The notes under the pieces: model-generated
What the model saw: the letters and a program-made list of their open reading frames with translations, nothing else
Told to the model about the DNA's origin: nothing
Database searches by the model: none
Translations under genes and position numbers: made by a program
Source of the DNA: Bradymonadia bacterium
GTDB taxonomy: Bacteria > Myxococcota_A > Bradymonadia > UBA7976 > UBA1532
Length of the DNA: 64,000 nt
NCBI GenBank assembly: GCA_046290225.1
Contig: JBKAGE010000082.1
Location: 203,402-267,401 of the forward strand
Direction of reading: 5' to 3'
Shown here: positions 1 to 64,000 of the stretch, in pieces
How the letters are laid out: the number at the start of each line of letters is the position of its first letter
How positions within the stretch are numbered: position 1 is the first letter of the stretch

Positions 1-7
1 GAGCCTC

Positions 8-655
8 GTGGAGCAGAAGAGCAGAAGCATCGCCGGTGAGACCATGGTGGGTGAGGCCAACCTCGAGCGCGCCCTCGTGGTGTACGAGCAGGCCCAAGCC
101 GCACAAGGCAACGTCACCACCCCCGTGCCCCACGCGCCGAGCCCCACTCGCGGCGCCCCTGGCGCCCTGGCTCAAATCTTCGGCGGTGACGCCGGCAGCA
201 GCAGCGGCTTCGCCGGCCAGCTGCCCGCAGCCCTCTCGGGCAACAGCGTCAGCTTCAGCGGGAGCGGTTCGAGCAAGGACGCCCCCGCCTTCACCGAGCT
301 GCCCGGGGGCCTCAACATGCCCCCAGTTTTGCTCGGCGGCCTCTTTGGTGATCGAGGCCCCAGCATCGGCAGCGGTGATCCCGCCATGCCCCCGGCGCCC
401 CCGTCGCGGATCATGGTGGACACCGGACACGCATCTCAACCTTCACCGGAGTCTGTCCTTCGGTCCACCCCCGGCGAGCGGCCCAACAGCAAGGCCGAGA
501 CCAGCGAAGAGTCCCGGCACCGGCTCGCCCGGAACCAAGTGGATGATCAGCTCAGCGACGAAGAGGTCGACAAGATCGCCGAGCAGGTCATCTACACGCT
601 CAAGCGCGAGGTGGAGATGGACAACACGCGTTATGGAGACGACGAATGGGACTGA
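8..655 (+). CDS. CIS-associated hypothetical protein, probably 5'-truncated by the window edge
   Basis: The frame is open to the window start. A low-complexity Pro/Gly/Ser region ends in a helix (DKIAEQVIYTLKREVEMDNTRYG) like those of genes preceding the LysM tube initiator in eCIS loci. The stop overlaps the next start. Confidence 0.6.
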   Translation: MEQKSRSIAGETMVGEANLERALVVYEQAQAAQGNVTTPVPHAPSPTRGAPGALAQIFGGDAGSSSGFAGQLPAALSGNSVSFSGSGSSKDAPAFTELPGGLNMPPVLLGGLFGDRGPSIGSGDPAMPPAPPSRIMVDTGHASQPSPESVLRSTPGERPNSKAETSEESRHRLARNQVDDQLSDEEVDKIAEQVIYTLKREVEMDNTRYGDDEWD

Positions 656-1314
656 TCAAGCAGGCGATCCAGAGCATGGTCCCCGGGACCAACAAGCTCA
701 GCATCACCCCCCTCGACGGGCGGCGGGCGCTCCAGCCTGTGGAGGCCCTGTTCAACCCCAAAGAGTACAGCATCCAGAAGAGCGTGCCCTGGAACCCCCA
801 GGCCGCCGCGGGTCTCGACGCCCCCGACATGCAGTTCACCACCGGTCAGGGCGAGACTTTGAGCCTCGAGCTGTTCTTCGACACCTATGAGAAGGGGTCG
901 AACGTCAAGGCCCACACCGACGCGCTGCACAACCTCGCCCTCATCGACCCCACCTTGCACCGGCCGCCGCTGGTCATGGCCTCGTGGGGCAAGCTGAGGT
1001 TCCAGGGTGTCATCGAGTCGATCAGCCACCGGTTCACCATGTTCCTCGAAGACGGCACCCCCGTGCGGGCCACCTGCACCGTGAGCCTGCGGGAAGCCCG
1101 CACCGCCACCCAGCAGAACCAGGAGGCCCCTCGGGAGAGCCCTGATCACGCCAAGCTGCACGCCGTGCGTCGTGGCGAGACGCTGCAGGCCATCGCCGCC
1201 GAGGAATACGAAGATCCGTCCGAGTGGCGGCGCATCGCCGACGCCAACGGCATCGATGATCCGCTGCGCCTCGAGCCCGGCACCAAGCTGATCATCCCGC
1301 CGATCCTGAGCTGA
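646..1314 (+). CDS. CIS tube-initiator protein with C-terminal LysM domain (Afp7/Pvc7-like)
   Basis: N-terminal FNPKEYSI...LSLELFFDTYE...PP...WG...F...DGTPVRA motifs of the CIS tube-like domain. C-terminal VRRGETLQAIAAEEYEDPSEWRRIADANGIDDP is LysM. Confidence 0.9.
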   Translation: MGLIKQAIQSMVPGTNKLSITPLDGRRALQPVEALFNPKEYSIQKSVPWNPQAAAGLDAPDMQFTTGQGETLSLELFFDTYEKGSNVKAHTDALHNLALIDPTLHRPPLVMASWGKLRFQGVIESISHRFTMFLEDGTPVRATCTVSLREARTATQQNQEAPRESPDHAKLHAVRRGETLQAIAAEEYEDPSEWRRIADANGIDDPLRLEPGTKLIIPPILS

Positions 1315-1375
1315 GCGATCACTCGCCCCAAGCGCCACCGAACTCAAACCTCACCGAACCAACGCCGAGCAGCCC

Positions 1376-2470
1376 ATGGAAACCTCGAACCGGGTCCCCG
1401 ACTATAAAATCAAGGTCAACGGCTCCGAGCTGCCACAGGAAGATCGGGTCAACGTGCAGGAGATCTTCGTCGATCTCAGGCGACAGGCCCCGGCCAGCGT
1501 GGAGATTCAGCTCAACAACCACGAAGGCACCTACGACGAGCGGGAAGATCTCGCCCCCGGTGCCCAGATCAGCGTGGAGCTCGGCTATCAGGACGACAGC
1601 ACCACTCAGGTCTTCGAGGGCGAGATCATCGGCACTCAGGTGAAGGCCAAGCAGAACGGCCCGCGGGTCTTCTTGATCCGGGCCTTCGACTACAGCCACC
1701 GCCTGACCCGAGGGCGCAAGCAGCGCAACTTCAACAGCCAGAAGTTCAGCGATCTCGTCACCACCCTCGCCCAAGAGGTGGGCCTCACCCCCGACGTGGA
1801 AGACACCCAGTTCAACCGCGAGTACGTGGCCCAGCACAACCAGACCAACCTCGACTTTGTGCGGGGCATGGCCGGCTGGCTCGACTTCGACCTGTGCATT
1901 CGGCACCTCGAAGATCCGAAGAAGCTGCGGTTCAAGCCACCAGAGCTCTCCGCCGCCGAGGCGGTGACGGTGGTCTACGAGAACCCCAACCTGCAGAACA
2001 ACGAGCTGCACCTGAAGAAGTTCGATGGTCGGCAGTCCCTCGCCCGCGTGGTGAGCCACGTCACCGTCCGAGGCTGGAACCCCGGGGGCAAGGCCGCCTA
2101 CATCGGCCGCGCGGGGCCCGACAAGCTCTACGACGAAATGTCGGGCGATTCTTCGGCGGTGCAGATGGTGCTCGACAAGTGGGGCGAGACCGAGCGGCAG
2201 ATCGTCGACTGCAAGGTCTTCAGTCAGGAAGAGGCCGACAAGATCGCCGAGTGCAAGCTCAACGAGTACGCCCGCACCTTCATACGCGTCGACATGGAAG
2301 TGCAGGGCAGCACGCTCCCCTACCCCGGCTGCACCGTGAAGGCAGAGCGGGTGGGCCCGCGGTACGACGGCAAGTACTTCGTCGACTCGGTCCACCACAT
2401 CTTCACCTCGAAGGTGGGGGCCAGCCACGGCTACACCACCCGCTTCATCGCCAGCCGCTGCGCCTGGTGA
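1376..2470 (+). CDS. Phage late-control D / gp27-like baseplate hub (N-terminal half of VgrG/Afp8)
   Basis: LGY...VFEGEI, RAFDYSHRLTRGRK, QHNQTNLDF, VTVRGWNP, G.RYDGKYFVDSVHH and GYTTRF motifs. The protein ends without a gp5 OB-fold or beta-helix. Confidence 0.88.
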   Translation: METSNRVPDYKIKVNGSELPQEDRVNVQEIFVDLRRQAPASVEIQLNNHEGTYDEREDLAPGAQISVELGYQDDSTTQVFEGEIIGTQVKAKQNGPRVFLIRAFDYSHRLTRGRKQRNFNSQKFSDLVTTLAQEVGLTPDVEDTQFNREYVAQHNQTNLDFVRGMAGWLDFDLCIRHLEDPKKLRFKPPELSAAEAVTVVYENPNLQNNELHLKKFDGRQSLARVVSHVTVRGWNPGGKAAYIGRAGPDKLYDEMSGDSSAVQMVLDKWGETERQIVDCKVFSQEEADKIAECKLNEYARTFIRVDMEVQGSTLPYPGCTVKAERVGPRYDGKYFVDSVHHIFTSKVGASHGYTTRFIASRCAW

Positions 2471-2508
2471 TCGGGCAACAGTGAGGCTCGAGCCGGGAGG
2501 GGCCCATC

Positions 2509-3165
2509 ATGGATGAGTCGAAGCTCGTCGACTGGTACGACATCATCGAGGCCATCGCCAATGGCCGCCTCGACGGTCACACCTGCCCGAATTGCGGCCA
2601 CCAGGGCCTTGAGATCAGCCACGAGAACTATCAGATGAGCGCCCGGTGCCCGAACTGCAACGAGGGGTTCTCTGGTCGTGGCGGTGGCCGGGACGACGCT
2701 TATGATCGGGAGGCCGCCGAGTTGATGGCGCGGCAGTCTCGGCGGCGGCAACCTTCGGTCACGGGACGCACCGTCGGCGTCACCGATCCCAACCTGTGCC
2801 CTCCGGTCCCTGGCGATGGCACCGTGAGCCCCGGGCTCGCGGCCATCCCCGCCCGCCCCTCGGCCCCGAGCCGACCCCCGCCGGTGAGGGCCAACGCCAC
2901 CCTCTACGAAGATCCGCCGGGCACCAAAAAACCCGAGCGCCGCGGAGAGCCCTGGGCGTGGCAGCTGCCCCACCAGGGGGGCGAACCCGACCCGGACGCG
3001 CTGGCCCTGTGGATGCCCCTCGTGGAGTCGATTCACAACGGCAGGCGCACGGGATTAACCTGCCCCTTCTGTAGCGAGCCGCTGCATGATATCCATCATC
3101 AGCCACCCCACCTGCGCATCGTCTGTCGCCAGTGCGGCGAAGCCTTCGAGGGCAGGATCGGGTGA
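2509..3165 (+). CDS. Hypothetical protein with two homologous CxxC...CxxC zinc-ribbon domains separated by a Pro-rich linker
   Basis: RBS GGGAGG upstream. Internal duplication W..I/LVE.I.NGR..G.TCP.C...C..C.E.F.GR at both ends. Confidence 0.75.
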   Translation: MDESKLVDWYDIIEAIANGRLDGHTCPNCGHQGLEISHENYQMSARCPNCNEGFSGRGGGRDDAYDREAAELMARQSRRRQPSVTGRTVGVTDPNLCPPVPGDGTVSPGLAAIPARPSAPSRPPPVRANATLYEDPPGTKKPERRGEPWAWQLPHQGGEPDPDALALWMPLVESIHNGRRTGLTCPFCSEPLHDIHHQPPHLRIVCRQCGEAFEGRIG

Positions 3166-3273
3166 GCCCGAGGGCTGCTCGCGCATGCAGCCCGAGAGGG
3201 CGCTGGCGTACTGGGTGCGAGCGCCCTGGGCGCCGTGCGGCAGTGAACATCACATCGTGAGGGTGATCATCCC

Positions 3274-3681
3274 GTGAGCACAGATCGGAGCTTCCTCGGC
3301 CGCGGCATCGCTTTTCCCATGAAGATCGATGGCGCCGGCGGACTCGCCCTCTCTTCCTACGAAGAGAACATCGAAGAGTGCATCCGCATCATCCTCGGCA
3401 CCGCCCCTGGCGAGCGGGTCTACCGCCTCGACTTCGGCTGCCGCATCCATGATCTGCTCTTCGCCCCGAACAACGCCAACACGCGCAACCTCGCCTCGTT
3501 CTATGTGAGAGAGGCCCTCATGAAGTGGGAGCCCCGCATCCGGGACATCGAGGTCGAGGCCGGGGCCGATCCGCTCAAGCCCAACACGCTGCGCATCGAG
3601 ATCAGCTACGCCGTTCGGGCCACGAACTCCCACTACAACCTGGTTTACCCCTTCTACCTGCGTCGCGAGGATGACCTATGA
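3274..3681 (+). CDS. GPW/gp25 family baseplate protein (Afp9-like)
   Basis: FLGRGIAFP, ILGTAPGERVYRLDFGC, WEPRI and NLVYPFYL motifs. Confidence 0.95.
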   Translation: MSTDRSFLGRGIAFPMKIDGAGGLALSSYEENIEECIRIILGTAPGERVYRLDFGCRIHDLLFAPNNANTRNLASFYVREALMKWEPRIRDIEVEAGADPLKPNTLRIEISYAVRATNSHYNLVYPFYLRREDDL

Positions 3682-6600
3682 TCCCGATCCCCAACCTTGA
3701 TGATCGCACCCACCGGGAGATCGTCGAGGAGGCGTTGAAGCTGATCCCGCAGTATTGCCCCGAGTGGACCAACTTCAACCCGTCTGATCCGGGCATCACC
3801 CTCATCGAGCTGTTCGCCTGGATGACCGAGATGGCCATCTATCGGCTCAACAAGGTCACCGACAAGAACTTCATCGCCTTCCTCAACCTGATGGGGGTGA
3901 GGCTGCAGGCGCCGCAGCCGGCCCACGCGCTACTGCAGTTCCAGCTCGTGAAGGGCGGCCCGCCCACGTGGATCAGGCAGGGCTTCCAGATCAGCACTGT
4001 GCCCGACGGCAAGGACGATCCGGTCATCTTCGAGGTGGAGAGCGATCTGCTCGTCAGCGACAACACCCTCGAGAAGGTCTTCACCCAGGTGAGCGACCTC
4101 TACGAGGACCAGACCCCCTTCATCGACGGCCGCCGTCGCGAGGGCTTCGAGGTCTTCGGGGGTCACAACCACATCGAGCGCAGCCTCTACCTCGGTGATC
4201 TGCGCTTCGAGCAGCTCAACGAAGACGCCACCCTCATCATCAAGATCGACAGCCCGGCGAACCACGCCCTCGTCGATCAGCTCGAGTGGGAGTATTGGAA
4301 CGGCCGCCGCTGGCGTGAGCTGAGCCGCTCCCTGAGCGAGACTGAGGAGGGCGCCATCGCCTTCGAGGACATCGATCAGATCGAAGCCACCGACGTGAAC
4401 GGCGTCGGCGTGCCCTGGATCCGAGGCCGCCTGATCGACACCCCTCAGAACACTGATCAGACCCTCATCGAGACCGTCGTCGCCCGCATCGAGCTCAGCG
4501 GCGAGGGCCTCAAGCCCGAGAAGGCCTATGTGGCCCACGTACACGACAACAGCACCGTGTACATCACCGTGGACGACAGCCGCACCTGGGCCCCCTTCGG
4601 CAAAGAGCCCAAGACCGAGCACACCCTCTACCTGATGCCTGGGGCCTTCCCCCAGGAGCCGGGCTCGGTGATCCGCCTCGAGGTGCAGCTCGCCGACCGC
4701 AAGACCCACGACGCCCCGGAGCCCAGCGATGATCTCAGCCTGCGCTGGGAGTACTGGAACGGCAAGAAGTGGGCCCCGCTGTGCCTGAAAGCCACCCCCG
4801 AGGGCGCCGAGAGCGCCGTCGACGTCGACTTTGTCGACGGCACCGAGGCCTTCACCCACTCCGGGGAGATCAAGTTCAAGCGCCCCGCCGATCTCGCCAG
4901 CACCGACGTGCAGGGCGAAGAGGGCACCTGGATCCGCGTACGCATCGAGGCCGGCGACTACGGCGAGGCCGGGCAGTACGAGCTCGACGGCGACCGCTGG
5001 CTCTGGCGCAACGAGCGCCCCCTGCGGCCCCCGTGGGTGAAGCAGATGGTGTTCCGGTACACCGAGCGCGATCGGTTCGTCGATCATGTGCTCACCTACA
5101 ACGACTTCGCCTACTTCGACCACTCGATGACCGCCCGGACCCCCCTCAAGGTGTTCCAAGCCTTCGAGCCCTCAGTAGAAGACAGCCCCACGCTCTATCT
5201 GGGCTTCAAGCAGGCCATGCCCAACGAGCCTGGGCAGATCTACTTCCAGATGACCGAGAACACTGCGGTACAGCGCGATCGCCGCCACGCGGAGTATCTC
5301 TCGCAGTACTACGCCGAGCGCGATCAGGTCCTCGACGCCGAGCAGCGGGTCATCTGGGAGTACTGGAACGGCCTGGAGTGGGTGAGCCTGAGCGCTGAAG
5401 ACGGCACCCGGGCCTTCACCGAGAGCGGGTTCCTGCAGTTCGTGGGCCCCGAAGACTGGAAGCGCAGCAAGCGCTTCGGCGAAGCTCTGTGCTGGCTGAG
5501 GGCTCGCCTCGAGATGGGGGGTTATCACCAGATGCCCCGCATCAGCCACGTGCTGCTCAACACCGTGAGCGCCAAGAACCACCTGAGCTTGAAGAACGAG
5601 GTCCTCGGCGCCAGCGACGGCACCCCCAACCAGACCTTCAAGTTCGCCCAGGGTCCCGTGCTCGAAGGTCAGGAGATCCGGGTCCGCGAGAAAGAGCTGC
5701 CCGACGGCCCCGAGAAAGACGCCCTGATGAAGCAGGGCGAAGATGTGGTCGAGCCCGCAGGCAAGAGCGGCTTCTGGGTGAAGTGGACCGAGGTGGAGAG
5801 CTTCTACGACAGCACCGGTCGTAGCCGGCACTACATCATCAACCGCACCGACGGCACCGTGCAGTTCGGCGACGGCAACAAGGGCATGATCCCGCCCTCG
5901 GGGAACGCCAACGTCGTGGCCCGACGCTACCGCATCGGCGGCGGCGTGCGGGGCAATGTCACCGCCCAGACCGTCACCGCCATGCGCCAGAGCCTCCCGT
6001 ACATCGAGGCGGTGGGTAACCCCTTCCCCGCCGCCGGAGGCAGCGACCAGGAGACCGTCGAAGAGGCCAAGGCCCGCGGGCCTCACCTCATCAAGAGCCG
6101 GAACCGCGCCGTCACCGCCGAAGACTTCGAGTGGCTCACCCTGCAGGCCTCGAACGGCGTCGCCCGGGCCAAGTGCCTCACCACCATCGGCCGTGAGGGC
6201 GAGATCACCATCGTGGTGGTGCCCAAGCAGGACGAGCGGGATCGCGATCTCAAGGTGAAGCTCAGCCCCAGCGCCGAGCTGTTGCGCCGGGTGAAGAACT
6301 ACATCGACGAGCGGCGCCTGCTCACCACCGTGGTCAAAATCTCGCCGCCGAAGTACGTCGAGGTGAGCGTCAAGATCGAGGTGATCCGCAAGGTGGCCAG
6401 CGGCGACAAGCAGCTCAAGAACGCCATCGAGCAGCGGCTGCGTACGTTCCTGCACCCCCTCGTGGGCAGCCGGAGTGGCGGTGGGTGGCCTTTTGGGCGC
6501 AACGTGCTCAAGCTCGACCTGTATCACGTCATCGAAGACATCCCCGGGGTCGATCTCGTCGATCGCATCCGGCTCTTCGACGAAGACCGCCGCGAAGAGG

Positions 6601-6686
6601 TGGAGCAGATCAAGGTGGCCGCCAACCAGCTCGTGCACCTCGTCGACGTCACCGTGGTCGAGAAGCCCCGTGAAGAGTTCCTGTGA
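3678..6686 (+). CDS. Baseplate J/gp6-like wedge protein (Afp11/12-like)
   Basis: PNLDDRT, YCPEWTNFNPSDPGITLIELFAW, three WEYWNG motifs, FGDGNKGMIPP, RAVTAEDFE and GWPFGR. ATGA overlap with gp25. Confidence 0.95.
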   Translation: MIPIPNLDDRTHREIVEEALKLIPQYCPEWTNFNPSDPGITLIELFAWMTEMAIYRLNKVTDKNFIAFLNLMGVRLQAPQPAHALLQFQLVKGGPPTWIRQGFQISTVPDGKDDPVIFEVESDLLVSDNTLEKVFTQVSDLYEDQTPFIDGRRREGFEVFGGHNHIERSLYLGDLRFEQLNEDATLIIKIDSPANHALVDQLEWEYWNGRRWRELSRSLSETEEGAIAFEDIDQIEATDVNGVGVPWIRGRLIDTPQNTDQTLIETVVARIELSGEGLKPEKAYVAHVHDNSTVYITVDDSRTWAPFGKEPKTEHTLYLMPGAFPQEPGSVIRLEVQLADRKTHDAPEPSDDLSLRWEYWNGKKWAPLCLKATPEGAESAVDVDFVDGTEAFTHSGEIKFKRPADLASTDVQGEEGTWIRVRIEAGDYGEAGQYELDGDRWLWRNERPLRPPWVKQMVFRYTERDRFVDHVLTYNDFAYFDHSMTARTPLKVFQAFEPSVEDSPTLYLGFKQAMPNEPGQIYFQMTENTAVQRDRRHAEYLSQYYAERDQVLDAEQRVIWEYWNGLEWVSLSAEDGTRAFTESGFLQFVGPEDWKRSKRFGEALCWLRARLEMGGYHQMPRISHVLLNTVSAKNHLSLKNEVLGASDGTPNQTFKFAQGPVLEGQEIRVREKELPDGPEKDALMKQGEDVVEPAGKSGFWVKWTEVESFYDSTGRSRHYIINRTDGTVQFGDGNKGMIPPSGNANVVARRYRIGGGVRGNVTAQTVTAMRQSLPYIEAVGNPFPAAGGSDQETVEEAKARGPHLIKSRNRAVTAEDFEWLTLQASNGVARAKCLTTIGREGEITIVVVPKQDERDRDLKVKLSPSAELLRRVKNYIDERRLLTTVVKISPPKYVEVSVKIEVIRKVASGDKQLKNAIEQRLRTFLHPLVGSRSGGGWPFGRNVLKLDLYHVIEDIPGVDLVDRIRLFDEDRREEVEQIKVAANQLVHLVDVTVVEKPREEFL

Positions 6687-6754
6687 AGAGTTCTTGTGAG
6701 CCCATGACCCGTCGTATAGACCCTTCTTCACGTACTTTCAGGGAGTAGCCTCGG

Positions 6755-7729
6755 GTGGCTGATCCGCGACCGAGAGAGCGACAGACAGTCCGTATGCCCG
6801 AGGTGGTGGGCATCATGCTGGAGAACGCCCAGCTGATGCTCACCAACGAGCACTTCGATCTGCGCCGGGTGAAGCTGCGGTACGAAGAGGCCTATCGCCC
6901 CGAAGACGAGGTGCTCAAGCAGCACCCGCAGCCCGGGGCCGTGGTGGCCACCGACGAGCCCGTAGAACTGGTCGTCAGCCGCCGCAGCCTGGTGAACCAC
7001 CTGCCTCAGGTCTATCAGAAGTCCGACAGCACCGGTCGGCACATGCTCAGAGATTTTCTGTGGGTCTTCGACCACATCTATGCCGATCTCGAGCGTACCC
7101 TCAACGGCCTGCACCGGTACTTCGACCCCCTCGAAGCCCCTGGAGAGTTTCTCCCCTGGCTGGCGAGCTGGGTGGCCCTCACCATCAACCAGGGCTGGGA
7201 CGACGCCAAGAAGCGCAAGCTGATCCGCGAGGCCATCGGCATCTACGGCTACCGGGGCACCGTGCGGGGCCTCAAGCTCTTCTTGTCGATCTTTACCGAC
7301 GTCGAGCCCGACATCCACGAGAACAAGTGGCCCTACAAGGGCTTCCGCGTCGGCAAGGTGAGGGTGGGCGTCGACTCGGTGGTGATCCCTCAGGTGAACC
7401 TGTCCCACTGCTTCATGGTGGAGATCCCCGCCGAATATCGGCACGTCGACGACAACGAGATCATCAAGATCCACGACATCATTCGCATGGAGAAGCCCTC
7501 CCACACCGCCTACTGCCTGACCTTCAAGGCCGCCCCCAAGGAAGATCTGCTGCAGCCCTTCCGCATCGGCGTCGGCCGCCTGGGCCTTCGGGAGTCCGGG
7601 GTCATGGGCAGCCGCCCGAGCGAAGCGGTCATGGAGGCCTTCCAGGAGAGAGACACCCTCGGCGAGGGTGCTACCAGCGAGCCAGCGACCGGCGACTCCT
7701 CGGGAGATGCCGAAGACACAACGGAGTGA
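6755..7729 (+). CDS. PASTA domain fused to phage tail protein I (P2 gpI / gp7-like wedge)
   Basis: N-terminal MPEVVG...AQLML...VLKQHPQPGAVV...VELVVS fits PASTA. It is followed by LPQVYQ...FL.VF...YFDP..AP.EFLPWLASW...RGTVRGL...KPSHT, which fits tail-I. Confidence 0.85.
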   Translation: MADPRPRERQTVRMPEVVGIMLENAQLMLTNEHFDLRRVKLRYEEAYRPEDEVLKQHPQPGAVVATDEPVELVVSRRSLVNHLPQVYQKSDSTGRHMLRDFLWVFDHIYADLERTLNGLHRYFDPLEAPGEFLPWLASWVALTINQGWDDAKKRKLIREAIGIYGYRGTVRGLKLFLSIFTDVEPDIHENKWPYKGFRVGKVRVGVDSVVIPQVNLSHCFMVEIPAEYRHVDDNEIIKIHDIIRMEKPSHTAYCLTFKAAPKEDLLQPFRIGVGRLGLRESGVMGSRPSEAVMEAFQERDTLGEGATSEPATGDSSGDAEDTTE

Positions 7730-7732
7730 TCC

Positions 7733-9295
7733 ATGGGGTCCGGTGAGAGCTTTAAGCGCATCAACTTCTTCAAGGGCTTCCTGGCCACCGAAGAAGACTT
7801 CAACGATGCCGAGAAATACCACCTCGAGAAGCGGCACCTGCACAACCAGGCCTTTCACGCCCCTGGCGTCGTTGCGCACCACGGCGACGGCCTGAGGGTC
7901 ACCAGCCGCGGTCGCGGTGATCTCTCCATCGAGATCGGTGCTGGCTATGCCATCGATGGCTTCGGTCGGGACATCTACGTGCCCGACAAGCAGATCAAGA
8001 CCATCAGCGCCGGTGACTTCAAGCTGCCCCAGACCATCTATGTGGTGGTGAAGTACCTCGAGGAGATGACCGACTTCATCCGGTACAAGGAAGTGCCCGA
8101 CTACCAGGGTCACCGCCGGATCCAGGAAGGCTTCAAGGTCGAGTTCACCAACGTCGAGCCCGACGTGAACCACGAGATCGAGCTCGCCCGCATCTACCTC
8201 GAAAAGGGCGCCAAGCGGATCATCGACGCCAAGGATCCGAACAAGCCCGAGGCCAACGAGATCGATCTGCGCTTCGTGCGCTACGCCGGCACCGTGGGCA
8301 TGTTCTTGAACAGCACGATCAGGGTCCGCCTGCGCGAGGCCATCGCGTTCCAGAAGCGGGTGTTCTCACACCTCTCCCGGGTGAAGAAGATCATCAGCGC
8401 CCAAGACGCCTTCCACGCGCTGATCACCCTGGACATGCTCACGCTCACGGCCCACATCGGCCACGACAACATCTGGGAGCTGCTCATCGAGCTCGCCAAG
8501 CTCGAGTGGGACGTGGTGAACGAGGCCGAGAGCCGGGTGCCCGATCTGAGCGCCCGCCGCGAGTTCACCAGTTTCAAGAAGAACATCGAGATCATGTACA
8601 ACTTCGCCGCGGAGAAGCGGCGGACCGACGAAGGCCTCGACAACGTCATCACCTACATGATGAAGACCTGCGAGAGCATCGAGATGCTGCTCGACCAGAT
8701 GCGCTCTTCGGAGATCGAGGTGAAGGCCATGGCCGACGCCCCGCAGGAGAGCAAGATCACCGAGTACATCGAGGGCGGCATCACCTTCGAGGAGCTCAAG
8801 GTCTACTCCAAAGAGTTCACCGAGAGCCTCATCGTCGACGGTCGCGAGTGGGTGCTTGTGGACATGATCGACATCCGCGACGAGCAGAACGAGAACGATC
8901 ACGAGTTCCGCATCAAAGAGGCCAAGGACACGTACCGCAGCCGCCAGAAGCTGCGGTACCCCGACGGCACCGTCGTCGAAGACCAGGGCATCGCCCACGA
9001 GGGCGGCTACTCAGAGTTCAAGGTCAAGAACGTCACTCCCCACCAGGATCTGGTCATGATCCGCCGCATGGATTACGTGCGGGCCGACTACCAGGCCGAG
9101 ATTCAGGTGAACGGCGCCCGTATGGACCGGATCATGGACTGCGCCGGGGCCGACAAGAAGTTCCGGTGGCGCAACTGGCCCTACGTGATCCCCGCCCAGC
9201 ACATCAGCTCCACGGTGATCAGCATCAAGCAGGTGATGCTCACCGCCGACCGGGACATCAACATGTTCCACTACTGGTTCTACCAGCCCAAGTGA
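7733..9295 (+). CDS. CIS tail-fibre-like protein (Afp13-type N-terminal baseplate anchor, helical middle, beta-rich C-terminal domain)
   Basis: N-terminal KRINFFKGFLATEEDF...YH..KRHLHN...PGVV...G.AIDGFGRDI matches the eCIS fibre anchor pattern. Its position after the wedge genes fits. Confidence 0.7.
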   Translation: MGSGESFKRINFFKGFLATEEDFNDAEKYHLEKRHLHNQAFHAPGVVAHHGDGLRVTSRGRGDLSIEIGAGYAIDGFGRDIYVPDKQIKTISAGDFKLPQTIYVVVKYLEEMTDFIRYKEVPDYQGHRRIQEGFKVEFTNVEPDVNHEIELARIYLEKGAKRIIDAKDPNKPEANEIDLRFVRYAGTVGMFLNSTIRVRLREAIAFQKRVFSHLSRVKKIISAQDAFHALITLDMLTLTAHIGHDNIWELLIELAKLEWDVVNEAESRVPDLSARREFTSFKKNIEIMYNFAAEKRRTDEGLDNVITYMMKTCESIEMLLDQMRSSEIEVKAMADAPQESKITEYIEGGITFEELKVYSKEFTESLIVDGREWVLVDMIDIRDEQNENDHEFRIKEAKDTYRSRQKLRYPDGTVVEDQGIAHEGGYSEFKVKNVTPHQDLVMIRRMDYVRADYQAEIQVNGARMDRIMDCAGADKKFRWRNWPYVIPAQHISSTVISIKQVMLTADRDINMFHYWFYQPK

Positions 9296-9435
9296 CGCCT
9301 CGCAGGCGGTGTGGTGCAGCGCTGCTCCACACTGTTACCGCGCGCAGCGCCACAGCATGCGGATTGCTCGAAGGCCTTATAAGTGGCAGAATACCCGGTG
9401 GCACGTTGTTCAACCTCGGCCAGTGAGTATTTGCC

Positions 9436-10218
9436 ATGATGTTCCGTGATCCACGCAAAGTCGTCCAAGATCGGATCAACATGCGGATCCAGAACGCCCA
9501 GATGCGGGCCAAGTCCCAAGTGCGTGGCGCTGGAGTCCGTGTCATCAGCGCAGGTGAGCGCAAGGCAAAGCAGGCCACCGACAACGCCAAAGCGAAAGCC
9601 AAAGGCAAAGGCCAAAAAGCCGCCCCAAACCAGGCGCCTCAGCAGGCGACTGCAGAAAAGAAGAAGTTCAGTTTGTGGCCCTTCGGTAAGAACAAGCAAG
9701 ACGCAGCTGGCCAGGCGCCCGCCTGCCACAGCTGTGGCCAGGCCATCGACCCTTCATGGGAGCTGTGCCCTTACTGCGGCACCAGCCTCGCCGAGGCCCC
9801 GGCCCCTCAAGCGCAAATGCAGGCAGCCCCCGTACCGGGTGCGCCGGTCCCTGCCATGCCCCAGATGACCGGGAACAAGACCCAGGCCATCAACCTCGAC
9901 GAGCTCGCCGGTCCCCAGAAGATGGTGGTGGGCTGGCTGGTCATCATGGAGGGCAACGAGAAGGGCCGTGACTTCAGGCTCTACGAGGGCCAGAACAGCA
10001 TCGGCGCCGCCGCTGACTGCAACATCGTGGTCAACGACGAGTACCTCTCGGCTCACCACGCCAGCATCCGATTCGACGATGGGCGCTACGAGTTGATCGA
10101 CAAAGACTCCACCAACGGGTGCTTCCTCAACGAGAAGCGCATCTCCCGCGAGGAGCTCGTCGACAACGACACCATCCGGCTGGGACGCACCCATCTCCGC
10201 TTCAAGGCGATCTATTGA
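9436..10218 (+). CDS. Zinc-ribbon + FHA domain protein
   Basis: CHSC...WELCPYC followed by VVGWLV...GQNSIG...LSAHHA...DSTNG, an FHA domain. Confidence 0.88.
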   Translation: MMFRDPRKVVQDRINMRIQNAQMRAKSQVRGAGVRVISAGERKAKQATDNAKAKAKGKGQKAAPNQAPQQATAEKKKFSLWPFGKNKQDAAGQAPACHSCGQAIDPSWELCPYCGTSLAEAPAPQAQMQAAPVPGAPVPAMPQMTGNKTQAINLDELAGPQKMVVGWLVIMEGNEKGRDFRLYEGQNSIGAAADCNIVVNDEYLSAHHASIRFDDGRYELIDKDSTNGCFLNEKRISREELVDNDTIRLGRTHLRFKAIY

Positions 10219-10282
10219 GCCTTGCACCTGACGAGGCATCCCGCCTCACGACCCCCTGACACACCGTGACGAGATCCCACTG

Positions 10283-11845
10283 ATGCGATCCATCATGTCT
10301 GGTCTGCGCGCAGGCCTTCTCTGCAGCGCCCCACTGCTCATCACCACGCTGATCGTCTCGGGCCTGATCATCACCGGCCTCGGCACCCCGGCCTACAGCC
10401 AGGGCAAGCAGCTCGCCAGCACCACCCAGCTGCGTCTCGACGCGGTGGACACCAGCAAGGGCAAAAAGGGCGAGCTGGTGCTCTTCGGCTCGTTCCTCAA
10501 CGAGTTTGGTCAGTCGGTGCCGGCGCTGAAGTCGGAGTACTGGACGATCCAGCTCGACGGCGAGCCCCTGGAGCTCGACCCCGAGTCCCTCACGGTGAAG
10601 TCGCTCAAGGACAGCGACGAGGGCGTCTACGTGGTGCTTGTGGCCATGGCCTGCTGCAACATGATGGCCGAGGAAGAGCAGTTCGCCGCCATCAAGAAGG
10701 GCATCGAGGAGATCCTCAACGGCCTGGGCAGCAAGGACCAGTCGGCGGTGGTGCTCTATCAAGAGGGCGTGCTCAAGACCAGCAGCCTCAACCCCTCTCA
10801 CGAAGAGGCGGTGGTCTGGCTCGGTCAGAAGGGCGAGGCCGACGGCACCGGGCCTCAGTTCTTCAGCGCCATCGAGCAGGCCCTGAAGTTCTTCCCGCCA
10901 GAGTTCGGCACCCTCAACTCGAACCGCCACATCATCGTCATCAGCGATGGCGACGATGTCGATCGCATCACCGATCGTTCAAAGACCCGCGAGAAGCTCA
11001 AGGCCCTCAAGACCAACGCCAACGCCAAGAAGGTGAAGGTGCACTCCATCGGCCTGGTCTTCGAGGGGCAGCAATCGGAGACCCTGGCCAATCTGCGCAC
11101 CCTCTCCGGTGGTACTGGCGGTGTCTATCGCGAGTCGAAGGACTTCACCCGCACCCGAGATCACCTCTCGGCCCTCAAGAGCCAGCTGCTCGAGCAGAAC
11201 GTGCTCTACGTGAAGACCAACGACTTCGAAGGCGAGAAGGACATCACCTACACCCTCTCGGTGAAGCACCCCAGCTCCGGCAAGGTGTTCAACGCCCTGG
11301 CCCCAGTCGTCGAGTACACCCCCGAGGTCGAGACGAACCTGTGGCGGAACATCCTGCTCATCAGCGGTGGCGTCGTGGGCCTCGGCCTCTTCGGCTGGCT
11401 GGGCATGATCCTTGTGCGCCGCATGGGCAACCGCGACACCGGCGAGGTCTTCGTCGACGCCGGCGAGGAAACCCGGGAGTGCGAGCAGTGCGGCAACACC
11501 ATCCCCGTAGACTGGATGGTCTGTAAATACTGCGAGGCCCTGCCCCACAAGGGCCGCCTCACGGTCATCAGCACGGGCGATCTCAACGGCCGGGTGTGGT
11601 TCATCAAAGAGTCTCTGGTGAACATCGGCCGCTCCGATGGGAACCACATCATGATCCCCGACACCACGGTGTCGAAGCGCCACGCGGGTATCAAGGTGGA
11701 CAATGGCCGCTTCGAGCTGGCGGACTTCGGCAGCACCTCGGGGGTGCTGGTGAACGGGCAACGCATCACCAAACGCTTCCTCAAAGACGGCGATGCGATC
11801 CACGTGGGCGGCATCGAGCTCGAATTCAAGCTCAAGAAGAGCTGA
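10283..11845 (+). CDS. Membrane protein with VWA-like domain, TM helix, zinc ribbon and C-terminal FHA
   Basis: Hydrophobic N-terminal signal. VWA-like IIVISDG...VKVHSIG...TGGVY. TM segment ILLISGGVVGLGLFGWLGMILV-RR. CEQC...CKYC. FHA motif IGR...VSKRHA. The start may be a few codons later. Confidence 0.85.
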   Translation: MRSIMSGLRAGLLCSAPLLITTLIVSGLIITGLGTPAYSQGKQLASTTQLRLDAVDTSKGKKGELVLFGSFLNEFGQSVPALKSEYWTIQLDGEPLELDPESLTVKSLKDSDEGVYVVLVAMACCNMMAEEEQFAAIKKGIEEILNGLGSKDQSAVVLYQEGVLKTSSLNPSHEEAVVWLGQKGEADGTGPQFFSAIEQALKFFPPEFGTLNSNRHIIVISDGDDVDRITDRSKTREKLKALKTNANAKKVKVHSIGLVFEGQQSETLANLRTLSGGTGGVYRESKDFTRTRDHLSALKSQLLEQNVLYVKTNDFEGEKDITYTLSVKHPSSGKVFNALAPVVEYTPEVETNLWRNILLISGGVVGLGLFGWLGMILVRRMGNRDTGEVFVDAGEETRECEQCGNTIPVDWMVCKYCEALPHKGRLTVISTGDLNGRVWFIKESLVNIGRSDGNHIMIPDTTVSKRHAGIKVDNGRFELADFGSTSGVLVNGQRITKRFLKDGDAIHVGGIELEFKLKKS

Positions 11846-11940
11846 CCCCTCCGCCGCTCAAGATTGCAGTCATATAAGCCCATCTTCTAGGATGAGCCTC
11901 GGATCGGGGGGGACCTCGAAGGGCTCAAGGAGGAGCGTAC

Positions 11941-13128
11941 GTGTCGCGTATCCCGCTCATTGGCTGGCTGCTGCTCGTCTTCATGGTGGGGGCGCCCTCA
12001 TCGGTGCTCGCTCAGGGTGCCCCGCAAGGTGCCGAAGAAGAGGTCGATCCTGCCTTCACACAGACCCTCAGTGAAGGGCAAGCTGCGTTCAAAGCCGGTC
12101 GGTTCAAAGAAGCCGCAGAGCTCTTTCGTCAGGCCTTCGAGATCGACCCTCGAGGCAACCTGCTCTTCAACGTGGCCATTTGCTACGAGAAGGCCGGGGA
12201 CACGATCGCTGCGGTGAAGTTCTACGAGCGCTTCATCGCTGCGGTGCCCAACGCCCGGAATCGGCCTCAGGTGCAACAGCAGATCGTGGCCCTCAAGGCT
12301 TCCCTCGCCGACAAATACGTCGAGGTGCAGGTCACCACTGCGCCCAAGGGGGCCTACGTCTTCATCGACTCGAAGTCTCAGGGCACCATCGGCGCCACCC
12401 CCACCACCCTCAAGCTGCTTCCCGGCAGCTACACCCTCATCGTCGAGAAGCCAGACTACGAGACCGTCAAGGTGCCCCTCGACGTCGCCGAGGGGCAGCC
12501 GCAGCAGCTCGAGTATGTGCTGGTGAACTCTCAGAAGGTGGGCTCGGTACGGCTGCGGATCCCCGAGAAAGGGGCCTCAGTCATGGTGGATGGCAAGAAC
12601 ATCGGCGTGAGCCCCATCAAAGATCCGATCCGGCTGCCCCAAGGGCCCCACGAGATCAGCGTGCTCAAGCCCGGTCTCACCCCCTGGAAGAAGAACGTCA
12701 ACGTCTTCGCGGGTCAGAACAGCGTCGTCACGGTGACTTTTCGCGAGGAAGACGCCTTCGACCCGCTCGGAGATGCGGGCAGTTCTGGCGGGGGTGACAA
12801 GCTCTGGGCCTACGTCACCATGGGCACCGGCGTGGCCATGATCGCCGGTGGCGTGTTCACGGGCTTGTCCGCCCAGTCTCTTCACGACGATCTCACCGCG
12901 AAGCGCGAGAACCAGGAGCTCATCGCTCAGAGCGACATTGATCTGGGCAACACCCTGGTTACCACCACCAACATCCTGCTCATCGGAGGCACTCTCGCCG
13001 CTGCCGGTGGCGCAGTGTGGTGGTACCTCAGCGATGACGAAGTCGACCCTGACGGCGAGATCCTCACCGGCGGGTTCTTCGCTTCGCCCGACGGCACCGC
13101 CGTCTTCCACCTCAAAGGGACTTTCTGA
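11941..13128 (+). CDS. TPR + PEGA domain protein
   Basis: Strong RBS AGGAGG, signal peptide, TPR helices (AAELFRQAFEIDP..NLLFNVAICYEKAG), two PEGA domains and a C-terminal hydrophobic hairpin. Confidence 0.88.
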   Translation: MSRIPLIGWLLLVFMVGAPSSVLAQGAPQGAEEEVDPAFTQTLSEGQAAFKAGRFKEAAELFRQAFEIDPRGNLLFNVAICYEKAGDTIAAVKFYERFIAAVPNARNRPQVQQQIVALKASLADKYVEVQVTTAPKGAYVFIDSKSQGTIGATPTTLKLLPGSYTLIVEKPDYETVKVPLDVAEGQPQQLEYVLVNSQKVGSVRLRIPEKGASVMVDGKNIGVSPIKDPIRLPQGPHEISVLKPGLTPWKKNVNVFAGQNSVVTVTFREEDAFDPLGDAGSSGGGDKLWAYVTMGTGVAMIAGGVFTGLSAQSLHDDLTAKRENQELIAQSDIDLGNTLVTTTNILLIGGTLAAAGGAVWWYLSDDEVDPDGEILTGGFFASPDGTAVFHLKGTF

Positions 13129-16100
13129 TGTCGCGCTCTCTCGCGGGGTGGCTGATCGCAAGCCTGGCCACCACCGCCGGCTGCTCTCTCGATTTCGACG
13201 AGTTCACCGAAGACACCAACACCCCCGACGTGCAGTTCACCGAGCCCGACCTGGGCCCGACCCCCGATGTCGGGCCCATGCCCGACGAAGGGCCCATGCC
13301 CGACATGGTGGTGGATCAGCCCGATGTCGGGCCCATGCCCGACATGATGGTCCTCGACACGGACGGCGACGGCATCAACGACGTCGACGACAACTGCCCT
13401 GATGTGGAGAACCCGGATCAGCTCGACGGCGACGGCGACATGATCGGCGATCTCTGCGACGCAGATCTGGACGGTGACGGCCTCGAGAACGGCATCGACA
13501 ACTGTCCGAACGTGAGCAACCCCGCTCAGGCCGACCTCGATCGCGACGAGATCGGCGATGTCTGTGACGACGACGCCGACAACGATGGCCTCACAGGCGA
13601 GCAGGAGCTGCTTCAGGGCCTCGATCCGCTGCGTCCTGACACGGATGCCGACGGATACCTCGACGGCGCCGACAATTGCCCTCAGGCCCCGGACCGTGTG
13701 GGCGGCGATGCCGATGGTGACGGCTATGGCGACGCCTGTGACACCGACGCCGACGGCGACGCGGTGCCCAACTGGCGGGACAACTGCCCCTTCACCCCGA
13801 ACCCCGATCAAGCGCTCGTCGAGGTCGAAGAAGGAGAGCCGCCCTCAAGGCGGGGTGCTGCCTGTGCGGACGACGCCGACAACGACGGGATCCTCGACGA
13901 CGCCGACAACTGCCCGTATGCGCCCAACCCCATCCAGGGCATCAGCCCTTGTGAGCCCCGGTTCGCGCCCCAGACCTATGGGCGCTCTGTCAACGCGCTC
14001 TATCGCAGCGGCGAGACGGTGTACGCCGGCACCTCTGGCGGTGAGCTGCGGGTGCAGGGCGACGACATCAGCCTCTACACCAACGCCGACGGCCTCGCCG
14101 GCAACAACGTCACTTCTGTGGTCCGCGACGCCGACGGTCGGCGCTGGCTGACCACCGACGACGGCCTCACGGTGATCCGGCCCGATGGGTTCCGCATGTC
14201 GATGCGGGCCTCTGATCCTGCAGGCAGCTTCACGGGCACCCTCAACGACGTAGCCGTCGACATCGAGAACGAGCGTGTGTGGGTGGGCACCGACGAGGGC
14301 CTCTTCCGCTTCGAATCGGGCGCCTGGGTCCCAACGGGGAACTTCATCAACGTGCGAGACCTCTGGCTCGAAACCACCGAAGAGGGCGATCGCGTGCTCT
14401 GGGTGGCCGACGAGGTGGCGGTGAACCGCATCACTGATCCCGCCAGCATCGTGGCGATCTTCGGACTCAACCCACTCATCCCGCCTTTCAAGGGTGTGGT
14501 GGGCGACGCAGACGACTACACCTGGATCCTTTCTGGCAACGGGGCGGGTCGCCTCGCCGAGAACGACACGCTCGTCGAAGATCGAACCTACATCGGCTTC
14601 GACGCCCGGGATCTGACCGACGCCCCTGATGGGGCACGCTACCTGGCCACCGAGGCCGGCGTCCGCCGGATCGACGCCGAGGGTCGCTTGTTCCCCGCTG
14701 GCACCCGAAACCTGCCCGACGCCGACATCCGCGCCCTCGCCACGGACGCTGACGGCAACCGCTGGGCAGCGACCGGTCGAGGCCTCGTGGTGCTCGACGG
14801 CTACTTCTCTCTCTTTGCCTCTGGAAACAACGGCCTCGCCAACCCCTGCGTCAACGCTTCGATCCGCGCCGAGGGCCTCATCTGGATGGGCACCGACGAC
14901 GGGCTCTTCACGCTGCCTGCCGACGGCACCCCTGTGGAGCAGGCCCGGGCTGACTTGCCGAGCACCAACATCTACACCCTTCAGCGGGTGGGCGACGAGG
15001 TCTGGGCCGGCACCACCGAGGGCATCGCTCGATATGATCTGGTGGGTGTCTACCTCGGCAGTGTCCGCGCTGAGGATGGGATCCCGGCAGGCACCATCGG
15101 CGACATCGAGCCCGGCAGCGAAGGTCAGGTCTGGGTGGGCAGCACCGAGTCGGGCCTCGCCCGCGGTGATCTGCAGGAAGACGGCACCTGGGCGTGGACC
15201 CTCTACACCCGCGAAGCGCAGGATCGCCTGCCCAGCGACGTGATCGAAGGCCTCTCGTGGTATGGCGGTACAGGCCAGCTCTGGATCGCCACCGACAATG
15301 GCCTCGGGCTCTACACCTCTGGTGAGGGCTTCCAGCCCCCCGTCCCCCAGCTCGTGGGGATCCCCCTCACCGACGTGGTCGTCGACGGTGACGGCAACCC
15401 CTACGCCGGCACGACAGCCTACCCAGCCGCAGCCCAGGGCCTGGGCGTCGCTGCACGCACCCCCATCGACGAAGAAGGTGGCGGCGGAGATTGGGTGTTC
15501 CTGCGCCGTGGTAACGCCGCATGGCCCACCTTCACCACCACCGACGAGGTGGAAGATCTCGCCCATGACGGGCGCTACCTGTGGGTGATGCTCGACGCCG
15601 GCCGCAGCACCCGCGGGGGCTGGCTCGCACGGATCCCCACCCCCATCGACGAGGGCCAGCTCCCAGAGGGTGTGGTCTTCGATACACTCAACGCCGATCT
15701 CCCCGCCACGGTGGGCAATTCCGCCCACTACAGCGAAGGCGAGTTGCACCTGGCTTACTGTGGTGATGACGCTCGCCCAGGTGGCGTCACTGTCATTGAC
15801 GGCGGCGGCCTCATCGAGCGTGATCTCTCCACCTATCAGGGGCTCGCCAACGATGGCGATGGCGTCTCCCTCACCCTCGATCACACTGGCGCGCCACTCT
15901 TCGTCGCTCGGACAGAAGAAGGCCTCGAGGCCTGGACCCTCAGCGCCGAGAGCCCCTACCGCGCCCCCTACGAGCTCGATCGGAACTCCGTGCGCAACGC
16001 CTTGCCTCAGGGTTGTGCCCTGCCTCCGGGCGGCACTCACCTGTGGTGTGTGCTCCAAGGCCGCGGCGTCGGTCGTCGAGATCCGGTCTCCGAGCAGTGG

Positions 16101-16730
16101 ACCGTCTATCTGACCAACGAAGACATCAGGGCCGTAGCCCCTGACAGCGACACCACCGCCTGGGTGGCCACCGGCGCAGGGGTGCGACGCATCAGCGGAG
16201 AGGGCACGCCTCAGCTCTTCAACCAGGCGAGCACCAATGGTGGGTTGCCCAGCGACGATGTTCAGGCCATCGCCATCCTCGATGACCAGGTCTACGCCGG
16301 CACCACCAATGGGCTGGGTGTGTACGATCCTGGTGCCGAGACCGAGTGGACTGCAGTGGGCCCTGAGCAGGGCCTCGATCAGCCCAATGTCACCCATTTG
16401 GCAATTCAGCTCGAGGGTCGGGTGTGGATCGGCACCGGTGACGGGCTCTACCTGCTCATCTCCGGCCTGCCCATCGAAGACTTCACCCTCGAAGACGGCC
16501 TGCCCAGCACCGAGATCACCAGCCTCACCACAGGGCCTGACAACAGCATCCTCGTCGGCACGCGCTCAGGGCTCACCCTCGGCGCATCTGTAGGCGGGCT
16601 CTGGGATTTCGAGACCAGCTACGGCTTCGTCGATGGTCAGCCCGGCCACGCGGTGTACGACATCGTGGTTGGCCGCGATGGTGATATCTGGGTCCGCTCG
16701 AACGACGGCGTCGCCCGTCTCGTGCGCTGA
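13128..16730 (+). CDS. Lipoprotein with thrombospondin type-3 repeats and multiple two-component-regulator-type beta-propeller repeats
   Basis: Lipobox TAGC, DxDGDG..D..DNCP...NPDQ repeats, and many GLP/S..V..L....G..W.GT..GL blades. TGATG coupling to the PEGA gene. Confidence 0.85.
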   Translation: MSRSLAGWLIASLATTAGCSLDFDEFTEDTNTPDVQFTEPDLGPTPDVGPMPDEGPMPDMVVDQPDVGPMPDMMVLDTDGDGINDVDDNCPDVENPDQLDGDGDMIGDLCDADLDGDGLENGIDNCPNVSNPAQADLDRDEIGDVCDDDADNDGLTGEQELLQGLDPLRPDTDADGYLDGADNCPQAPDRVGGDADGDGYGDACDTDADGDAVPNWRDNCPFTPNPDQALVEVEEGEPPSRRGAACADDADNDGILDDADNCPYAPNPIQGISPCEPRFAPQTYGRSVNALYRSGETVYAGTSGGELRVQGDDISLYTNADGLAGNNVTSVVRDADGRRWLTTDDGLTVIRPDGFRMSMRASDPAGSFTGTLNDVAVDIENERVWVGTDEGLFRFESGAWVPTGNFINVRDLWLETTEEGDRVLWVADEVAVNRITDPASIVAIFGLNPLIPPFKGVVGDADDYTWILSGNGAGRLAENDTLVEDRTYIGFDARDLTDAPDGARYLATEAGVRRIDAEGRLFPAGTRNLPDADIRALATDADGNRWAATGRGLVVLDGYFSLFASGNNGLANPCVNASIRAEGLIWMGTDDGLFTLPADGTPVEQARADLPSTNIYTLQRVGDEVWAGTTEGIARYDLVGVYLGSVRAEDGIPAGTIGDIEPGSEGQVWVGSTESGLARGDLQEDGTWAWTLYTREAQDRLPSDVIEGLSWYGGTGQLWIATDNGLGLYTSGEGFQPPVPQLVGIPLTDVVVDGDGNPYAGTTAYPAAAQGLGVAARTPIDEEGGGGDWVFLRRGNAAWPTFTTTDEVEDLAHDGRYLWVMLDAGRSTRGGWLARIPTPIDEGQLPEGVVFDTLNADLPATVGNSAHYSEGELHLAYCGDDARPGGVTVIDGGGLIERDLSTYQGLANDGDGVSLTLDHTGAPLFVARTEEGLEAWTLSAESPYRAPYELDRNSVRNALPQGCALPPGGTHLWCVLQGRGVGRRDPVSEQWTVYLTNEDIRAVAPDSDTTAWVATGAGVRRISGEGTPQLFNQASTNGGLPSDDVQAIAILDDQVYAGTTNGLGVYDPGAETEWTAVGPEQGLDQPNVTHLAIQLEGRVWIGTGDGLYLLISGLPIEDFTLEDGLPSTEITSLTTGPDNSILVGTRSGLTLGASVGGLWDFETSYGFVDGQPGHAVYDIVVGRDGDIWVRSNDGVARLVR

Positions 16731-16768
16731 GCGCTCTCAGCACAGTATTTTCTCGGTACAGTGCATTC

Positions 16769-18256
16769 TCAGAGCCAGGTCTCCACAGCCCCAGTCTCTG
16801 CCTCTTGGGGGCGCTGATATTGCCCCATCAGATCTGACAACCACTCTGGTGCCAGTGAATCGAAGACAAAGCCGCTCTCGTCTTCCTTGACCCACACCAC
16901 AGACCCTTCCAGTCCGTGGGGGGTGCCCTCGAGTGAGAGGGTGATGCTCTGGCCCACCTTGAGCAACTCGGGCGCATCTTCGGGCTGATGCACTCGGCAG
17001 CCTGACCGTGACAGCTCTTGCAGCAACACCCGATGCGTCTCGCCCTCGGCCGACAATGTACCCCACAGCCCTTGCACATGTACTCGCGGATACTTGCGCC
17101 GATTGCCCACATGGGACTTGCGCAGGGCAGTGAGGAAGGTCACCACCTCTCCACTGAGCTGGTTCGACGTGGTCTTGAGCACCGATGAAGCGCACAAGCT
17201 CTGACTGGCATGACCTGTCGCGTCGTCGAGCATCTCGTCGACCTTGCTCACAGCGCTGGCGATGCCCTCGGCGTCTTCCACAGTCTTCTGAATATGGCCG
17301 GAGATCTCTCGAGTCGTCGCCTCTTGCTGCACCACCGCACCAGAGATGCTGCCCACGCTCTGATTGATCTCGTCGATGGTGTGGCCGATCACTTTGATCG
17401 TCTCCACCACCTGTAGGGTCACGCGCTGAACCTCTTCAATCTCGGCCCCGATCTGCTCGGTTGCATCTGACGTCTGACGGGCCAGGCTCTTGACCTCGTC
17501 AGCAACGACGGCGAAGCCCTTACCTGCCTCCCCCGCCCGGGCAGCCTCGATGGTGGCGTTCAACGCCAGCAGGTTCGTCTTCTTCGCGATGGCCTCGATG
17601 AGGCCCGAGACATGACCGATGCTCTGCACTGCATCCGACAAGCCATTGACCACCTCCGCGGTGTGCTGCATTTCCGACACCGCCTCTTGAGCCGTCTCCG
17701 ATGACTCTGTGGTCAAGCGGGCGATCTCCGAGATTGTGGCGGTCATTTCTTCTGTCGAGCCTGCGAGGGCCTGCATGTGATCTGAGGCGTTGCGGGCCAT
17801 GTCGGTGATCTCGCTGTTGCGCGCCTGCGAGTTCATGGCCACCTCGCTGGTCTCAATCGACGCGTTCTCCACCATCTCTGCCGAGAAGTCGACCTGTTGC
17901 AACAGGCTGAAGACATTGCTCTCCAGCAATCGACCCATCTCCACCAACTGTTCGCTGAGGGTACTCACTTCGATGTCGTGCTCTGAAGGCTGGCTGCCCT
18001 CCTGAGCCTCTTCCACGGCATCACAGGCGGTCGCCGCCGTGATCTCGGACAGAGCCTCGTACCCAGACACTGGCTCAGATGCTTCACGGCTTCGGTGAGC
18101 CATGACCAGGCACCCGAGGCTGATCGCAACCGCAACGAAGCCGACCACCATGGGCGCCCAGGCGATGGCCACGAGCAACCCGATGTGGCAACCCACTTCG
18201 CCCCACAACCACACTGTTGATGTTCGTTTTGACGTTTGCGTGGAGGGGGTGTGCAC
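16769..18256 (-). CDS. Methyl-accepting chemotaxis protein with C-terminal PilZ domain
   Basis: IAKKTNLLALNATIEAARAGEAGKGFAVVADEVKSLA is the MCP signalling tip. Two N-terminal TM helices. C-terminal RRKYPR...ELSRSG...VVW PilZ. Confidence 0.92.
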   Translation of the reverse strand: MHTPSTQTSKRTSTVWLWGEVGCHIGLLVAIAWAPMVVGFVAVAISLGCLVMAHRSREASEPVSGYEALSEITAATACDAVEEAQEGSQPSEHDIEVSTLSEQLVEMGRLLESNVFSLLQQVDFSAEMVENASIETSEVAMNSQARNSEITDMARNASDHMQALAGSTEEMTATISEIARLTTESSETAQEAVSEMQHTAEVVNGLSDAVQSIGHVSGLIEAIAKKTNLLALNATIEAARAGEAGKGFAVVADEVKSLARQTSDATEQIGAEIEEVQRVTLQVVETIKVIGHTIDEINQSVGSISGAVVQQEATTREISGHIQKTVEDAEGIASAVSKVDEMLDDATGHASQSLCASSVLKTTSNQLSGEVVTFLTALRKSHVGNRRKYPRVHVQGLWGTLSAEGETHRVLLQELSRSGCRVHQPEDAPELLKVGQSITLSLEGTPHGLEGSVVWVKEDESGFVFDSLAPEWLSDLMGQYQRPQEAETGAVETWL

Positions 18257-18629
18257 AGTGGATCGCCTTTCATTTCAGACACGCTCTCACCTCTATTCGG
18301 AATCCTCAGTCCCGAATTCAAGGCAGGAGTCATCCTCAGACGACAAAAAACCAACCCATTTTGAGCCAAACATATCCTCAAAACGGAATACAAAAACGAT
18401 TCACAAGGTATGAACACCATTCAAAAAAGGTAAAACAAAGCCTGTCCACACTCATTGGGAGGGTGCACGACCATCTCAACTGGCCACTCATCACACCATG
18501 CATCACATCAATCAGTTGAACAGTGTTCATTCCTCAGCGACGAAATACATATGTGTTCACCCATCGTCATGGGACTGGCGCCTGCGCTCGAGGATGAGCG
18601 GCATCATGGACCCAGGCTGGGCCTGGGGA

Positions 18630-19511
18630 TCAGCTGTCGTAGGTGTAGAAGCCCTGTCCGGTCTTGCGCCCCAGCTTGCCGGCCCGAACCATGCGCTTGA
18701 GGATTTGCGGTGGGCGGAAAGTGTCGGTGCCGAGCTCTCGGTGCAGGTGCTCGGTGATGGCGAGGCGCACGTCGAGGCCCACGAGATCGGTGAGGGCCAG
18801 TGGGCCGATGGGGTGCCGGTAACCCAAGGTCATGGCCTTGTCGATGTCTTCTGGAGAAGCGACCCCCTCTTCCACCATGCGCATGGCCTCGTTGCCCAGG
18901 GCGATGCCCAGTCGACTGGTGGCGAAGCCCGGGGCGTCTCGTACCACAATGCAGGTCTTGCCGAGGTCTTCGCCAAAGGCCTGGGCCGCCGCCACAGTGG
19001 CCTCGCTGGTGTACTCACCGCGCACGATCTCGAGCAACGGCATGATGACCACAGGGTTGAAGAAGTGCATGCCCAGCACACGGTCCGGGCAGCGGGTGGC
19101 GGAGGCGATCTCGGTGATGCTCAAACTCGAAGTATTGCTCGCGAGCACAGCATGACTCGGCGCCTCGGCCTCGAGCACCTGGAAGATCTCTCGCTTGAGG
19201 GGCATGCGCTCCGGTGCCGCCTCGACGACCAGATCGGCCTCGGTCACCGCCTGAGCCAGATCAGTGCAACCAGAGACGCGCCCCAGGGCAGCTTCCGCCT
19301 CTGCCTCGGTCATCTTCTGCCGGGAGACCGCCTTGTCATAGCTCGCCCGAATCCGATCGAGACCCTGGTCGAGTGCGCTCTCTGCGAGATCATAGAGCAT
19401 GACCTCATAACCGCAGCGGGCCGCTTGAGCGGCGATGCCGTGGCCCATGGTGCCAGCACCGAGCACGGTGACATTGCGGATCTTCAGGTTGGGCGTTTCG
19501 ATGGTGTCCAC
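18630..19511 (-). CDS. 3-hydroxyacyl-CoA dehydrogenase (3-hydroxybutyryl-CoA dehydrogenase family)
   Basis: GAGTMGHGIA Rossmann motif, SNTSSL, GMHFFNPV and HPIGPLALTDLVGLD. Confidence 0.95.
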   Translation of the reverse strand: MDTIETPNLKIRNVTVLGAGTMGHGIAAQAARCGYEVMLYDLAESALDQGLDRIRASYDKAVSRQKMTEAEAEAALGRVSGCTDLAQAVTEADLVVEAAPERMPLKREIFQVLEAEAPSHAVLASNTSSLSITEIASATRCPDRVLGMHFFNPVVIMPLLEIVRGEYTSEATVAAAQAFGEDLGKTCIVVRDAPGFATSRLGIALGNEAMRMVEEGVASPEDIDKAMTLGYRHPIGPLALTDLVGLDVRLAITEHLHRELGTDTFRPPQILKRMVRAGKLGRKTGQGFYTYDS

Positions 19512-19603
19512 GACGGATCTCCAGAAGGTGGGTTGCAGTTCGAAAGCGGGGGGAGCATATCAGCGATTGCAGTTCCCTGATCGCAGTTCTACGAGGAGTT
19601 CTG

Positions 19604-20479
19604 ATGTCGACTCACATTCGCGCCGACCAGTTCGGTGATCCCGACAAGGTCCGAGTTCACCTTGAGCGCCGCGGCCCCGTGGCCTTGATCACCCTCGAGG
19701 ACGAGGGGCTCAACGGCTACTCGTTCCGCATGTTCAAGCAGCTCGATGACGTGATCCTCGCCTGTCGCTTTGATCCATCGGTACAGGTGATGGTCATCAC
19801 CGGGGCCGGTGAGCATTTCTGCGCCGGGGCGAACATCAAGATGCTCGAGGCCGCTGACACCGAGAGCAAGTACTACTTCTGTTTGCACGCCAACGAGACT
19901 CTGCTGCGCCTGGAGCACACCCCGAAGGTGGTGATCGCCGCCATGAACGGACACTGCGTAGGCGGAGGTCTGGAGATCGCCCTGGCCTGTGATCTACGCG
20001 TGGGACGCCGCGGTGGTGGCCGGGTGGGGCTCCCGGAGATCAACCTCGGCGTGCTCCCCGGCACGGGGGGTACTCAGCGCCTGAGCCGCTTGCTCGGCCC
20101 ATCGAAGGCCATGGCCCTGATGTTGTCTGGCGAGACGATGGGTATGGAGAAAGCCGAGACGCTGGGGCTGGTCACGGAGTTGTTGGGCGACACTGAAGAG
20201 CGTGAGATCAAAGGCAAGATGCGTACGGTGCCTGCCCTCGGTCGCGACGCCTTCGTCGACGAGGTGGTGGCCTACGCCGAGCGCCTGTGCACACCGGGTC
20301 GGGCAGCGATGGCGGCTGGTCACATCAAGCGGGCGGTGCAGTCTGGCGCCGGCCTGCCTCTGGAGCAGGGCCTGGCCCTGGAGCGAGAGCTGCAAGCGAA
20401 GCTCTTCGCCAGCGATGACGCCCGAGAGGGGCTGGCGGCCTTTGTCGAGAAGCGCCAGGCAAAGTTCGAAAACCGCTGA
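19604..20479 (+). CDS. Enoyl-CoA hydratase/isomerase family protein
   Basis: FCAGANI, NGHCVGGGLEIALACDLR, LPEINLGVLPGTGGTQRL and EGLAAFVEKR. Confidence 0.95.
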   Translation: MSTHIRADQFGDPDKVRVHLERRGPVALITLEDEGLNGYSFRMFKQLDDVILACRFDPSVQVMVITGAGEHFCAGANIKMLEAADTESKYYFCLHANETLLRLEHTPKVVIAAMNGHCVGGGLEIALACDLRVGRRGGGRVGLPEINLGVLPGTGGTQRLSRLLGPSKAMALMLSGETMGMEKAETLGLVTELLGDTEEREIKGKMRTVPALGRDAFVDEVVAYAERLCTPGRAAMAAGHIKRAVQSGAGLPLEQGLALERELQAKLFASDDAREGLAAFVEKRQAKFENR

Positions 20480-20617
20480 GCAGCACACTCGCTGGCGAAA
20501 TCAGGCCTGTCCTACCCGACTCAAGTGGCTAATTTTCAGCCACTCCTTATGGAGTGTACCCTTCGCTGACGTCATATGATGCAATGGTGCGTAGCACTGA
20601 GTCGGTGAGGAAGCAGC

Positions 20618-22591
20618 ATGGGTCAAACCCCCTCAGATCCGCTGATCGGGCAAACGCTCGACGGCGAGTTCGAGGTGATCAGCCGTATCGGGGAAGGCGG
20701 CTTTGGATCGGTCTACAAGGCGATCCAGCACCCCCTGGGCCGCAAGGTGGCCGTCAAGGTGCTCAAGACCGACGGCCCGATGCAGAACCCCGTGGTGCAG
20801 AGCCGCTTCTTTCGTGAGGCCAAGGCCATCGCCAACCTGCGCAGCCCCCACACGGTGACGCTGCTCAAGTACAACCGCACGACGGCCACCCTCAACGGCA
20901 TCACTCAGCCCATCGTCTACATGGCCCTCGAGTTCATCGATGGCCCCGATCTACGCACCCTCGTAGAAGAGAAAGGGCCTCTGCCACCCAACCGCGTGCG
21001 CGATCTGGCCCTCGACATCCTCGAGTCGCTGCAAGAGGCCCACGATCAGGGCATCATCCACCGCGATCTCAAGCCGGAGAACGTGCTCGTCGACACCAGC
21101 CCCGACGGCCGTGAGTACGCCAAGGTGCTCGACTTCGGCATCGCCAAAGCCATGGAGGAGGGCGAGGCCCTCGACGAGTCGCTGACCCGCGAAGGCACGA
21201 TGCTGGGCACGCCGGTCTACATGGCCCCGGAGCAATTCACCCGGGATCCGATCGGTCCGTACACGGATGTCTACTCGCTGGGCATGATGCTCTACGCGCT
21301 GCTCACCGGCTCGCCGCCCTACCATGGCAGCACCTACAGCGTGATGTACGCCCACACTCAGGCACCACCGCCGCCCTTGCCCGAGCAGCTTGAGGGGCTG
21401 CCCCTCGGCGCAGTGCTGCAAAAGGCCATGGCCAAGACGCCCTCGAGCCGCTACGCGAACGCGGGCCAGATGCGCGCGGCGCTGCTGAACTTCGACGAAA
21501 ACAGCGAGGGGCTCTCCCCGACGATCGAGGCACCACGCCCGCTGACGCCGCCACCGATCCTGTCCAGGCAGCTTACGCCTCCGACCCTCTCCGAGGTCGA
21601 CTCGACCCCCCTGCCGATGGTGGGTGCCCTCGGGCCGATCATCTCCCAGACGCCGGGGCCCGATGTCGAGCCGACCCGCTCACCTGAGGCTGCTTCACTG
21701 CCGGTTCTCGATACGGTGCACGAGCCTGTGCTGGAGATTACCGAAGACGACGAGGATCTGATCATGGAGGGCGCCACGGATTTGGGCCTGCCTCCGTTCT
21801 CGCCACCGACGGCGCAGATCCCGGTGAGCCCCGCACCTGAGGCCCCCTCCGTCGAGGGGCCACACATCCCCCTCAAGATCCAGCCACCTCAGCAGCCCAT
21901 GGTGGCCTCGAGGCCTGGTCCACCTTCTTCACACCGACCCCCGAGTGCCCGACGGACCAAGAAGGCACCGTCGGTGATGTTGATGACACTTGTGGCCCTC
22001 CTGATCTCCACAGGGGTGGTTTTTGCCGTGATGTACGCCACGGGTCAGTTCGAGGAAGAGGTGATCGTCGAGCAACCAGAGCTGCCCGGGGGCTCGGTGA
22101 ACCTCGGCGGGGTGACGATGGGCTGTCCCAAGGGCATGGTGGCCATCACCCCCGACGACGTGGGCAAGCTGTTCTGCATCGACACCCACGAGCGCCCAGG
22201 AGCCGACAACACGCCAGAGCAAGGTGTGAGTCTCAAGTCGGCGCGGGCTCAGTGTGCTGCTGCTGGCCGCCGCCTGTGCACGGGCAAAGAGTGGGTGCGT
22301 GCCTGTGGCGCCGGACGCCACTTCCCCTACGGCAACACCTTCGAAGCGGAGCGTTGTGCCACTGATGGTGAGCTCGCCGCCTCGGGCAGCTTCGAGCGCT
22401 GTGCAGGCCGCTTCGGCACGTACGACATGAGCGGAAACGTGGCGGAGTGGACCGCCGACGGCAAAATCAGAGGGGGTGATGTGTCCTCAGGCGCTGATCA
22501 GGCGCGCTGCGATGCCCAGGTGAGCGCCAAAGAGGCCAAGGGCATGCAGGTGGGTTTTCGCTGCTGCGCCCGCCACCGCCAGCCCCGCTGA
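20618..22591 (+). CDS. Membrane Ser/Thr protein kinase with extracytoplasmic FGE-sulfatase (SUMF1-like) domain
   Basis: [24 protein letters not shown] and GTPVYMAPE. Pro-rich linker and TM helix. C-terminal RRLCT..EW...DMSGNVAEW...GFRCC. Confidence 0.93.
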
Positions 22592-24340
22592 TCAGGCAGC
22601 CTCTTCGTCCTTCTCTGCACCAGCCCCCGGGTCGGTCTCCATCTGAAACTCAGCCCCCTTGCGATGCACGTCGGCCATGGCCCGGCCAGAGATGTCGCCG
22701 GAGAAGGTCTCCCACGCTGGATCCCAGCTGAGGGCCTCGGGGGTGGAGCAGGCGATAGACCGCCCGGTGCCCACGGTGGCGATGGCGCTGCGCCCCGAGA
22801 CCTTGTCGGTGACGAAGGCCTCTTCGAAGAGCTCACGCATCCAATACATCTCCCCGGTGGTGGGGGTGTCTTCGGGGAACCGCTCACCACGGGCCGCCCA
22901 CTGCTCGGGGGTGAGGCGCTCGTCGGCAAAGGCCCGCAGTGTGTCGACCCAGTCGTAGCCGACGCCATCGGAGAACTGCTCTTTCTGACGCCACAACACC
23001 TCGGCGGGCAGCCACGGATCATCGGCGTCGTCGAAGGCCTGGCGGATGATGGCTTTCTCGATGGGCCACCCATCGGGGCCGGGCAAGGGCTGCCGATGTG
23101 CAGGATCCATGGACATGGCGAGCTCGATGAAGGCCCGATCGAGGTAGGGAAACCTCAGCTCCAAACCATGGGCCATGGGCGCTTTGTTGGCTCGCATGAC
23201 GTCGTACTGATGCAGCCGGAAGGTCTTACGCACGGTCTCGTGGTGCAGCTCTTCGGGGCTCGGAGCCTTGTGGAAGTAGAGGTAGCCGGCCATCAGCTCG
23301 TCAGATCCCTCACCTGAGAGCACCATCTTGAAGCCCAGGGCCCGGACCTTCTGGGCGAGCAGGTAGGTGGGCACCGCGGTCCTGATCTGCTGGTAGCTCT
23401 CGAGATGCCGCGAGACGGCGGGTACGGCGGCGAGGGCCTCTTCTACGGTGAAGGTGAACTCGTGGTGCACGGTGCCGAGGAACTCGGCCACCTTGCGAGC
23501 GGGCTCGAGATCGGGACCCCCTTCGAGGCCAATGGAGAAGGTGTGCAGCGGGCCGCTGTACTCCACCTCTCCGGCGTCGACGAGCCGCTTGGCGGCGGCG
23601 GCGACCAGTGAAGAGTCGAGGCCTCCGGAGAGCAACACGCCAAAGGGTACGTCGGCCATGAACCGCTTGCGCACGGCCTCGACGACGGTCTCCCGAATCA
23701 CCGTAAGATCGGCAGGGGTGTCAGGCACGGTCTGCATCCACGGCCGCTGGTACCACTTGACGCGCTTCACCTCGCGGCCATCGCAGATCCAAGCGTGCCC
23801 GGGCTCGACGAGCTCGACGTGCATGCAGTCGTCGACGAGGGCTTTCATCTCTGAGGCGAACCACACAGTGCCGTCGTCGTGCAGGCCAATGTAGAGGGGG
23901 CAAATGCCAATGGGATCCCGAGCCACGAGCCAACGGCCAGTGCTGTCGTCGAGCACGGCGAGGGCGAACTGGCCATCGAGCTGGTGCATGAGCTGATCGC
24001 CGAAATGCTGCCACGCGGGGCCGATGACGGCGCAGTCGGATCCGGACTCCAGCTGCACCCCGAGCTGATCGCGCAGCTGGTGGTGGTTGTAGATCTCGCC
24101 GTTGGCGGCCCAAGCGATGGTACCCTGCTCACGGGTCTGGCTGAAGGGCTGCGCGCCGCCTTCAGGATCGACGATGGCGAGCCGCCGATGGCCGAGCACG
24201 CCCCGCAGCCCTTGCCACACGCCGACGCCATCGGGGCCCCGGTGGGCGAGCCGCTCGATGAGCACGCTGGCCCGCAGATGATGCAGGTGAGCTTTCTGAT
24301 GGTCGACGGAAGGGTCAAGGATGGCCAGGATGCCGCACAT
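22592..24340 (-). CDS. asnB: Asparagine synthase B (glutamine-hydrolysing)
   Basis: N-terminal MCGI (Ntn Cys), HRGPD, NGEIYNH, LSGGLDSS, SGEGSDE and RQKEQFSDGVG. RBS GAGGAG. Confidence 0.95.
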   Translation of the reverse strand: MCGILAILDPSVDHQKAHLHHLRASVLIERLAHRGPDGVGVWQGLRGVLGHRRLAIVDPEGGAQPFSQTREQGTIAWAANGEIYNHHQLRDQLGVQLESGSDCAVIGPAWQHFGDQLMHQLDGQFALAVLDDSTGRWLVARDPIGICPLYIGLHDDGTVWFASEMKALVDDCMHVELVEPGHAWICDGREVKRVKWYQRPWMQTVPDTPADLTVIRETVVEAVRKRFMADVPFGVLLSGGLDSSLVAAAAKRLVDAGEVEYSGPLHTFSIGLEGGPDLEPARKVAEFLGTVHHEFTFTVEEALAAVPAVSRHLESYQQIRTAVPTYLLAQKVRALGFKMVLSGEGSDELMAGYLYFHKAPSPEELHHETVRKTFRLHQYDVMRANKAPMAHGLELRFPYLDRAFIELAMSMDPAHRQPLPGPDGWPIEKAIIRQAFDDADDPWLPAEVLWRQKEQFSDGVGYDWVDTLRAFADERLTPEQWAARGERFPEDTPTTGEMYWMRELFEEAFVTDKVSGRSAIATVGTGRSIACSTPEALSWDPAWETFSGDISGRAMADVHRKGAEFQMETDPGAGAEKDEEAA

Positions 24341-24418
24341 GTCACTCTCCTCGAGGTCTACACCAACTCATCGGAGGGACGGGGCATGGGCGATAGCGCG
24401 AGGCTGTGGTGCGCCCAT

Positions 24419-24445
24419 AAAAAAACCCCGTCCATCGGACGGGGT
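24419..24445 (-). terminator. Intrinsic terminator in the asnB 5' leader (attenuator 3:4 hairpin)
   Basis: Minus strand reads ACCCCGTCC-GAT-GGACGGGGT followed by a T run. It lies about 80 nt upstream of the asnB start, in the same orientation. Confidence 0.85.
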
Positions 24446-24476
24446 CGGCGCTGTGTCGCGTTTTTGTGCGCTCAGC

Positions 24477-24566
24477 TCACCGGTGTCCCGCCCAAAGGGG
24501 GCGGGCATTATTGAGACCGCAGCGTTTGCTGTGGGTCGTACCGGTGATGGTGAGTCGCGAAGTCAT
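24477..24566 (-). CDS. Putative asnB attenuator leader peptide (29 aa, MTSRLTITGTTHSKRCGLNNARPLWAGHR)
   Basis: ATG at 24566 to TGA at 24477. Tandem AAT-AAT Asn codons sit directly before a GC hairpin, and the ORF ends about 30 nt before the terminator. Confidence 0.7.
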   Translation of the reverse strand: MTSRLTITGTTHSKRCGLNNARPLWAGHR

Positions 24567-24680
24567 GTTCAAAGTGTGAGCGGATGCTGGAGGTGTTGTC
24601 AAACGGTGGAGTGAAAAAATCACCTTCAACGCCGCCAGCACAGGCTCTTGAGCCCCTATTTCAGGGCAAAAACCTGCCGC

Positions 24681-27600
24681 TCACTTCCCGTCGGACTTGC
24701 CCTCGGGGCTCTTCTCCGCAGGCTTGGCCTCAGAAGCCTTCTCTGGGGCCTTCTCAGAGGTTTTTTCTGAGGCTTTCTTTGGGGCCTTCTCAGCGGGCTT
24801 GTCACCCTTCTTCCCAGCCTCTTCCTGCGCCTTGCACTCCGGCGTGATGATCCGCGACAGGATCTTGAACTCCACCCGGCGGTTGCGGCGGCGACCGTCG
24901 GCGGTGTTGTTCGGCTCCAGAGGCTCGTCTTCGCCGAAGCCCTTCGCCACCAGACGGTTCGCCGCGAGCTTGCCCTTGTCGATCAGGTAGCGGCGCACCT
25001 GCTCCGCGCGGCGCTTCGAGAGATCGAGGTTGTAGCTCGCCGGACCGCGGCTGTCGGTGTGACCGCCCACCTGCACCTTGCGGATACTCGGGCTGTTGCG
25101 CATCAGCTGCACCACATCGTCGAGCAGCTTCTGCGACTCGTCACGGAGCGTGGCCGAGTCAGTCTTGAACAGCACGCGCTGACCCTTGAGATCGATGCGA
25201 TCACACTGCACCTTCGGGCCCTCGGGGCGGGTGTCCGGGCAGCCATCGTCGTCCTCGAAGTCGTTCACGTTCTCCGCGTCGTTCGGGCACTTGTCTTCCT
25301 TGTCGAGGAAGCCGTCCTTGTCGTTGTCCGGATCCGGGCAACCGTCAGCATCCTCGAACTCGTCGACATCCTCAGGGTCGAGGGGGCACTTGTCCGAAGC
25401 GTCGGGCACGCCGTCCTTGTCGTTGTCGAGATCCGGGCAGCCGTCCTCGTCCTCGAACTCGTCCTTGTCCTCAGCGTCGTTCGGACACTGATCAGGCTCG
25501 TCGAGGATGCCGTCACCGTCGTTGTCCGGATCCGGGCAGCCATCCTTGTCCTCGTAGTCGTCTTTGTCCTCAGGCTCGTTGACGCACTTGTCTTCGTCGT
25601 CGTAGATGCCGTCGCCATCGGTATCCACTCGGGGAGCAGGCTCCTTGTAGGGCTCCGCACGGAAGGCCAGGCCGCTGAAGAGGCGCCAGTCGGGCGTGCC
25701 CACGCCCTGCACCAGGCCCGTGGCGGCGCCCAGCTCGAGGCGCAGGCGCTCCAGCACATCCCAGCGGACCCCCATGAGCAGCTCCATGGGGATCTCCTCC
25801 TCGTCGATGCTGTCCGCGGCCACCGTCGCCGAGCCCATGATCTCGGGCACCAGGCTGAAGCCACCCCCCACGGGGATGGCCGCACCGGCGCTCCAGATCA
25901 GGGCGTCGTCGATCTCGGCGTTGGCCAGACGGGCCTTCTCTCGGAAGCGCCAGCCCACGTTCGCCGCGAGGCGGGTGCCCCCGGAGAAGCCGTAGTCCAC
26001 CGCCACCCGAGGCGTCGCCCCAAAGCCTTCGCCCTGGTACGAAGCGTTGTCCCCCGTGGGGATCGAGAAGTCGCCGACGAGGGCCAGGCCGAAACCACCT
26101 GCCTCTTCGCCAGGCTTGCCCACGAGGCCCACCCGGGCGCTCACCCGGATGTCACCGATGCCGAAGCCCGCGTCGTTCGCCGCGCCGCCGGGCACCGAGG
26201 GCACCTCTTCGCCGTCTTGCGACAGCACCACAGGGGCCACCACGCCGAGGTCGAGCCAGTCGAAGATGCCCAGCGTCAGGGCGAGGTTCGCCGTCAGCTG
26301 GTGCTCGATGAGGTGGCCGAGGCGATCACCGTTGGCGCCCTCCACCACCAGGGGGTTGTCATCGAAGGTCAACAACACGCCGAGATCGTAGCGGCCCTGA
26401 CCGCGAGTGCGGCCCGTCCAGGTGGAGTTGAGATCACCCCAGCGGCTCGGCGCCGGGCGGAACTGCTGCACGTCGAAGCGATCGTTCGCCTGAGCCTGAG
26501 CCTGCTCGGGCATCGACGCCAGCACCACCGGCGCCAGCAGCGCCAGCCACAGCACCTGCCGAGACTGGGCAGTGCGACGGGCGCGAGGCGCGCGGGCGAC
26601 TTCTAGAAGCCGCCTCCGACGCATCATGCCCAGAGCCAGCAACATGAAGGCCAGCAGCGCAGCGGTGCCACCAGCGCTCGAGGTCGCCGAAGCGTCGCAA
26701 CCGAAGAACTGGCCACCGAGCACCTTGGGATCGTCATCGTTCGGGTCGAGCGGATCAGCCCCTCGGCCCACCTCGATGCCGTCGTTCACGCCGCCGTCGT
26801 CGGTGTCGGGATCGTTGGGATCCGTCTCACCGTCGTCTACAGCACCGTTGGCGTTCATGTCCTCGCCCTCGTCACAGACATCCTCCACGGCGACAGCGCC
26901 GTCACAGAGGCCGTCACCATCAGAGTCGGCGTTCGTCGGGTCAGTGGCGTTCTCGGCGTTGACCTCGTCGCCGTCGTCGATGCCGTCACCGTCCGTGTCG
27001 CTGTTGTTGGGATCAGTGCCCAGCATCTCTTCCGTGTCGTTGTCGATGCCGTCGCCGTCGTCGTCCTGCACGTCGTCCTCGGGATCGAGGGGATCCGTGC
27101 CGCGCTCCACCTCTTCACCGTCGGAGATCGTGCCCCCGTCGGTGTCGGCGTTGTTCGGATCGGTCTCTCCGTCGTCGATGGCACCGTTCTGGTTCTCGTC
27201 TTCCTCACCGTCTTCGAGGCCGTCGTCGTCGGTGTCGGCGTCCAGCGGATCGGTGGGGTTCTCGCCGAGCACCTCGATGCCGTCGGAGAGGCCGTCACCA
27301 TCGGTGTCGGGGTTGTTCGGGTCGGTGCCCCGCATCATCTCGTCTTCGTCGCCGAGGCCGTCACCATCGCTGTCAGGGCCACGGGCGTCGTCCGAAGGGT
27401 CGAGCGGATCAGTCTCGTTCATCACCTCTTGACCATCACCCACGCCACCGTCATCGGTGTCGAAGTCGTTGGGATCAGTCTCACCCTCGTCCAGGGCGCC
27501 GTTGCCGTTGGCGTCTTCCTCACCATCAGTGAGGCCGTCGTCATCGGAGTCGTCGTCCAGCGGATCAGTGGGGTTGTCACCGGTGACCTCGGTGCCGTCG

Positions 27601-30600
27601 GAGAGACCATCCCCGTCACCATCCGGGTTGTTCGGGTCAGTCTCGCCTTCGTCGATGGCGCCGTTGTTGTTCACATCTTCACCGGCAGCACACTCGTCTT
27701 CCACGGCGTTGGCACCATCACACAGGCCATCGTCGTCGGAGTCAGCGTCCAGCGGATCAGTGGGGTTCTCGCCGTTGACCTCGGTGCCGTCGTTGATGCC
27801 GTCACCATCAGTGTCGGGGTTCGTCGGATCAGTGCCGATCATCACCTCTTCACCGTTGGGCAGGCCGTCACCGTCGAAGTCGCCGGAGAGGTCGTCCACC
27901 GGATCGAGCGGGTCAGTGCCGTCCATGGTCACCTCGACGCCGTCAGGCACGCCGCCGTTGTCGGTGTCCGCGTTGTTCGGATCGGTCTCACCCTCATCGA
28001 TGGCACCGTTGTTGTTCACGTCCTCGCCAGCGGCGCAGACATCTTCCACAGCGTTGGCACCATCACAGAGGCCATCGTCGTCGGAGTCGGGGTCGAGCGG
28101 ATCAGTGGGGTTGTCACCGTTGAGTTCAGTGCCGTCGTTGATGCCGTCACCATCAGTGTCGGGGTTGTTCGGGTCAGTCTCGCCCTCGTCCACGGCGCCG
28201 TTGTTGTTGGCGTCCTCACCGCCAGAGCACTCACCGTCGAGCTCGTTGGCACCGTCACACAGGCCATCGTCGTCAGTGTCGCGATCCAGAGGATCGGTGG
28301 GGTTGGCGCCGAGGACCTCGGTGCCGTCGAGGATGCCGTCACCGTCCGTATCAGCGTCGTTGGGATCAGTCTCGCCTTCGTCGATGGCGCCGTTGTTGTT
28401 GGCGTCCTCACCGGGCACACAGACGTCCTCCACCTCGGCGCTGCCGTCACAGAGACCATCGTCATCGGAGTCGGGGTCGAGCGGATCCGTGGGGTTGTCC
28501 CCGAGGACCTCGGGACCATCGAGGATCCCGTCGTCGTCGGAGTCCGGGTCGAGCGGATCAGTGCCCGCGTCGATCTCACCCTGGTTATCCAGGCCGTCGT
28601 TGTCAGCGTCGCCGCCGAGATCGTCGAGGGGGTTGAGCGGGTCAGTGCCGTCGATGAGCACCTCGACGCCGTCGGGCACGCCGCCGTTGTCGGTGTCCGC
28701 GTTGTTCGGATCAGTCTCGCCCTCGTCCACAGCGCCGTTGTTGTTCATGTCTTCGCCACCGGCGCAGATGCCCGCCACGCTGCGGCTGCCGTCACAGAGG
28801 CCATCGCCATCGGTGTCGGCCTGAACCGGATCGGTGGGGTTGGCGCCGAAGACCTCAGTGCCATCGAGGATGCCGTCACCGTCGGTGTCGGGGTTGTCCG
28901 GGTCAGTGCCCAAACGGCCCTCGTCGCCATCGTTGAGGCCGTCACCGTCGCGATCACCAGGTACATCGTCAGCGGGATCGAGCGGATCAGTGTTGTCGGT
29001 GATGACCTCCTGGCCATCGCCCACGCCACCATCGTCGGTGTCGAAGTCGTTGGGGTTGGTCTCACCCTCGTCCAACGTGCCGTTGTTGTTCACGTCCTCG
29101 CCAGCGACGCAGATGCCGTCCACGGGCAGCTGGCCGTCACACAGGCCGTCGTCGTCGGAGTCGGGGTCCAGCGGATCGGTGCTGTTCTCACCATTGACCT
29201 CGATGCCGTCGCTGATGCCATCGCCGTCGGTGTCGGGGTTGTCCGGATCAGTGCCCAGACGATCCTCGTCACCATCGTCCAGGCCGTCGCCGTCACGGTC
29301 GTCGAGCTGGTCATCTGCAGGATCAAGCGGATCAGTGTCATCAACGATGACCTCTTCGCCATCGCCCACGCCACCATCATCGGTGTCGAAGTCGTTGGGG
29401 TTGGTCTCACCCTCGTCGACAGCACCATTGTTGTTGGCGTCCTCGCCAGCGGCGCAGCCCCCTTCGATGGCGTTGCCACCATCACACAGACCGTCGTCGT
29501 CAGAGTCAGCGTCGAGCGGGTTCGTGGGGTTCTGACCGTTGACCTCGCGACCATCGAGGATGCCATCGCCATCCGTATCAGGGTTGTCGGGGTCAGTGCC
29601 CAGGATGATCTCTTCACCATCCGTGAGGCCATCACCGTCGCGATCCCGAGGGGCGTCGGCGAGATCATCTGCAGGATCCAGAGGATCGGTGCCGTTGAAG
29701 AGCACCTCGAGGCCATCGCTCACGCCGCCGTCGTCAGTGTCGGCGTTGTTCGGATCAGTCTCGTCAGCGTCGGTGGCGCCGTTGTCGTTGGCGTCTTCCA
29801 CACCATCGAGCAGGCCATCGTCGTCAGAGTCGCGGTCCAGCGGATCAGTGGGGTTGTCCCCGGCGACCTCGGAGCCATCAGAGCGGCCGTCGTTGTCGGT
29901 GTCGGGGTTGTTCGGGTCGGTCTCGCCTTCGTCGATGGCGCCGTTGTTGTTGGCATCCTCACCGGCGGCGCAGACACCGTCGATGGCGTTGGCGCCATCA
30001 CACAGGCCGTCATCATCAGAGTCAGGGTCCAGCGGATCAGTGGGGTTGTCCCCCTCGATCTCCACGAGATCCTCGATGCCGTCACCGTCGGTATCGGCGA
30101 GGTTCGGATCGGTCTCGCCCTCGTCGATGGCGCCGTTGTTGTTCACGTCTTCGCCGGAGACACAGACGCCGTCGATGGCGTTGGCGCCATCACACAAGCC
30201 GTCATCGTCGGTGTCGGGGTTCAACGGGTTCGTGGGGTTGTCGCCGTTGACCTCAGTGCCGTCGCTGATGCCATCACCATCGGTGTCGGGGTTGTTCGGA
30301 TCCGTGCCGAGATCATCCTCGTCGCGATCGAGCAGGCCGTCACCGTCGGTGTCGAGCAGATCATCGTCGGGGTTGAGCGGGTCAGTGCCGTCCACGAGCA
30401 CCTCGCGGCCATCGTCGATGCCACCGTTGTCAGTATCCGCGGTGTTCGGATCGGTCTCGCCCTCGTCGATGTCACCATCAACGTCGACGTCCTCACCCGA
30501 GACACAGACATCGGCCACGTCAGCGTTGCCATCGCAGAGGCCGTCATCGTCAGAGTCGGGGTCCAGCGGATCAGTGGGGTTGTTCCCGTTGACCTCAGTG

Positions 30601-33600
30601 CCGTCGATGATGCCGTCACCATCGGTGTCGGCGACGTTGGGATCAGTTTCGCCCTCGTCGAGGATGCCGTTGTTGTTGGCGTCCTCACCCTCGGCGCACA
30701 CGTCGATCACCGTCTCGGCGCCGTCACAGAGACCGTCGTCGTCGGTGTCGGGATCCAGCGGATCAGTGGGGTTGTCACCGTTGGTCTCAGTGCCGTCGTC
30801 GATGCCGTCACCGTCGGTGTCAGCGGTGTTCGGGTCAGTCTCGCCCTCGTCGATGGCGCCGTTGTTGTTGATGTCTTCGCCGGCGATGCAGACGCCGTCC
30901 ACGATGGCGCTGCCGTCACAGAGACCGTCGCCATCCGTGTCGGGGTTCAGCGGGTTCGTGGGGTTGGCGCCGAGGACCTCAGGGCCGTCGAGGATGCCAT
31001 CGTCATCGGTGTCGGGATCATTGGGATCCGTACCCGCGGTCTCCTCGTCACGGTCGAGCAGACCGTCGCCGTCGCTGTCGACACGGTCATCGTTGGGATC
31101 GAGCGGATCAGTGCCATCGACGAGCACCTCGGTGCCGTCGTCGACGCCGCCGTTGTCGGTGTCCGCGGTGTTCGGGTCAGTCTCGCCTGCGTCGATGGCG
31201 CCGTTGTTGTTGGCGTCCTCGCCGTCCACACACACATCGGCCACGTCAGCGCTGCCGTCACAGAGACCATCATCGTCGGAGTCAGGATCCCGGGGGTCCG
31301 TGGGGTTGTCGCCGAGGCGCTCGGTGCCATCGGAGATGCCATCAGCGTCGGTGTCGGGGTTGTTCGGATCGGTCTCGCCCTCGTCGAGCACGCCGTCGGC
31401 GTCGAGATCCTCACCGGCGACACAGATGCCGTCGAAGGCCACGGGGCCGTCGCAGAGGCCGTCGTCGTCAGCGTCGACGTCGTCGTCGTCGGGATCCACG
31501 TCCGTGGGCACACCGTCGCCGTCCTGATCGTTCGTCGAGGCGATGGTCACCGTCGTGGCGTCGCCGATGATCAGCTCAGTGCTGGGATCGTCCGAGACGA
31601 TGCCCCCGTAGCCGTCGTCGGCGGCGAGGGTGGCCTGGTTGCTGAACTGGGTGCCTGCAGGACGGGGACTGGCCACAGTGACCTGGAAGCCCAGGGTGAC
31701 CGCCTCGCCCGGAGGCAGGCTGGCGATGGTGGCCGTGATCCGGGTGGGATCAGCGAGGACCGCGGCGTTGCCGAAGTCCGCCGGGAACACATTGGCCGAG
31801 CCCGGCACCAGGGTGACATGGGTCTCGTCCACGACATCGTCGATGACCACGTTGGTGGCCGTGGCGGTGCCGGTGTTGCTCGCCGTCACCTGCCACGTGA
31901 TCACATCGCCGGGCTCCACATCGCCACCATTGATGTCCACGAAGGTCTTGTTGAAGACCAGTCGGGGCGCGTCGGGGGCCACCCGAATCTCCACGGTGTC
32001 GTCGCCCTCGTTGTTCCGACCGAAGACACCGTCGGTGTCGGCGTAGTCGGAGTTTGGCGACAGGCGGATGATGTCTGCACCGGGCACCGTCTGGTACTCA
32101 CCGAGGGTGGCCGCGAGCAAACCCTCGTCGGGGCCGATGGCCTGCTCCGCCACAGCGCGGAAGTTCCATGCAAAGGCGTCGCCGGGGTTGGTGCAGCCGG
32201 CGAGATCGATGCGCAGGATGCCGTTGTCGAGGAGATCGGCCTCGTCGGCCTCGTCGGTGTCACCATCATTGTCATTGTCGATGCCGTCGTTCGCCGGATC
32301 AGCGAGCACTAGGCCATCGGGGATGGTGAAGGTGATGTCGGTGTCGCACACCAGGCCGTCGAGCAGGTTCTCGTACTCGAGGCGGAAGTTCACCTCTTCA
32401 CCGGCCTCGGGGGTGGTGTTGTCGGCGCTGATGCGCATGCGGGGGCCCGACAACCGGATGTGCACGGGGATGTCCACCCGGTCGGTCAGGCGGCCGTCCA
32501 GGGAGACCTCGGCGCTCTGGAACTCGTCCACAGCGGAGGCGAGGAACCGGGTGGGCTGATGCTCGGCGGTCACCCGAAGCACGAAGCTGTTGTTCGTGGG
32601 ATCGTTGTCGCCGTAGGCGATCACAGTGCCCACGTACATCAGCAGCCCGGCGCTGGGCACCCCGCTCACCGCAGGATCGAAGTTGGGCACCTCGGGGAAC
32701 TCGCCGTTGAAGTTGTCGGCGATGCGCTCGATGCGGGTCAGGGTGAGACCCTCGTAGGGCAGCTCCCGCACCCGCATGATGGGGCTGGTGCCCTCGGCCA
32801 CGGTGACGGTGATGTCGTAGACGACCGTCTGGCCCACCGAGATGTCGGGCTCAAAGCCCGAGAGGGGCTCCGCGCTCACGAAGACCTTCTCGATGGTGGG
32901 ATCAGGCACGTCGATGTCGGCGTTGCCCACGACGATGTAGTCGTCAGGGCCAACGTCAGCGCCGGTCCGCTCCCCGGCGACGTTGCCGAGCAGGCTGGTC
33001 CAGGTGACCTCGAGGGGGTAGCCGGTGTCCACGGCGCCAGCGCGATCGTTGAGCAGCACCGACTGGATGAAGGTACAGCTCTCGCCGGGCTCGAGGGTGT
33101 TGCCCAGGTTGCCGGCGCCGTCGGGCAGACAGGTACCGGCGGGGTTGCCCACGAAGTTCTCCACGTACAGAGGCTGCACGCCGAAGTCGTAAGCCAGATC
33201 CTGAGCAGGCGAGTCGCCGACGTTGGTGATCACCCACGCCATGATCGCCACGTCGCCGGCGTCTTCAGTGGGGGCCGGGCCGCTCGTCACGGTGAGCTGC
33301 GGCTCCACCACGGTGACCTCGGCTTCGGAGGTGGCGCCATTGGCGCTCATGCGGTTCACCAGCACGTCGCCGGCGTTCACCGACTCGAGGTTCTCCACCC
33401 GCGTCACCAGGGTGATGACCACCGCCTCGTCGACGCCGTCAGCGTCTCGATCGGTGTTGTTCACGGCGTCGAGGACCCAGGTCAGGTTGCGGCCGTTCAC
33501 CACCGGGGCGGGCAGGTTGGCGATGTTGATCGCCGGCTCCGCCACGATGTTCGAGCTCACATAGGCCAGGCCTTCGGGCAGAGCGTCGAAGATCTCCAGG

Positions 33601-36600
33601 CCCGCGGGGCTGTTCCCCTCGGGGATCTCCACCCGCAAGGTGAAGGTCACCTCTTCACCGATGGTGACCTCGGCGTCGCCCACCAGGGTCTTGCCCGTGC
33701 CGTAGTTGCGGATGCTCACGCCACCGTCGGGGCCCACGCGGTAGTCGTTCTGGGCCACGTCAGCGGCCCCCGTGCGCTCCGTGGAGTCGGCGTCAAAGGC
33801 CGAGAGCACGCCGGGGTCGCCGGCCTGGCTCGTCCAGGTGAGGGTGCCGTTGGCGGCGATGTCAGTCCCGGGCACGATGTCGTCGGGCACCGTGGCGCTC
33901 AGGGTGATGGTCACCGTCTCCCCCTCGGGGAAGCTGGCCCAGTTCGCCGTGAGGGTGCTGCCCACGAGGCTCGGGGCGGCGTCAGCGGCGAGGCCGGCGA
34001 CATTGTCGATGCTCAATCCCAGCAGATCTGCGGGCAGATCGACGCTCAGTGCCACGTCGAAGGCATCGTTCGAATTGTCACGGTGGTCGATGACCAAGTC
34101 GATGAGGACAGCATCACCGGCATCGGCGGCGCCTCCCTGAGTGGTCAGCGCCATCTGCATGCGGGGCTCGTCGATGATCACCGGGGGCGTGCCGTCGGTG
34201 ATCTGCTGACCGGCGCCCTCAAGGGTCCAGTCGAGGCTCACGGTGTTGCGCAGCTCGTCGCCGTTGTTGGCCTCGGCGTTGTTGAGCACCACCGCCACCA
34301 GATCGATGGCGATCTCCTCGTCGCCGTCGTCATCGGCGTTGTTGGTCACGTCGCCGAGGTCGAGGGTGAAGCCACGGCCCGCAGCGTCGACAGCGGCGGC
34401 AGGTACGCCCACCGAGAAGACCAGATCAGGATCCGCGTTGACCGCCGTCACCGAGACCACGGCGAGCTCCGCCGGGAGCGTCTCGATGATCGTCGCAGCG
34501 GGGGTCTCACCCTCGGGCACGATGGTGCGGATGCGGTAGCTGATCAGATCGCCGATTTGCACAGCGGCGAAGTTTCCGGGGGCCACTAGGCTCTTGATGA
34601 GCTGAGGCTGGGGCACCGAGAGTTCGGTGTCGGCGGAGAGTACGCCGAAGCCTGCAGCGGCGAAGTTCGCCGCGCCGTCGTCGTCCACAGAGCGGTAGCG
34701 GGTGATGGCGGCCTCACCGAGCAGGGACTCACCGGCCTGCACATCTCGATCGAGACGCACGCTGTAGCGAATCACCGCGATGTTCTGGCCGTTGTCGTCA
34801 TCGCGCTCGGCGAGGGGGGCCTCGAGGGAGAGACCGGCGCCGAAGAGATCACCGGCCACGGCGAGGGCAGAGCCGTCACCGAGGGTGGCGGTGACCCCAC
34901 CTTCCAGGGTCGCGCCGTCGGGCAGCGTCGCCGTGACCAGGGCGTCGAAGGCCGGGTGACCGCCCTGGTTCTCCACCAGCAGCGTCAGCTCCACGAGATC
35001 GCCTGCGTCGACGCCCACAGCGTCGGCGTTCTCGCCCGAAGCGTCCAGCGCAGCAGAGGAGTACGCGTTCAGGCCCGTGGGCGCAGGCAGCAGGCGGGCA
35101 TCGGCGCGATCGCCGTCGACGGCCGTAGCGCCCTGCGTAATCACCAGATCAGGGGCCAGGACCACCACCGCCTCAGCGGCTACGGAGGAAGTGCTCACCG
35201 CCTCGGTGTTCACACCGGTGGCCGTGGCCAGGTTCGCGAACTCCAGGCCGTCGTCGAAGGGCTCCGCCTGCGCCGTGAAGTCCATCTCGATGGTGACCAC
35301 CACCTGCACCGACGGCTCGTTGTTGAAGTCGGGGAAGGTGAAGATGATGGCGTTGTCAGCGGCGTTGGTGGTCACCGACTGCGGCAGCACCCCTGCGGGG
35401 TTCGAGGTCACCCGGATGGGCCCGTTGGCGTCCACGACGGGGTTGGCCCCGTGCTCCGTGGCCTGGAACAGGGCCAGGGGCAGGTAGTCGGTCACCACCA
35501 CCGACTCTTGATCCCCACTGTAGAGGGTCAGATCGAGGGCGAAGGTCACCACATCACCGGGGCGAAGTGGGGCGCCGATCTCGGGGGCGGCACCGTTCAC
35601 CGCCACAACGCGCTTCTGCAGCGCAGGCTCACCGACGAAGATCGTCTTGTCGGCCTGGCCGCGGATCTCGTCAGTGCTCTGGGGCGCTGCGTCGCCCTGC
35701 ACCACCCCGGAGAGGGTGTGCAGAGTGGGCAGCACGTCACCGCCGAGCACCAGCGAGTCGTCGCCGTACCGCTCATCTACCTGAGCACGGTACGTGATCA
35801 CTCGGGTGGTACCATTGGCTTCACCACCGGCCACAGTGCCAGCGCCTGCGGTGTTCAGAGTCAGCTGACCCGGATCGCCTTCGACGAAGCCACCGAGTTC
35901 GAAGGGCGCCGGCAGCTGTGCCGAGCCGTCGACGTAGCTCAAACCGTCGGCGAGATCAGAGACCAGCGTGTCGAAATCGAAGGTGAAGTAATCCGAGACG
36001 CTCAGATCGAGCTGGATGCGCGCCTCGTGGCCCGGCCGGAAGGGCTGATCGGGGGCAGTCTCGTTGAAGATCTGCTCCACGATGCGGAAGGCGTACACGT
36101 CCACCGCCGCCGGCGTGGTCACGGGATCGAGCACCACAGGTGGATCCGCCACATCTGCGGGGGCCAGCGTCACACCTTCCAGCGTGGGGCTGTGGGTCAC
36201 GGTGACCGGCTGCCCCGTGCCCGTGTTCGGATCGAGATCGATGGTGGGGTTTCCGGCGCCGTCGAGCTCGGTGTAGTAGCCCTCCACCGTGAACTCCACC
36301 TCGGCGCCGTCGGCCCCCACGAAGGGATCGAGCTGCACCGTGAAGCTGCCGCCAGCGTCGGGGAGCGGGAAGGCCGCGGGATCAAAGGTGACCCCGCCAG
36401 CCACCGCAGTGACCCCCGTGACCTGGAAGCGCGAGTCCACGGGGTACACCACGTCACCACCGAGGACCTCGGCACCCGCGGCGGCGTCGACCCGTACGCG
36501 GTACTGCGTGCGGGTGAAGCCCGGCCCGGAGGTGGTCGGGAAGCCGCCCGAGTGACGCAAGCCCACCACAGTGGGCGTGATGGCGATGTTCTGAGTCACC

Positions 36601-37136
36601 CCATTGATCGGCGCATCAGCCCCGGGGTTGTTCTGCGCATCCTGACCGAGATCGAAGGCACACGTAACACCTATGTCTACCGTGCTCGTCGGCGTATCAG
36701 GGGCAATGTCGAAGCGGGCCTCGATCAGCGCCTCGGGGGCATCTGCGGCGAGGCCGCTCACTGGCACCTGCAAGTGATAAAGGGTGAACCCCTCAGGGCC
36801 AGTGACCGGCTGACCCGTGATCGGGTGTGGCAGCTGGTTGCCCGGCGCAGCGGGGAACACCCCGCCATTGACGACACGGGCGGGCAAACCCAGGGCCTCG
36901 GCGCTCGACAGGCTGAATCCCGGCGGCGCGAAGAGCGCCACGCCAGGGCCAAAGCCTGCTGCATTGCCAGTGTTGTCGAGTGTGATCGCGAGCTCGACCC
37001 CATCCCCAACGAGGGGGGTGGTGGTCGACTCGAAGTCGAGCTCGAGATTGCAAGTGGGCGTTTGAGCGCTCGCGGCGCTCGAGAGCCCCGCCCAGACCAG
37101 TGCTGCTGCGCACGCGTTCCAATAATGCCGAGGCAT
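24681..37136 (-). CDS. Giant 4151-aa surface protein: DUF11/isopeptide-type Ig-like repeats, Ca-binding DxDxDG repeats, internal MYXO-CTERM-like segment, TraB-like OM barrel + TSP3 + OmpA
   Basis: RBS GGAGG and signal peptide. Repeated K....GD.VT(F/Y).I...N domains. Dozens of [16 protein letters not shown] repeats. GC...TM-RRRR segment. C-terminal GHTDSRG...NLDLSKRRA...NRRVEF OmpA domain. Confidence 0.9.
26730..31530 (-). repeat. Coding tandem array of acidic Ca-binding repeats inside the giant ORF
   Basis: Recurring module [41 protein letters not shown]...C..GEDxNNNG.xDEG, with visible DNA-level similarity such as cggatcagtggggttgtc and gatggcgccgttgttgtt. Confidence 0.9.
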
Positions 37137-37372
37137 GAGAGAAGACCTCCCGCCAGGTTTTAAGCCACTGCCCCAATTTGGGACAGGTGTGCAAAAAAAA
37201 AGAACAAATCGAAACCAGGTAGGATGGGTGTATACACCAACCGACCTGATTCAAGACAAGGACTAGAGACAGCGTTTCGAGAGAAAAGTCACTTTTTGCT
37301 GAAAAAGCATGGCTACACGGCACTGGTCGATCGTGTTACAGCAAGCACTCTTGCAGACTGTTCCAAGGATCC

Positions 37373-38086
37373 ATGATGGGCATCTTCACCGGCAGACTCT
37401 CTTCAGCCCGACCCTTTACAGGCACCGGGCCGCTGCTCTTCTCGCTCGCCGGCCTGCTCGCCCTGCCCCTCGGCGGGTGCGACGGCAAAAAAGAGGGCGC
37501 TGATCCGGGCATTCAGCTGAGCAAGCCGAAGTGCGACGACGATGAGGGCTGCGCCAAGGGCTTCATCTGCAAGCCCGAGGGCGACAAGAAGTACTGTTTC
37601 AAGGGTGAGCGCACCGCAGAAGAGAAGGCCAAGATGAAGGCCGACAAAGAGGCGGAGCGCAAGCGCAAGCTCGAGGCCAGGAAGCCCAGCAAGCCCAAAG
37701 ATGGCGAGAGCACTCTCACTGTGCGTCTGTGCCCGGCCTTCGTGAACACCATCAACGCCACGGGCACGATCCACGCCAAGCACAAAGAGACGAACCGCTA
37801 CCACGCCCTGCACATGTCACAAGAGCTCAGAGAGGAGGAGTGGGCCACCGAGTTCACGTTCCCCTCGCTGCCTCTGGGCAAGTACAACGTCTGGGTGGAC
37901 TACGGCATCGTGGTGAAGAACCGCCCCGACGTGGTGAAGCTCAAGTGCCACGAGAAAGCCAAGCCCTGCGAGAAGGAGATCGTCCGCGAGATGGAAGTGA
38001 TCGCCTACGACAAGAGCTACAAGCCCGGGGCCAAAGACAAAGACGGCAAGCCTGTCTACAAAGACTGTGACTTCGTCGCCGAGTAA
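37373..38086 (+). CDS. Hypothetical Lys/Cys-rich lipoprotein
   Basis: Lipobox LGGC after a hydrophobic stretch. Codon usage is typical of the window. Confidence 0.7.
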   Translation: MMGIFTGRLSSARPFTGTGPLLFSLAGLLALPLGGCDGKKEGADPGIQLSKPKCDDDEGCAKGFICKPEGDKKYCFKGERTAEEKAKMKADKEAERKRKLEARKPSKPKDGESTLTVRLCPAFVNTINATGTIHAKHKETNRYHALHMSQELREEEWATEFTFPSLPLGKYNVWVDYGIVVKNRPDVVKLKCHEKAKPCEKEIVREMEVIAYDKSYKPGAKDKDGKPVYKDCDFVAE

Positions 38087-39113
38087 TCCCGAGGCCCTCG
38101 CCGCCCTCTGCCGGCAGGTCAAAGCCCTCGAAGATGCCCTGAGATCGGGGCAGCTCACCGAAACGATGGTGCTCGAGGCGCTCCAGCCCGGTGAAGATCC
38201 ACACGAGCCGGTGTCGCGGATGGTCGCCGCCTACTCGGTGCGGCTCGCCTCCCCCATGCCCCATACCGGAGCCTTTCGCGCATCTCTGGTTCATCACACC
38301 CTAGCCGAGATCTTCAGTTGGTTACGGCCACCACGTAAGACGTTTTCCGCGGTCGTCGTGGATGATCCTCAGCGCTGGCGCGTACAACCCGAGCATTCAC
38401 AGCCACTCACGATGCGGTTGGATCAGGTCGTCTCAGCAAGGCGGTGGGGTGTCGGCCTCGAGCTGCCTGCAGACGCGCACGCCGAGGTCATGACGACGCT
38501 CTGCCGCCACAGCCTCAGCCACCTCGCCGGCGTGATCAGAGACGTGGGCCACATCGAAGACCGGCTGGGCGCCGAAGGCCGCTCTCTCGATCCGGTGAAG
38601 GCCCCTGGTCGAGGCCACGATGTGGAGCGCTTGATCTGCGATGTGCTCAACGAGACGCACCCAATCGCCCGGCACGCCAGCTTGCTCGAGGATTTCTTGG
38701 AGCGCACCGACATCAGGTTGAAGCTGCCACAGCTCAAACGCCGCAAGGGCGCTCGCCTGCAGGTCTCGCTCATGGCTGACCCTGGGCAGCGTCAGAAAGC
38801 GCGCAAACTCCCAGGGGCTCGACAGGGCATCGCGGTGATCTCCCCCCTCGCCATGGCCCAACGCATCTTCGATGGCGACACGTCAGCTTCGGATGTGTTC
38901 TGGAATGCTCTGCCCCAACGACCGGTGCGTCCCGAGGGGCTGGCCCGTGTGCTCCAACATCTGTGGATGGGTGCCCTCGACAAAGCCACGGCAGATCCCC
39001 GTGGCCCCATCGCGGCCCTGGCCCCTGCGCTCCGAGCGACACTGCGTGAAGATGCTGCACAGGCAGCCATGGCGAGTACCCGGACCATGGGTCGCTCGAA
39101 GCGACGCCGGTGA
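38067..39113 (+). CDS. Hypothetical protein, possible PD-(D/E)XK-like fold
   Basis: 348-aa ORF filling the gap between genes. The start is uncertain. Pattern E..I..L...A...ED....TD....LQVS. Confidence 0.5.
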   Translation: MTSSPSNPEALAALCRQVKALEDALRSGQLTETMVLEALQPGEDPHEPVSRMVAAYSVRLASPMPHTGAFRASLVHHTLAEIFSWLRPPRKTFSAVVVDDPQRWRVQPEHSQPLTMRLDQVVSARRWGVGLELPADAHAEVMTTLCRHSLSHLAGVIRDVGHIEDRLGAEGRSLDPVKAPGRGHDVERLICDVLNETHPIARHASLLEDFLERTDIRLKLPQLKRRKGARLQVSLMADPGQRQKARKLPGARQGIAVISPLAMAQRIFDGDTSASDVFWNALPQRPVRPEGLARVLQHLWMGALDKATADPRGPIAALAPALRATLREDAAQAAMASTRTMGRSKRRR

Positions 39114-39224
39114 GGCTGGAAGACATGCGGATCTCAAAGACGAAAAACGCAGTGGTGGAACACATCGCCGCTCAGATGCATCTCACACTGCGACAACACA
39201 TTTTACGACTCATCCGAGGCCACC

Positions 39225-39542
39225 ATGACTGACCAGACCCCCAAGACCGACCACCTGGCACTGTACGCCTACCCCACCTGCCCGTTCTGTCGTCGGGTCT
39301 CGAAGGCCATCGACGATCTGGGGCTCGAGGTGGAGTACCGCAACATCCATCAGGATCGAGCGGCCTATCAGGCCCTACTTCAGGCCCGAGGACGCGGCAC
39401 AGTGCCCGTGCTCCGCATCGACGGCGAAGGCGGTGACACCTGGATGCCAGAGTCTGCCGACATCGTTGATTATTTATATAAAGAATTCGGCAACGGCCGC
39501 ACCCCACCGCGCTCTGGTGGCCTCTTCGGGCTCTTCGGCTGA
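39225..39542 (+). CDS. Glutaredoxin family protein
   Basis: CPFC active site, TVPVL and MPESADI. Confidence 0.9.
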   Translation: MTDQTPKTDHLALYAYPTCPFCRRVSKAIDDLGLEVEYRNIHQDRAAYQALLQARGRGTVPVLRIDGEGGDTWMPESADIVDYLYKEFGNGRTPPRSGGLFGLFG

Positions 39543-39868
39543 CCTGCTCGACGCCTCCAGATCCCCCTCACCTTCACCCCCCCGCCTGGGGCCTCTGCAC
39601 CACAGATCTGGGAACAATCTCAACGATGACGGGGTTGTATCTCGGGCCATTGCGTGGTTCTATATCGCAATTTTGTGCTCACAGAGGTCTTACGTGATTC
39701 GCAATCGAACCGGGGCACCCACCCACAGTCTGAAGCCGACGGCGCAGGCAGATTGGGCCGGGCGCCGGGGTGATGCCCCCTCACGTCCGTGGTCAGACGA
39801 TTCTGACCGTGCGGCGGTGCCAGTTCTGAACCTCGTCACGTCGAGGCCCATGCCCCGGAGGTCAGTAG

Positions 39869-40363
39869 ATGGCTGAGTTTACAGTTGGTGACATGGCAGT
39901 TTACCAGGACAATGGTGTTGGCCAGATCACCGACATCAGCACCATGGAAATCAGCGGTTCCCAGATCAAGGTCTACGTGTTGAGGATTCTGGAGAACGGC
40001 GCCACCATTCGGATTCCCACCAGCAGGGCCACCTCGATCGGCCTGCGGGAGGTGATCCCCCCAGAGACCGTCCCGGAGGTGTACGCCATCCTGCGCGAGC
40101 AGGGCAAGAAGCCCGAGGACAAGACCTGGAACCGCCGCTACCGCGCCTACAAGGACAAGCTCAAGACCGGCTCGGTCTACGAGATCGCCCGCGTGCTCCG
40201 GGATCTCTACCGACTGCAGGGCGAGAAAGAGCTCAGCTACGGTGAGCGCCAGATGCTCAACCAGGCCCGCAACCTGCTCGTGAAGGAGCTCTCCATCGCC
40301 ACCAACAAGGGCGAGTCGGAGATCAGCCAGGAGCTCGAGGAGCTGTTCTCCATCGAGCCCTGA
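39869..40363 (+). CDS. carD: CarD/CdnL family RNA-polymerase-binding transcription regulator
   Basis: FTVGD..VY...GVG.I, TWNRRYR..DKLKTGSVYEIA.VLRDL...KELSYGERQML. RBS GGAGG. Confidence 0.92.
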   Translation: MAEFTVGDMAVYQDNGVGQITDISTMEISGSQIKVYVLRILENGATIRIPTSRATSIGLREVIPPETVPEVYAILREQGKKPEDKTWNRRYRAYKDKLKTGSVYEIARVLRDLYRLQGEKELSYGERQMLNQARNLLVKELSIATNKGESEISQELEELFSIEP

Positions 40364-40579
40364 TCACCCGCTCTACATCGTCTTCTGGCGACCCACCAGC
40401 ATCAAATCTCCAAACTTCCCGCCGTTATCGTTGTCAGATCTGTCGATCATCCGCTATCAGCGGTCCTAGAGCAGTCTAGAGCAGTATGAGACATGATCTG
40501 CTCCAAGGCGCTGATGCTCCAGGCTGACCGCCGATCGCTCACATTACGAGACCCTGCGTCTCGCACGGAGTCGTGCCCG

Positions 40580-41419
40580 ATGGCCAGACGACGGACGCGC
40601 AAATACAACACCGCCAACAAAGGCAAGGGCTCGGCCACTGAGCTCTTCGGGGTGGAAGGACCAGAAGCCAGCCCCGAAGGGGTCGACCTCACGGCCCCCA
40701 CCGCCACAGGGGCCTCGCCTGATCTCGACGGGGCCGCTGCGGACGACTGGTACGACGACGAGGACGATGCACCACAACCACGTGGGGTGAGCTACTCGGG
40801 TTTGATGATGCGGCATCCGTTGTTGCTGCTCTTCGTCATCGGTCTCGGGGTCTTCACCATCATCCGGGAGCTGCCCTCGGCGCAGCTGTTCTTCGCCGAC
40901 CCAACGGTGATCAATTACGGCGATCTGATCGAGCGCCCCCAAATGCGAGCCGACGGCAAAGAACCACCAGCCTTCGACCACGGCGTGTTCTGCACCCTCG
41001 CCGGCACGGTGAACAGCCTCACGATGCAATATCAGGGGGCCCGCAACAGCAATGGCGAGAGCACCAACACTGCGGCGAAGTACTTCGTGAAGATCGCCGG
41101 CGACTCGGTGTTCTTGATCATCGCCGCAGATCGGGAAGATGTGCAGACGCACATTCGGAGCATGACCACGCTGGTGGGCTTCGGCTTCGAAGAGCAGGGG
41201 CGCATGATCAACGCGGATCACGATCCGATCTACGCCTCTACGGCCCGCACGCTGCGGCTGCACTACAACATCAAGGATGACGAGCCTCTCTGGCTCTTCG
41301 ACACCACCGACACCCCGAGCGCGTATCGCGGCCACTTCCTCATCGTGTGCTTCTCGGGTCTGGTGATTCTGGTGGCCCTCTTCGGCCTGTTCAGATACTG
41401 GCGTCGCCGCGAAGCCTGA
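40580..41419 (+). CDS. Hypothetical membrane protein (two TM helices)
   Basis: Two hydrophobic segments flank a soluble domain, with a C-terminal RRR. ATG 40580 chosen as the start. Confidence 0.65.
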   Translation: MARRRTRKYNTANKGKGSATELFGVEGPEASPEGVDLTAPTATGASPDLDGAAADDWYDDEDDAPQPRGVSYSGLMMRHPLLLLFVIGLGVFTIIRELPSAQLFFADPTVINYGDLIERPQMRADGKEPPAFDHGVFCTLAGTVNSLTMQYQGARNSNGESTNTAAKYFVKIAGDSVFLIIAADREDVQTHIRSMTTLVGFGFEEQGRMINADHDPIYASTARTLRLHYNIKDDEPLWLFDTTDTPSAYRGHFLIVCFSGLVILVALFGLFRYWRRREA

Positions 41420-41474
41420 TGTCACCACGCTGTCACCGCGTGTTTTGCATCGAGGTTCACGCTACACTCCCCCC

Positions 41475-43310
41475 ATGTCGAGTCGGTGCACCTCCTACCT
41501 GTGGGTTGTTTTCACGCTGTTGTGCGTGACGTTGTGGGGTTGTGAGCCCCCACCCTCTACTCCACCAGAGCGCACCATCTTCGTTCAGGTCGACCCTGAG
41601 GCCGACGGCGGCCTGCCCCCGGTCGATGGCGCCGACGCAGGCTTCGTGCCTGATCCGGACTACCCTCACATTCTGGTCATCGCCGGTGAGCCCGAGCGCT
41701 CGGTGAACATCGAGTCCCGCATCGAGCTGGGGGTGCTGCTGCTCGATAATCAGGGTGAGCCGGTGCCCGAGGCCTTCATCTACTTCGACATCGATGATCC
41801 CGATCAGGCCACCCAGACCCGCATCACCGCCCGCCGCGTGACCACGGATGAGACGGGCTACGGTAAGATCGAGCTGCTGGCAGGACCGCTGATCGAAGAT
41901 GTGGAGATCGTGGCCCGTGGCGAGGCGAGCCGTGAGGTCCGCTTCACAGTGCACGTGCTTGAATTGCCCACTGGGGGGCTTGAGGTGGTGCCTGACTACG
42001 CCGGGCCCATCAACCTCGGCTCGATGGAGGTCTACCTCGTCGAGAGCCCGGCGTGGTGTGACTCGCCGGTGTATCTGTTTCCGCCGGAAGACATCCTGCT
42101 GAGCGCCACGACGCAGGGCCCCATGCAGCCTGCCATCTTCGACAGCGTGCTCTCGGGCACCCGCCTCGCCGTGGTGGTCAGGGCACGCACCGAGGAAGGC
42201 CGGATTCTCGCCGGTGGTGGCTGCGTCAACGATGTGGAGGTGCCCCCCCTCGACATGCGCACGGTGCGGGTGCCCATCTTCCTGCTGCCCCTCGAGTCAG
42301 CAGGCACCTACACCGTTCAGAATCGATTCGATTTCACCAATGCGGTGCCGGGCACATTGGGCCGGGTCATCGACGGGCTGGTGCAGTTCTTCGGCGCCGG
42401 TGAGCAAGAGCGCGAGATCGCCTCGGTGATCTTCGACGTGGTGGAGCAGCTGGCCCGAGAGGCCGCCGGCACCCTCGGCGGCATCGCCGTAGAGCTGGTC
42501 CGGGCCTGGGTGGAAGACGATCTCAACCGCATCATCAACACCTACATCGATTACGACGCCCCCCAATGGATCAGGGACTTCTTCCAGATCGGGCGAGACT
42601 TGCTGCAGGTGGTGGCTGATCTCGAGGTGATCAGCCGCGTGCGATTGAGCAAAGTGCGCACCGACGGCACCTTCGAAGGCAGCGAGAGCTGGATCGGCCT
42701 CGCCTTCCGCTGGACGCTGCCCTGTGGCGAGAACAACCCGGACCCTGACTGCGGGCGCCACGAGTTCACCATGGAGCAAGTGGCCTCAGGTCTCGAAGGG
42801 GTGGACCTCGTCTTCGGTCAGTTCAACGGTCGAGTGCACAGCTACGATCGCATGATCATCAACAGCCACACCCTCGACTTGCAGTACGGCCGCCTGATCT
42901 TGTTCGTGCTCAACAATTTGATTTTGCCCGAGGTGGCCGACGGCGCGGACAACATCACCGACGCCCTGCTCAACCTCGCCGACTGCCCCGCCTTCGCCAA
43001 CCGTATGACGAACGGCCGTGACACCCTCGAGCTCGGCGGCATCGAGATCGCCAGCCGAGATTCGATCGAGGGCTGGTGCACGACGGTGATGAGCGTGGCC
43101 GGTGACGGCGCCCGGGCGATCCTGGGCCGTCTGAGGACCGACACTCGCATCACCCTGAGCGGCGATGTGCTGCTCATCGAGCAGAACAACGATCTTCGAG
43201 TCGATGCGCTGGTGGACGGGGTCTGGCGGGGGAACATCCGCACGGGTGCGGATGACGGGCCGCCCTTCGAAGGGCGCTTCGAGGGGCTGAGGGATACGCG
43301 CTTGCCTTGA
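41475..43310 (+). CDS. Hypothetical lipoprotein
   Basis: Lipobox LWGC, Ig-like N-terminal region and a long ORF with typical codon bias. Confidence 0.7.
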   Translation: MSSRCTSYLWVVFTLLCVTLWGCEPPPSTPPERTIFVQVDPEADGGLPPVDGADAGFVPDPDYPHILVIAGEPERSVNIESRIELGVLLLDNQGEPVPEAFIYFDIDDPDQATQTRITARRVTTDETGYGKIELLAGPLIEDVEIVARGEASREVRFTVHVLELPTGGLEVVPDYAGPINLGSMEVYLVESPAWCDSPVYLFPPEDILLSATTQGPMQPAIFDSVLSGTRLAVVVRARTEEGRILAGGGCVNDVEVPPLDMRTVRVPIFLLPLESAGTYTVQNRFDFTNAVPGTLGRVIDGLVQFFGAGEQEREIASVIFDVVEQLAREAAGTLGGIAVELVRAWVEDDLNRIINTYIDYDAPQWIRDFFQIGRDLLQVVADLEVISRVRLSKVRTDGTFEGSESWIGLAFRWTLPCGENNPDPDCGRHEFTMEQVASGLEGVDLVFGQFNGRVHSYDRMIINSHTLDLQYGRLILFVLNNLILPEVADGADNITDALLNLADCPAFANRMTNGRDTLELGGIEIASRDSIEGWCTTVMSVAGDGARAILGRLRTDTRITLSGDVLLIEQNNDLRVDALVDGVWRGNIRTGADDGPPFEGRFEGLRDTRLP

Positions 43311-43320
43311 GCGGCGAAGC

Positions 43321-43761
43321 TCACTCGCTCTCGGTACGCAGCTCCGCCTCTTGAGTGGGGAAGCCCGCGAGATCACGCACCTCGAAGCTCACCAGCAGCT
43401 CGTCGCCGCCTTCTCCGCAGTAGATCCGCTCGCTGTTGGCGCCCCCCTGAGTCCAGGTGTAGCGCACGCGGATCGGCTTGTCGGGATCGTCGGCGTTCTC
43501 GAGGCTCTCGGCTTCGGGTCGCAGGGTGTTCGCGGCCACCACCATCACCGGCTCACCGAGATCGTCCACACCATCGACATCTTCCACCGTGAACGAGACC
43601 GAGGTGAGGATCACCTCGCCTTGTACGCTGCCACACAGCGCCTCGCCACCCACGACCACAGGCGCGGTGTTCGTTTCGGTCTCTTCTTCACCACAGGCGA
43701 AGAGCGCAGGCACGAGGCAAAGACACAGACTGGTGGTGGAGATCAGGGATCGCAGCGACAT
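43321..43761 (-). CDS. Hypothetical lipoprotein
   Basis: RBS GAGGA, lipobox LFAC and an acidic tail. Confidence 0.65.
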   Translation of the reverse strand: MSLRSLISTTSLCLCLVPALFACGEEETETNTAPVVVGGEALCGSVQGEVILTSVSFTVEDVDGVDDLGEPVMVVAANTLRPEAESLENADDPDKPIRVRYTWTQGGANSERIYCGEGGDELLVSFEVRDLAGFPTQEAELRTESE

Positions 43762-43803
43762 GGGGTCCTCGAGGGCAATTGAACCCGAGGACGATAGCAG
43801 AAT

Positions 43804-44742
43804 TCAGGGTACGATGTTCAGAGACCAGTCGTAGTCCAGGAATCGATCGACGCGCACGCCCTCAGCGCCCCCTTCGCGCCACCGCTCGATGAAGTCTTCG
43901 GGGCCCTCGTAATCGCCCTCGGAGAAATCTTTGGCGAACCAGTTGAAGAGCGACGACACCCCATCGGGGCCAGCGCCTTTCTCGGGGCTGGCGAGGAAGC
44001 TGCGGGTGCGCTCGGCAAGTTGTGCTTCGAGATCTGCAGCCCGGAACGCCGTGGGGGCGAGGTTGGGGCAGCCGAGGCTGGCGCAGTTCACCGCCACGTG
44101 CAGGCGCGGATCGAGGGCCCGGCCGTCCCAGAGCTGATCGTGCAGCGCCAGCATGGTGCTCAGCTCGTCTGCGGTGAGGGCCTCGGCGCTCGAATGCTCG
44201 CGATCACCCCGGACGATGACATGCTCCAGCTCGTCGAGGCTGAGCACGAGGCCTGCGGCCCGGAAGCTGCGCTTGGAGAAGAAGGCAAACAGCTCGTCGC
44301 TCACGCTGTAGCTGGCGTCACCCTCGTAGATGTCGAGCACGCCTTTGAGCACCAGGGCGTTGTAGGCGTTGATCCAGAATGCGAAGCGCTCCTCAAAGCT
44401 CTCCAGCTTCGCCGGATCGACGATGTCGAGGGTGGCGACGTACTGGTCGAGCAAAAAGGTGGCCTCCTCGCTGGCCCGGATGCCGTCGTAATCGACGAAG
44501 GTGTACTGGCCATCTTCCGAGGCGGTGACATGACGCGTGAGCACACTTTCGAAGAGCAGATGATCGAGGCGGGTGGCCTCGCTGTAGGCATCTTCGAAAC
44601 TCTCGTCCACAACCTGCTCTGGCGGAGGCGCTTCAGCAGCGGGGCGCGTGCCTTCGTATTCCACCCAGTCACCGCAACCGGCGAGCGCAGAGGCGCCGAG
44701 GGCGCCGATGATGAAGAGTCTGGACAACATCATGAACCTCAC
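43804..44742 (-). CDS. DUF547 domain lipoprotein
   Basis: VDY, AFWINAYNA, SLDELEH, DPRLHVAVNCASLGCP, WFAKDF and YDWSLN. Lipobox LAGC. Confidence 0.9.
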   Translation of the reverse strand: MRFMMLSRLFIIGALGASALAGCGDWVEYEGTRPAAEAPPPEQVVDESFEDAYSEATRLDHLLFESVLTRHVTASEDGQYTFVDYDGIRASEEATFLLDQYVATLDIVDPAKLESFEERFAFWINAYNALVLKGVLDIYEGDASYSVSDELFAFFSKRSFRAAGLVLSLDELEHVIVRGDREHSSAEALTADELSTMLALHDQLWDGRALDPRLHVAVNCASLGCPNLAPTAFRAADLEAQLAERTRSFLASPEKGAGPDGVSSLFNWFAKDFSEGDYEGPEDFIERWREGGAEGVRVDRFLDYDWSLNIVP

Positions 44743-45572
44743 TGGCTGTAAGAGACGCCGACGGTGACCGCCTGGCCGTTTGCGCTGTTACGGGCCCACA
44801 GAGTGCCGTCGTAGCCCGCTTCGAGGGCGAAACCACCACCGACAGGGGCATAGAGGCCGGGGCCAAGGGTGACGTACCCCTTGGTGAACGGATCTTCTTC
44901 GTACGGCGCCACCACCTGCAGGTTGGCCATGAGCAAGATGCCCTTCCACGTGGTCACGCCCACCTGACCGAAGGCGACGAAGCTGTCACCGAAGGATCGA
45001 TCGAGGCCCTCGCCGATGAAGGTCTCGGTTCGGAACCGATGACCCACCTCGAGCAGGGCGTAGATGGGGGTGTTGGGGATGCTGTCGCCGATGGCGAGCC
45101 ACACGGTGTAGTCGATCTGCCCATCACCAACGAGGGGGAAGTTGGCCCCCTCGAGGCCGCCGGGCTCGCTGGCATCGTAGAACGGCACCTTGGCCTCTGC
45201 CCGCACGGCGTGGGGCAGGTTGAGCCACGGGCTGCTGTACTGCAGACCGGCGACGACGTCGCCCACCCGGGCGCTCCGAAACCGGCCCACGCCCTCGAAG
45301 TCGTTGGTGCCGATGGTGTGGGGTACGAAGAACTGCAGATGCAGCCCGTCGGCGATGCCCACCTCACCATAGACCGAGGTGGTCTGGCCCAGGTACGCAG
45401 CGCCGCTCTGAACCTGACCACTGGCGTCGACGAACTCGTCGGCGAAGAACCACCCCTCGCCGAGCTTCACATAGGCCTCACCGGCGTTCTTGGTCCAGGG
45501 ACCCGCGCTGGAGACGATGGGGCAGCAGAGCAGCGCGCAGGTCAGCGAGGCGGTGATCCAGGGCCTGAGCAT
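44739..45572 (-). CDS. Putative outer-membrane beta-barrel protein
   Basis: Signal peptide, AGPWT..AG..Y.K, Y.E.GI.D, alternating beta pattern and terminal GVSY. RBS GGAG before ATG 45572. Confidence 0.7.
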   Translation of the reverse strand: MLRPWITASLTCALLCCPIVSSAGPWTKNAGEAYVKLGEGWFFADEFVDASGQVQSGAAYLGQTTSVYGEVGIADGLHLQFFVPHTIGTNDFEGVGRFRSARVGDVVAGLQYSSPWLNLPHAVRAEAKVPFYDASEPGGLEGANFPLVGDGQIDYTVWLAIGDSIPNTPIYALLEVGHRFRTETFIGEGLDRSFGDSFVAFGQVGVTTWKGILLMANLQVVAPYEEDPFTKGYVTLGPGLYAPVGGGFALEAGYDGTLWARNSANGQAVTVGVSYSQ

Positions 45573-45713
45573 GGTGTCTCCGGAGCGGTGGACGGTCGCA
45601 GTGAGGTACGGGCGTAGGCAGGGAAGATTACCACCGACCTCGAAGATCAGGCGGCCTGAAGGCTTAGAGGCCCTCACATAACCGCTCCCGTCGCCAGGAA
45701 CGCGATGCACTTC

Positions 45714-45779
45714 GTGAGGCAGTCGAAAACGTCCTCGACGATGCTTCGGCATCGCCTGCGGTTTTTTCGACTGCCTCAC
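45714..45779. repeat. Nested inverted repeat (16-bp perfect arms enclosing a C-TTCG-G hairpin)
   Basis: GTGAGGCAGTCGAAAA (45714-45729) pairs with TTTTCGACTGCCTCAC (45764-45779). Inner hairpin CGATGC-TTCG-GCATCG (45739-45754). Confidence 0.85.
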
Positions 45780-45825
45780 TCGCGCCTCACGTCCCTGACT
45801 CGGTCCGCTGTTTTGTTCAAGCCTC

Positions 45826-46890
45826 TTACTTGGCGTTGAAGCTGGGGCTGAACTCGATGGTGGTGCGCATCAGGCTCTGGAAGGGCAGGTTCCGGTGCGG
45901 GCGATCTTCGGCGCAGGCCACCTCGACGATGGGGAAGCTGTCGAGGCGAGCGTTGAGATCATCCATCGACCCGGCGATGTACGAGATGTCGATGTCGTAG
46001 AAATGCATCTGGTACAGGTACTTGCGACAGCTCGAAGACACAGCCTGCTCTTCGCCAGCGTGGTCCATGATCCAGACCTCGTCACAACTCTCGTCGGCGA
46101 CGTCTTGCCGTGTGAAGGCATACATGCGGCGATCGAAGGCAGCCCAACCGTTGAGGCTGGGGCAGGTGCACCCGTTGATCTCCTCACAGCTCGGATCATT
46201 GTTGGTCCGGTTGAAGTTCACGCGCTCGACATAGAACTCGCCGGGCAGACCCTCGAAGAAGACGAAACAGGCGTTGGCCTGGAAATACTCGTTGCCCTCG
46301 GGGAAGTGCGCCCAGGCATAAACATTGGCCGGGGGCTCGCCATTGACGCAGTCCCAGCTGGGCATGTCGAGGCCTGCGGGGTTGGTGGTGGGGCACTCGG
46401 CGTCGTTGCCATCACAGTCGTCGTCGACGCGATCGCCACAGATCTCGATGGCGCCAGGGTAGCGCCAGGCATCGTCCACGGCGCAGTCGCTGGCCTCTCG
46501 GGCGTAACCTTCGAGCTCTTCGTCAGGCAGCAAGCACGCATCGGTGGTGTCGTCTTCGACGCCGAAGCCGTCACCGTCACTGTCGGCATAGACGGTGATG
46601 TCCATGCACATGGCGGGCTCGCCACCAGCGCCCCCAGTATCACCGCCGGCGCCACCAGGGGCCTCGCCACCAGCGCCACCGGCCACCTGACCGCCGGCCC
46701 CTGCCGCGCCACCACCGGCCTCGCCGCCCGAGCCACCAGGGGCCTCGCCCCCAGCGCCGCCAGCGGCCTCTCCACCGGCGCCAGCGACCGCGGCGCCAGC
46801 GCCACCGGTGTTTTCGGAATCCTCGCCATCATCGCAGGCGATGAGGGCCAGAGGGGCGAGCAGAGCGAAACTGAGTGAGGTGATGCGCAT
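45826..46890 (-). CDS. Lipoprotein with GGAGG linker, MopE-type putative metal-binding motif and Cys-rich C-terminal domain
   Basis: Lipobox LIAC, (GG[AE]AGG)n linker and YADSDGDGFG...DC....YPGAIEICGDRVDDDCDG. Confidence 0.8.
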   Translation of the reverse strand: MRITSLSFALLAPLALIACDDGEDSENTGGAGAAVAGAGGEAAGGAGGEAPGGSGGEAGGGAAGAGGQVAGGAGGEAPGGAGGDTGGAGGEPAMCMDITVYADSDGDGFGVEDDTTDACLLPDEELEGYAREASDCAVDDAWRYPGAIEICGDRVDDDCDGNDAECPTTNPAGLDMPSWDCVNGEPPANVYAWAHFPEGNEYFQANACFVFFEGLPGEFYVERVNFNRTNNDPSCEEINGCTCPSLNGWAAFDRRMYAFTRQDVADESCDEVWIMDHAGEEQAVSSSCRKYLYQMHFYDIDISYIAGSMDDLNARLDSFPIVEVACAEDRPHRNLPFQSLMRTTIEFSPSFNAK

Positions 46891-47048
46891 GGTCTTCTTT
46901 GGTATGTGCACGTCAACGAGTGGATGACGATGTGTCAGAATCAGCGTCTTCGAGCGCAGCGTGCCTGGGCTCAGGTGATTGGGCCCAAGCGATCGGGCTG
47001 TAGTGTGCCCAAGAGCGTTGAGTCGATGAAAGGGTGCACGGTGTTTTG

Positions 47049-48170
47049 ATGATGAGTTTAAGGCCATGGGCCCTCTCGATACTGTTCATCTTCACCGCAT
47101 GCTCCACAGAGTCGCCAAAGCCCTCTTTGGATGTACGCTCACCCGACTCCGCGACCTCACCGGTCACGACACCACTGCCGCCTTCGACGACGTCGAAGAC
47201 TACGTCGGCGAGCCCTGTACGTTACAAGGGCGTCTCCCTCGGGCTCTTCGTGAGCCACTCCGACGCTGAGTATCAGCTGATGCTCTACAGCCAGATGCTC
47301 GACGAGATCGCCGAGCTCGGCGCCACCGACGTACAGCTCCCGATCCGCTGGGCTCAACCGGACCACCGCAGCGCCGATCTGTCCCCCCGCCGTGGCCTCA
47401 CGCCCTCCGACGCAGTGCTCGGGCAGGTCATCGACGAGGCACATCGGCGAAAGCTGCGGGTGTTCCTGATGCCCATGATCCACCTTGAGCGCCGTGACAA
47501 GGGCATCTGGCGTGGGCGCATCGATCCTGCGGAGCCTGACGCGTGGTGGGCGGCGTACAGACGCTTCATCCAGCACTACGCCGAGCTGGGCGCGCGTCAC
47601 GGGGTGCACCTCTTCGCTGTGGGCAGCGAGCTGGTGAGCCTCGAGCGCTTCAATGATCGCTGGCAGACCCTCATCGCCGACACCCGCACCCGCTTCAAAG
47701 GTCTGCTCACCTATTCGGCGAACTGGGATCACTTCGAGCCGGTGCCCTTCTGGGATCAGCTCGACGTGGTGGGGGTCACGGCCTATCAACCGCTCATGCA
47801 GGGCCCAGCAGATGTGTCCGACCTGCCCACGGTCGACACACTGGCCTCGGGCTGGCGCCCGCTCGTCCAGCGCTTGCGGGGCTGGGCCATGCGGCAGAAC
47901 CGCCGCTACCTGTTCACCGAGGTGGGCTTCCCGGCCCACACCTACGGCGCCGCCCGCCCCTGGGATCACAGCCGCAGCAAGGGCGAGCCCGCACCAGAGC
48001 TTCAAGCCCGCTGCCTCGAGTCCCTGGTACAGGTCTGGCGCACGGATGATCGCCTGCAGGGTGTCTTTGTGTGGAACTGGTTCGGCGTGGGTGGCACCCA
48101 AGATCGAGGCTACAGCCCCCGCGACCGTCGAGGGGCCTCGGTCATCAAAGCGTGGTTCGACGCGTGGTAA
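47049..48170 (+). CDS. Glycoside hydrolase family 113-like TIM-barrel lipoprotein
   Basis: WRGRI, FAVGSEL, TYSANWD, FWDQLD and LFTEVGF, with both catalytic Glu present. Lipobox FTAC. Confidence 0.85.
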   Translation: MMSLRPWALSILFIFTACSTESPKPSLDVRSPDSATSPVTTPLPPSTTSKTTSASPVRYKGVSLGLFVSHSDAEYQLMLYSQMLDEIAELGATDVQLPIRWAQPDHRSADLSPRRGLTPSDAVLGQVIDEAHRRKLRVFLMPMIHLERRDKGIWRGRIDPAEPDAWWAAYRRFIQHYAELGARHGVHLFAVGSELVSLERFNDRWQTLIADTRTRFKGLLTYSANWDHFEPVPFWDQLDVVGVTAYQPLMQGPADVSDLPTVDTLASGWRPLVQRLRGWAMRQNRRYLFTEVGFPAHTYGAARPWDHSRSKGEPAPELQARCLESLVQVWRTDDRLQGVFVWNWFGVGGTQDRGYSPRDRRGASVIKAWFDAW

Positions 48171-48217
48171 CTCGTTACGCTCTCGCCAGCTCTCTGCCCC
48201 TGACTCAGGAGACTCAC

Positions 48218-48562
48218 GTGCGCCTCTCTCTCACCGCCCTGGCCCTCGTACTGCCCATGGTCACCCTCACAGGCTGTGAGGAGGAGGCCGCCGGCTTCGG
48301 CAGAGGCACGGTCAACCTGCCCTCGACCTGCGGCGCCGAGCTTCCATGTGCTGAGGGCTTCGAGTGTCTGATGCTGCCTGATTCGGATCTGGGCTTCTGC
48401 AGCTGCGACGGGGCACCCAACTGCGCGGAGACGCCCTGCGTATGCGAGGCGCCGCAGAGCCGAGGTGAAGGCGAGGGCTGCTCGATCGACGCGAACTGTG
48501 CCGAAGGGCTGGTGTGCGCGGCACGTGATGCTGTGGGCACCCTGGGATGTGTAGCGCGCTGA
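48218..48562 (+). CDS. Small Cys-rich lipoprotein
   Basis: RBS AGGAG, GTG start, lipobox LTGC and many Cys. Confidence 0.7.
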   Translation: MRLSLTALALVLPMVTLTGCEEEAAGFGRGTVNLPSTCGAELPCAEGFECLMLPDSDLGFCSCDGAPNCAETPCVCEAPQSRGEGEGCSIDANCAEGLVCAARDAVGTLGCVAR

Positions 48563-48567
48563 CGTTT

Positions 48568-48604
48568 GAGCGGACGGCGGCGCCGAAGGCGCGGCCGTCC
48601 GCTC
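48568..48604. terminator. Strong GC hairpin between convergent genes (bidirectional terminator or REP-like)
   Basis: GAGCGGACGGC-G-GCGCC-GAA-GGCGC-G-GCCGTCCGCTC. There is no long T-tract. Confidence 0.6.
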
Positions 48605-49290
48605 TACATCCCCAAAAAGCCTGGCCAGAACCCCACTGTGAACCGCAGCGATGCCGTCAGATACGTCCAGTCCGCCTCAGCGCCAGCGTCGACCTCCCCT
48701 GAGAGCGTGCCTGCCGTGAGCGCACCCGTCACGCCCAGAGTGTAGATGCCGTCGAAGGCCCACTGAGCGCCGATGGCACCGTGCAGGCTCAGGCCAATGT
48801 CAGTGTTGATCTCGCCCTGGGTGCCGTCGACGGACTCTTGCACCGTGAGCACCGTGCCATGGAGACCACCGCTCAGGTAGGCGTTGCGGTGGAAGTTCCA
48901 GGTAAGCCCCGGGCCAGCGCCGATCACCGTGAGGCGGCGGCCGTTGGCCAGCCGGCGGGTGGTGTTGAGCACCTCGTCTTCGACGTCGGGCTCGTCCACA
49001 GAAAGCCATGTGATCTCGCCCTGTACCAGCAAGCTGTCGGTCACGCTGCGGCCGATGGCCAGCTCGGCCTCTTGACCGCTCGACGCCACCGAGAGGCTGT
49101 TGAGGCCGTCGCCCTCGGCGCTGCCCCGAAACCACGCCGGACCGATGCCCAGGCGCAGCACCCAGCCTTCGCCGATGTTGCCGCCCTCGCCGTTCTGCCA
49201 GGCCTTCGGCGTGGGCTCTTCAGCAAAGGCCGAGGTGGTGGTGAGGGTGGCGGCCAGGGCCAAACATACAGTGCTGAACCGTGCGGACAT
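48604..49290 (-). CDS. Putative outer-membrane beta-barrel protein
   Basis: Signal peptide ending SAFA, amphipathic beta strands and an aromatic C-terminal strand. Confidence 0.65.
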   Translation of the reverse strand: MSARFSTVCLALAATLTTTSAFAEEPTPKAWQNGEGGNIGEGWVLRLGIGPAWFRGSAEGDGLNSLSVASSGQEAELAIGRSVTDSLLVQGEITWLSVDEPDVEDEVLNTTRRLANGRRLTVIGAGPGLTWNFHRNAYLSGGLHGTVLTVQESVDGTQGEINTDIGLSLHGAIGAQWAFDGIYTLGVTGALTAGTLSGEVDAGAEADWTYLTASLRFTVGFWPGFLGM

Positions 49291-49448
49291 CTCGACGCAT
49301 CCCAGAGCAATCAGGTCGACACAAAGACTCACACACACCCCATGGGGATTTGTGAAGGGTCTTTTGATTTCGGCGGCCCTGATCTGCACACAAAGCGATA
49401 TAACAAGGCAGCGAGACAAGGTGTGGCTGGCCCACACGCAGGAGCAGC

Positions 49449-50519
49449 ATGATGAAGCCTTCCGATGATGTCCACGCCTGGGTTCAGGATTATTACGGCC
49501 GTGTTCTCCAGGCCAGCGACGACCTCAAGACCAACGCATGCTGTGCCACCGGCGCGCCGCCCAACTGGATCGCCCGGACGTTGAGCAACATCCATGACGA
49601 CGTGCTCAGCCGCTTCTATGGCTGCGGGTTCCCGATCCCCCAGGGCATCGAGGGGGCCACCGTGGTCGATCTCGGCTGTGGTACCGGCCGCGATGTGTAC
49701 ATCCTGAGCCAGCTCGTGGGGCCCACGGGGCACGTCTATGGCGTCGACATGACCGACGAGCAGCTCGACGTGGCCCGGAGCACCCTCGACTGGCACATGG
49801 AGCGTTTCGGCTACGAAACCCCGAACGTGAGCTTTCACAAGGGCTTCATCGAAGACTTGTCCAGCCTGCCCATCGAGAGCGGCAGCGTCGACGTGGTGGT
49901 CTCGAATTGTGTGGTGAACCTCAGCCCCCGCAAAGATCTGGTCATGGCCGAGGTGGCCCGACTGCTCAAGGTGGGCGGCGAGTTCTACTTCAGCGACGTC
50001 TTCGCCGATCGCCGCCTGCCCGATGCCATCGCCTTTGACCCGATCTTGCACTCGGAGTGTCTCGGTGGCGCGATGTACGAGTTCGACTTCATGTCGCTCG
50101 CCAAGAAGACCGGCTTCCCCGACCCCCGGGTGATGATCACCGCCCCCATCACGATCCAGAACGCCGAGATCGAGCAGAAGGTGGGGGCAGCGCGCTTCAA
50201 CTCCACCACGGTGCGCCTCTTCAAGCTCGAGAACCTCGACGAGCAGTGCGAAGACTATGGCCAGCTGGCCATCTACAAGGGCGGCATCCCTGGCGCCGAG
50301 GCCCTGGTGTGGCTCGACGATCACCACGCCTTCGAGGCTGGCCGCCCGGAGCGCGTGTGCGGGAACACCGCCGCCATGTTGCAAGAGACCCGCTTCGGCC
50401 GCTTCTTCGACATCGTCGGCAACACCGAGACCCACTACGGGGTGTACCCGTGTGATCCCACCATGGCAGCTGCGGAGTACGGTGAGACCAATGAAGGCGG
50501 CGGAGCGGGGTGCTGCTGA
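49449..50519 (+). CDS. arsM: Arsenite methyltransferase-like SAM-dependent methyltransferase
   Basis: LKTNACC, FYGCG, VVDLGCGTGRD, SNCVVNLS and EFYFSD, with a C-terminal CC. Confidence 0.8.
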   Translation: MMKPSDDVHAWVQDYYGRVLQASDDLKTNACCATGAPPNWIARTLSNIHDDVLSRFYGCGFPIPQGIEGATVVDLGCGTGRDVYILSQLVGPTGHVYGVDMTDEQLDVARSTLDWHMERFGYETPNVSFHKGFIEDLSSLPIESGSVDVVVSNCVVNLSPRKDLVMAEVARLLKVGGEFYFSDVFADRRLPDAIAFDPILHSECLGGAMYEFDFMSLAKKTGFPDPRVMITAPITIQNAEIEQKVGAARFNSTTVRLFKLENLDEQCEDYGQLAIYKGGIPGAEALVWLDDHHAFEAGRPERVCGNTAAMLQETRFGRFFDIVGNTETHYGVYPCDPTMAAAEYGETNEGGGAGCC

Positions 50520-52378
50520 TGTCCGAGGGGGGCACTGCCGAGATCCTGACCACACAGGTCGACCTGCCCGGGCTCATGAAGGTCCTGGGCCACAACCTCT
50601 ACTCCACGCCCAGCGTGGCGCTCCGGGAGCTGGTGCAGAACGCCCACGACGCCTGTGAGCGTCGCGCCATGGAAGATCCCGAAGGCGCCTCGGAGCCGCA
50701 GATTACGCTGCGGCCTGATCCAAAGCGTCGTTGCCTGATCATCGAAGACACTGGGGCGGGGCTCACCCGCGACGAGATCGTACGCTATCTGGCCACGGTG
50801 GGCTCGGGCTACACCGGCCGCATGCGGGCCGAGGCGAAGACTGAAGACGAGAGCCCCGACGCCGATCAGACGGCGCTCATCGGCCGCTTTGGCCTCGGGT
50901 TCCTGTCGGCCTTCTTCGTGAGCACGAAGGTGGAGCTGGTCACCACCTCGTACCAGTCTCCCGACGAGGCCTGGCGCTTCACCAGCACTGGCGGAGAGCG
51001 CTACCACCTCGCGCCAGCACAACAGCGCCCCGTGGGCACCGAGATCACGCTGCACCTGTCCGAGGCCTTCGAGAAGCTCGCCGAGCCCGAGGTCTGCGAG
51101 GCCTTGCTGGTCCGCTACTGCGGCCTGCTTCGACACCCCATCTCAATGGGGGGCGCGGCGCCGGTGAATCGCCCGGAGCCCCCCTGGCGTCGCGCTGACT
51201 GGGCTGATCTGCCGCCCGTGCGTCGCGCTCACCTTCAGCAGGAGTTCGCTGGGCGCTTCGAGCCACGCTTCGAGCCCATCTGCGTGATCCCGATGCCTGA
51301 AGACGGCCCGATTCAGGGCCTGCTCTGGGTGCAGGACGGCGCCACCTACGGCACCTCCGACAACCGCAACCTCTCGGTCTTCGTCCGGGGCATGCTGGTG
51401 AGCGCCGAGGTGCAACAGCTGCTCCCCATGTGGGCGGGCTTTTGTGGCGGCGTGGTGGAGTCGGCGGTGCTCACCCCCACGGCGAGCCGGGAAGATCTAC
51501 AACGCGACGCCGCGTGGCACGAGGCCGAGGCGGCGATCCGAGAGGCCCTCATTGACGGCTTGTCGATGCTGCCCGAGGCGCAACCTGCCGCCTGGCGTCG
51601 AGTACTCAAGCGCCACAACGAGGCCCTGCTCGGCGCCGCATTGTGCGACACCCGCCTCTTCTCGTTGCTCGCCGACGCGCTGAAGGTACCCACCACCGAG
51701 GGCGATCTGCCCATGACCGCCGTGAAACGTCGGGGGCCGGTCCACGTGACCCTCGGGGAGCAGGGCGGCTACGAGGAGGTGCTGTTCCGAGCCCTGCAGG
51801 TGCCGGTCGTCCTCGGCACGCGGTATGGCGCCCTGCCCTTCGCCGAACGCTACATGGAGCGCCTCGGCGGCAAGGTCATCCGTCTGGGTACCGAGTCGGG
51901 GAACGCCTCTCTCTTCAGCCCGGCCACCCTCGACGATGCCGATCTCGCGCGGCTGCGTGGGCTCCTCGGCGCCGATGGGCAGATGGTGGTGCCCACCCGC
52001 TTTGCCCCTGCCTCTCTCCCAGCGGTGCTCGTGCCAGACCAGGACGTCGCCCTGCGTCGACGGCTCGAGAAGGACGAGGCCGACAAGCGCATCACCACGA
52101 CTTTGTTGAGTCTGGCGCGCTCGTTCACCGCGAAGATCGACGACACAGTGGCAGCTCGCCTCTACGTGAACCTCGACGCTCCGGTGATTCAGGGGCTGCT
52201 TGAAGCGCCACGAGACGCCGCTCACGAAGCCCGGCAACGGCAGGTGGCTCAGGTGGTCAGGGCCCTCGCGGATCTCACCACTGATCGCAACGCCGCCAAA
52301 GAAGCCGTGGGCACCGACACAGGGGTGATCCTCGACACGTTGACTGAGGCCCTCACGGGCATGCTGGGGGACACATGA
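50519..52378 (+). CDS. HSP90/HtpG-like GHKL ATPase
   Basis: NLYS...LRELVQNAHDA, DTGAGL, YLATVGSG, LIGRFGLGFLSAF, GTEI and TASRE. The ATG overlaps the arsM stop (TGATG). Confidence 0.9.
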   Translation: MSEGGTAEILTTQVDLPGLMKVLGHNLYSTPSVALRELVQNAHDACERRAMEDPEGASEPQITLRPDPKRRCLIIEDTGAGLTRDEIVRYLATVGSGYTGRMRAEAKTEDESPDADQTALIGRFGLGFLSAFFVSTKVELVTTSYQSPDEAWRFTSTGGERYHLAPAQQRPVGTEITLHLSEAFEKLAEPEVCEALLVRYCGLLRHPISMGGAAPVNRPEPPWRRADWADLPPVRRAHLQQEFAGRFEPRFEPICVIPMPEDGPIQGLLWVQDGATYGTSDNRNLSVFVRGMLVSAEVQQLLPMWAGFCGGVVESAVLTPTASREDLQRDAAWHEAEAAIREALIDGLSMLPEAQPAAWRRVLKRHNEALLGAALCDTRLFSLLADALKVPTTEGDLPMTAVKRRGPVHVTLGEQGGYEEVLFRALQVPVVLGTRYGALPFAERYMERLGGKVIRLGTESGNASLFSPATLDDADLARLRGLLGADGQMVVPTRFAPASLPAVLVPDQDVALRRRLEKDEADKRITTTLLSLARSFTAKIDDTVAARLYVNLDAPVIQGLLEAPRDAAHEARQRQVAQVVRALADLTTDRNAAKEAVGTDTGVILDTLTEALTGMLGDT

Positions 52379-54576
52379 ACATCTGGGACTGGGTGCACGA
52401 TCTGCAGACAGAGCTGAGCGAGGCCGGCGAGCACCGCCTCGTGCAGCTGATCGAGGGCATCCCCTCGGCGTCGACGCGCAACCAGCACGCCGCCGTCGAC
52501 GCCATGTACCTCGAGGGCATCGCTCTGGCTCGGGCGCGCAAGCACCCGTGGCTGCAGATCTTCTTCCGCCACTGGCACCTTCAGAGTCGGATCCTCGACC
52601 GACTCGAGGTCGGCGACTGGATGGGCGAGGCGGTGTCACTGCTGGAGTTCGCCAACCGCCCTGAGCACCAGAGCTGCCCACAGAGTGTCTGCGTCACCCA
52701 GGATCTGGTGAGCTGTTATGGGCACATCGACGGCCCGGGGTATGCCCCGGAGCGTCAGGCGGCGGCCCAGGAGACCCTCGATCGCATCAACCCCACCTGG
52801 CCCTGCTTTCAGTGCATCAGCGAAGAGATGGGCATGGCCCTCGTCGACGCCGGCGACGCCGAGGGGGCGCTGGATTTTCTGAACACCCAGCTCGAGGCGG
52901 TCCGCGCCGCTCACCCCCACGACCGGCGGGCTTTGGGCTACCCTCGGGCGCTGGCCATGCTGCGCGCGGGTCGACACGAAGCCGCCGTGGATCTGCTCGA
53001 TCACCTCATCGCCACCCGCGGCAACATCGGCAGCCAGAACTTGCCCCTGCTCAGAGCTCTGGCCCTGGCCCACATGGGCCGCTTCGACGAGGCCCTCGAA
53101 CACCGTGAGCCCTTTGAGCAGTTGAGGGCCACCCTGAGTCACGCCCTGTTGTGGGCCGAGTGCACCTTCCTGCTGGTCGAAGGCGCCGCCGAAGCCAACA
53201 CTTGGCACGTCGATCAGGCCTTCGTCGAGCTGCAGCATCGAGCCGAGCGGCAAGGGGTAATCCGCCACAGCATTCAGCTGGCCCACTGGCGGGCGTCAAT
53301 GGCGCTGGCCCGCAACCGCCCGTACACGGCAGCCCGATGCGCCGACGAGATCGAGCGGCTGATCCCACGCCTGCACCGACCTCTCGGCGCCCCCGAGGCC
53401 CTGGCGGTGCTGCGATCCCAAACCGACCAGGCCCTCGCTGGATGCCAGATCCCAGATCTGCCCGACACACCTGAGGCCTTTGAGCTCGAAGATGATTTTG
53501 ATCCTGAAGAGGCTCTGCCCTGGATCGCCGCAGCCTGTGAGCGCTGGCCCGATGACGAGCGACTCCTGTGCGTGCGCAGCTCGACTCTGAGTTTGCTCGG
53601 CCGCCACAGCGACGCTCGCGCTCAGCTCGAGGCCGGGGCCGCGCAACATCCCGAGAGCGTCCATGTGCACCAACAGCTCGTCAAGACCATCACCACCCTC
53701 GAAGGCACCACCGCAGCCATGGCGTATGTACAAAAACGCCTGGGCGAGGCCATCGACCCTCAGCTGGAGCTCGCCCTCCGCGTGCCCCTCGCGGCGTCGG
53801 TGATTCTGTCGCCAGGGAGCGCGGAGGCGGATCTACACGCGGCCCTCGATCATGTGGCGCGGCTCATCGAGCTGCGACCCACGCACGACACGATGCACCA
53901 CCTCCAGCTCATCGGCGCCACCCGGCTACACCGCTGGGGCACAGTGCGCATGGCAGCGGCGAGCCTGGGCGATGACATCACCCCTGGCTCGACCGAACGC
54001 CCAGATCCGGCTGGCTTCGGCTCGCCGTGCAGGGTGTGGGTAGAGCCCCACCTCACCGACGGCAAGGGGAACATCTTCCCCGCGATCCGCACCGGCCCCG
54101 CCACGGCGCGCATCGCGTGCATGGGCAACTTCGAGGATCAGATCTTCTACCGCGACGAGTACGTGATCGATCCCCACCCGATGAACGCCGACGCCCTCGA
54201 CGAGGGGGAGCTGCCGGTGGTGAGGGGCATCGCCACGCTGCACGCCGAGTACGCCCTGCGCCTCTTCTTGCTCTTCGACTTCGATGATCCGGACATCGTC
54301 GCAGAGACTGCGGAGCAGGTCGACGTAGAGGCCCGCAAGGCCGAGATCGTCGCCCTCATCGAGGCGCACCTGATGCTCGAAGGCGTGCACCTCGGTCGGG
54401 AAGATCCATATATCGTCCCTGATCGGGGCTATATGGCCCGGCTGCTGCTCCCTCCTGAGCACACTCAGCAGGCGATGGAAGACCACATCGCCGCGACCTC
54501 TGAGGCCTGGCCCCACGGCACGGTGAGGGGGTACTGGTTCGACCGGCCCCTCTTCACCTCGACACCCCCCGAGTGA
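52375..54576 (+). CDS. TPR-like helical protein with Cys-rich N-terminal domain (paralog 1)
   Basis: ATGA overlap with the HSP90-like gene. MNIWDWV..., RHW.LQSR, CPQ.VCVTQDL..C...DGPGY and WPCF.CIS.E. Confidence 0.8.
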   Translation: MNIWDWVHDLQTELSEAGEHRLVQLIEGIPSASTRNQHAAVDAMYLEGIALARARKHPWLQIFFRHWHLQSRILDRLEVGDWMGEAVSLLEFANRPEHQSCPQSVCVTQDLVSCYGHIDGPGYAPERQAAAQETLDRINPTWPCFQCISEEMGMALVDAGDAEGALDFLNTQLEAVRAAHPHDRRALGYPRALAMLRAGRHEAAVDLLDHLIATRGNIGSQNLPLLRALALAHMGRFDEALEHREPFEQLRATLSHALLWAECTFLLVEGAAEANTWHVDQAFVELQHRAERQGVIRHSIQLAHWRASMALARNRPYTAARCADEIERLIPRLHRPLGAPEALAVLRSQTDQALAGCQIPDLPDTPEAFELEDDFDPEEALPWIAAACERWPDDERLLCVRSSTLSLLGRHSDARAQLEAGAAQHPESVHVHQQLVKTITTLEGTTAAMAYVQKRLGEAIDPQLELALRVPLAASVILSPGSAEADLHAALDHVARLIELRPTHDTMHHLQLIGATRLHRWGTVRMAAASLGDDITPGSTERPDPAGFGSPCRVWVEPHLTDGKGNIFPAIRTGPATARIACMGNFEDQIFYRDEYVIDPHPMNADALDEGELPVVRGIATLHAEYALRLFLLFDFDDPDIVAETAEQVDVEARKAEIVALIEAHLMLEGVHLGREDPYIVPDRGYMARLLLPPEHTQQAMEDHIAATSEAWPHGTVRGYWFDRPLFTSTPPE

Positions 54577-54667
54577 TGCCCTGACCTTCTGGGGCGATGG
54601 GCTCTGGCTGCCCATCATTCGATTCGCTACGATGCCGGTCCTTTTGTGCTGCCCTTCGAGGAGCGAC

Positions 54668-56815
54668 ATGGACATCTGGGCCTGGGTCAACGACACCATC
54701 CGCGATCTGCGTGAGCAGGGGCACCAGCGCCTCGCCGACATCATGGATGCCTTCAGTGAGGCCGTCTGCGATCATCAGCATGAACTCGTCGATGCGCTGT
54801 ACCCCGAGGCGCTCCACCTCACCCAGAAGGTGGGGCACCCCTGGATCGAGCTGTTCTTCCGACACTGGTATCTACAGAGCCGGGTGCTCAACCGCCTCGA
54901 CGTCGCCCAGTCCCTCGACGAGGCCAACGCCCTCAAGCAATTCGCCGAGACCCCTGAGTGCGCCGAGTGCCCTCAGCGGGTGTGCGTCACTCAAGATCTC
55001 GTGGGGTGCTGGGCGGGCATCGACGGCCCGGGCTATGCCGAGGCCCGCCTCGCCATGAGCACACAGACCCTCGCCACGATCGATCCTCAGTGGCCCTGCT
55101 TCGAATGCATCAGCGCTGAGGGCATCGAGGCCCTCGTCGACGCCGGGCGCCCCGACGAAGCCCTCAGATACGCCGAAGCCCAATACCAGACCCTCATCGA
55201 CGCCGGTCAGCGGGAGACCGCGCTGTGTCATGCCAGAGTGCACGCCCTGCTGCGCCTCGATCGTGGCCAGACCGCCCTGGCCCTACTCGACCAGATGGAC
55301 GCCCACGAGCCCCCAGGTGATCGCCCCGACGATCTCATGGTGCTCCGGGCGCTGGTCCTCGCTCACCTCGGCAAGCACGAAGAGGCCCTCGCCGTGCGGC
55401 CGGCTTTCGATCTCATCGAAGGGACCTGCAGCCTGTACCCCCACTGGGCCGAAGCTACCGTGGTCCTCGCCCGCGCTCGGGCCATCCCCAACGACTGGTC
55501 TCTCGAAGCCGAGCTCGCTGCGCTGCAGCAGCGCCTCGTCGCGCAGGGCGTCATCCGCCACGCGGTGCACATCGCTCAGTGGCGGGCCGAGCTCGCCATG
55601 ACCCGCGTGAGGCCCGAGACCGCGGCGCTGTGCTGTGCACAGCTCGAGGCGCTGTTGCCCCGGCTGAAGGCCCCTCTTGGCGCCGACGAGGCCCTCGATA
55701 CGCTCCGAGAAGAGGTAAACGACCTGCTCGGTGATCTCGGACCCGCTTCGATGGCGCTGCCGCCTGATCCCGCCACCGTGGTGGCTGATCTCGCGCGAGA
55801 TCCCGAGCTCGACCTGCCAGTGCTCGAGGCGGCCCGCCAGCGATGGCCGGACCACGAAGGCCTCGCCCTCGTCACCGCCAGCTCCCTCGACGGCTTGAGC
55901 CGCGGCGCCGAAGCCCTGGGCATGCTTGAAGGCTTCATCCTGGAGCACCCCGAGGCTGGAGAGGCCACCGCCATGGCCTTCGATCTGCGGGTGCAGCACG
56001 GTGGCCTGCCTTCTGCACTGGAGGCCGGCCGTCGATGGCTCGAGTCCATGCCCCCAGAGGCCAGCATCGATCTGCGCATGATCATCGCACAGACCACACT
56101 GCACGGCGGCATGCTCTCGGAGGCCTTCGATCAGTTGCAGGCACTCCAGGCACAGTGCCCCGAGCCCGGACCTCACGATGTGCTGCTCTTGATGGTGGCC
56201 ACTCAGCTCGGGCGCTGGTCCGTGGTCCGAGAGGCAGGCCGTCGGCTGGGCCTGCCCCTCGAAGAGGGCGAGGCGCCGCCCGATCGTGCTCTCTTCGAAG
56301 CGCCATGCGCCATCTTCGCCCTCGATCATCAGGGGGTGCCGTGTATCCGGCAGGCCATGCGCACGGGCCCTGCCACGGCGCAGATCGTCGAGATGGGCCC
56401 CGGTGATGATCCGATCAACTTCGGCGACGAGGTGCTCTTCGATCTGATGAGCGGCCCCGAAGACGAGTCGGCCCCCGTGCTCAACTTCATGGCCACCCTC
56501 GAGCAGCCCTACACCTGTGTATTGCACCTCGAAGGCCACGATCCGGGACTGGAGGGGCTCACCGATTTGGCCCAAGCCCTCACCGCCCTCGGGTTTGTGA
56601 TGGATCCTGCGGGGCCACAGCGTCATCAATCTGGAGAGGTGGACGGCCCGCTCGTCGGCGGATTCGTGTATCGGGGCGCTGGAGATCTGCCCCTCGACGA
56701 GTCAGAGATCGAGGCGTGCCTCAACGCCTTCTCTGCTCGATGGGGCGGCACGGAGATCAGATGGCAGCTTGTGCCTCGCCCTCGTCTTCAGACGGATCCT
56801 CTTCAGTGGCATTGA
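54668..56815 (+). CDS. TPR-like helical protein with Cys-rich N-terminal domain (paralog 2)
   Basis: RBS GAGGAG then ATG 54668 (MDIWAWV). Shares the motifs of paralog 1, including RTGPATA.I. Confidence 0.8.
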   Translation: MDIWAWVNDTIRDLREQGHQRLADIMDAFSEAVCDHQHELVDALYPEALHLTQKVGHPWIELFFRHWYLQSRVLNRLDVAQSLDEANALKQFAETPECAECPQRVCVTQDLVGCWAGIDGPGYAEARLAMSTQTLATIDPQWPCFECISAEGIEALVDAGRPDEALRYAEAQYQTLIDAGQRETALCHARVHALLRLDRGQTALALLDQMDAHEPPGDRPDDLMVLRALVLAHLGKHEEALAVRPAFDLIEGTCSLYPHWAEATVVLARARAIPNDWSLEAELAALQQRLVAQGVIRHAVHIAQWRAELAMTRVRPETAALCCAQLEALLPRLKAPLGADEALDTLREEVNDLLGDLGPASMALPPDPATVVADLARDPELDLPVLEAARQRWPDHEGLALVTASSLDGLSRGAEALGMLEGFILEHPEAGEATAMAFDLRVQHGGLPSALEAGRRWLESMPPEASIDLRMIIAQTTLHGGMLSEAFDQLQALQAQCPEPGPHDVLLLMVATQLGRWSVVREAGRRLGLPLEEGEAPPDRALFEAPCAIFALDHQGVPCIRQAMRTGPATAQIVEMGPGDDPINFGDEVLFDLMSGPEDESAPVLNFMATLEQPYTCVLHLEGHDPGLEGLTDLAQALTALGFVMDPAGPQRHQSGEVDGPLVGGFVYRGAGDLPLDESEIEACLNAFSARWGGTEIRWQLVPRPRLQTDPLQWH

Positions 56816-58664
56816 GCGCCGCCATGATCTCGGACTGCCTGTTGCTCAGGGAGGCCCCCACAGCAATCCAACGGCACACGGTCTGGTGCAGCGCCTCAGG
56901 CTGAATGGGCTTGACCACATAATCATCCATCCCTGCAGCGATACAGGCCGCCCGATCTGCCGACATGGCGCCTGCAGTGAGGGCCACCACCGGCAGATTG
57001 CACGCCGGTGAGGGCAACGCCCGAATACGCCGGGTCGCCTCATAGCCATCCATCACGGGCATGTGACAGTCCATGAGCACCAGATCGAAGGGCCGATCGC
57101 TACTTTGCATGGCCTCTACCGCCTCAGCGCCGTTCTCCACCACCGTCACGACGTGGCCCGCCTTGCGCAACAAGCGCAACGCCAGCATACGGTTCACAGG
57201 ATGATCTTCCACCAGTAGGATCCGGCCTGCCCTCACCGTCCCAATCTCGATGACCTCGGCATGCCTGTCGGTCTGTTGGGGCAGGTCTGGAGCAGCCTGG
57301 AACGGGATCTCCACCCAGAAGGTGCTCCCCTCTCCTGGTACGCTCTTGAGGCCGATGTCACCACCCATCAAGTGGGCAAGGCGCTTACAGATGACCAGGC
57401 CCAGGCCTGTGCCGCCGAATCGGCGTGTCGTCGAGGTGTCGCCCTGGCTGAAGGCCTGAAACAGCTTCTTCTGCTGGGCCTCGTCGATGCCTGCTCCAGT
57501 GTCGATCACCTCCATACGCACGTGATCATTGGGCGCACGCCTCAGCCTCACCTGTACCCCGCCCTCGGAGGTGAACTTGATGCCATTGCTCACCAGGTTG
57601 GTCAGAATCTGACGCAAACGGACTGGATCACCATAGACACGCCGATGCAGCCCGGGATCGACACGTGCTTCGAGACCAATGGCCTTGTCATCGGCCGAGT
57701 GACTCATCAAACGCACGACATCCTCGGCAAGCTCTGCGAGATCGAGTGGAATCTGCTCCAGACTGAGATGGCCAGCTTCGATTTTCGAGAAATCGAGGAT
57801 GTCGTTGAGGATCGTCAACAAGGCCTCACCGGAATTGAGCGCTGTGCGAGCGAGACCTCGCTGCTCTTCGTTGAGAGGGCTCTCGAGGAGCAGCCGGTTC
57901 ATCCCGATGACCCCATTCATGGGGGTGCGGATCTCATGGCTCATGTTGGCCAGGAACATCGACTTCATACGGCTCGCCTGCTCGGCTCGATCGGCCGTAC
58001 GGGCGAGATCTTCCTGACGGGCTTCGGCGAGGCGTTCGAAGCGTGCACGGGCGCCCTCGATGAGGGCGCTCACCATGCCCAGCACCACGAAGACCATCGA
58101 CACCAGGCTCTCACGCAAGACCGCTGAGGCAAAGGGTTCGTCGGGGCTCTGGTTAAAGCCCAGATCGCCCTGTGTATAGAGATACAGCCTCACGGTCATG
58201 GTTTGGACGATGCACAACATGGTGAACACCCACCCCCACCGCACGCCGAGCATGAACATGGCCAGAGGGGGCAGCACAAATGTCCACGCCAGCGGAGGTG
58301 CCGGATCGACACCAGGCATCAAGGTGCTCGAGGCGCAGAAGGCATGGAGCGCCAGCATGTGCACCACCCCGGCGGCGTGCACCTTTCCACTGAAACGTAT
58401 GGTGGCCAGCAAAACGCTGCTGTAGAGCAAGACCCCGGCGATGACCTGGGTGCGGATGTCGAACCAGCCACGCAGCAGCACCTCGGCCACCGCCGCAGGG
58501 GCCGAGAGCAGCACCATCACCAGGACCGAACCGGTGATCAGACGACCACGACGCTGCACGTCATGATCGTCCGGCACACACACCATCGCCCAGCGCAACG
58601 CGCGATGAAACCATCGCGTGCCCCAGGCCGGCGTGGGCTCTTCAGGCAGGTTGAGTGTACTCAT
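56757..58664 (-). CDS. Hybrid sensor histidine kinase / response regulator
   Basis: Multi-TM N-terminus. FLANMSHEIRTPMNG H-box, N/G1/F/G2 boxes and receiver LMDCHMPVMDG...KP. Confidence 0.95.
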   Translation of the reverse strand: MSTLNLPEEPTPAWGTRWFHRALRWAMVCVPDDHDVQRRGRLITGSVLVMVLLSAPAAVAEVLLRGWFDIRTQVIAGVLLYSSVLLATIRFSGKVHAAGVVHMLALHAFCASSTLMPGVDPAPPLAWTFVLPPLAMFMLGVRWGWVFTMLCIVQTMTVRLYLYTQGDLGFNQSPDEPFASAVLRESLVSMVFVVLGMVSALIEGARARFERLAEARQEDLARTADRAEQASRMKSMFLANMSHEIRTPMNGVIGMNRLLLESPLNEEQRGLARTALNSGEALLTILNDILDFSKIEAGHLSLEQIPLDLAELAEDVVRLMSHSADDKAIGLEARVDPGLHRRVYGDPVRLRQILTNLVSNGIKFTSEGGVQVRLRRAPNDHVRMEVIDTGAGIDEAQQKKLFQAFSQGDTSTTRRFGGTGLGLVICKRLAHLMGGDIGLKSVPGEGSTFWVEIPFQAAPDLPQQTDRHAEVIEIGTVRAGRILLVEDHPVNRMLALRLLRKAGHVVTVVENGAEAVEAMQSSDRPFDLVLMDCHMPVMDGYEATRRIRALPSPACNLPVVALTAGAMSADRAACIAAGMDDYVVKPIQPEALHQTVCRWIAVGASLSNRQSEIMAALNATEEDPSEDEGEAQAAI

Positions 58665-58806
58665 GGCCCTTCATCAGCGATCTCTATCCAGACCACTCAT
58701 TAAACGACCAAAATAGAAGAAAAAGAAACAGGTGTGTCAATCAGGGGTGAGGTTGCGATGACCCCCCCAACCAAGCTTTAGAGTTCGACACGCGTTCAAA
58801 GACAGA

Positions 58807-59685
58807 TCAGAGAATCATCACCAACATGCCGGAAACCCCCGTGAGGACAACGCCTTCGACCCATGCTGCGTTGAGGTTTCGGTCTTTGACGATCTCATCC
58901 TTCACCTTGACCCCTGGCAAGATGAAGACATCGACGAGCACCCTCAACACCAGCAACAGAATCGACCCGAGGGCGAAGGTGAGGCCGAATTGGGTGAGCT
59001 GTGTGGGCCAGTCGAGGAAGTCACCGAGCATGCCCTTCATCAGGATCACCCCCGCAGCGACGAGGTTGAGGCCCAGCGCCACACCAGCGGCGACGTTGTC
59101 CCGCTCGATCTCACCGTGCAAGTCATAGCCACACACTGCGCGATAGATGGCACCATAAAGGATGAGACCCACCATGCCGATGGCCGCCATGCCCAAGGCG
59201 GTGTGAGGGCCACCACCCTGACCATGCAGGGCACCGCACATGATCAGGCCCAGGGCGAGATACACGCCCATCTCCACAGCACCTGTGCCTGCGTTCTGGT
59301 CAGTGATGATCTCTTTCACGGTGCTGAAATCCCTCAACACGACGAGATCGACGAGCACCCGGGCGGCGTTGAGCATGATGATGCCCCCGAGGGCATATCC
59401 CCCGGTCAACAGCAGGTCTTCCCAGAGCGCGACCCCTTCTACGGGGGGGCTGGACATGGGCCCGATGCACGTGAGCAGCACGCCGCCATAGTATCCCGCC
59501 ACGGAGAGGCCCAAGGCGGTGTTGTCCTTGGTGGTGAGCTCTTCGGTGAGGGCGTAGGGGGTGAGCCAGTCCTTCACCAGACGGGCCACGATGAGCAACA
59601 CCACCGCGAGGCCCACATAGGCCAGATCGGCGGGAAGATTCTCACCGAAGCGGGTCAGGATGCCTTCCACGGCGCCGTTCTCCAT
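58807..59685 (-). CDS. DUF350 domain membrane protein (duplicated)
   Basis: Repeated EL/EI...N.A.G motifs between TM helices. Lies downstream of speE. RBS GGAGAGG. Confidence 0.85.
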   Translation of the reverse strand: MENGAVEGILTRFGENLPADLAYVGLAVVLLIVARLVKDWLTPYALTEELTTKDNTALGLSVAGYYGGVLLTCIGPMSSPPVEGVALWEDLLLTGGYALGGIIMLNAARVLVDLVVLRDFSTVKEIITDQNAGTGAVEMGVYLALGLIMCGALHGQGGGPHTALGMAAIGMVGLILYGAIYRAVCGYDLHGEIERDNVAAGVALGLNLVAAGVILMKGMLGDFLDWPTQLTQFGLTFALGSILLLVLRVLVDVFILPGVKVKDEIVKDRNLNAAWVEGVVLTGVSGMLVMIL

Positions 59686-59715
59686 ATCACCTCTCCATGC
59701 AGCCAGCAGGCTGGC

Positions 59716-61317
59716 TCAGTTCCAGCGTTTCCAGCCGTTCAGGTAGTACGACAACACCTGGGGTCGGTCCAGGGTGCTGTGCTGGATGTGATCTGCCCGG
59801 ATGTCCGGGGGAAAATAAAACAAATGCGGGATCATCTCGGTCTCGAGGAACCGCGTGGGCACTGAGACAGCGAGCCTCGTGGGCTCGAGCTGACGAGGTG
59901 CATCGAGACCCTGACCGGCCAGCACAAAGCCCCAATCACCGCCAAATGACGGCACCTGCACGTGGTACGGACGCACGGTGAGCCCCGCAGCCCCCATGGT
60001 CTCCACGACACACCAGAACGCTTCTTTGGCGAAGTAGGGGCTCGTGGCCTGAGTGACCAGCACCCCTTTCGCCGACAACCTGCCGCTGAGCAGTCGATAG
60101 AACTCGCGGCTGTAGAGCCGGGCCAACGAGGCGTTATTGGGATCAGGCAGATCGGCGATGATGGCGTCGAAGCGCCGATCGGTCTGATCGAGAAACGCGA
60201 AGGCGTCTTCGTTGCGCACTTCGACCCGAGGATCATCAAGGCTCTTCAGGTTCAACTGGGTGAAGAGCGGATGCGCCCGGGCGAGCTCGGTGATGGCAGG
60301 ATCGAGATCGACGAGTACGACAGACTCGACGCCAGGGTGCTTGAGCACTTCTCGCACCGCGAGGCCGTCACCGCCCCCGAGCATGAGCACGTTGGCGGGC
60401 GTGCCCGCTGCGGACATCACCGGGTGCACCAGGGCCTCGTGGTACCGATATTCATCCGTGGCGGCAAACTGCAGATGCCCGTTCAAGAACAACCGCGTGT
60501 CGTGCTTGTTCCGGGTGACCACGATCTTCTGGTAGGGGGTCTGCTTGACCAGGGCCACTCGATCTTCATAGAGGGCGTCGTGCCAGGGCTTGAGCAGGTG
60601 CTCAGCGAAGATCAGACCCCCGATGAGGCCGACACAGCTCAGGGCCAGGGCCATCTGAAAGCCGCTGCGGGCCTTGCGGCTCATACGCTCGGGGAACGCC
60701 TGCACCACCAGGAATGCCACGAGCAGATTGAGCAACCCCACAGCGAGGGCGCTGCGGAACGTGCCCAGCTCGGGCAACAGCACGAATGGGAACAGCAAGG
60801 TGGCGGCGAGGGCCCCGAAGTAGTCGAGGCTGAGCACATTGCTGAGGTTCACCTCGAGGGTGAAGTGATCTTTGAGGGCCCGGGCGATGAGAGGGATCTC
60901 CAGGCCAGTGAGCAAACCCACCAGAGAGATCAGTATGGTGACGAAGACGCCATAGAGATCGGTATAGGCATAGACGAGATACAGCAGGGGCACGCTCAAG
61001 CCCCCGATGATGCCGAGGGCGAGCTCTACGCCGACGAACCACGCCATCACCGAGCCATTGATCAACCTCGAGACGAAAGATCCCATGCCCATGGCGGCCA
61101 TGTAGAGGCCGATGGTGATGGAGAACTGTTTGATGCTGTCGCCGAGAAAATAGGCGGAGGTGGTGCCGATGAGCAGCTCATAGACGAGAGAGCACAGCCC
61201 GGCGACAAAGATCGAGGCCACGAAGACCGAGGCCCGCCGGCGCCCGAGGGCGGGGGCTGATCCGAGATCTGCCCCCCCTGCCTCTGAAGAGGCCTCTGCC
61301 CGAGCACCGTCAGACAC
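59716..61317 (-). CDS. speE: Membrane-bound polyamine aminopropyltransferase (spermidine synthase-like)
   Basis: N-terminal TM domain (GLCSLVYEL...DYFGAL). TPYQKI, DEYRYHEALVH, LGGGDGLAVRE, DLPDP and VPSFG.DWGF. Confidence 0.92.
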   Translation of the reverse strand: MSDGARAEASSEAGGADLGSAPALGRRRASVFVASIFVAGLCSLVYELLIGTTSAYFLGDSIKQFSITIGLYMAAMGMGSFVSRLINGSVMAWFVGVELALGIIGGLSVPLLYLVYAYTDLYGVFVTILISLVGLLTGLEIPLIARALKDHFTLEVNLSNVLSLDYFGALAATLLFPFVLLPELGTFRSALAVGLLNLLVAFLVVQAFPERMSRKARSGFQMALALSCVGLIGGLIFAEHLLKPWHDALYEDRVALVKQTPYQKIVVTRNKHDTRLFLNGHLQFAATDEYRYHEALVHPVMSAAGTPANVLMLGGGDGLAVREVLKHPGVESVVLVDLDPAITELARAHPLFTQLNLKSLDDPRVEVRNEDAFAFLDQTDRRFDAIIADLPDPNNASLARLYSREFYRLLSGRLSAKGVLVTQATSPYFAKEAFWCVVETMGAAGLTVRPYHVQVPSFGGDWGFVLAGQGLDAPRQLEPTRLAVSVPTRFLETEMIPHLFYFPPDIRADHIQHSTLDRPQVLSYYLNGWKRWN

Positions 61318-61322
61318 GTCTG

Positions 61323-61559
61323 CTACTTCCCGCCGTGTACGCCCCCACCGGAATGGGAGGGCCCGCTGCGGCTGCCGCTGCGCACGCTGGGATCGTGATA
61401 GGTGCGCACCCCGCCCCAGTACCAGAACGAGGGACCGTGGTGATACCCACCATGACCGGCGTAGCCATAGCCGTTACACCCAGCGGAGAAGAGCAGGAAA
61501 TAGATGACGACCAGCAGCCCGATGAAGCCGAGCACGGTGGGGGTTCTCCAGGGGCTCAT
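61323..61559 (-). CDS. Small membrane-anchored or lipoprotein with Gly/Ser/His-rich tail ending GGK
   Basis: RBS GAGG, TM helix ending SAGC, and in-operon spacing just before speE. Confidence 0.75.
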   Translation of the reverse strand: MSPWRTPTVLGFIGLLVVIYFLLFSAGCNGYGYAGHGGYHHGPSFWYWGGVRTYHDPSVRSGSRSGPSHSGGGVHGGK

Positions 61560-61584
61560 CTGTGTACCTCACGCATCATGAATC

Positions 61585-62184
61585 TCAGTACTCGTCAGGG
61601 TTCCGGGCGGCGATCTGCGCCCGAGCCACGAGGAAGACCACGAGGCCGAGAAGCAACCCGAGGAAACCCGCGGCGAAGTGGGGCACGGTGCTGCCCACCA
61701 TGCGCTCGACCCTGATGGTGAGCTTGCCGGTCTCGAGCTCGCTCGCCTCCATGCCCAGGCCGATGTAGTACACGCCTTTTTGGGGCACGGTGATCTTGAG
61801 ATCGTAGTTGTTCTTGACCTCGCTCCAGGCACCGTCGTCGTAACCCGACTCGGCGTACAGCTCGTCAGAGAACGAGAAGAGCAGCTCGCGGTTGACGTCG
61901 AGCAGCTCACCCTCGATGACGGCCCAGCCGTTGGGGCTGCTGCTGTACCCGTAGTTGTAGGTGTCTTTGATCTGCCGCACGGGCATGTGAAACGACAGGT
62001 TGAGCACCGTGTCGTCTTCGGCGACCTCGATGGGCCCGATCTCACCCATGACCGTGTCGACGGTGAACACCTCAGGTGGGCCATCGGAGCCGCTGAAGAA
62101 CATGGAGGTCATCATGCAGATGACCCCGAAGACGAGCATGGAGATGCCGCAAGCCCTGGCTTTGTAGTAACCGGCCAACGCCAT
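61585..62184 (-). CDS. Hypothetical two-TM protein of the speE/DUF350 operon (resembles the C-terminal part of DUF4178-type proteins)
   Basis: RBS GAGGA, two TM segments and a SGYDDGAWSE motif. Confidence 0.65.
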   Translation of the reverse strand: MALAGYYKARACGISMLVFGVICMMTSMFFSGSDGPPEVFTVDTVMGEIGPIEVAEDDTVLNLSFHMPVRQIKDTYNYGYSSSPNGWAVIEGELLDVNRELLFSFSDELYAESGYDDGAWSEVKNNYDLKITVPQKGVYYIGLGMEASELETGKLTIRVERMVGSTVPHFAAGFLGLLLGLVVFLVARAQIAARNPDEY

Positions 62185-62316
62185 GATGTCGTTCCTCGGT
62201 GATGAAGCGTGGGGCCACGGTAGTCTGCGCCGACAGATTGATCAATCTGCCTGCCAATGAACAGTTTGGCGGCGCATGCAGTTGAAGCCCTGTGCATCGA
62301 CGTCAAGGGAGAAGCT

Positions 62317-62715
62317 GTGGAGTGGTTGACTCAAGGCGGACTCTGGCTGGTAGGCCTTTCGGTGGGCACCTTCGTGCTGGCCCTGGTGGCCCTGCCCTGG
62401 CTGCTGGTGAGACTGCCCGCCGATTATCTGATCCGCGCCCCGGCGGCTGAAGAGCGCGCCCCAGCGTTGCAGCGTCTGGCGCTGAACATCTTCGGTGGGC
62501 TGCTGGTCATCGCTGGGATGGCAATGCTCGTGTTGCCGGGTCAGGGGGTGCTCACGCTGATCGCAGGTCTGATGCTGATGGACTTTCCGGGCAAGCGGAC
62601 GCTGCTGGTGAAGTTGATCAACCGACCCAGCGCCCTCAAAGGCATCAACGCCCTGCGCAGGCGGGCCGGAGCACCCAACCTCACTCCACCCCCTTTGGCG
62701 GATGGGCCTCGATGA
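62317..62715 (+). CDS. PGPGW-family membrane protein
   Basis: LPADY...G..L...G..MLVLPGQG.LT...GL.L.DFPGKR. GTG start after AGGGAG. Confidence 0.8.
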   Translation: MEWLTQGGLWLVGLSVGTFVLALVALPWLLVRLPADYLIRAPAAEERAPALQRLALNIFGGLLVIAGMAMLVLPGQGVLTLIAGLMLMDFPGKRTLLVKLINRPSALKGINALRRRAGAPNLTPPPLADGPR

Positions 62716-63814
62716 ACTGGATGATCTCGTCCACGGTGTCGCAGATCGTCACGTACTCACCGTAGGGCCGATCGGCTGCGAGCTGCTTCAACAGGGGATA
62801 CACGGGCTTGGTCTCGGTCCAATAACAGGTGTCGAAGAAGATCATGGGGCTGATCTCACCGAGGGTGGCGTAATGGTTCTGGGTGGCGTCCTGGAAGATC
62901 TCCTGGATGGTGCCTGCGCTCCCAGGGGCAAAGACGATGCCGTGACGGGCGAGGGTCACGAGGCCGTCTTCCCGCACGCTGTTGGCGAAGTATTTGGCGA
63001 TGTGGCTGGCGAAGGGGTTCGGGGGCTCGTGCCCATAGAGCCACGTGGGGATCCCGAGGCTGTGATGTCGCTCACCTTCTGCGGGCCACCTCTCGCGCAC
63101 CTCGAAGGCCCGACTGAGCCACAGCGCATCGGTGTACTTGGGCGCCAGGGCGAGGTGATCGACGGCAGCGTCGAGCTCTGTTGCGCTGCGCTCGACGAAC
63201 CACGCCCCGAGGTGAGCGGCCTCCATGGCTCCAGGGCCACCACCACTGAGCATGAGGTAGCCCCGCTCGGTGAGCAGCCGCGCAAGGTGGGCCATGGTCC
63301 GATAACCCGCATCGGCCCGAGACATGCTGTGGCCCCCCATGATGGCCACGGGCTTCCACTCGTCTGCACTGAGGAAGTCGTCCACGGCATCGGTCATGGC
63401 GTGGTCGTGCAGCCGCCGGGCGAGGGCCTCCATAATGCTGTCTGGTGTGGCTCTGCCGGTGCTGGCCCAATGATCGTAGATCTGCGCGTCGGGGGTCTGC
63501 GCGTAGGTCTCGGGCTGCGCGGGGTCGAAGCCGGCATAGATCTCTTCGGGCGTGTAGAGATGGGGCCGATAGGGTTCGAAGGGCAGCCCCTCGAGGGCAG
63601 GAAATACGAGCGCGCCGCGGCGCCGGAGCATGGCCCAACCGGCATCGTCGAGGGCGCACCCGAGGCACACTGCGCCGTCGAGATGACCTTCTGGCAAAGC
63701 GCTCAAGCGATGGGTGAATGGGGTCAGGTCGAGGCCTTGGATCACGTGGCCGGCGAGCGATTGCTGGGTGGCGAGGTGGGCTTCGAGGGTCGGGATGTCG
63801 TGGATCTCTTTCAT
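62681..63814 (-). CDS. LOG family (Rossmann-fold nucleotide-binding) protein
   Basis: MGGH, SGGGPGAMEAA, PTWLYGHEP, NSVREDGL and PGSAGTIQEIFQD. Confidence 0.9.
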   Translation of the reverse strand: MKEIHDIPTLEAHLATQQSLAGHVIQGLDLTPFTHRLSALPEGHLDGAVCLGCALDDAGWAMLRRRGALVFPALEGLPFEPYRPHLYTPEEIYAGFDPAQPETYAQTPDAQIYDHWASTGRATPDSIMEALARRLHDHAMTDAVDDFLSADEWKPVAIMGGHSMSRADAGYRTMAHLARLLTERGYLMLSGGGPGAMEAAHLGAWFVERSATELDAAVDHLALAPKYTDALWLSRAFEVRERWPAEGERHHSLGIPTWLYGHEPPNPFASHIAKYFANSVREDGLVTLARHGIVFAPGSAGTIQEIFQDATQNHYATLGEISPMIFFDTCYWTETKPVYPLLKQLAADRPYGEYVTICDTVDEIIQFIEAHPPKGVE

Positions 63815-64000
63815 GGTGTGCAGTGAAGCCTGTGCTGGAGCCTGATGTCCAGGGTGGGCATGATCGATTGGCGCGTAGTGTCCAAGGCTAAAGAGAGTTT
63901 GTCGGGCACGGGCACGGACTCTCTATCAATTCGCAACCCCCCTTTTGAGGGTAGGTTTTGTGGTGTAGCGGAGGACAAGCCAAACCAGGACAACTCTTGG

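Follow-up and report, generated by a model that had tools for sequence, protein, structure and literature searches.

A PASTA domain on the small baseplate wedge protein of contractile injection systems from Myxococcota and Bradymonadia

The gene at positions 6755..7729 (forward strand) of the 64,000-nt stretch of DNA analysed here (the window, to which all coordinates refer) encodes a 324-aa baseplate wedge protein, Cis12 (gp7/P2 gpI/Tri2/TssG-like), in which a PASTA domain is fused to the N-terminus of the conserved wedge core, as indicated by Pfam, NCBIfam, profile searches, an AF2 model and Foldseek; residue numbers are those of the 324-aa ORF product. The wedge protein itself is of a known kind; what is unexpected is the accessory domain that it carries, which is conserved. 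The fusion is annotated in databases, where the Pfam architecture is precomputed and the NCBI name is either 'PASTA domain-containing protein' or 'phage tail protein', and we found no paper that discusses it: a literature search returned none on PASTA domains in a contractile injection system (CIS) or a CIS baseplate, although domain architectures may be listed in supplements. Outside the supplements, the eCIS receptor-binding catalogue (PMC12923769) contains no occurrence of 'PASTA' or 'peptidoglycan', and the report on Myxococcota eCIS-like clusters (PMC11937823) contains none of PASTA, baseplate or FHA. The fusion puts a domain whose class of ligands is well studied (peptidoglycan fragments, lipid II) directly on a wedge protein that takes part in the conformational switch of the baseplate, and bears on what triggers CIS and on how those that lack classical tail fibres find their target.

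The presence of a true PASTA domain at residues ~12-75, proposed in the initial annotation, is borne out by sequence models, profiles and fold. Pfam reports PASTA (PF03793) at residues 12-75 (6788..6979, forward strand) with an E-value of 7.3e-8 (32.7 bits against a cut-off of 23.2), spanning model positions 1-63 of 64. A profile built from 44 homologues matches the PASTA domain of Mycobacterium tuberculosis PknB (2kui) over the same residues (E 1.1e-19), and a profile of the N-terminal segment (42 rows) retrieves 12 PDB sequences, all of them PASTA domains of Ser/Thr kinases or penicillin-binding proteins (PBPs), with a best E-value of 3.2e-33; the best matches are PknB and PrkC/Stk1, and those to PBP PASTA domains are far weaker. 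Searched against 1.84 billion representatives, the N-terminal profile detects 31,735 proteins at E<=0.001, and three of the top proteins of this exhaustive search are pure PASTA repeat proteins, with 7, 12 and 8 repeats according to Pfam. In the AF2 model, residues 11-80 have pLDDT values of 92-97 and the order beta-alpha-beta-beta-beta-beta; Foldseek aligns this part with StkP PASTA4 (5nod; rmsd 1.6 A, TMt 0.80) and PknB PASTA3 (3ouv; rmsd 1.4 A, TMt 0.89), and the short strand, one helix and three-stranded sheet of the PASTA fold are all present. These results confirm that residues 12-75 are a genuine single PASTA domain. In sequence profile and fold, it is the same as the domains of PknB, PrkC/Stk1, StkP and class B PBPs. 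In kinases and PBPs, however, the domains lie outside the cytoplasm, usually in tandem, on the C-terminal side of a membrane anchor, whereas the window domain is single and N-terminal, is fused to Tail_P2_I on a cytoplasmically assembled phage-tail-like protein without an export signal, and belongs to a family with its own conserved Y-x-E-x-Y stripe. The unusual setting is a feature of the context, not of the fold. In PADLOC, the match is limited to the PASTA part of the PD-T4-6 kinase models and is uninformative.

The start codon of the ORF is GTG, with a Shine-Dalgarno-like AGGGAG (6740..6745, forward strand; read from the sequence) 9 nt before it, and the database entry begins 13 codons later, at ATG 6794, giving a protein of 311 aa. 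Such a start leaves some room for an artefact, in which translation would really begin further downstream or the match to PASTA would be due to chance, and no PASTA domain is made. We regard this as extremely improbable: the shorter ATG form retains the entire Pfam match, so that the concern, raised at the outset, about a downstream start that removes the domain does not hold for either candidate; residues 4-20 are conserved in the homologues, that is, also upstream of M14, with leucine at position 14 in several of them and P15 and G19 invariant; and neither profile E-values from 1e-19 to 3e-33 nor a confidently modelled domain that fits PASTA at 1.4 A would be expected from a chance match. 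The alignment supports the upstream GTG as the probable start. Also as initially proposed, there is no signal peptide: no hydrophobic window of the signal-peptide or transmembrane (TM) type was found in the 324 aa.

The rest of the protein is dominated by the conserved wedge core at residues 79-262 (6989..7540, forward strand), in which stem helices (97-123) are followed by an alpha/beta trifurcation-type domain. TIGR02242 matches at residues 81-190 (E 1.2e-27, 96.5 bits against a cut-off of 51.85; NCBIfam) and Tail_P2_I at residues 112-248 (E 4.8e-12, 46.4 bits against 20.6; Pfam). The fusion to this tail-I/gp7-like domain is direct, as had been claimed: the last residue of PASTA is 75, and the conserved core starts at ~79-83, with the motif L-P-x-x-Y-Q from residue 83, leaving no long linker. 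An acidic C-terminal tail, residues 263-324 (7541..7726, forward strand), is predicted to be disordered (pLDDT <50) and differs in length between aligned homologues. The core fold matches the solved triplex/wedge subunits 9gtp_A, 8kea_c, 8v3w_4, 9gb2_M, 6u5b_0 and 9ki1 (Foldseek), and the non-PASTA remainder resembles the small subunits of the Streptomyces coelicolor CIS (Cis12 in 9GTP; 9gtp_A, Foldseek E 4.5e-8), cyanophage A-1(L), diffocin, pyocin R2 (PA0619, 6U5B) and the Mu/P2 homologues; the homologue profile matches 9gtp_E at residues 80-187 (E 4.4e-15). The solved small wedge chains are 177-190 aa long and are matched only from about residue 80 of the window protein, so that there is no counterpart of its N-terminus; compared with them, Cis12 of the window is extended by PASTA at its N-terminal end and by a disordered acidic tail at its C-terminal end.

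The ORF at 6755-7729 is a small gp7/gpI/TssG-like wedge protein (Cis12) of a CIS. Against the NCBIfam equivalog NF053768 (CIS12_fam, 715 positions), it scores 81.3 bits with a cut-off of 860 and aligns with model positions 467-572 only; because this match is partial and confined to the core domain, the protein is not a member of the full-length CIS12_fam. Neither is it of the fused wedge type (Afp12/Pvc12/Alg12), in which a gp6-like and a lateral gp7-like part share one long chain and each wedge has one Cis11, as it has 324 aa with only PASTA and Tail_P2_I, and its best fold matches are short Tri2-type chains. The gp7-like part of Alg12/Afp12/Pvc12 and the extension of Anabaena Cis12 are also accessory wedge modules, described as serving fibre binding or anchoring (PMC8894135, PMC8894136). 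Those modules are large and made up of several domains, and they extend fused gp6/gp7-like proteins of 700-1,100 aa; the window protein is a short gp7-only protein with a 64-residue PASTA domain.

The neighbourhood is that of a CIS baseplate, in agreement with the initial annotation. The genes upstream of the window comprise a Pvc16-type cap, two for sheaths, two for tubes and a giant ORF (~1,549 aa) that has no Pfam match. Within the window, where the coordinates given are all on the forward strand, these are followed by a tube initiator with LysM (Cis7, 646..1314), a VgrG-like spike (Cis8, 1376..2470), a zinc-ribbon protein encoded between the spike and gp25, a gp25-like Cis9 (3274..3681), and Cis11 (Baseplate_J/gp6/TssF-like, 1002 aa, 3678..6686). 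Downstream of Cis12 is a Cis13-like protein (520 aa, 7733..9295) that has a TssK-like shoulder and neck and a CBM6/35-like C-terminal beta-sandwich; its CIS13_fam match is partial and N-terminal (NCBIfam), and its AF2 model matches TssK (5y0e, 5mwn, 6n38) and CBM6/35 in Foldseek. Then come a zinc-ribbon plus FHA protein (9436..10218) and a membrane protein (10283..11845) with an N-terminal hydrophobic segment, VWA, a second TM segment, a zinc ribbon and FHA, in which VWA is predicted to face outward and the zinc ribbon and FHA inward. The order gp25, Baseplate_J, Cis12, fibre-like gene within a sheath/tube/spike cluster is the one expected for a wedge gene, and the position between Baseplate_J and the fibre-like gene is shared with the small Cis12/Tri2/gpI wedge genes. 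A gp7-like wedge protein followed by a TssK-like protein is likewise found in type VI secretion systems (T6SS), where TssK trimers dock on TssG loops (PMC6300606). The T6SS differs in that TssG, as described in PMC6300606, has no PASTA domain, and in that the head of the Cis13-like protein in the window is CBM-like. Genes for a T6SS membrane complex were not seen in the stretch read. The genome holds one Tail_P2_I gene and one further PASTA domain, located on an FtsI-type PBP next to MurE. For positions 3678-9295, no RNA data set was listed; the 8 data sets with matches were all DNA, with small shares.

The fusion is not confined to this genome. A survey of the PASTA plus Tail_P2_I architecture, as suggested in the initial annotation, finds PF03793 on 94 of 120 homologue clusters among the matches listed; the named sources are Myxococcota, Myxococcales or Bradymonadales MAGs, once just 'bacterium', and one Nitrospirales MAG appears at the weak, non-PASTA end. 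A profile scan of genome contigs confirmed 565 relatives, the best 80 of which were analysed. The first 47 of these loci match the PASTA part and are mostly labelled Myxococcota, Bradymonadia or Deltaproteobacteria, with a few odd labels; the remaining 33, from Chloroflexota, Planctomycetota, Armatimonadota, Cyanobacteriota and a few other groups, match only from residue 56-101. When all 80 ORFs were searched with Pfam, PASTA was detected at E<=0.01 in 44 of the 47 related loci, 41 of which reach the Pfam cut-off; none of the 33 outgroup loci has it. The domain is below the cut-off in L015, L043 and L045, carries an internal deletion in L047, and is divergent in L050 and L051. A Cis12 match at E<=1e-10 is present in 168 of the 401 genomes sampled from the phylum, and in about 100, among the matches listed, it covers PASTA (counted from the table as starting at profile position 11 or earlier). 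The ESM Atlas contains three clusters of the same architecture, with 153, 76 and 84 members. The module is stable: Cis11, Cis12 and the Cis13-like gene are syntenic in all 47 related loci, and gp25 is matched in 43, the other 4 ending at a contig edge. The PASTA fusion is not a one-off but the usual form of Cis12 in a large Myxococcota/Bradymonadia CIS lineage, and this lineage is widespread in a phylum whose bacteria are predatory and social. When the tree of the core domain keeps all 81 rows, one group (SH-aLRT 88) unites 43 of the 45 that have an intact PASTA domain, and L032 and L048 join three degenerate rows in an unresolved fork; the fusion may have a single origin.

Two sources of the architecture were considered and rejected. 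A phage origin of PASTA-Cis12 finds no counterpart in phage sequences: tblastn gave no match among 50,697 phage records, residues 1-75 are covered by no PHROG, and 7 IMG/VR relatives match from residue 78 or later only, without the PASTA part. In BFVD, the 50 highest-ranking matches are to tail or baseplate proteins, in a table that gives no aligned ranges from which PASTA coverage could be read. The PASTA domain of the genome's own FtsI-type PBP is not a close or recent copy (8 of 23 identities). Residues 8-80 matched no longer protein in a word-based search, and the exhaustive profile search, topped by multi-repeat PASTA proteins only, confirmed the family and named no donor.

Comparison with the outgroup indicates that the segment in front of the core is variable. 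Ahead of the same core motif, the Chloroflexota proteins L065 and L070 carry an FHA domain, L073 carries an NHL propeller, and some others carry an unnamed domain of ~130 aa; in L054, L056, L064, L072, L076, L082 and L083, there is almost nothing (7-29 residues in such outgroup proteins). ESM Atlas clusters likewise include FHA, NHL and Big_5 variants, the FHA cluster with 54 members. Since some relatives have next to nothing as an N-terminal domain, the core wedge can do without one, and we infer that the N-terminus of small Cis12 proteins is an accessory slot for lineage-specific binding modules and not a part of the core assembly. As the content of the slot varies among relatives, the PASTA domain would be an accessory input module rather than an assembly element. 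Such modularity fits the description of the gp7-like part of Cis12 as a hotspot for re-engineering by the AlgoCIS authors (PMC8894135) and the membrane-contacting extension reported for Anabaena Cis12 (PMC8894136); the survey extends the hotspot idea as put forward in the AlgoCIS paper (PMC8894135) to the pyocin-like class of baseplates.

The PASTA domain is itself under constraint. Mean pairwise identity, in a count that leaves out L032, L047, L050 and L051, is 0.42 for PASTA, 0.50 for the core and 0.54 for the Cis13-like head; none of the three is hypervariable, pointing to a ligand or partner that is itself conserved. The family conserves Y43-x-E45-x-Y47, F34 and a run of basic residues ahead of beta1, all of them rare in 1,770 generic PASTA repeats, a comparison set biased towards multi-repeat proteins. 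The window copy keeps Y43, E45 and Y47 and has H33 where 98% of the family have glycine, a deviation that counts against ligand recognition by this copy.

What the domain does can only be argued by analogy, and the reading that we tentatively prefer, at somewhat less than even probability, is that it is a recognition module for a peptidoglycan-type ligand that docks or triggers the machine. Most studied PASTA domains bind muropeptide or lipid II-type ligands. Some, that of M. tuberculosis PonA2 among them, are not known to bind muropeptides, which counts against this reading. A recognition role is favoured because the domain is of the kinase type, because most of the PASTA domains studied bind peptidoglycan-type ligands, because the same slot carries recognition modules in relatives, and because the Cis13-like neighbour has a glycan-binding-like head; the precedent of Cis12 extras described as docking modules (PMC8894135, PMC8894136) supports it as well. 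The expectation in the initial annotation that a baseplate would display several PASTA domains appears sound: the closest solved baseplate, that of the S. coelicolor CIS (9gtp), is reported to have two Cis11 copies and a single Cis12 per wedge (PMC12237407), and by this analogy each of the six wedges would hold one Cis12, giving six PASTA domains. Each would sit just before the stem helix that presumably bundles with two Cis11 copies, and would bind muropeptide, nascent glycan strands or lipid II, as kinase-type PASTA domains do elsewhere. Binding would help to dock the baseplate at cell-wall material or signal its presence, in concert with the TssK-like, CBM-headed Cis13-like protein, either on prey once the machine has been released or at the envelope of the producer itself. 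By analogy with TssG and TssK (PMC6300606), this TssK-like neighbour would dock on loops of Cis12. The eCIS catalogue models Tail_P2_I proteins with fibres (PMC12923769), which points the same way. If the PASTA domain does bind the cell wall, these would be the first injectors with a baseplate-integrated peptidoglycan reader, a property useful for retargeting engineered CIS.

A purely structural role is roughly as probable as recognition, or nearly so. On this account, itself possible but doubtful, PASTA would be only a protein-protein adaptor or brace within the baseplate, packed on the N-terminal half of Cis11 or on the Cis13-like trimer, with no cell-wall ligand; it would then exemplify the reuse of PASTA as a plain protein adaptor. 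The junction with the core is compatible with such a role, the absence of a flexible linker fitting a fixed structural contact better than ligand recognition, and PASTA is conserved to a degree near that of the structural core. The PASTA clade has, moreover, its own versions of both potential partners: the first ~480 residues of Cis11 match inside the clade only, whereas the part from ~480 onward also matches outgroup loci, and residues 190-520 of the Cis13-like protein match inside the clade only. In Anabaena, an extra Cis11 domain is reported to stabilise Cis12 (PMC8894136). A brace is harder to reconcile with relatives whose core wedge manages with almost no N-terminal domain, with FHA and NHL in the same slot, which are recognition modules and not braces, and with L048 and L032, which keep PASTA while their Cis13-like proteins differ after residues 188 and 308, respectively. 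The last observation weakens an obligate contact between PASTA and the Cis13-like C-terminus, as does L047, which retains the Cis13-like protein with a broken PASTA domain. That L047 keeps the rest of the module despite the internal deletion also speaks against recognition.

Recognition of cell-wall material has to be weighed, too, against a role inside the producer, which we consider a serious rival though rather unlikely: PASTA as a cytoplasmic regulatory input of a putatively cell-associated CIS that senses cell-wall precursors, lipid-linked or soluble, or docks a signalling partner, for example, the FHA proteins encoded nearby, and gates assembly or firing. A cytoplasmic regulatory or adaptor role is favoured by the lack of an export signal, since CIS assemble in the cytoplasm, where canonical PASTA ligands are scarce except for lipid-linked precursors; by FHA, a cytoplasmic phospho-signalling domain that binds phospho-threonine, replacing PASTA in the same slot of the Chloroflexota relatives L065 and L070, with core and slot otherwise the same, and in the 54-member Atlas cluster; and by the neighbouring genes. 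An FHA-bearing ORF lies downstream in 28 of the 47 related loci, and the VWA-TM-zinc-ribbon-FHA membrane protein, with its putatively cytoplasmic FHA, is found beside 27-28 of them. In addition, the S. coelicolor CIS, with the closest solved baseplate, is described as cytoplasmic and in need of a membrane adaptor (PMC12237407), and the Cis13-like protein resembles TssK, reported to link the T6SS baseplate to the membrane complex (PMC6300606). Against this, no FHA genes were found within 8 kb in 19 of the 47 PASTA loci, including the whole gut/rumen clade (some contigs end early), and no kinase is conserved in the locus. A regulatory input would parallel the envelope-stress-triggered firing of Streptomyces CIS through CisA.

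Returning to a cell-wall ligand, a more specific version of its recognition, by our estimate improbable, is that PASTA on the baseplate senses the state of the cell wall and gates firing: the six domains, next to the membrane-proximal face of a cell-associated injector, would read the levels of lipid II or muropeptide, either in a producer under envelope stress or in contacted prey, and release the trigger.

As a lead only (scores 0.76-0.80), the ESM Atlas also contains three clusters of ~300-aa proteins, from Acidobacteriota and Zixibacteria, in which T6SS_TssG is annotated on 92-96% of the members and PASTA on 20-31%. If these belong to true T6SS, their PASTA domains would be cytoplasmic, an observation that goes against recognition of cell-wall material by baseplate PASTA domains.

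The stretch ahead of the Cis12 wedge core, occupied by PASTA in the window, holds other modules in outgroup loci. In two Thermoflexales (Chloroflexota) loci (L065:1076-2146 and L070:7410-8510), the same slot carries an FHA domain, and the FHA-type Cis12 forms a cluster of 54 members in the ESM Atlas. Many Chloroflexota Cis12 proteins (loci L052-L084, for example, L055:4676-5068) start with a domain of ~130 aa that has no Pfam match. The PASTA domain itself can be disrupted: at the related locus L047 (2856-3698), an internal deletion removes the PASTA helix and the second strand, so that this relative is a naturally occurring variant whose PASTA is broken; the locus still retains the Cis11, Cis13-like, and FHA genes.

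Beyond Myxococcota, three ESM Atlas clusters of ~300-aa proteins from Acidobacteriota and Zixibacteria, with T6SS_TssG on 92-96% and PASTA on 20-31% of the members, point to further PASTA-wedge fusions; because the scores of these clusters are 0.76-0.80, they are only a lead. Within the genome that contains the window, the sole other PASTA lies at the C-terminal end of an FtsI-type class B PBP that adjoins MurE (contig C75, L003:1-1698).

Directly after Cis12, the tail-fibre slot is filled by a TssK-like protein (window 7733-9295), for which the models predict a TssK-like shoulder and helical neck followed by a C-terminal, CBM6/35-like beta-sandwich head. With a mean pairwise identity of 0.54 across the PASTA-type loci, this head is well conserved, which sets it apart from typical receptor-binding tips. 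The baseplate genes are followed by those for a Zn-ribbon-FHA protein (window 9436-10218) and a protein with two TM segments, in which VWA faces outward, and the Zn-ribbon and FHA face inward (window 10283-11845); an FHA-bearing ORF is found downstream in 28 of the 47 related loci that align with the PASTA part. These two FHA genes bring to mind the Fha/PpkA control of T6SS, but they have no adjacent kinase. A short way downstream of the CIS-linked genes, a single protein combines an MCP signalling domain with a PilZ domain (window 16769-18256, minus strand).

Among the other genes of the CIS cluster, an ORF of ~1,549 aa that begins upstream of the window (L002:16006-19998) and continues into it (2-655) is flanked by the second tube gene and the tube initiator. 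Pfam gives no match for the first 1,331 aa. A tape measure would fit this position, but would be unusually long. The VgrG-like spike and gp25 genes are separated by one for a 218-aa zinc-ribbon protein (window 2509-3165), at a place frequently taken by PAAR or Cis10; this protein is only partly kept among the related loci.

Four related loci (L025, L036, L042, and L046) carry the Myxococcota-type CIS module although their records are labelled as Bacteroidaceae, Enterobacteriaceae or Klebsiella pneumoniae MAG; in the tree, they fall inside the Myxococcota rows. Either these labels are wrong or the contigs are mis-binned, in all probability. Elsewhere in the window, a 4,151-aa ORF on the minus strand (24681-37136) that contains DUF11, bacterial TSP3 repeats, and a C-terminal OmpA domain probably encodes a giant cell-envelope protein.
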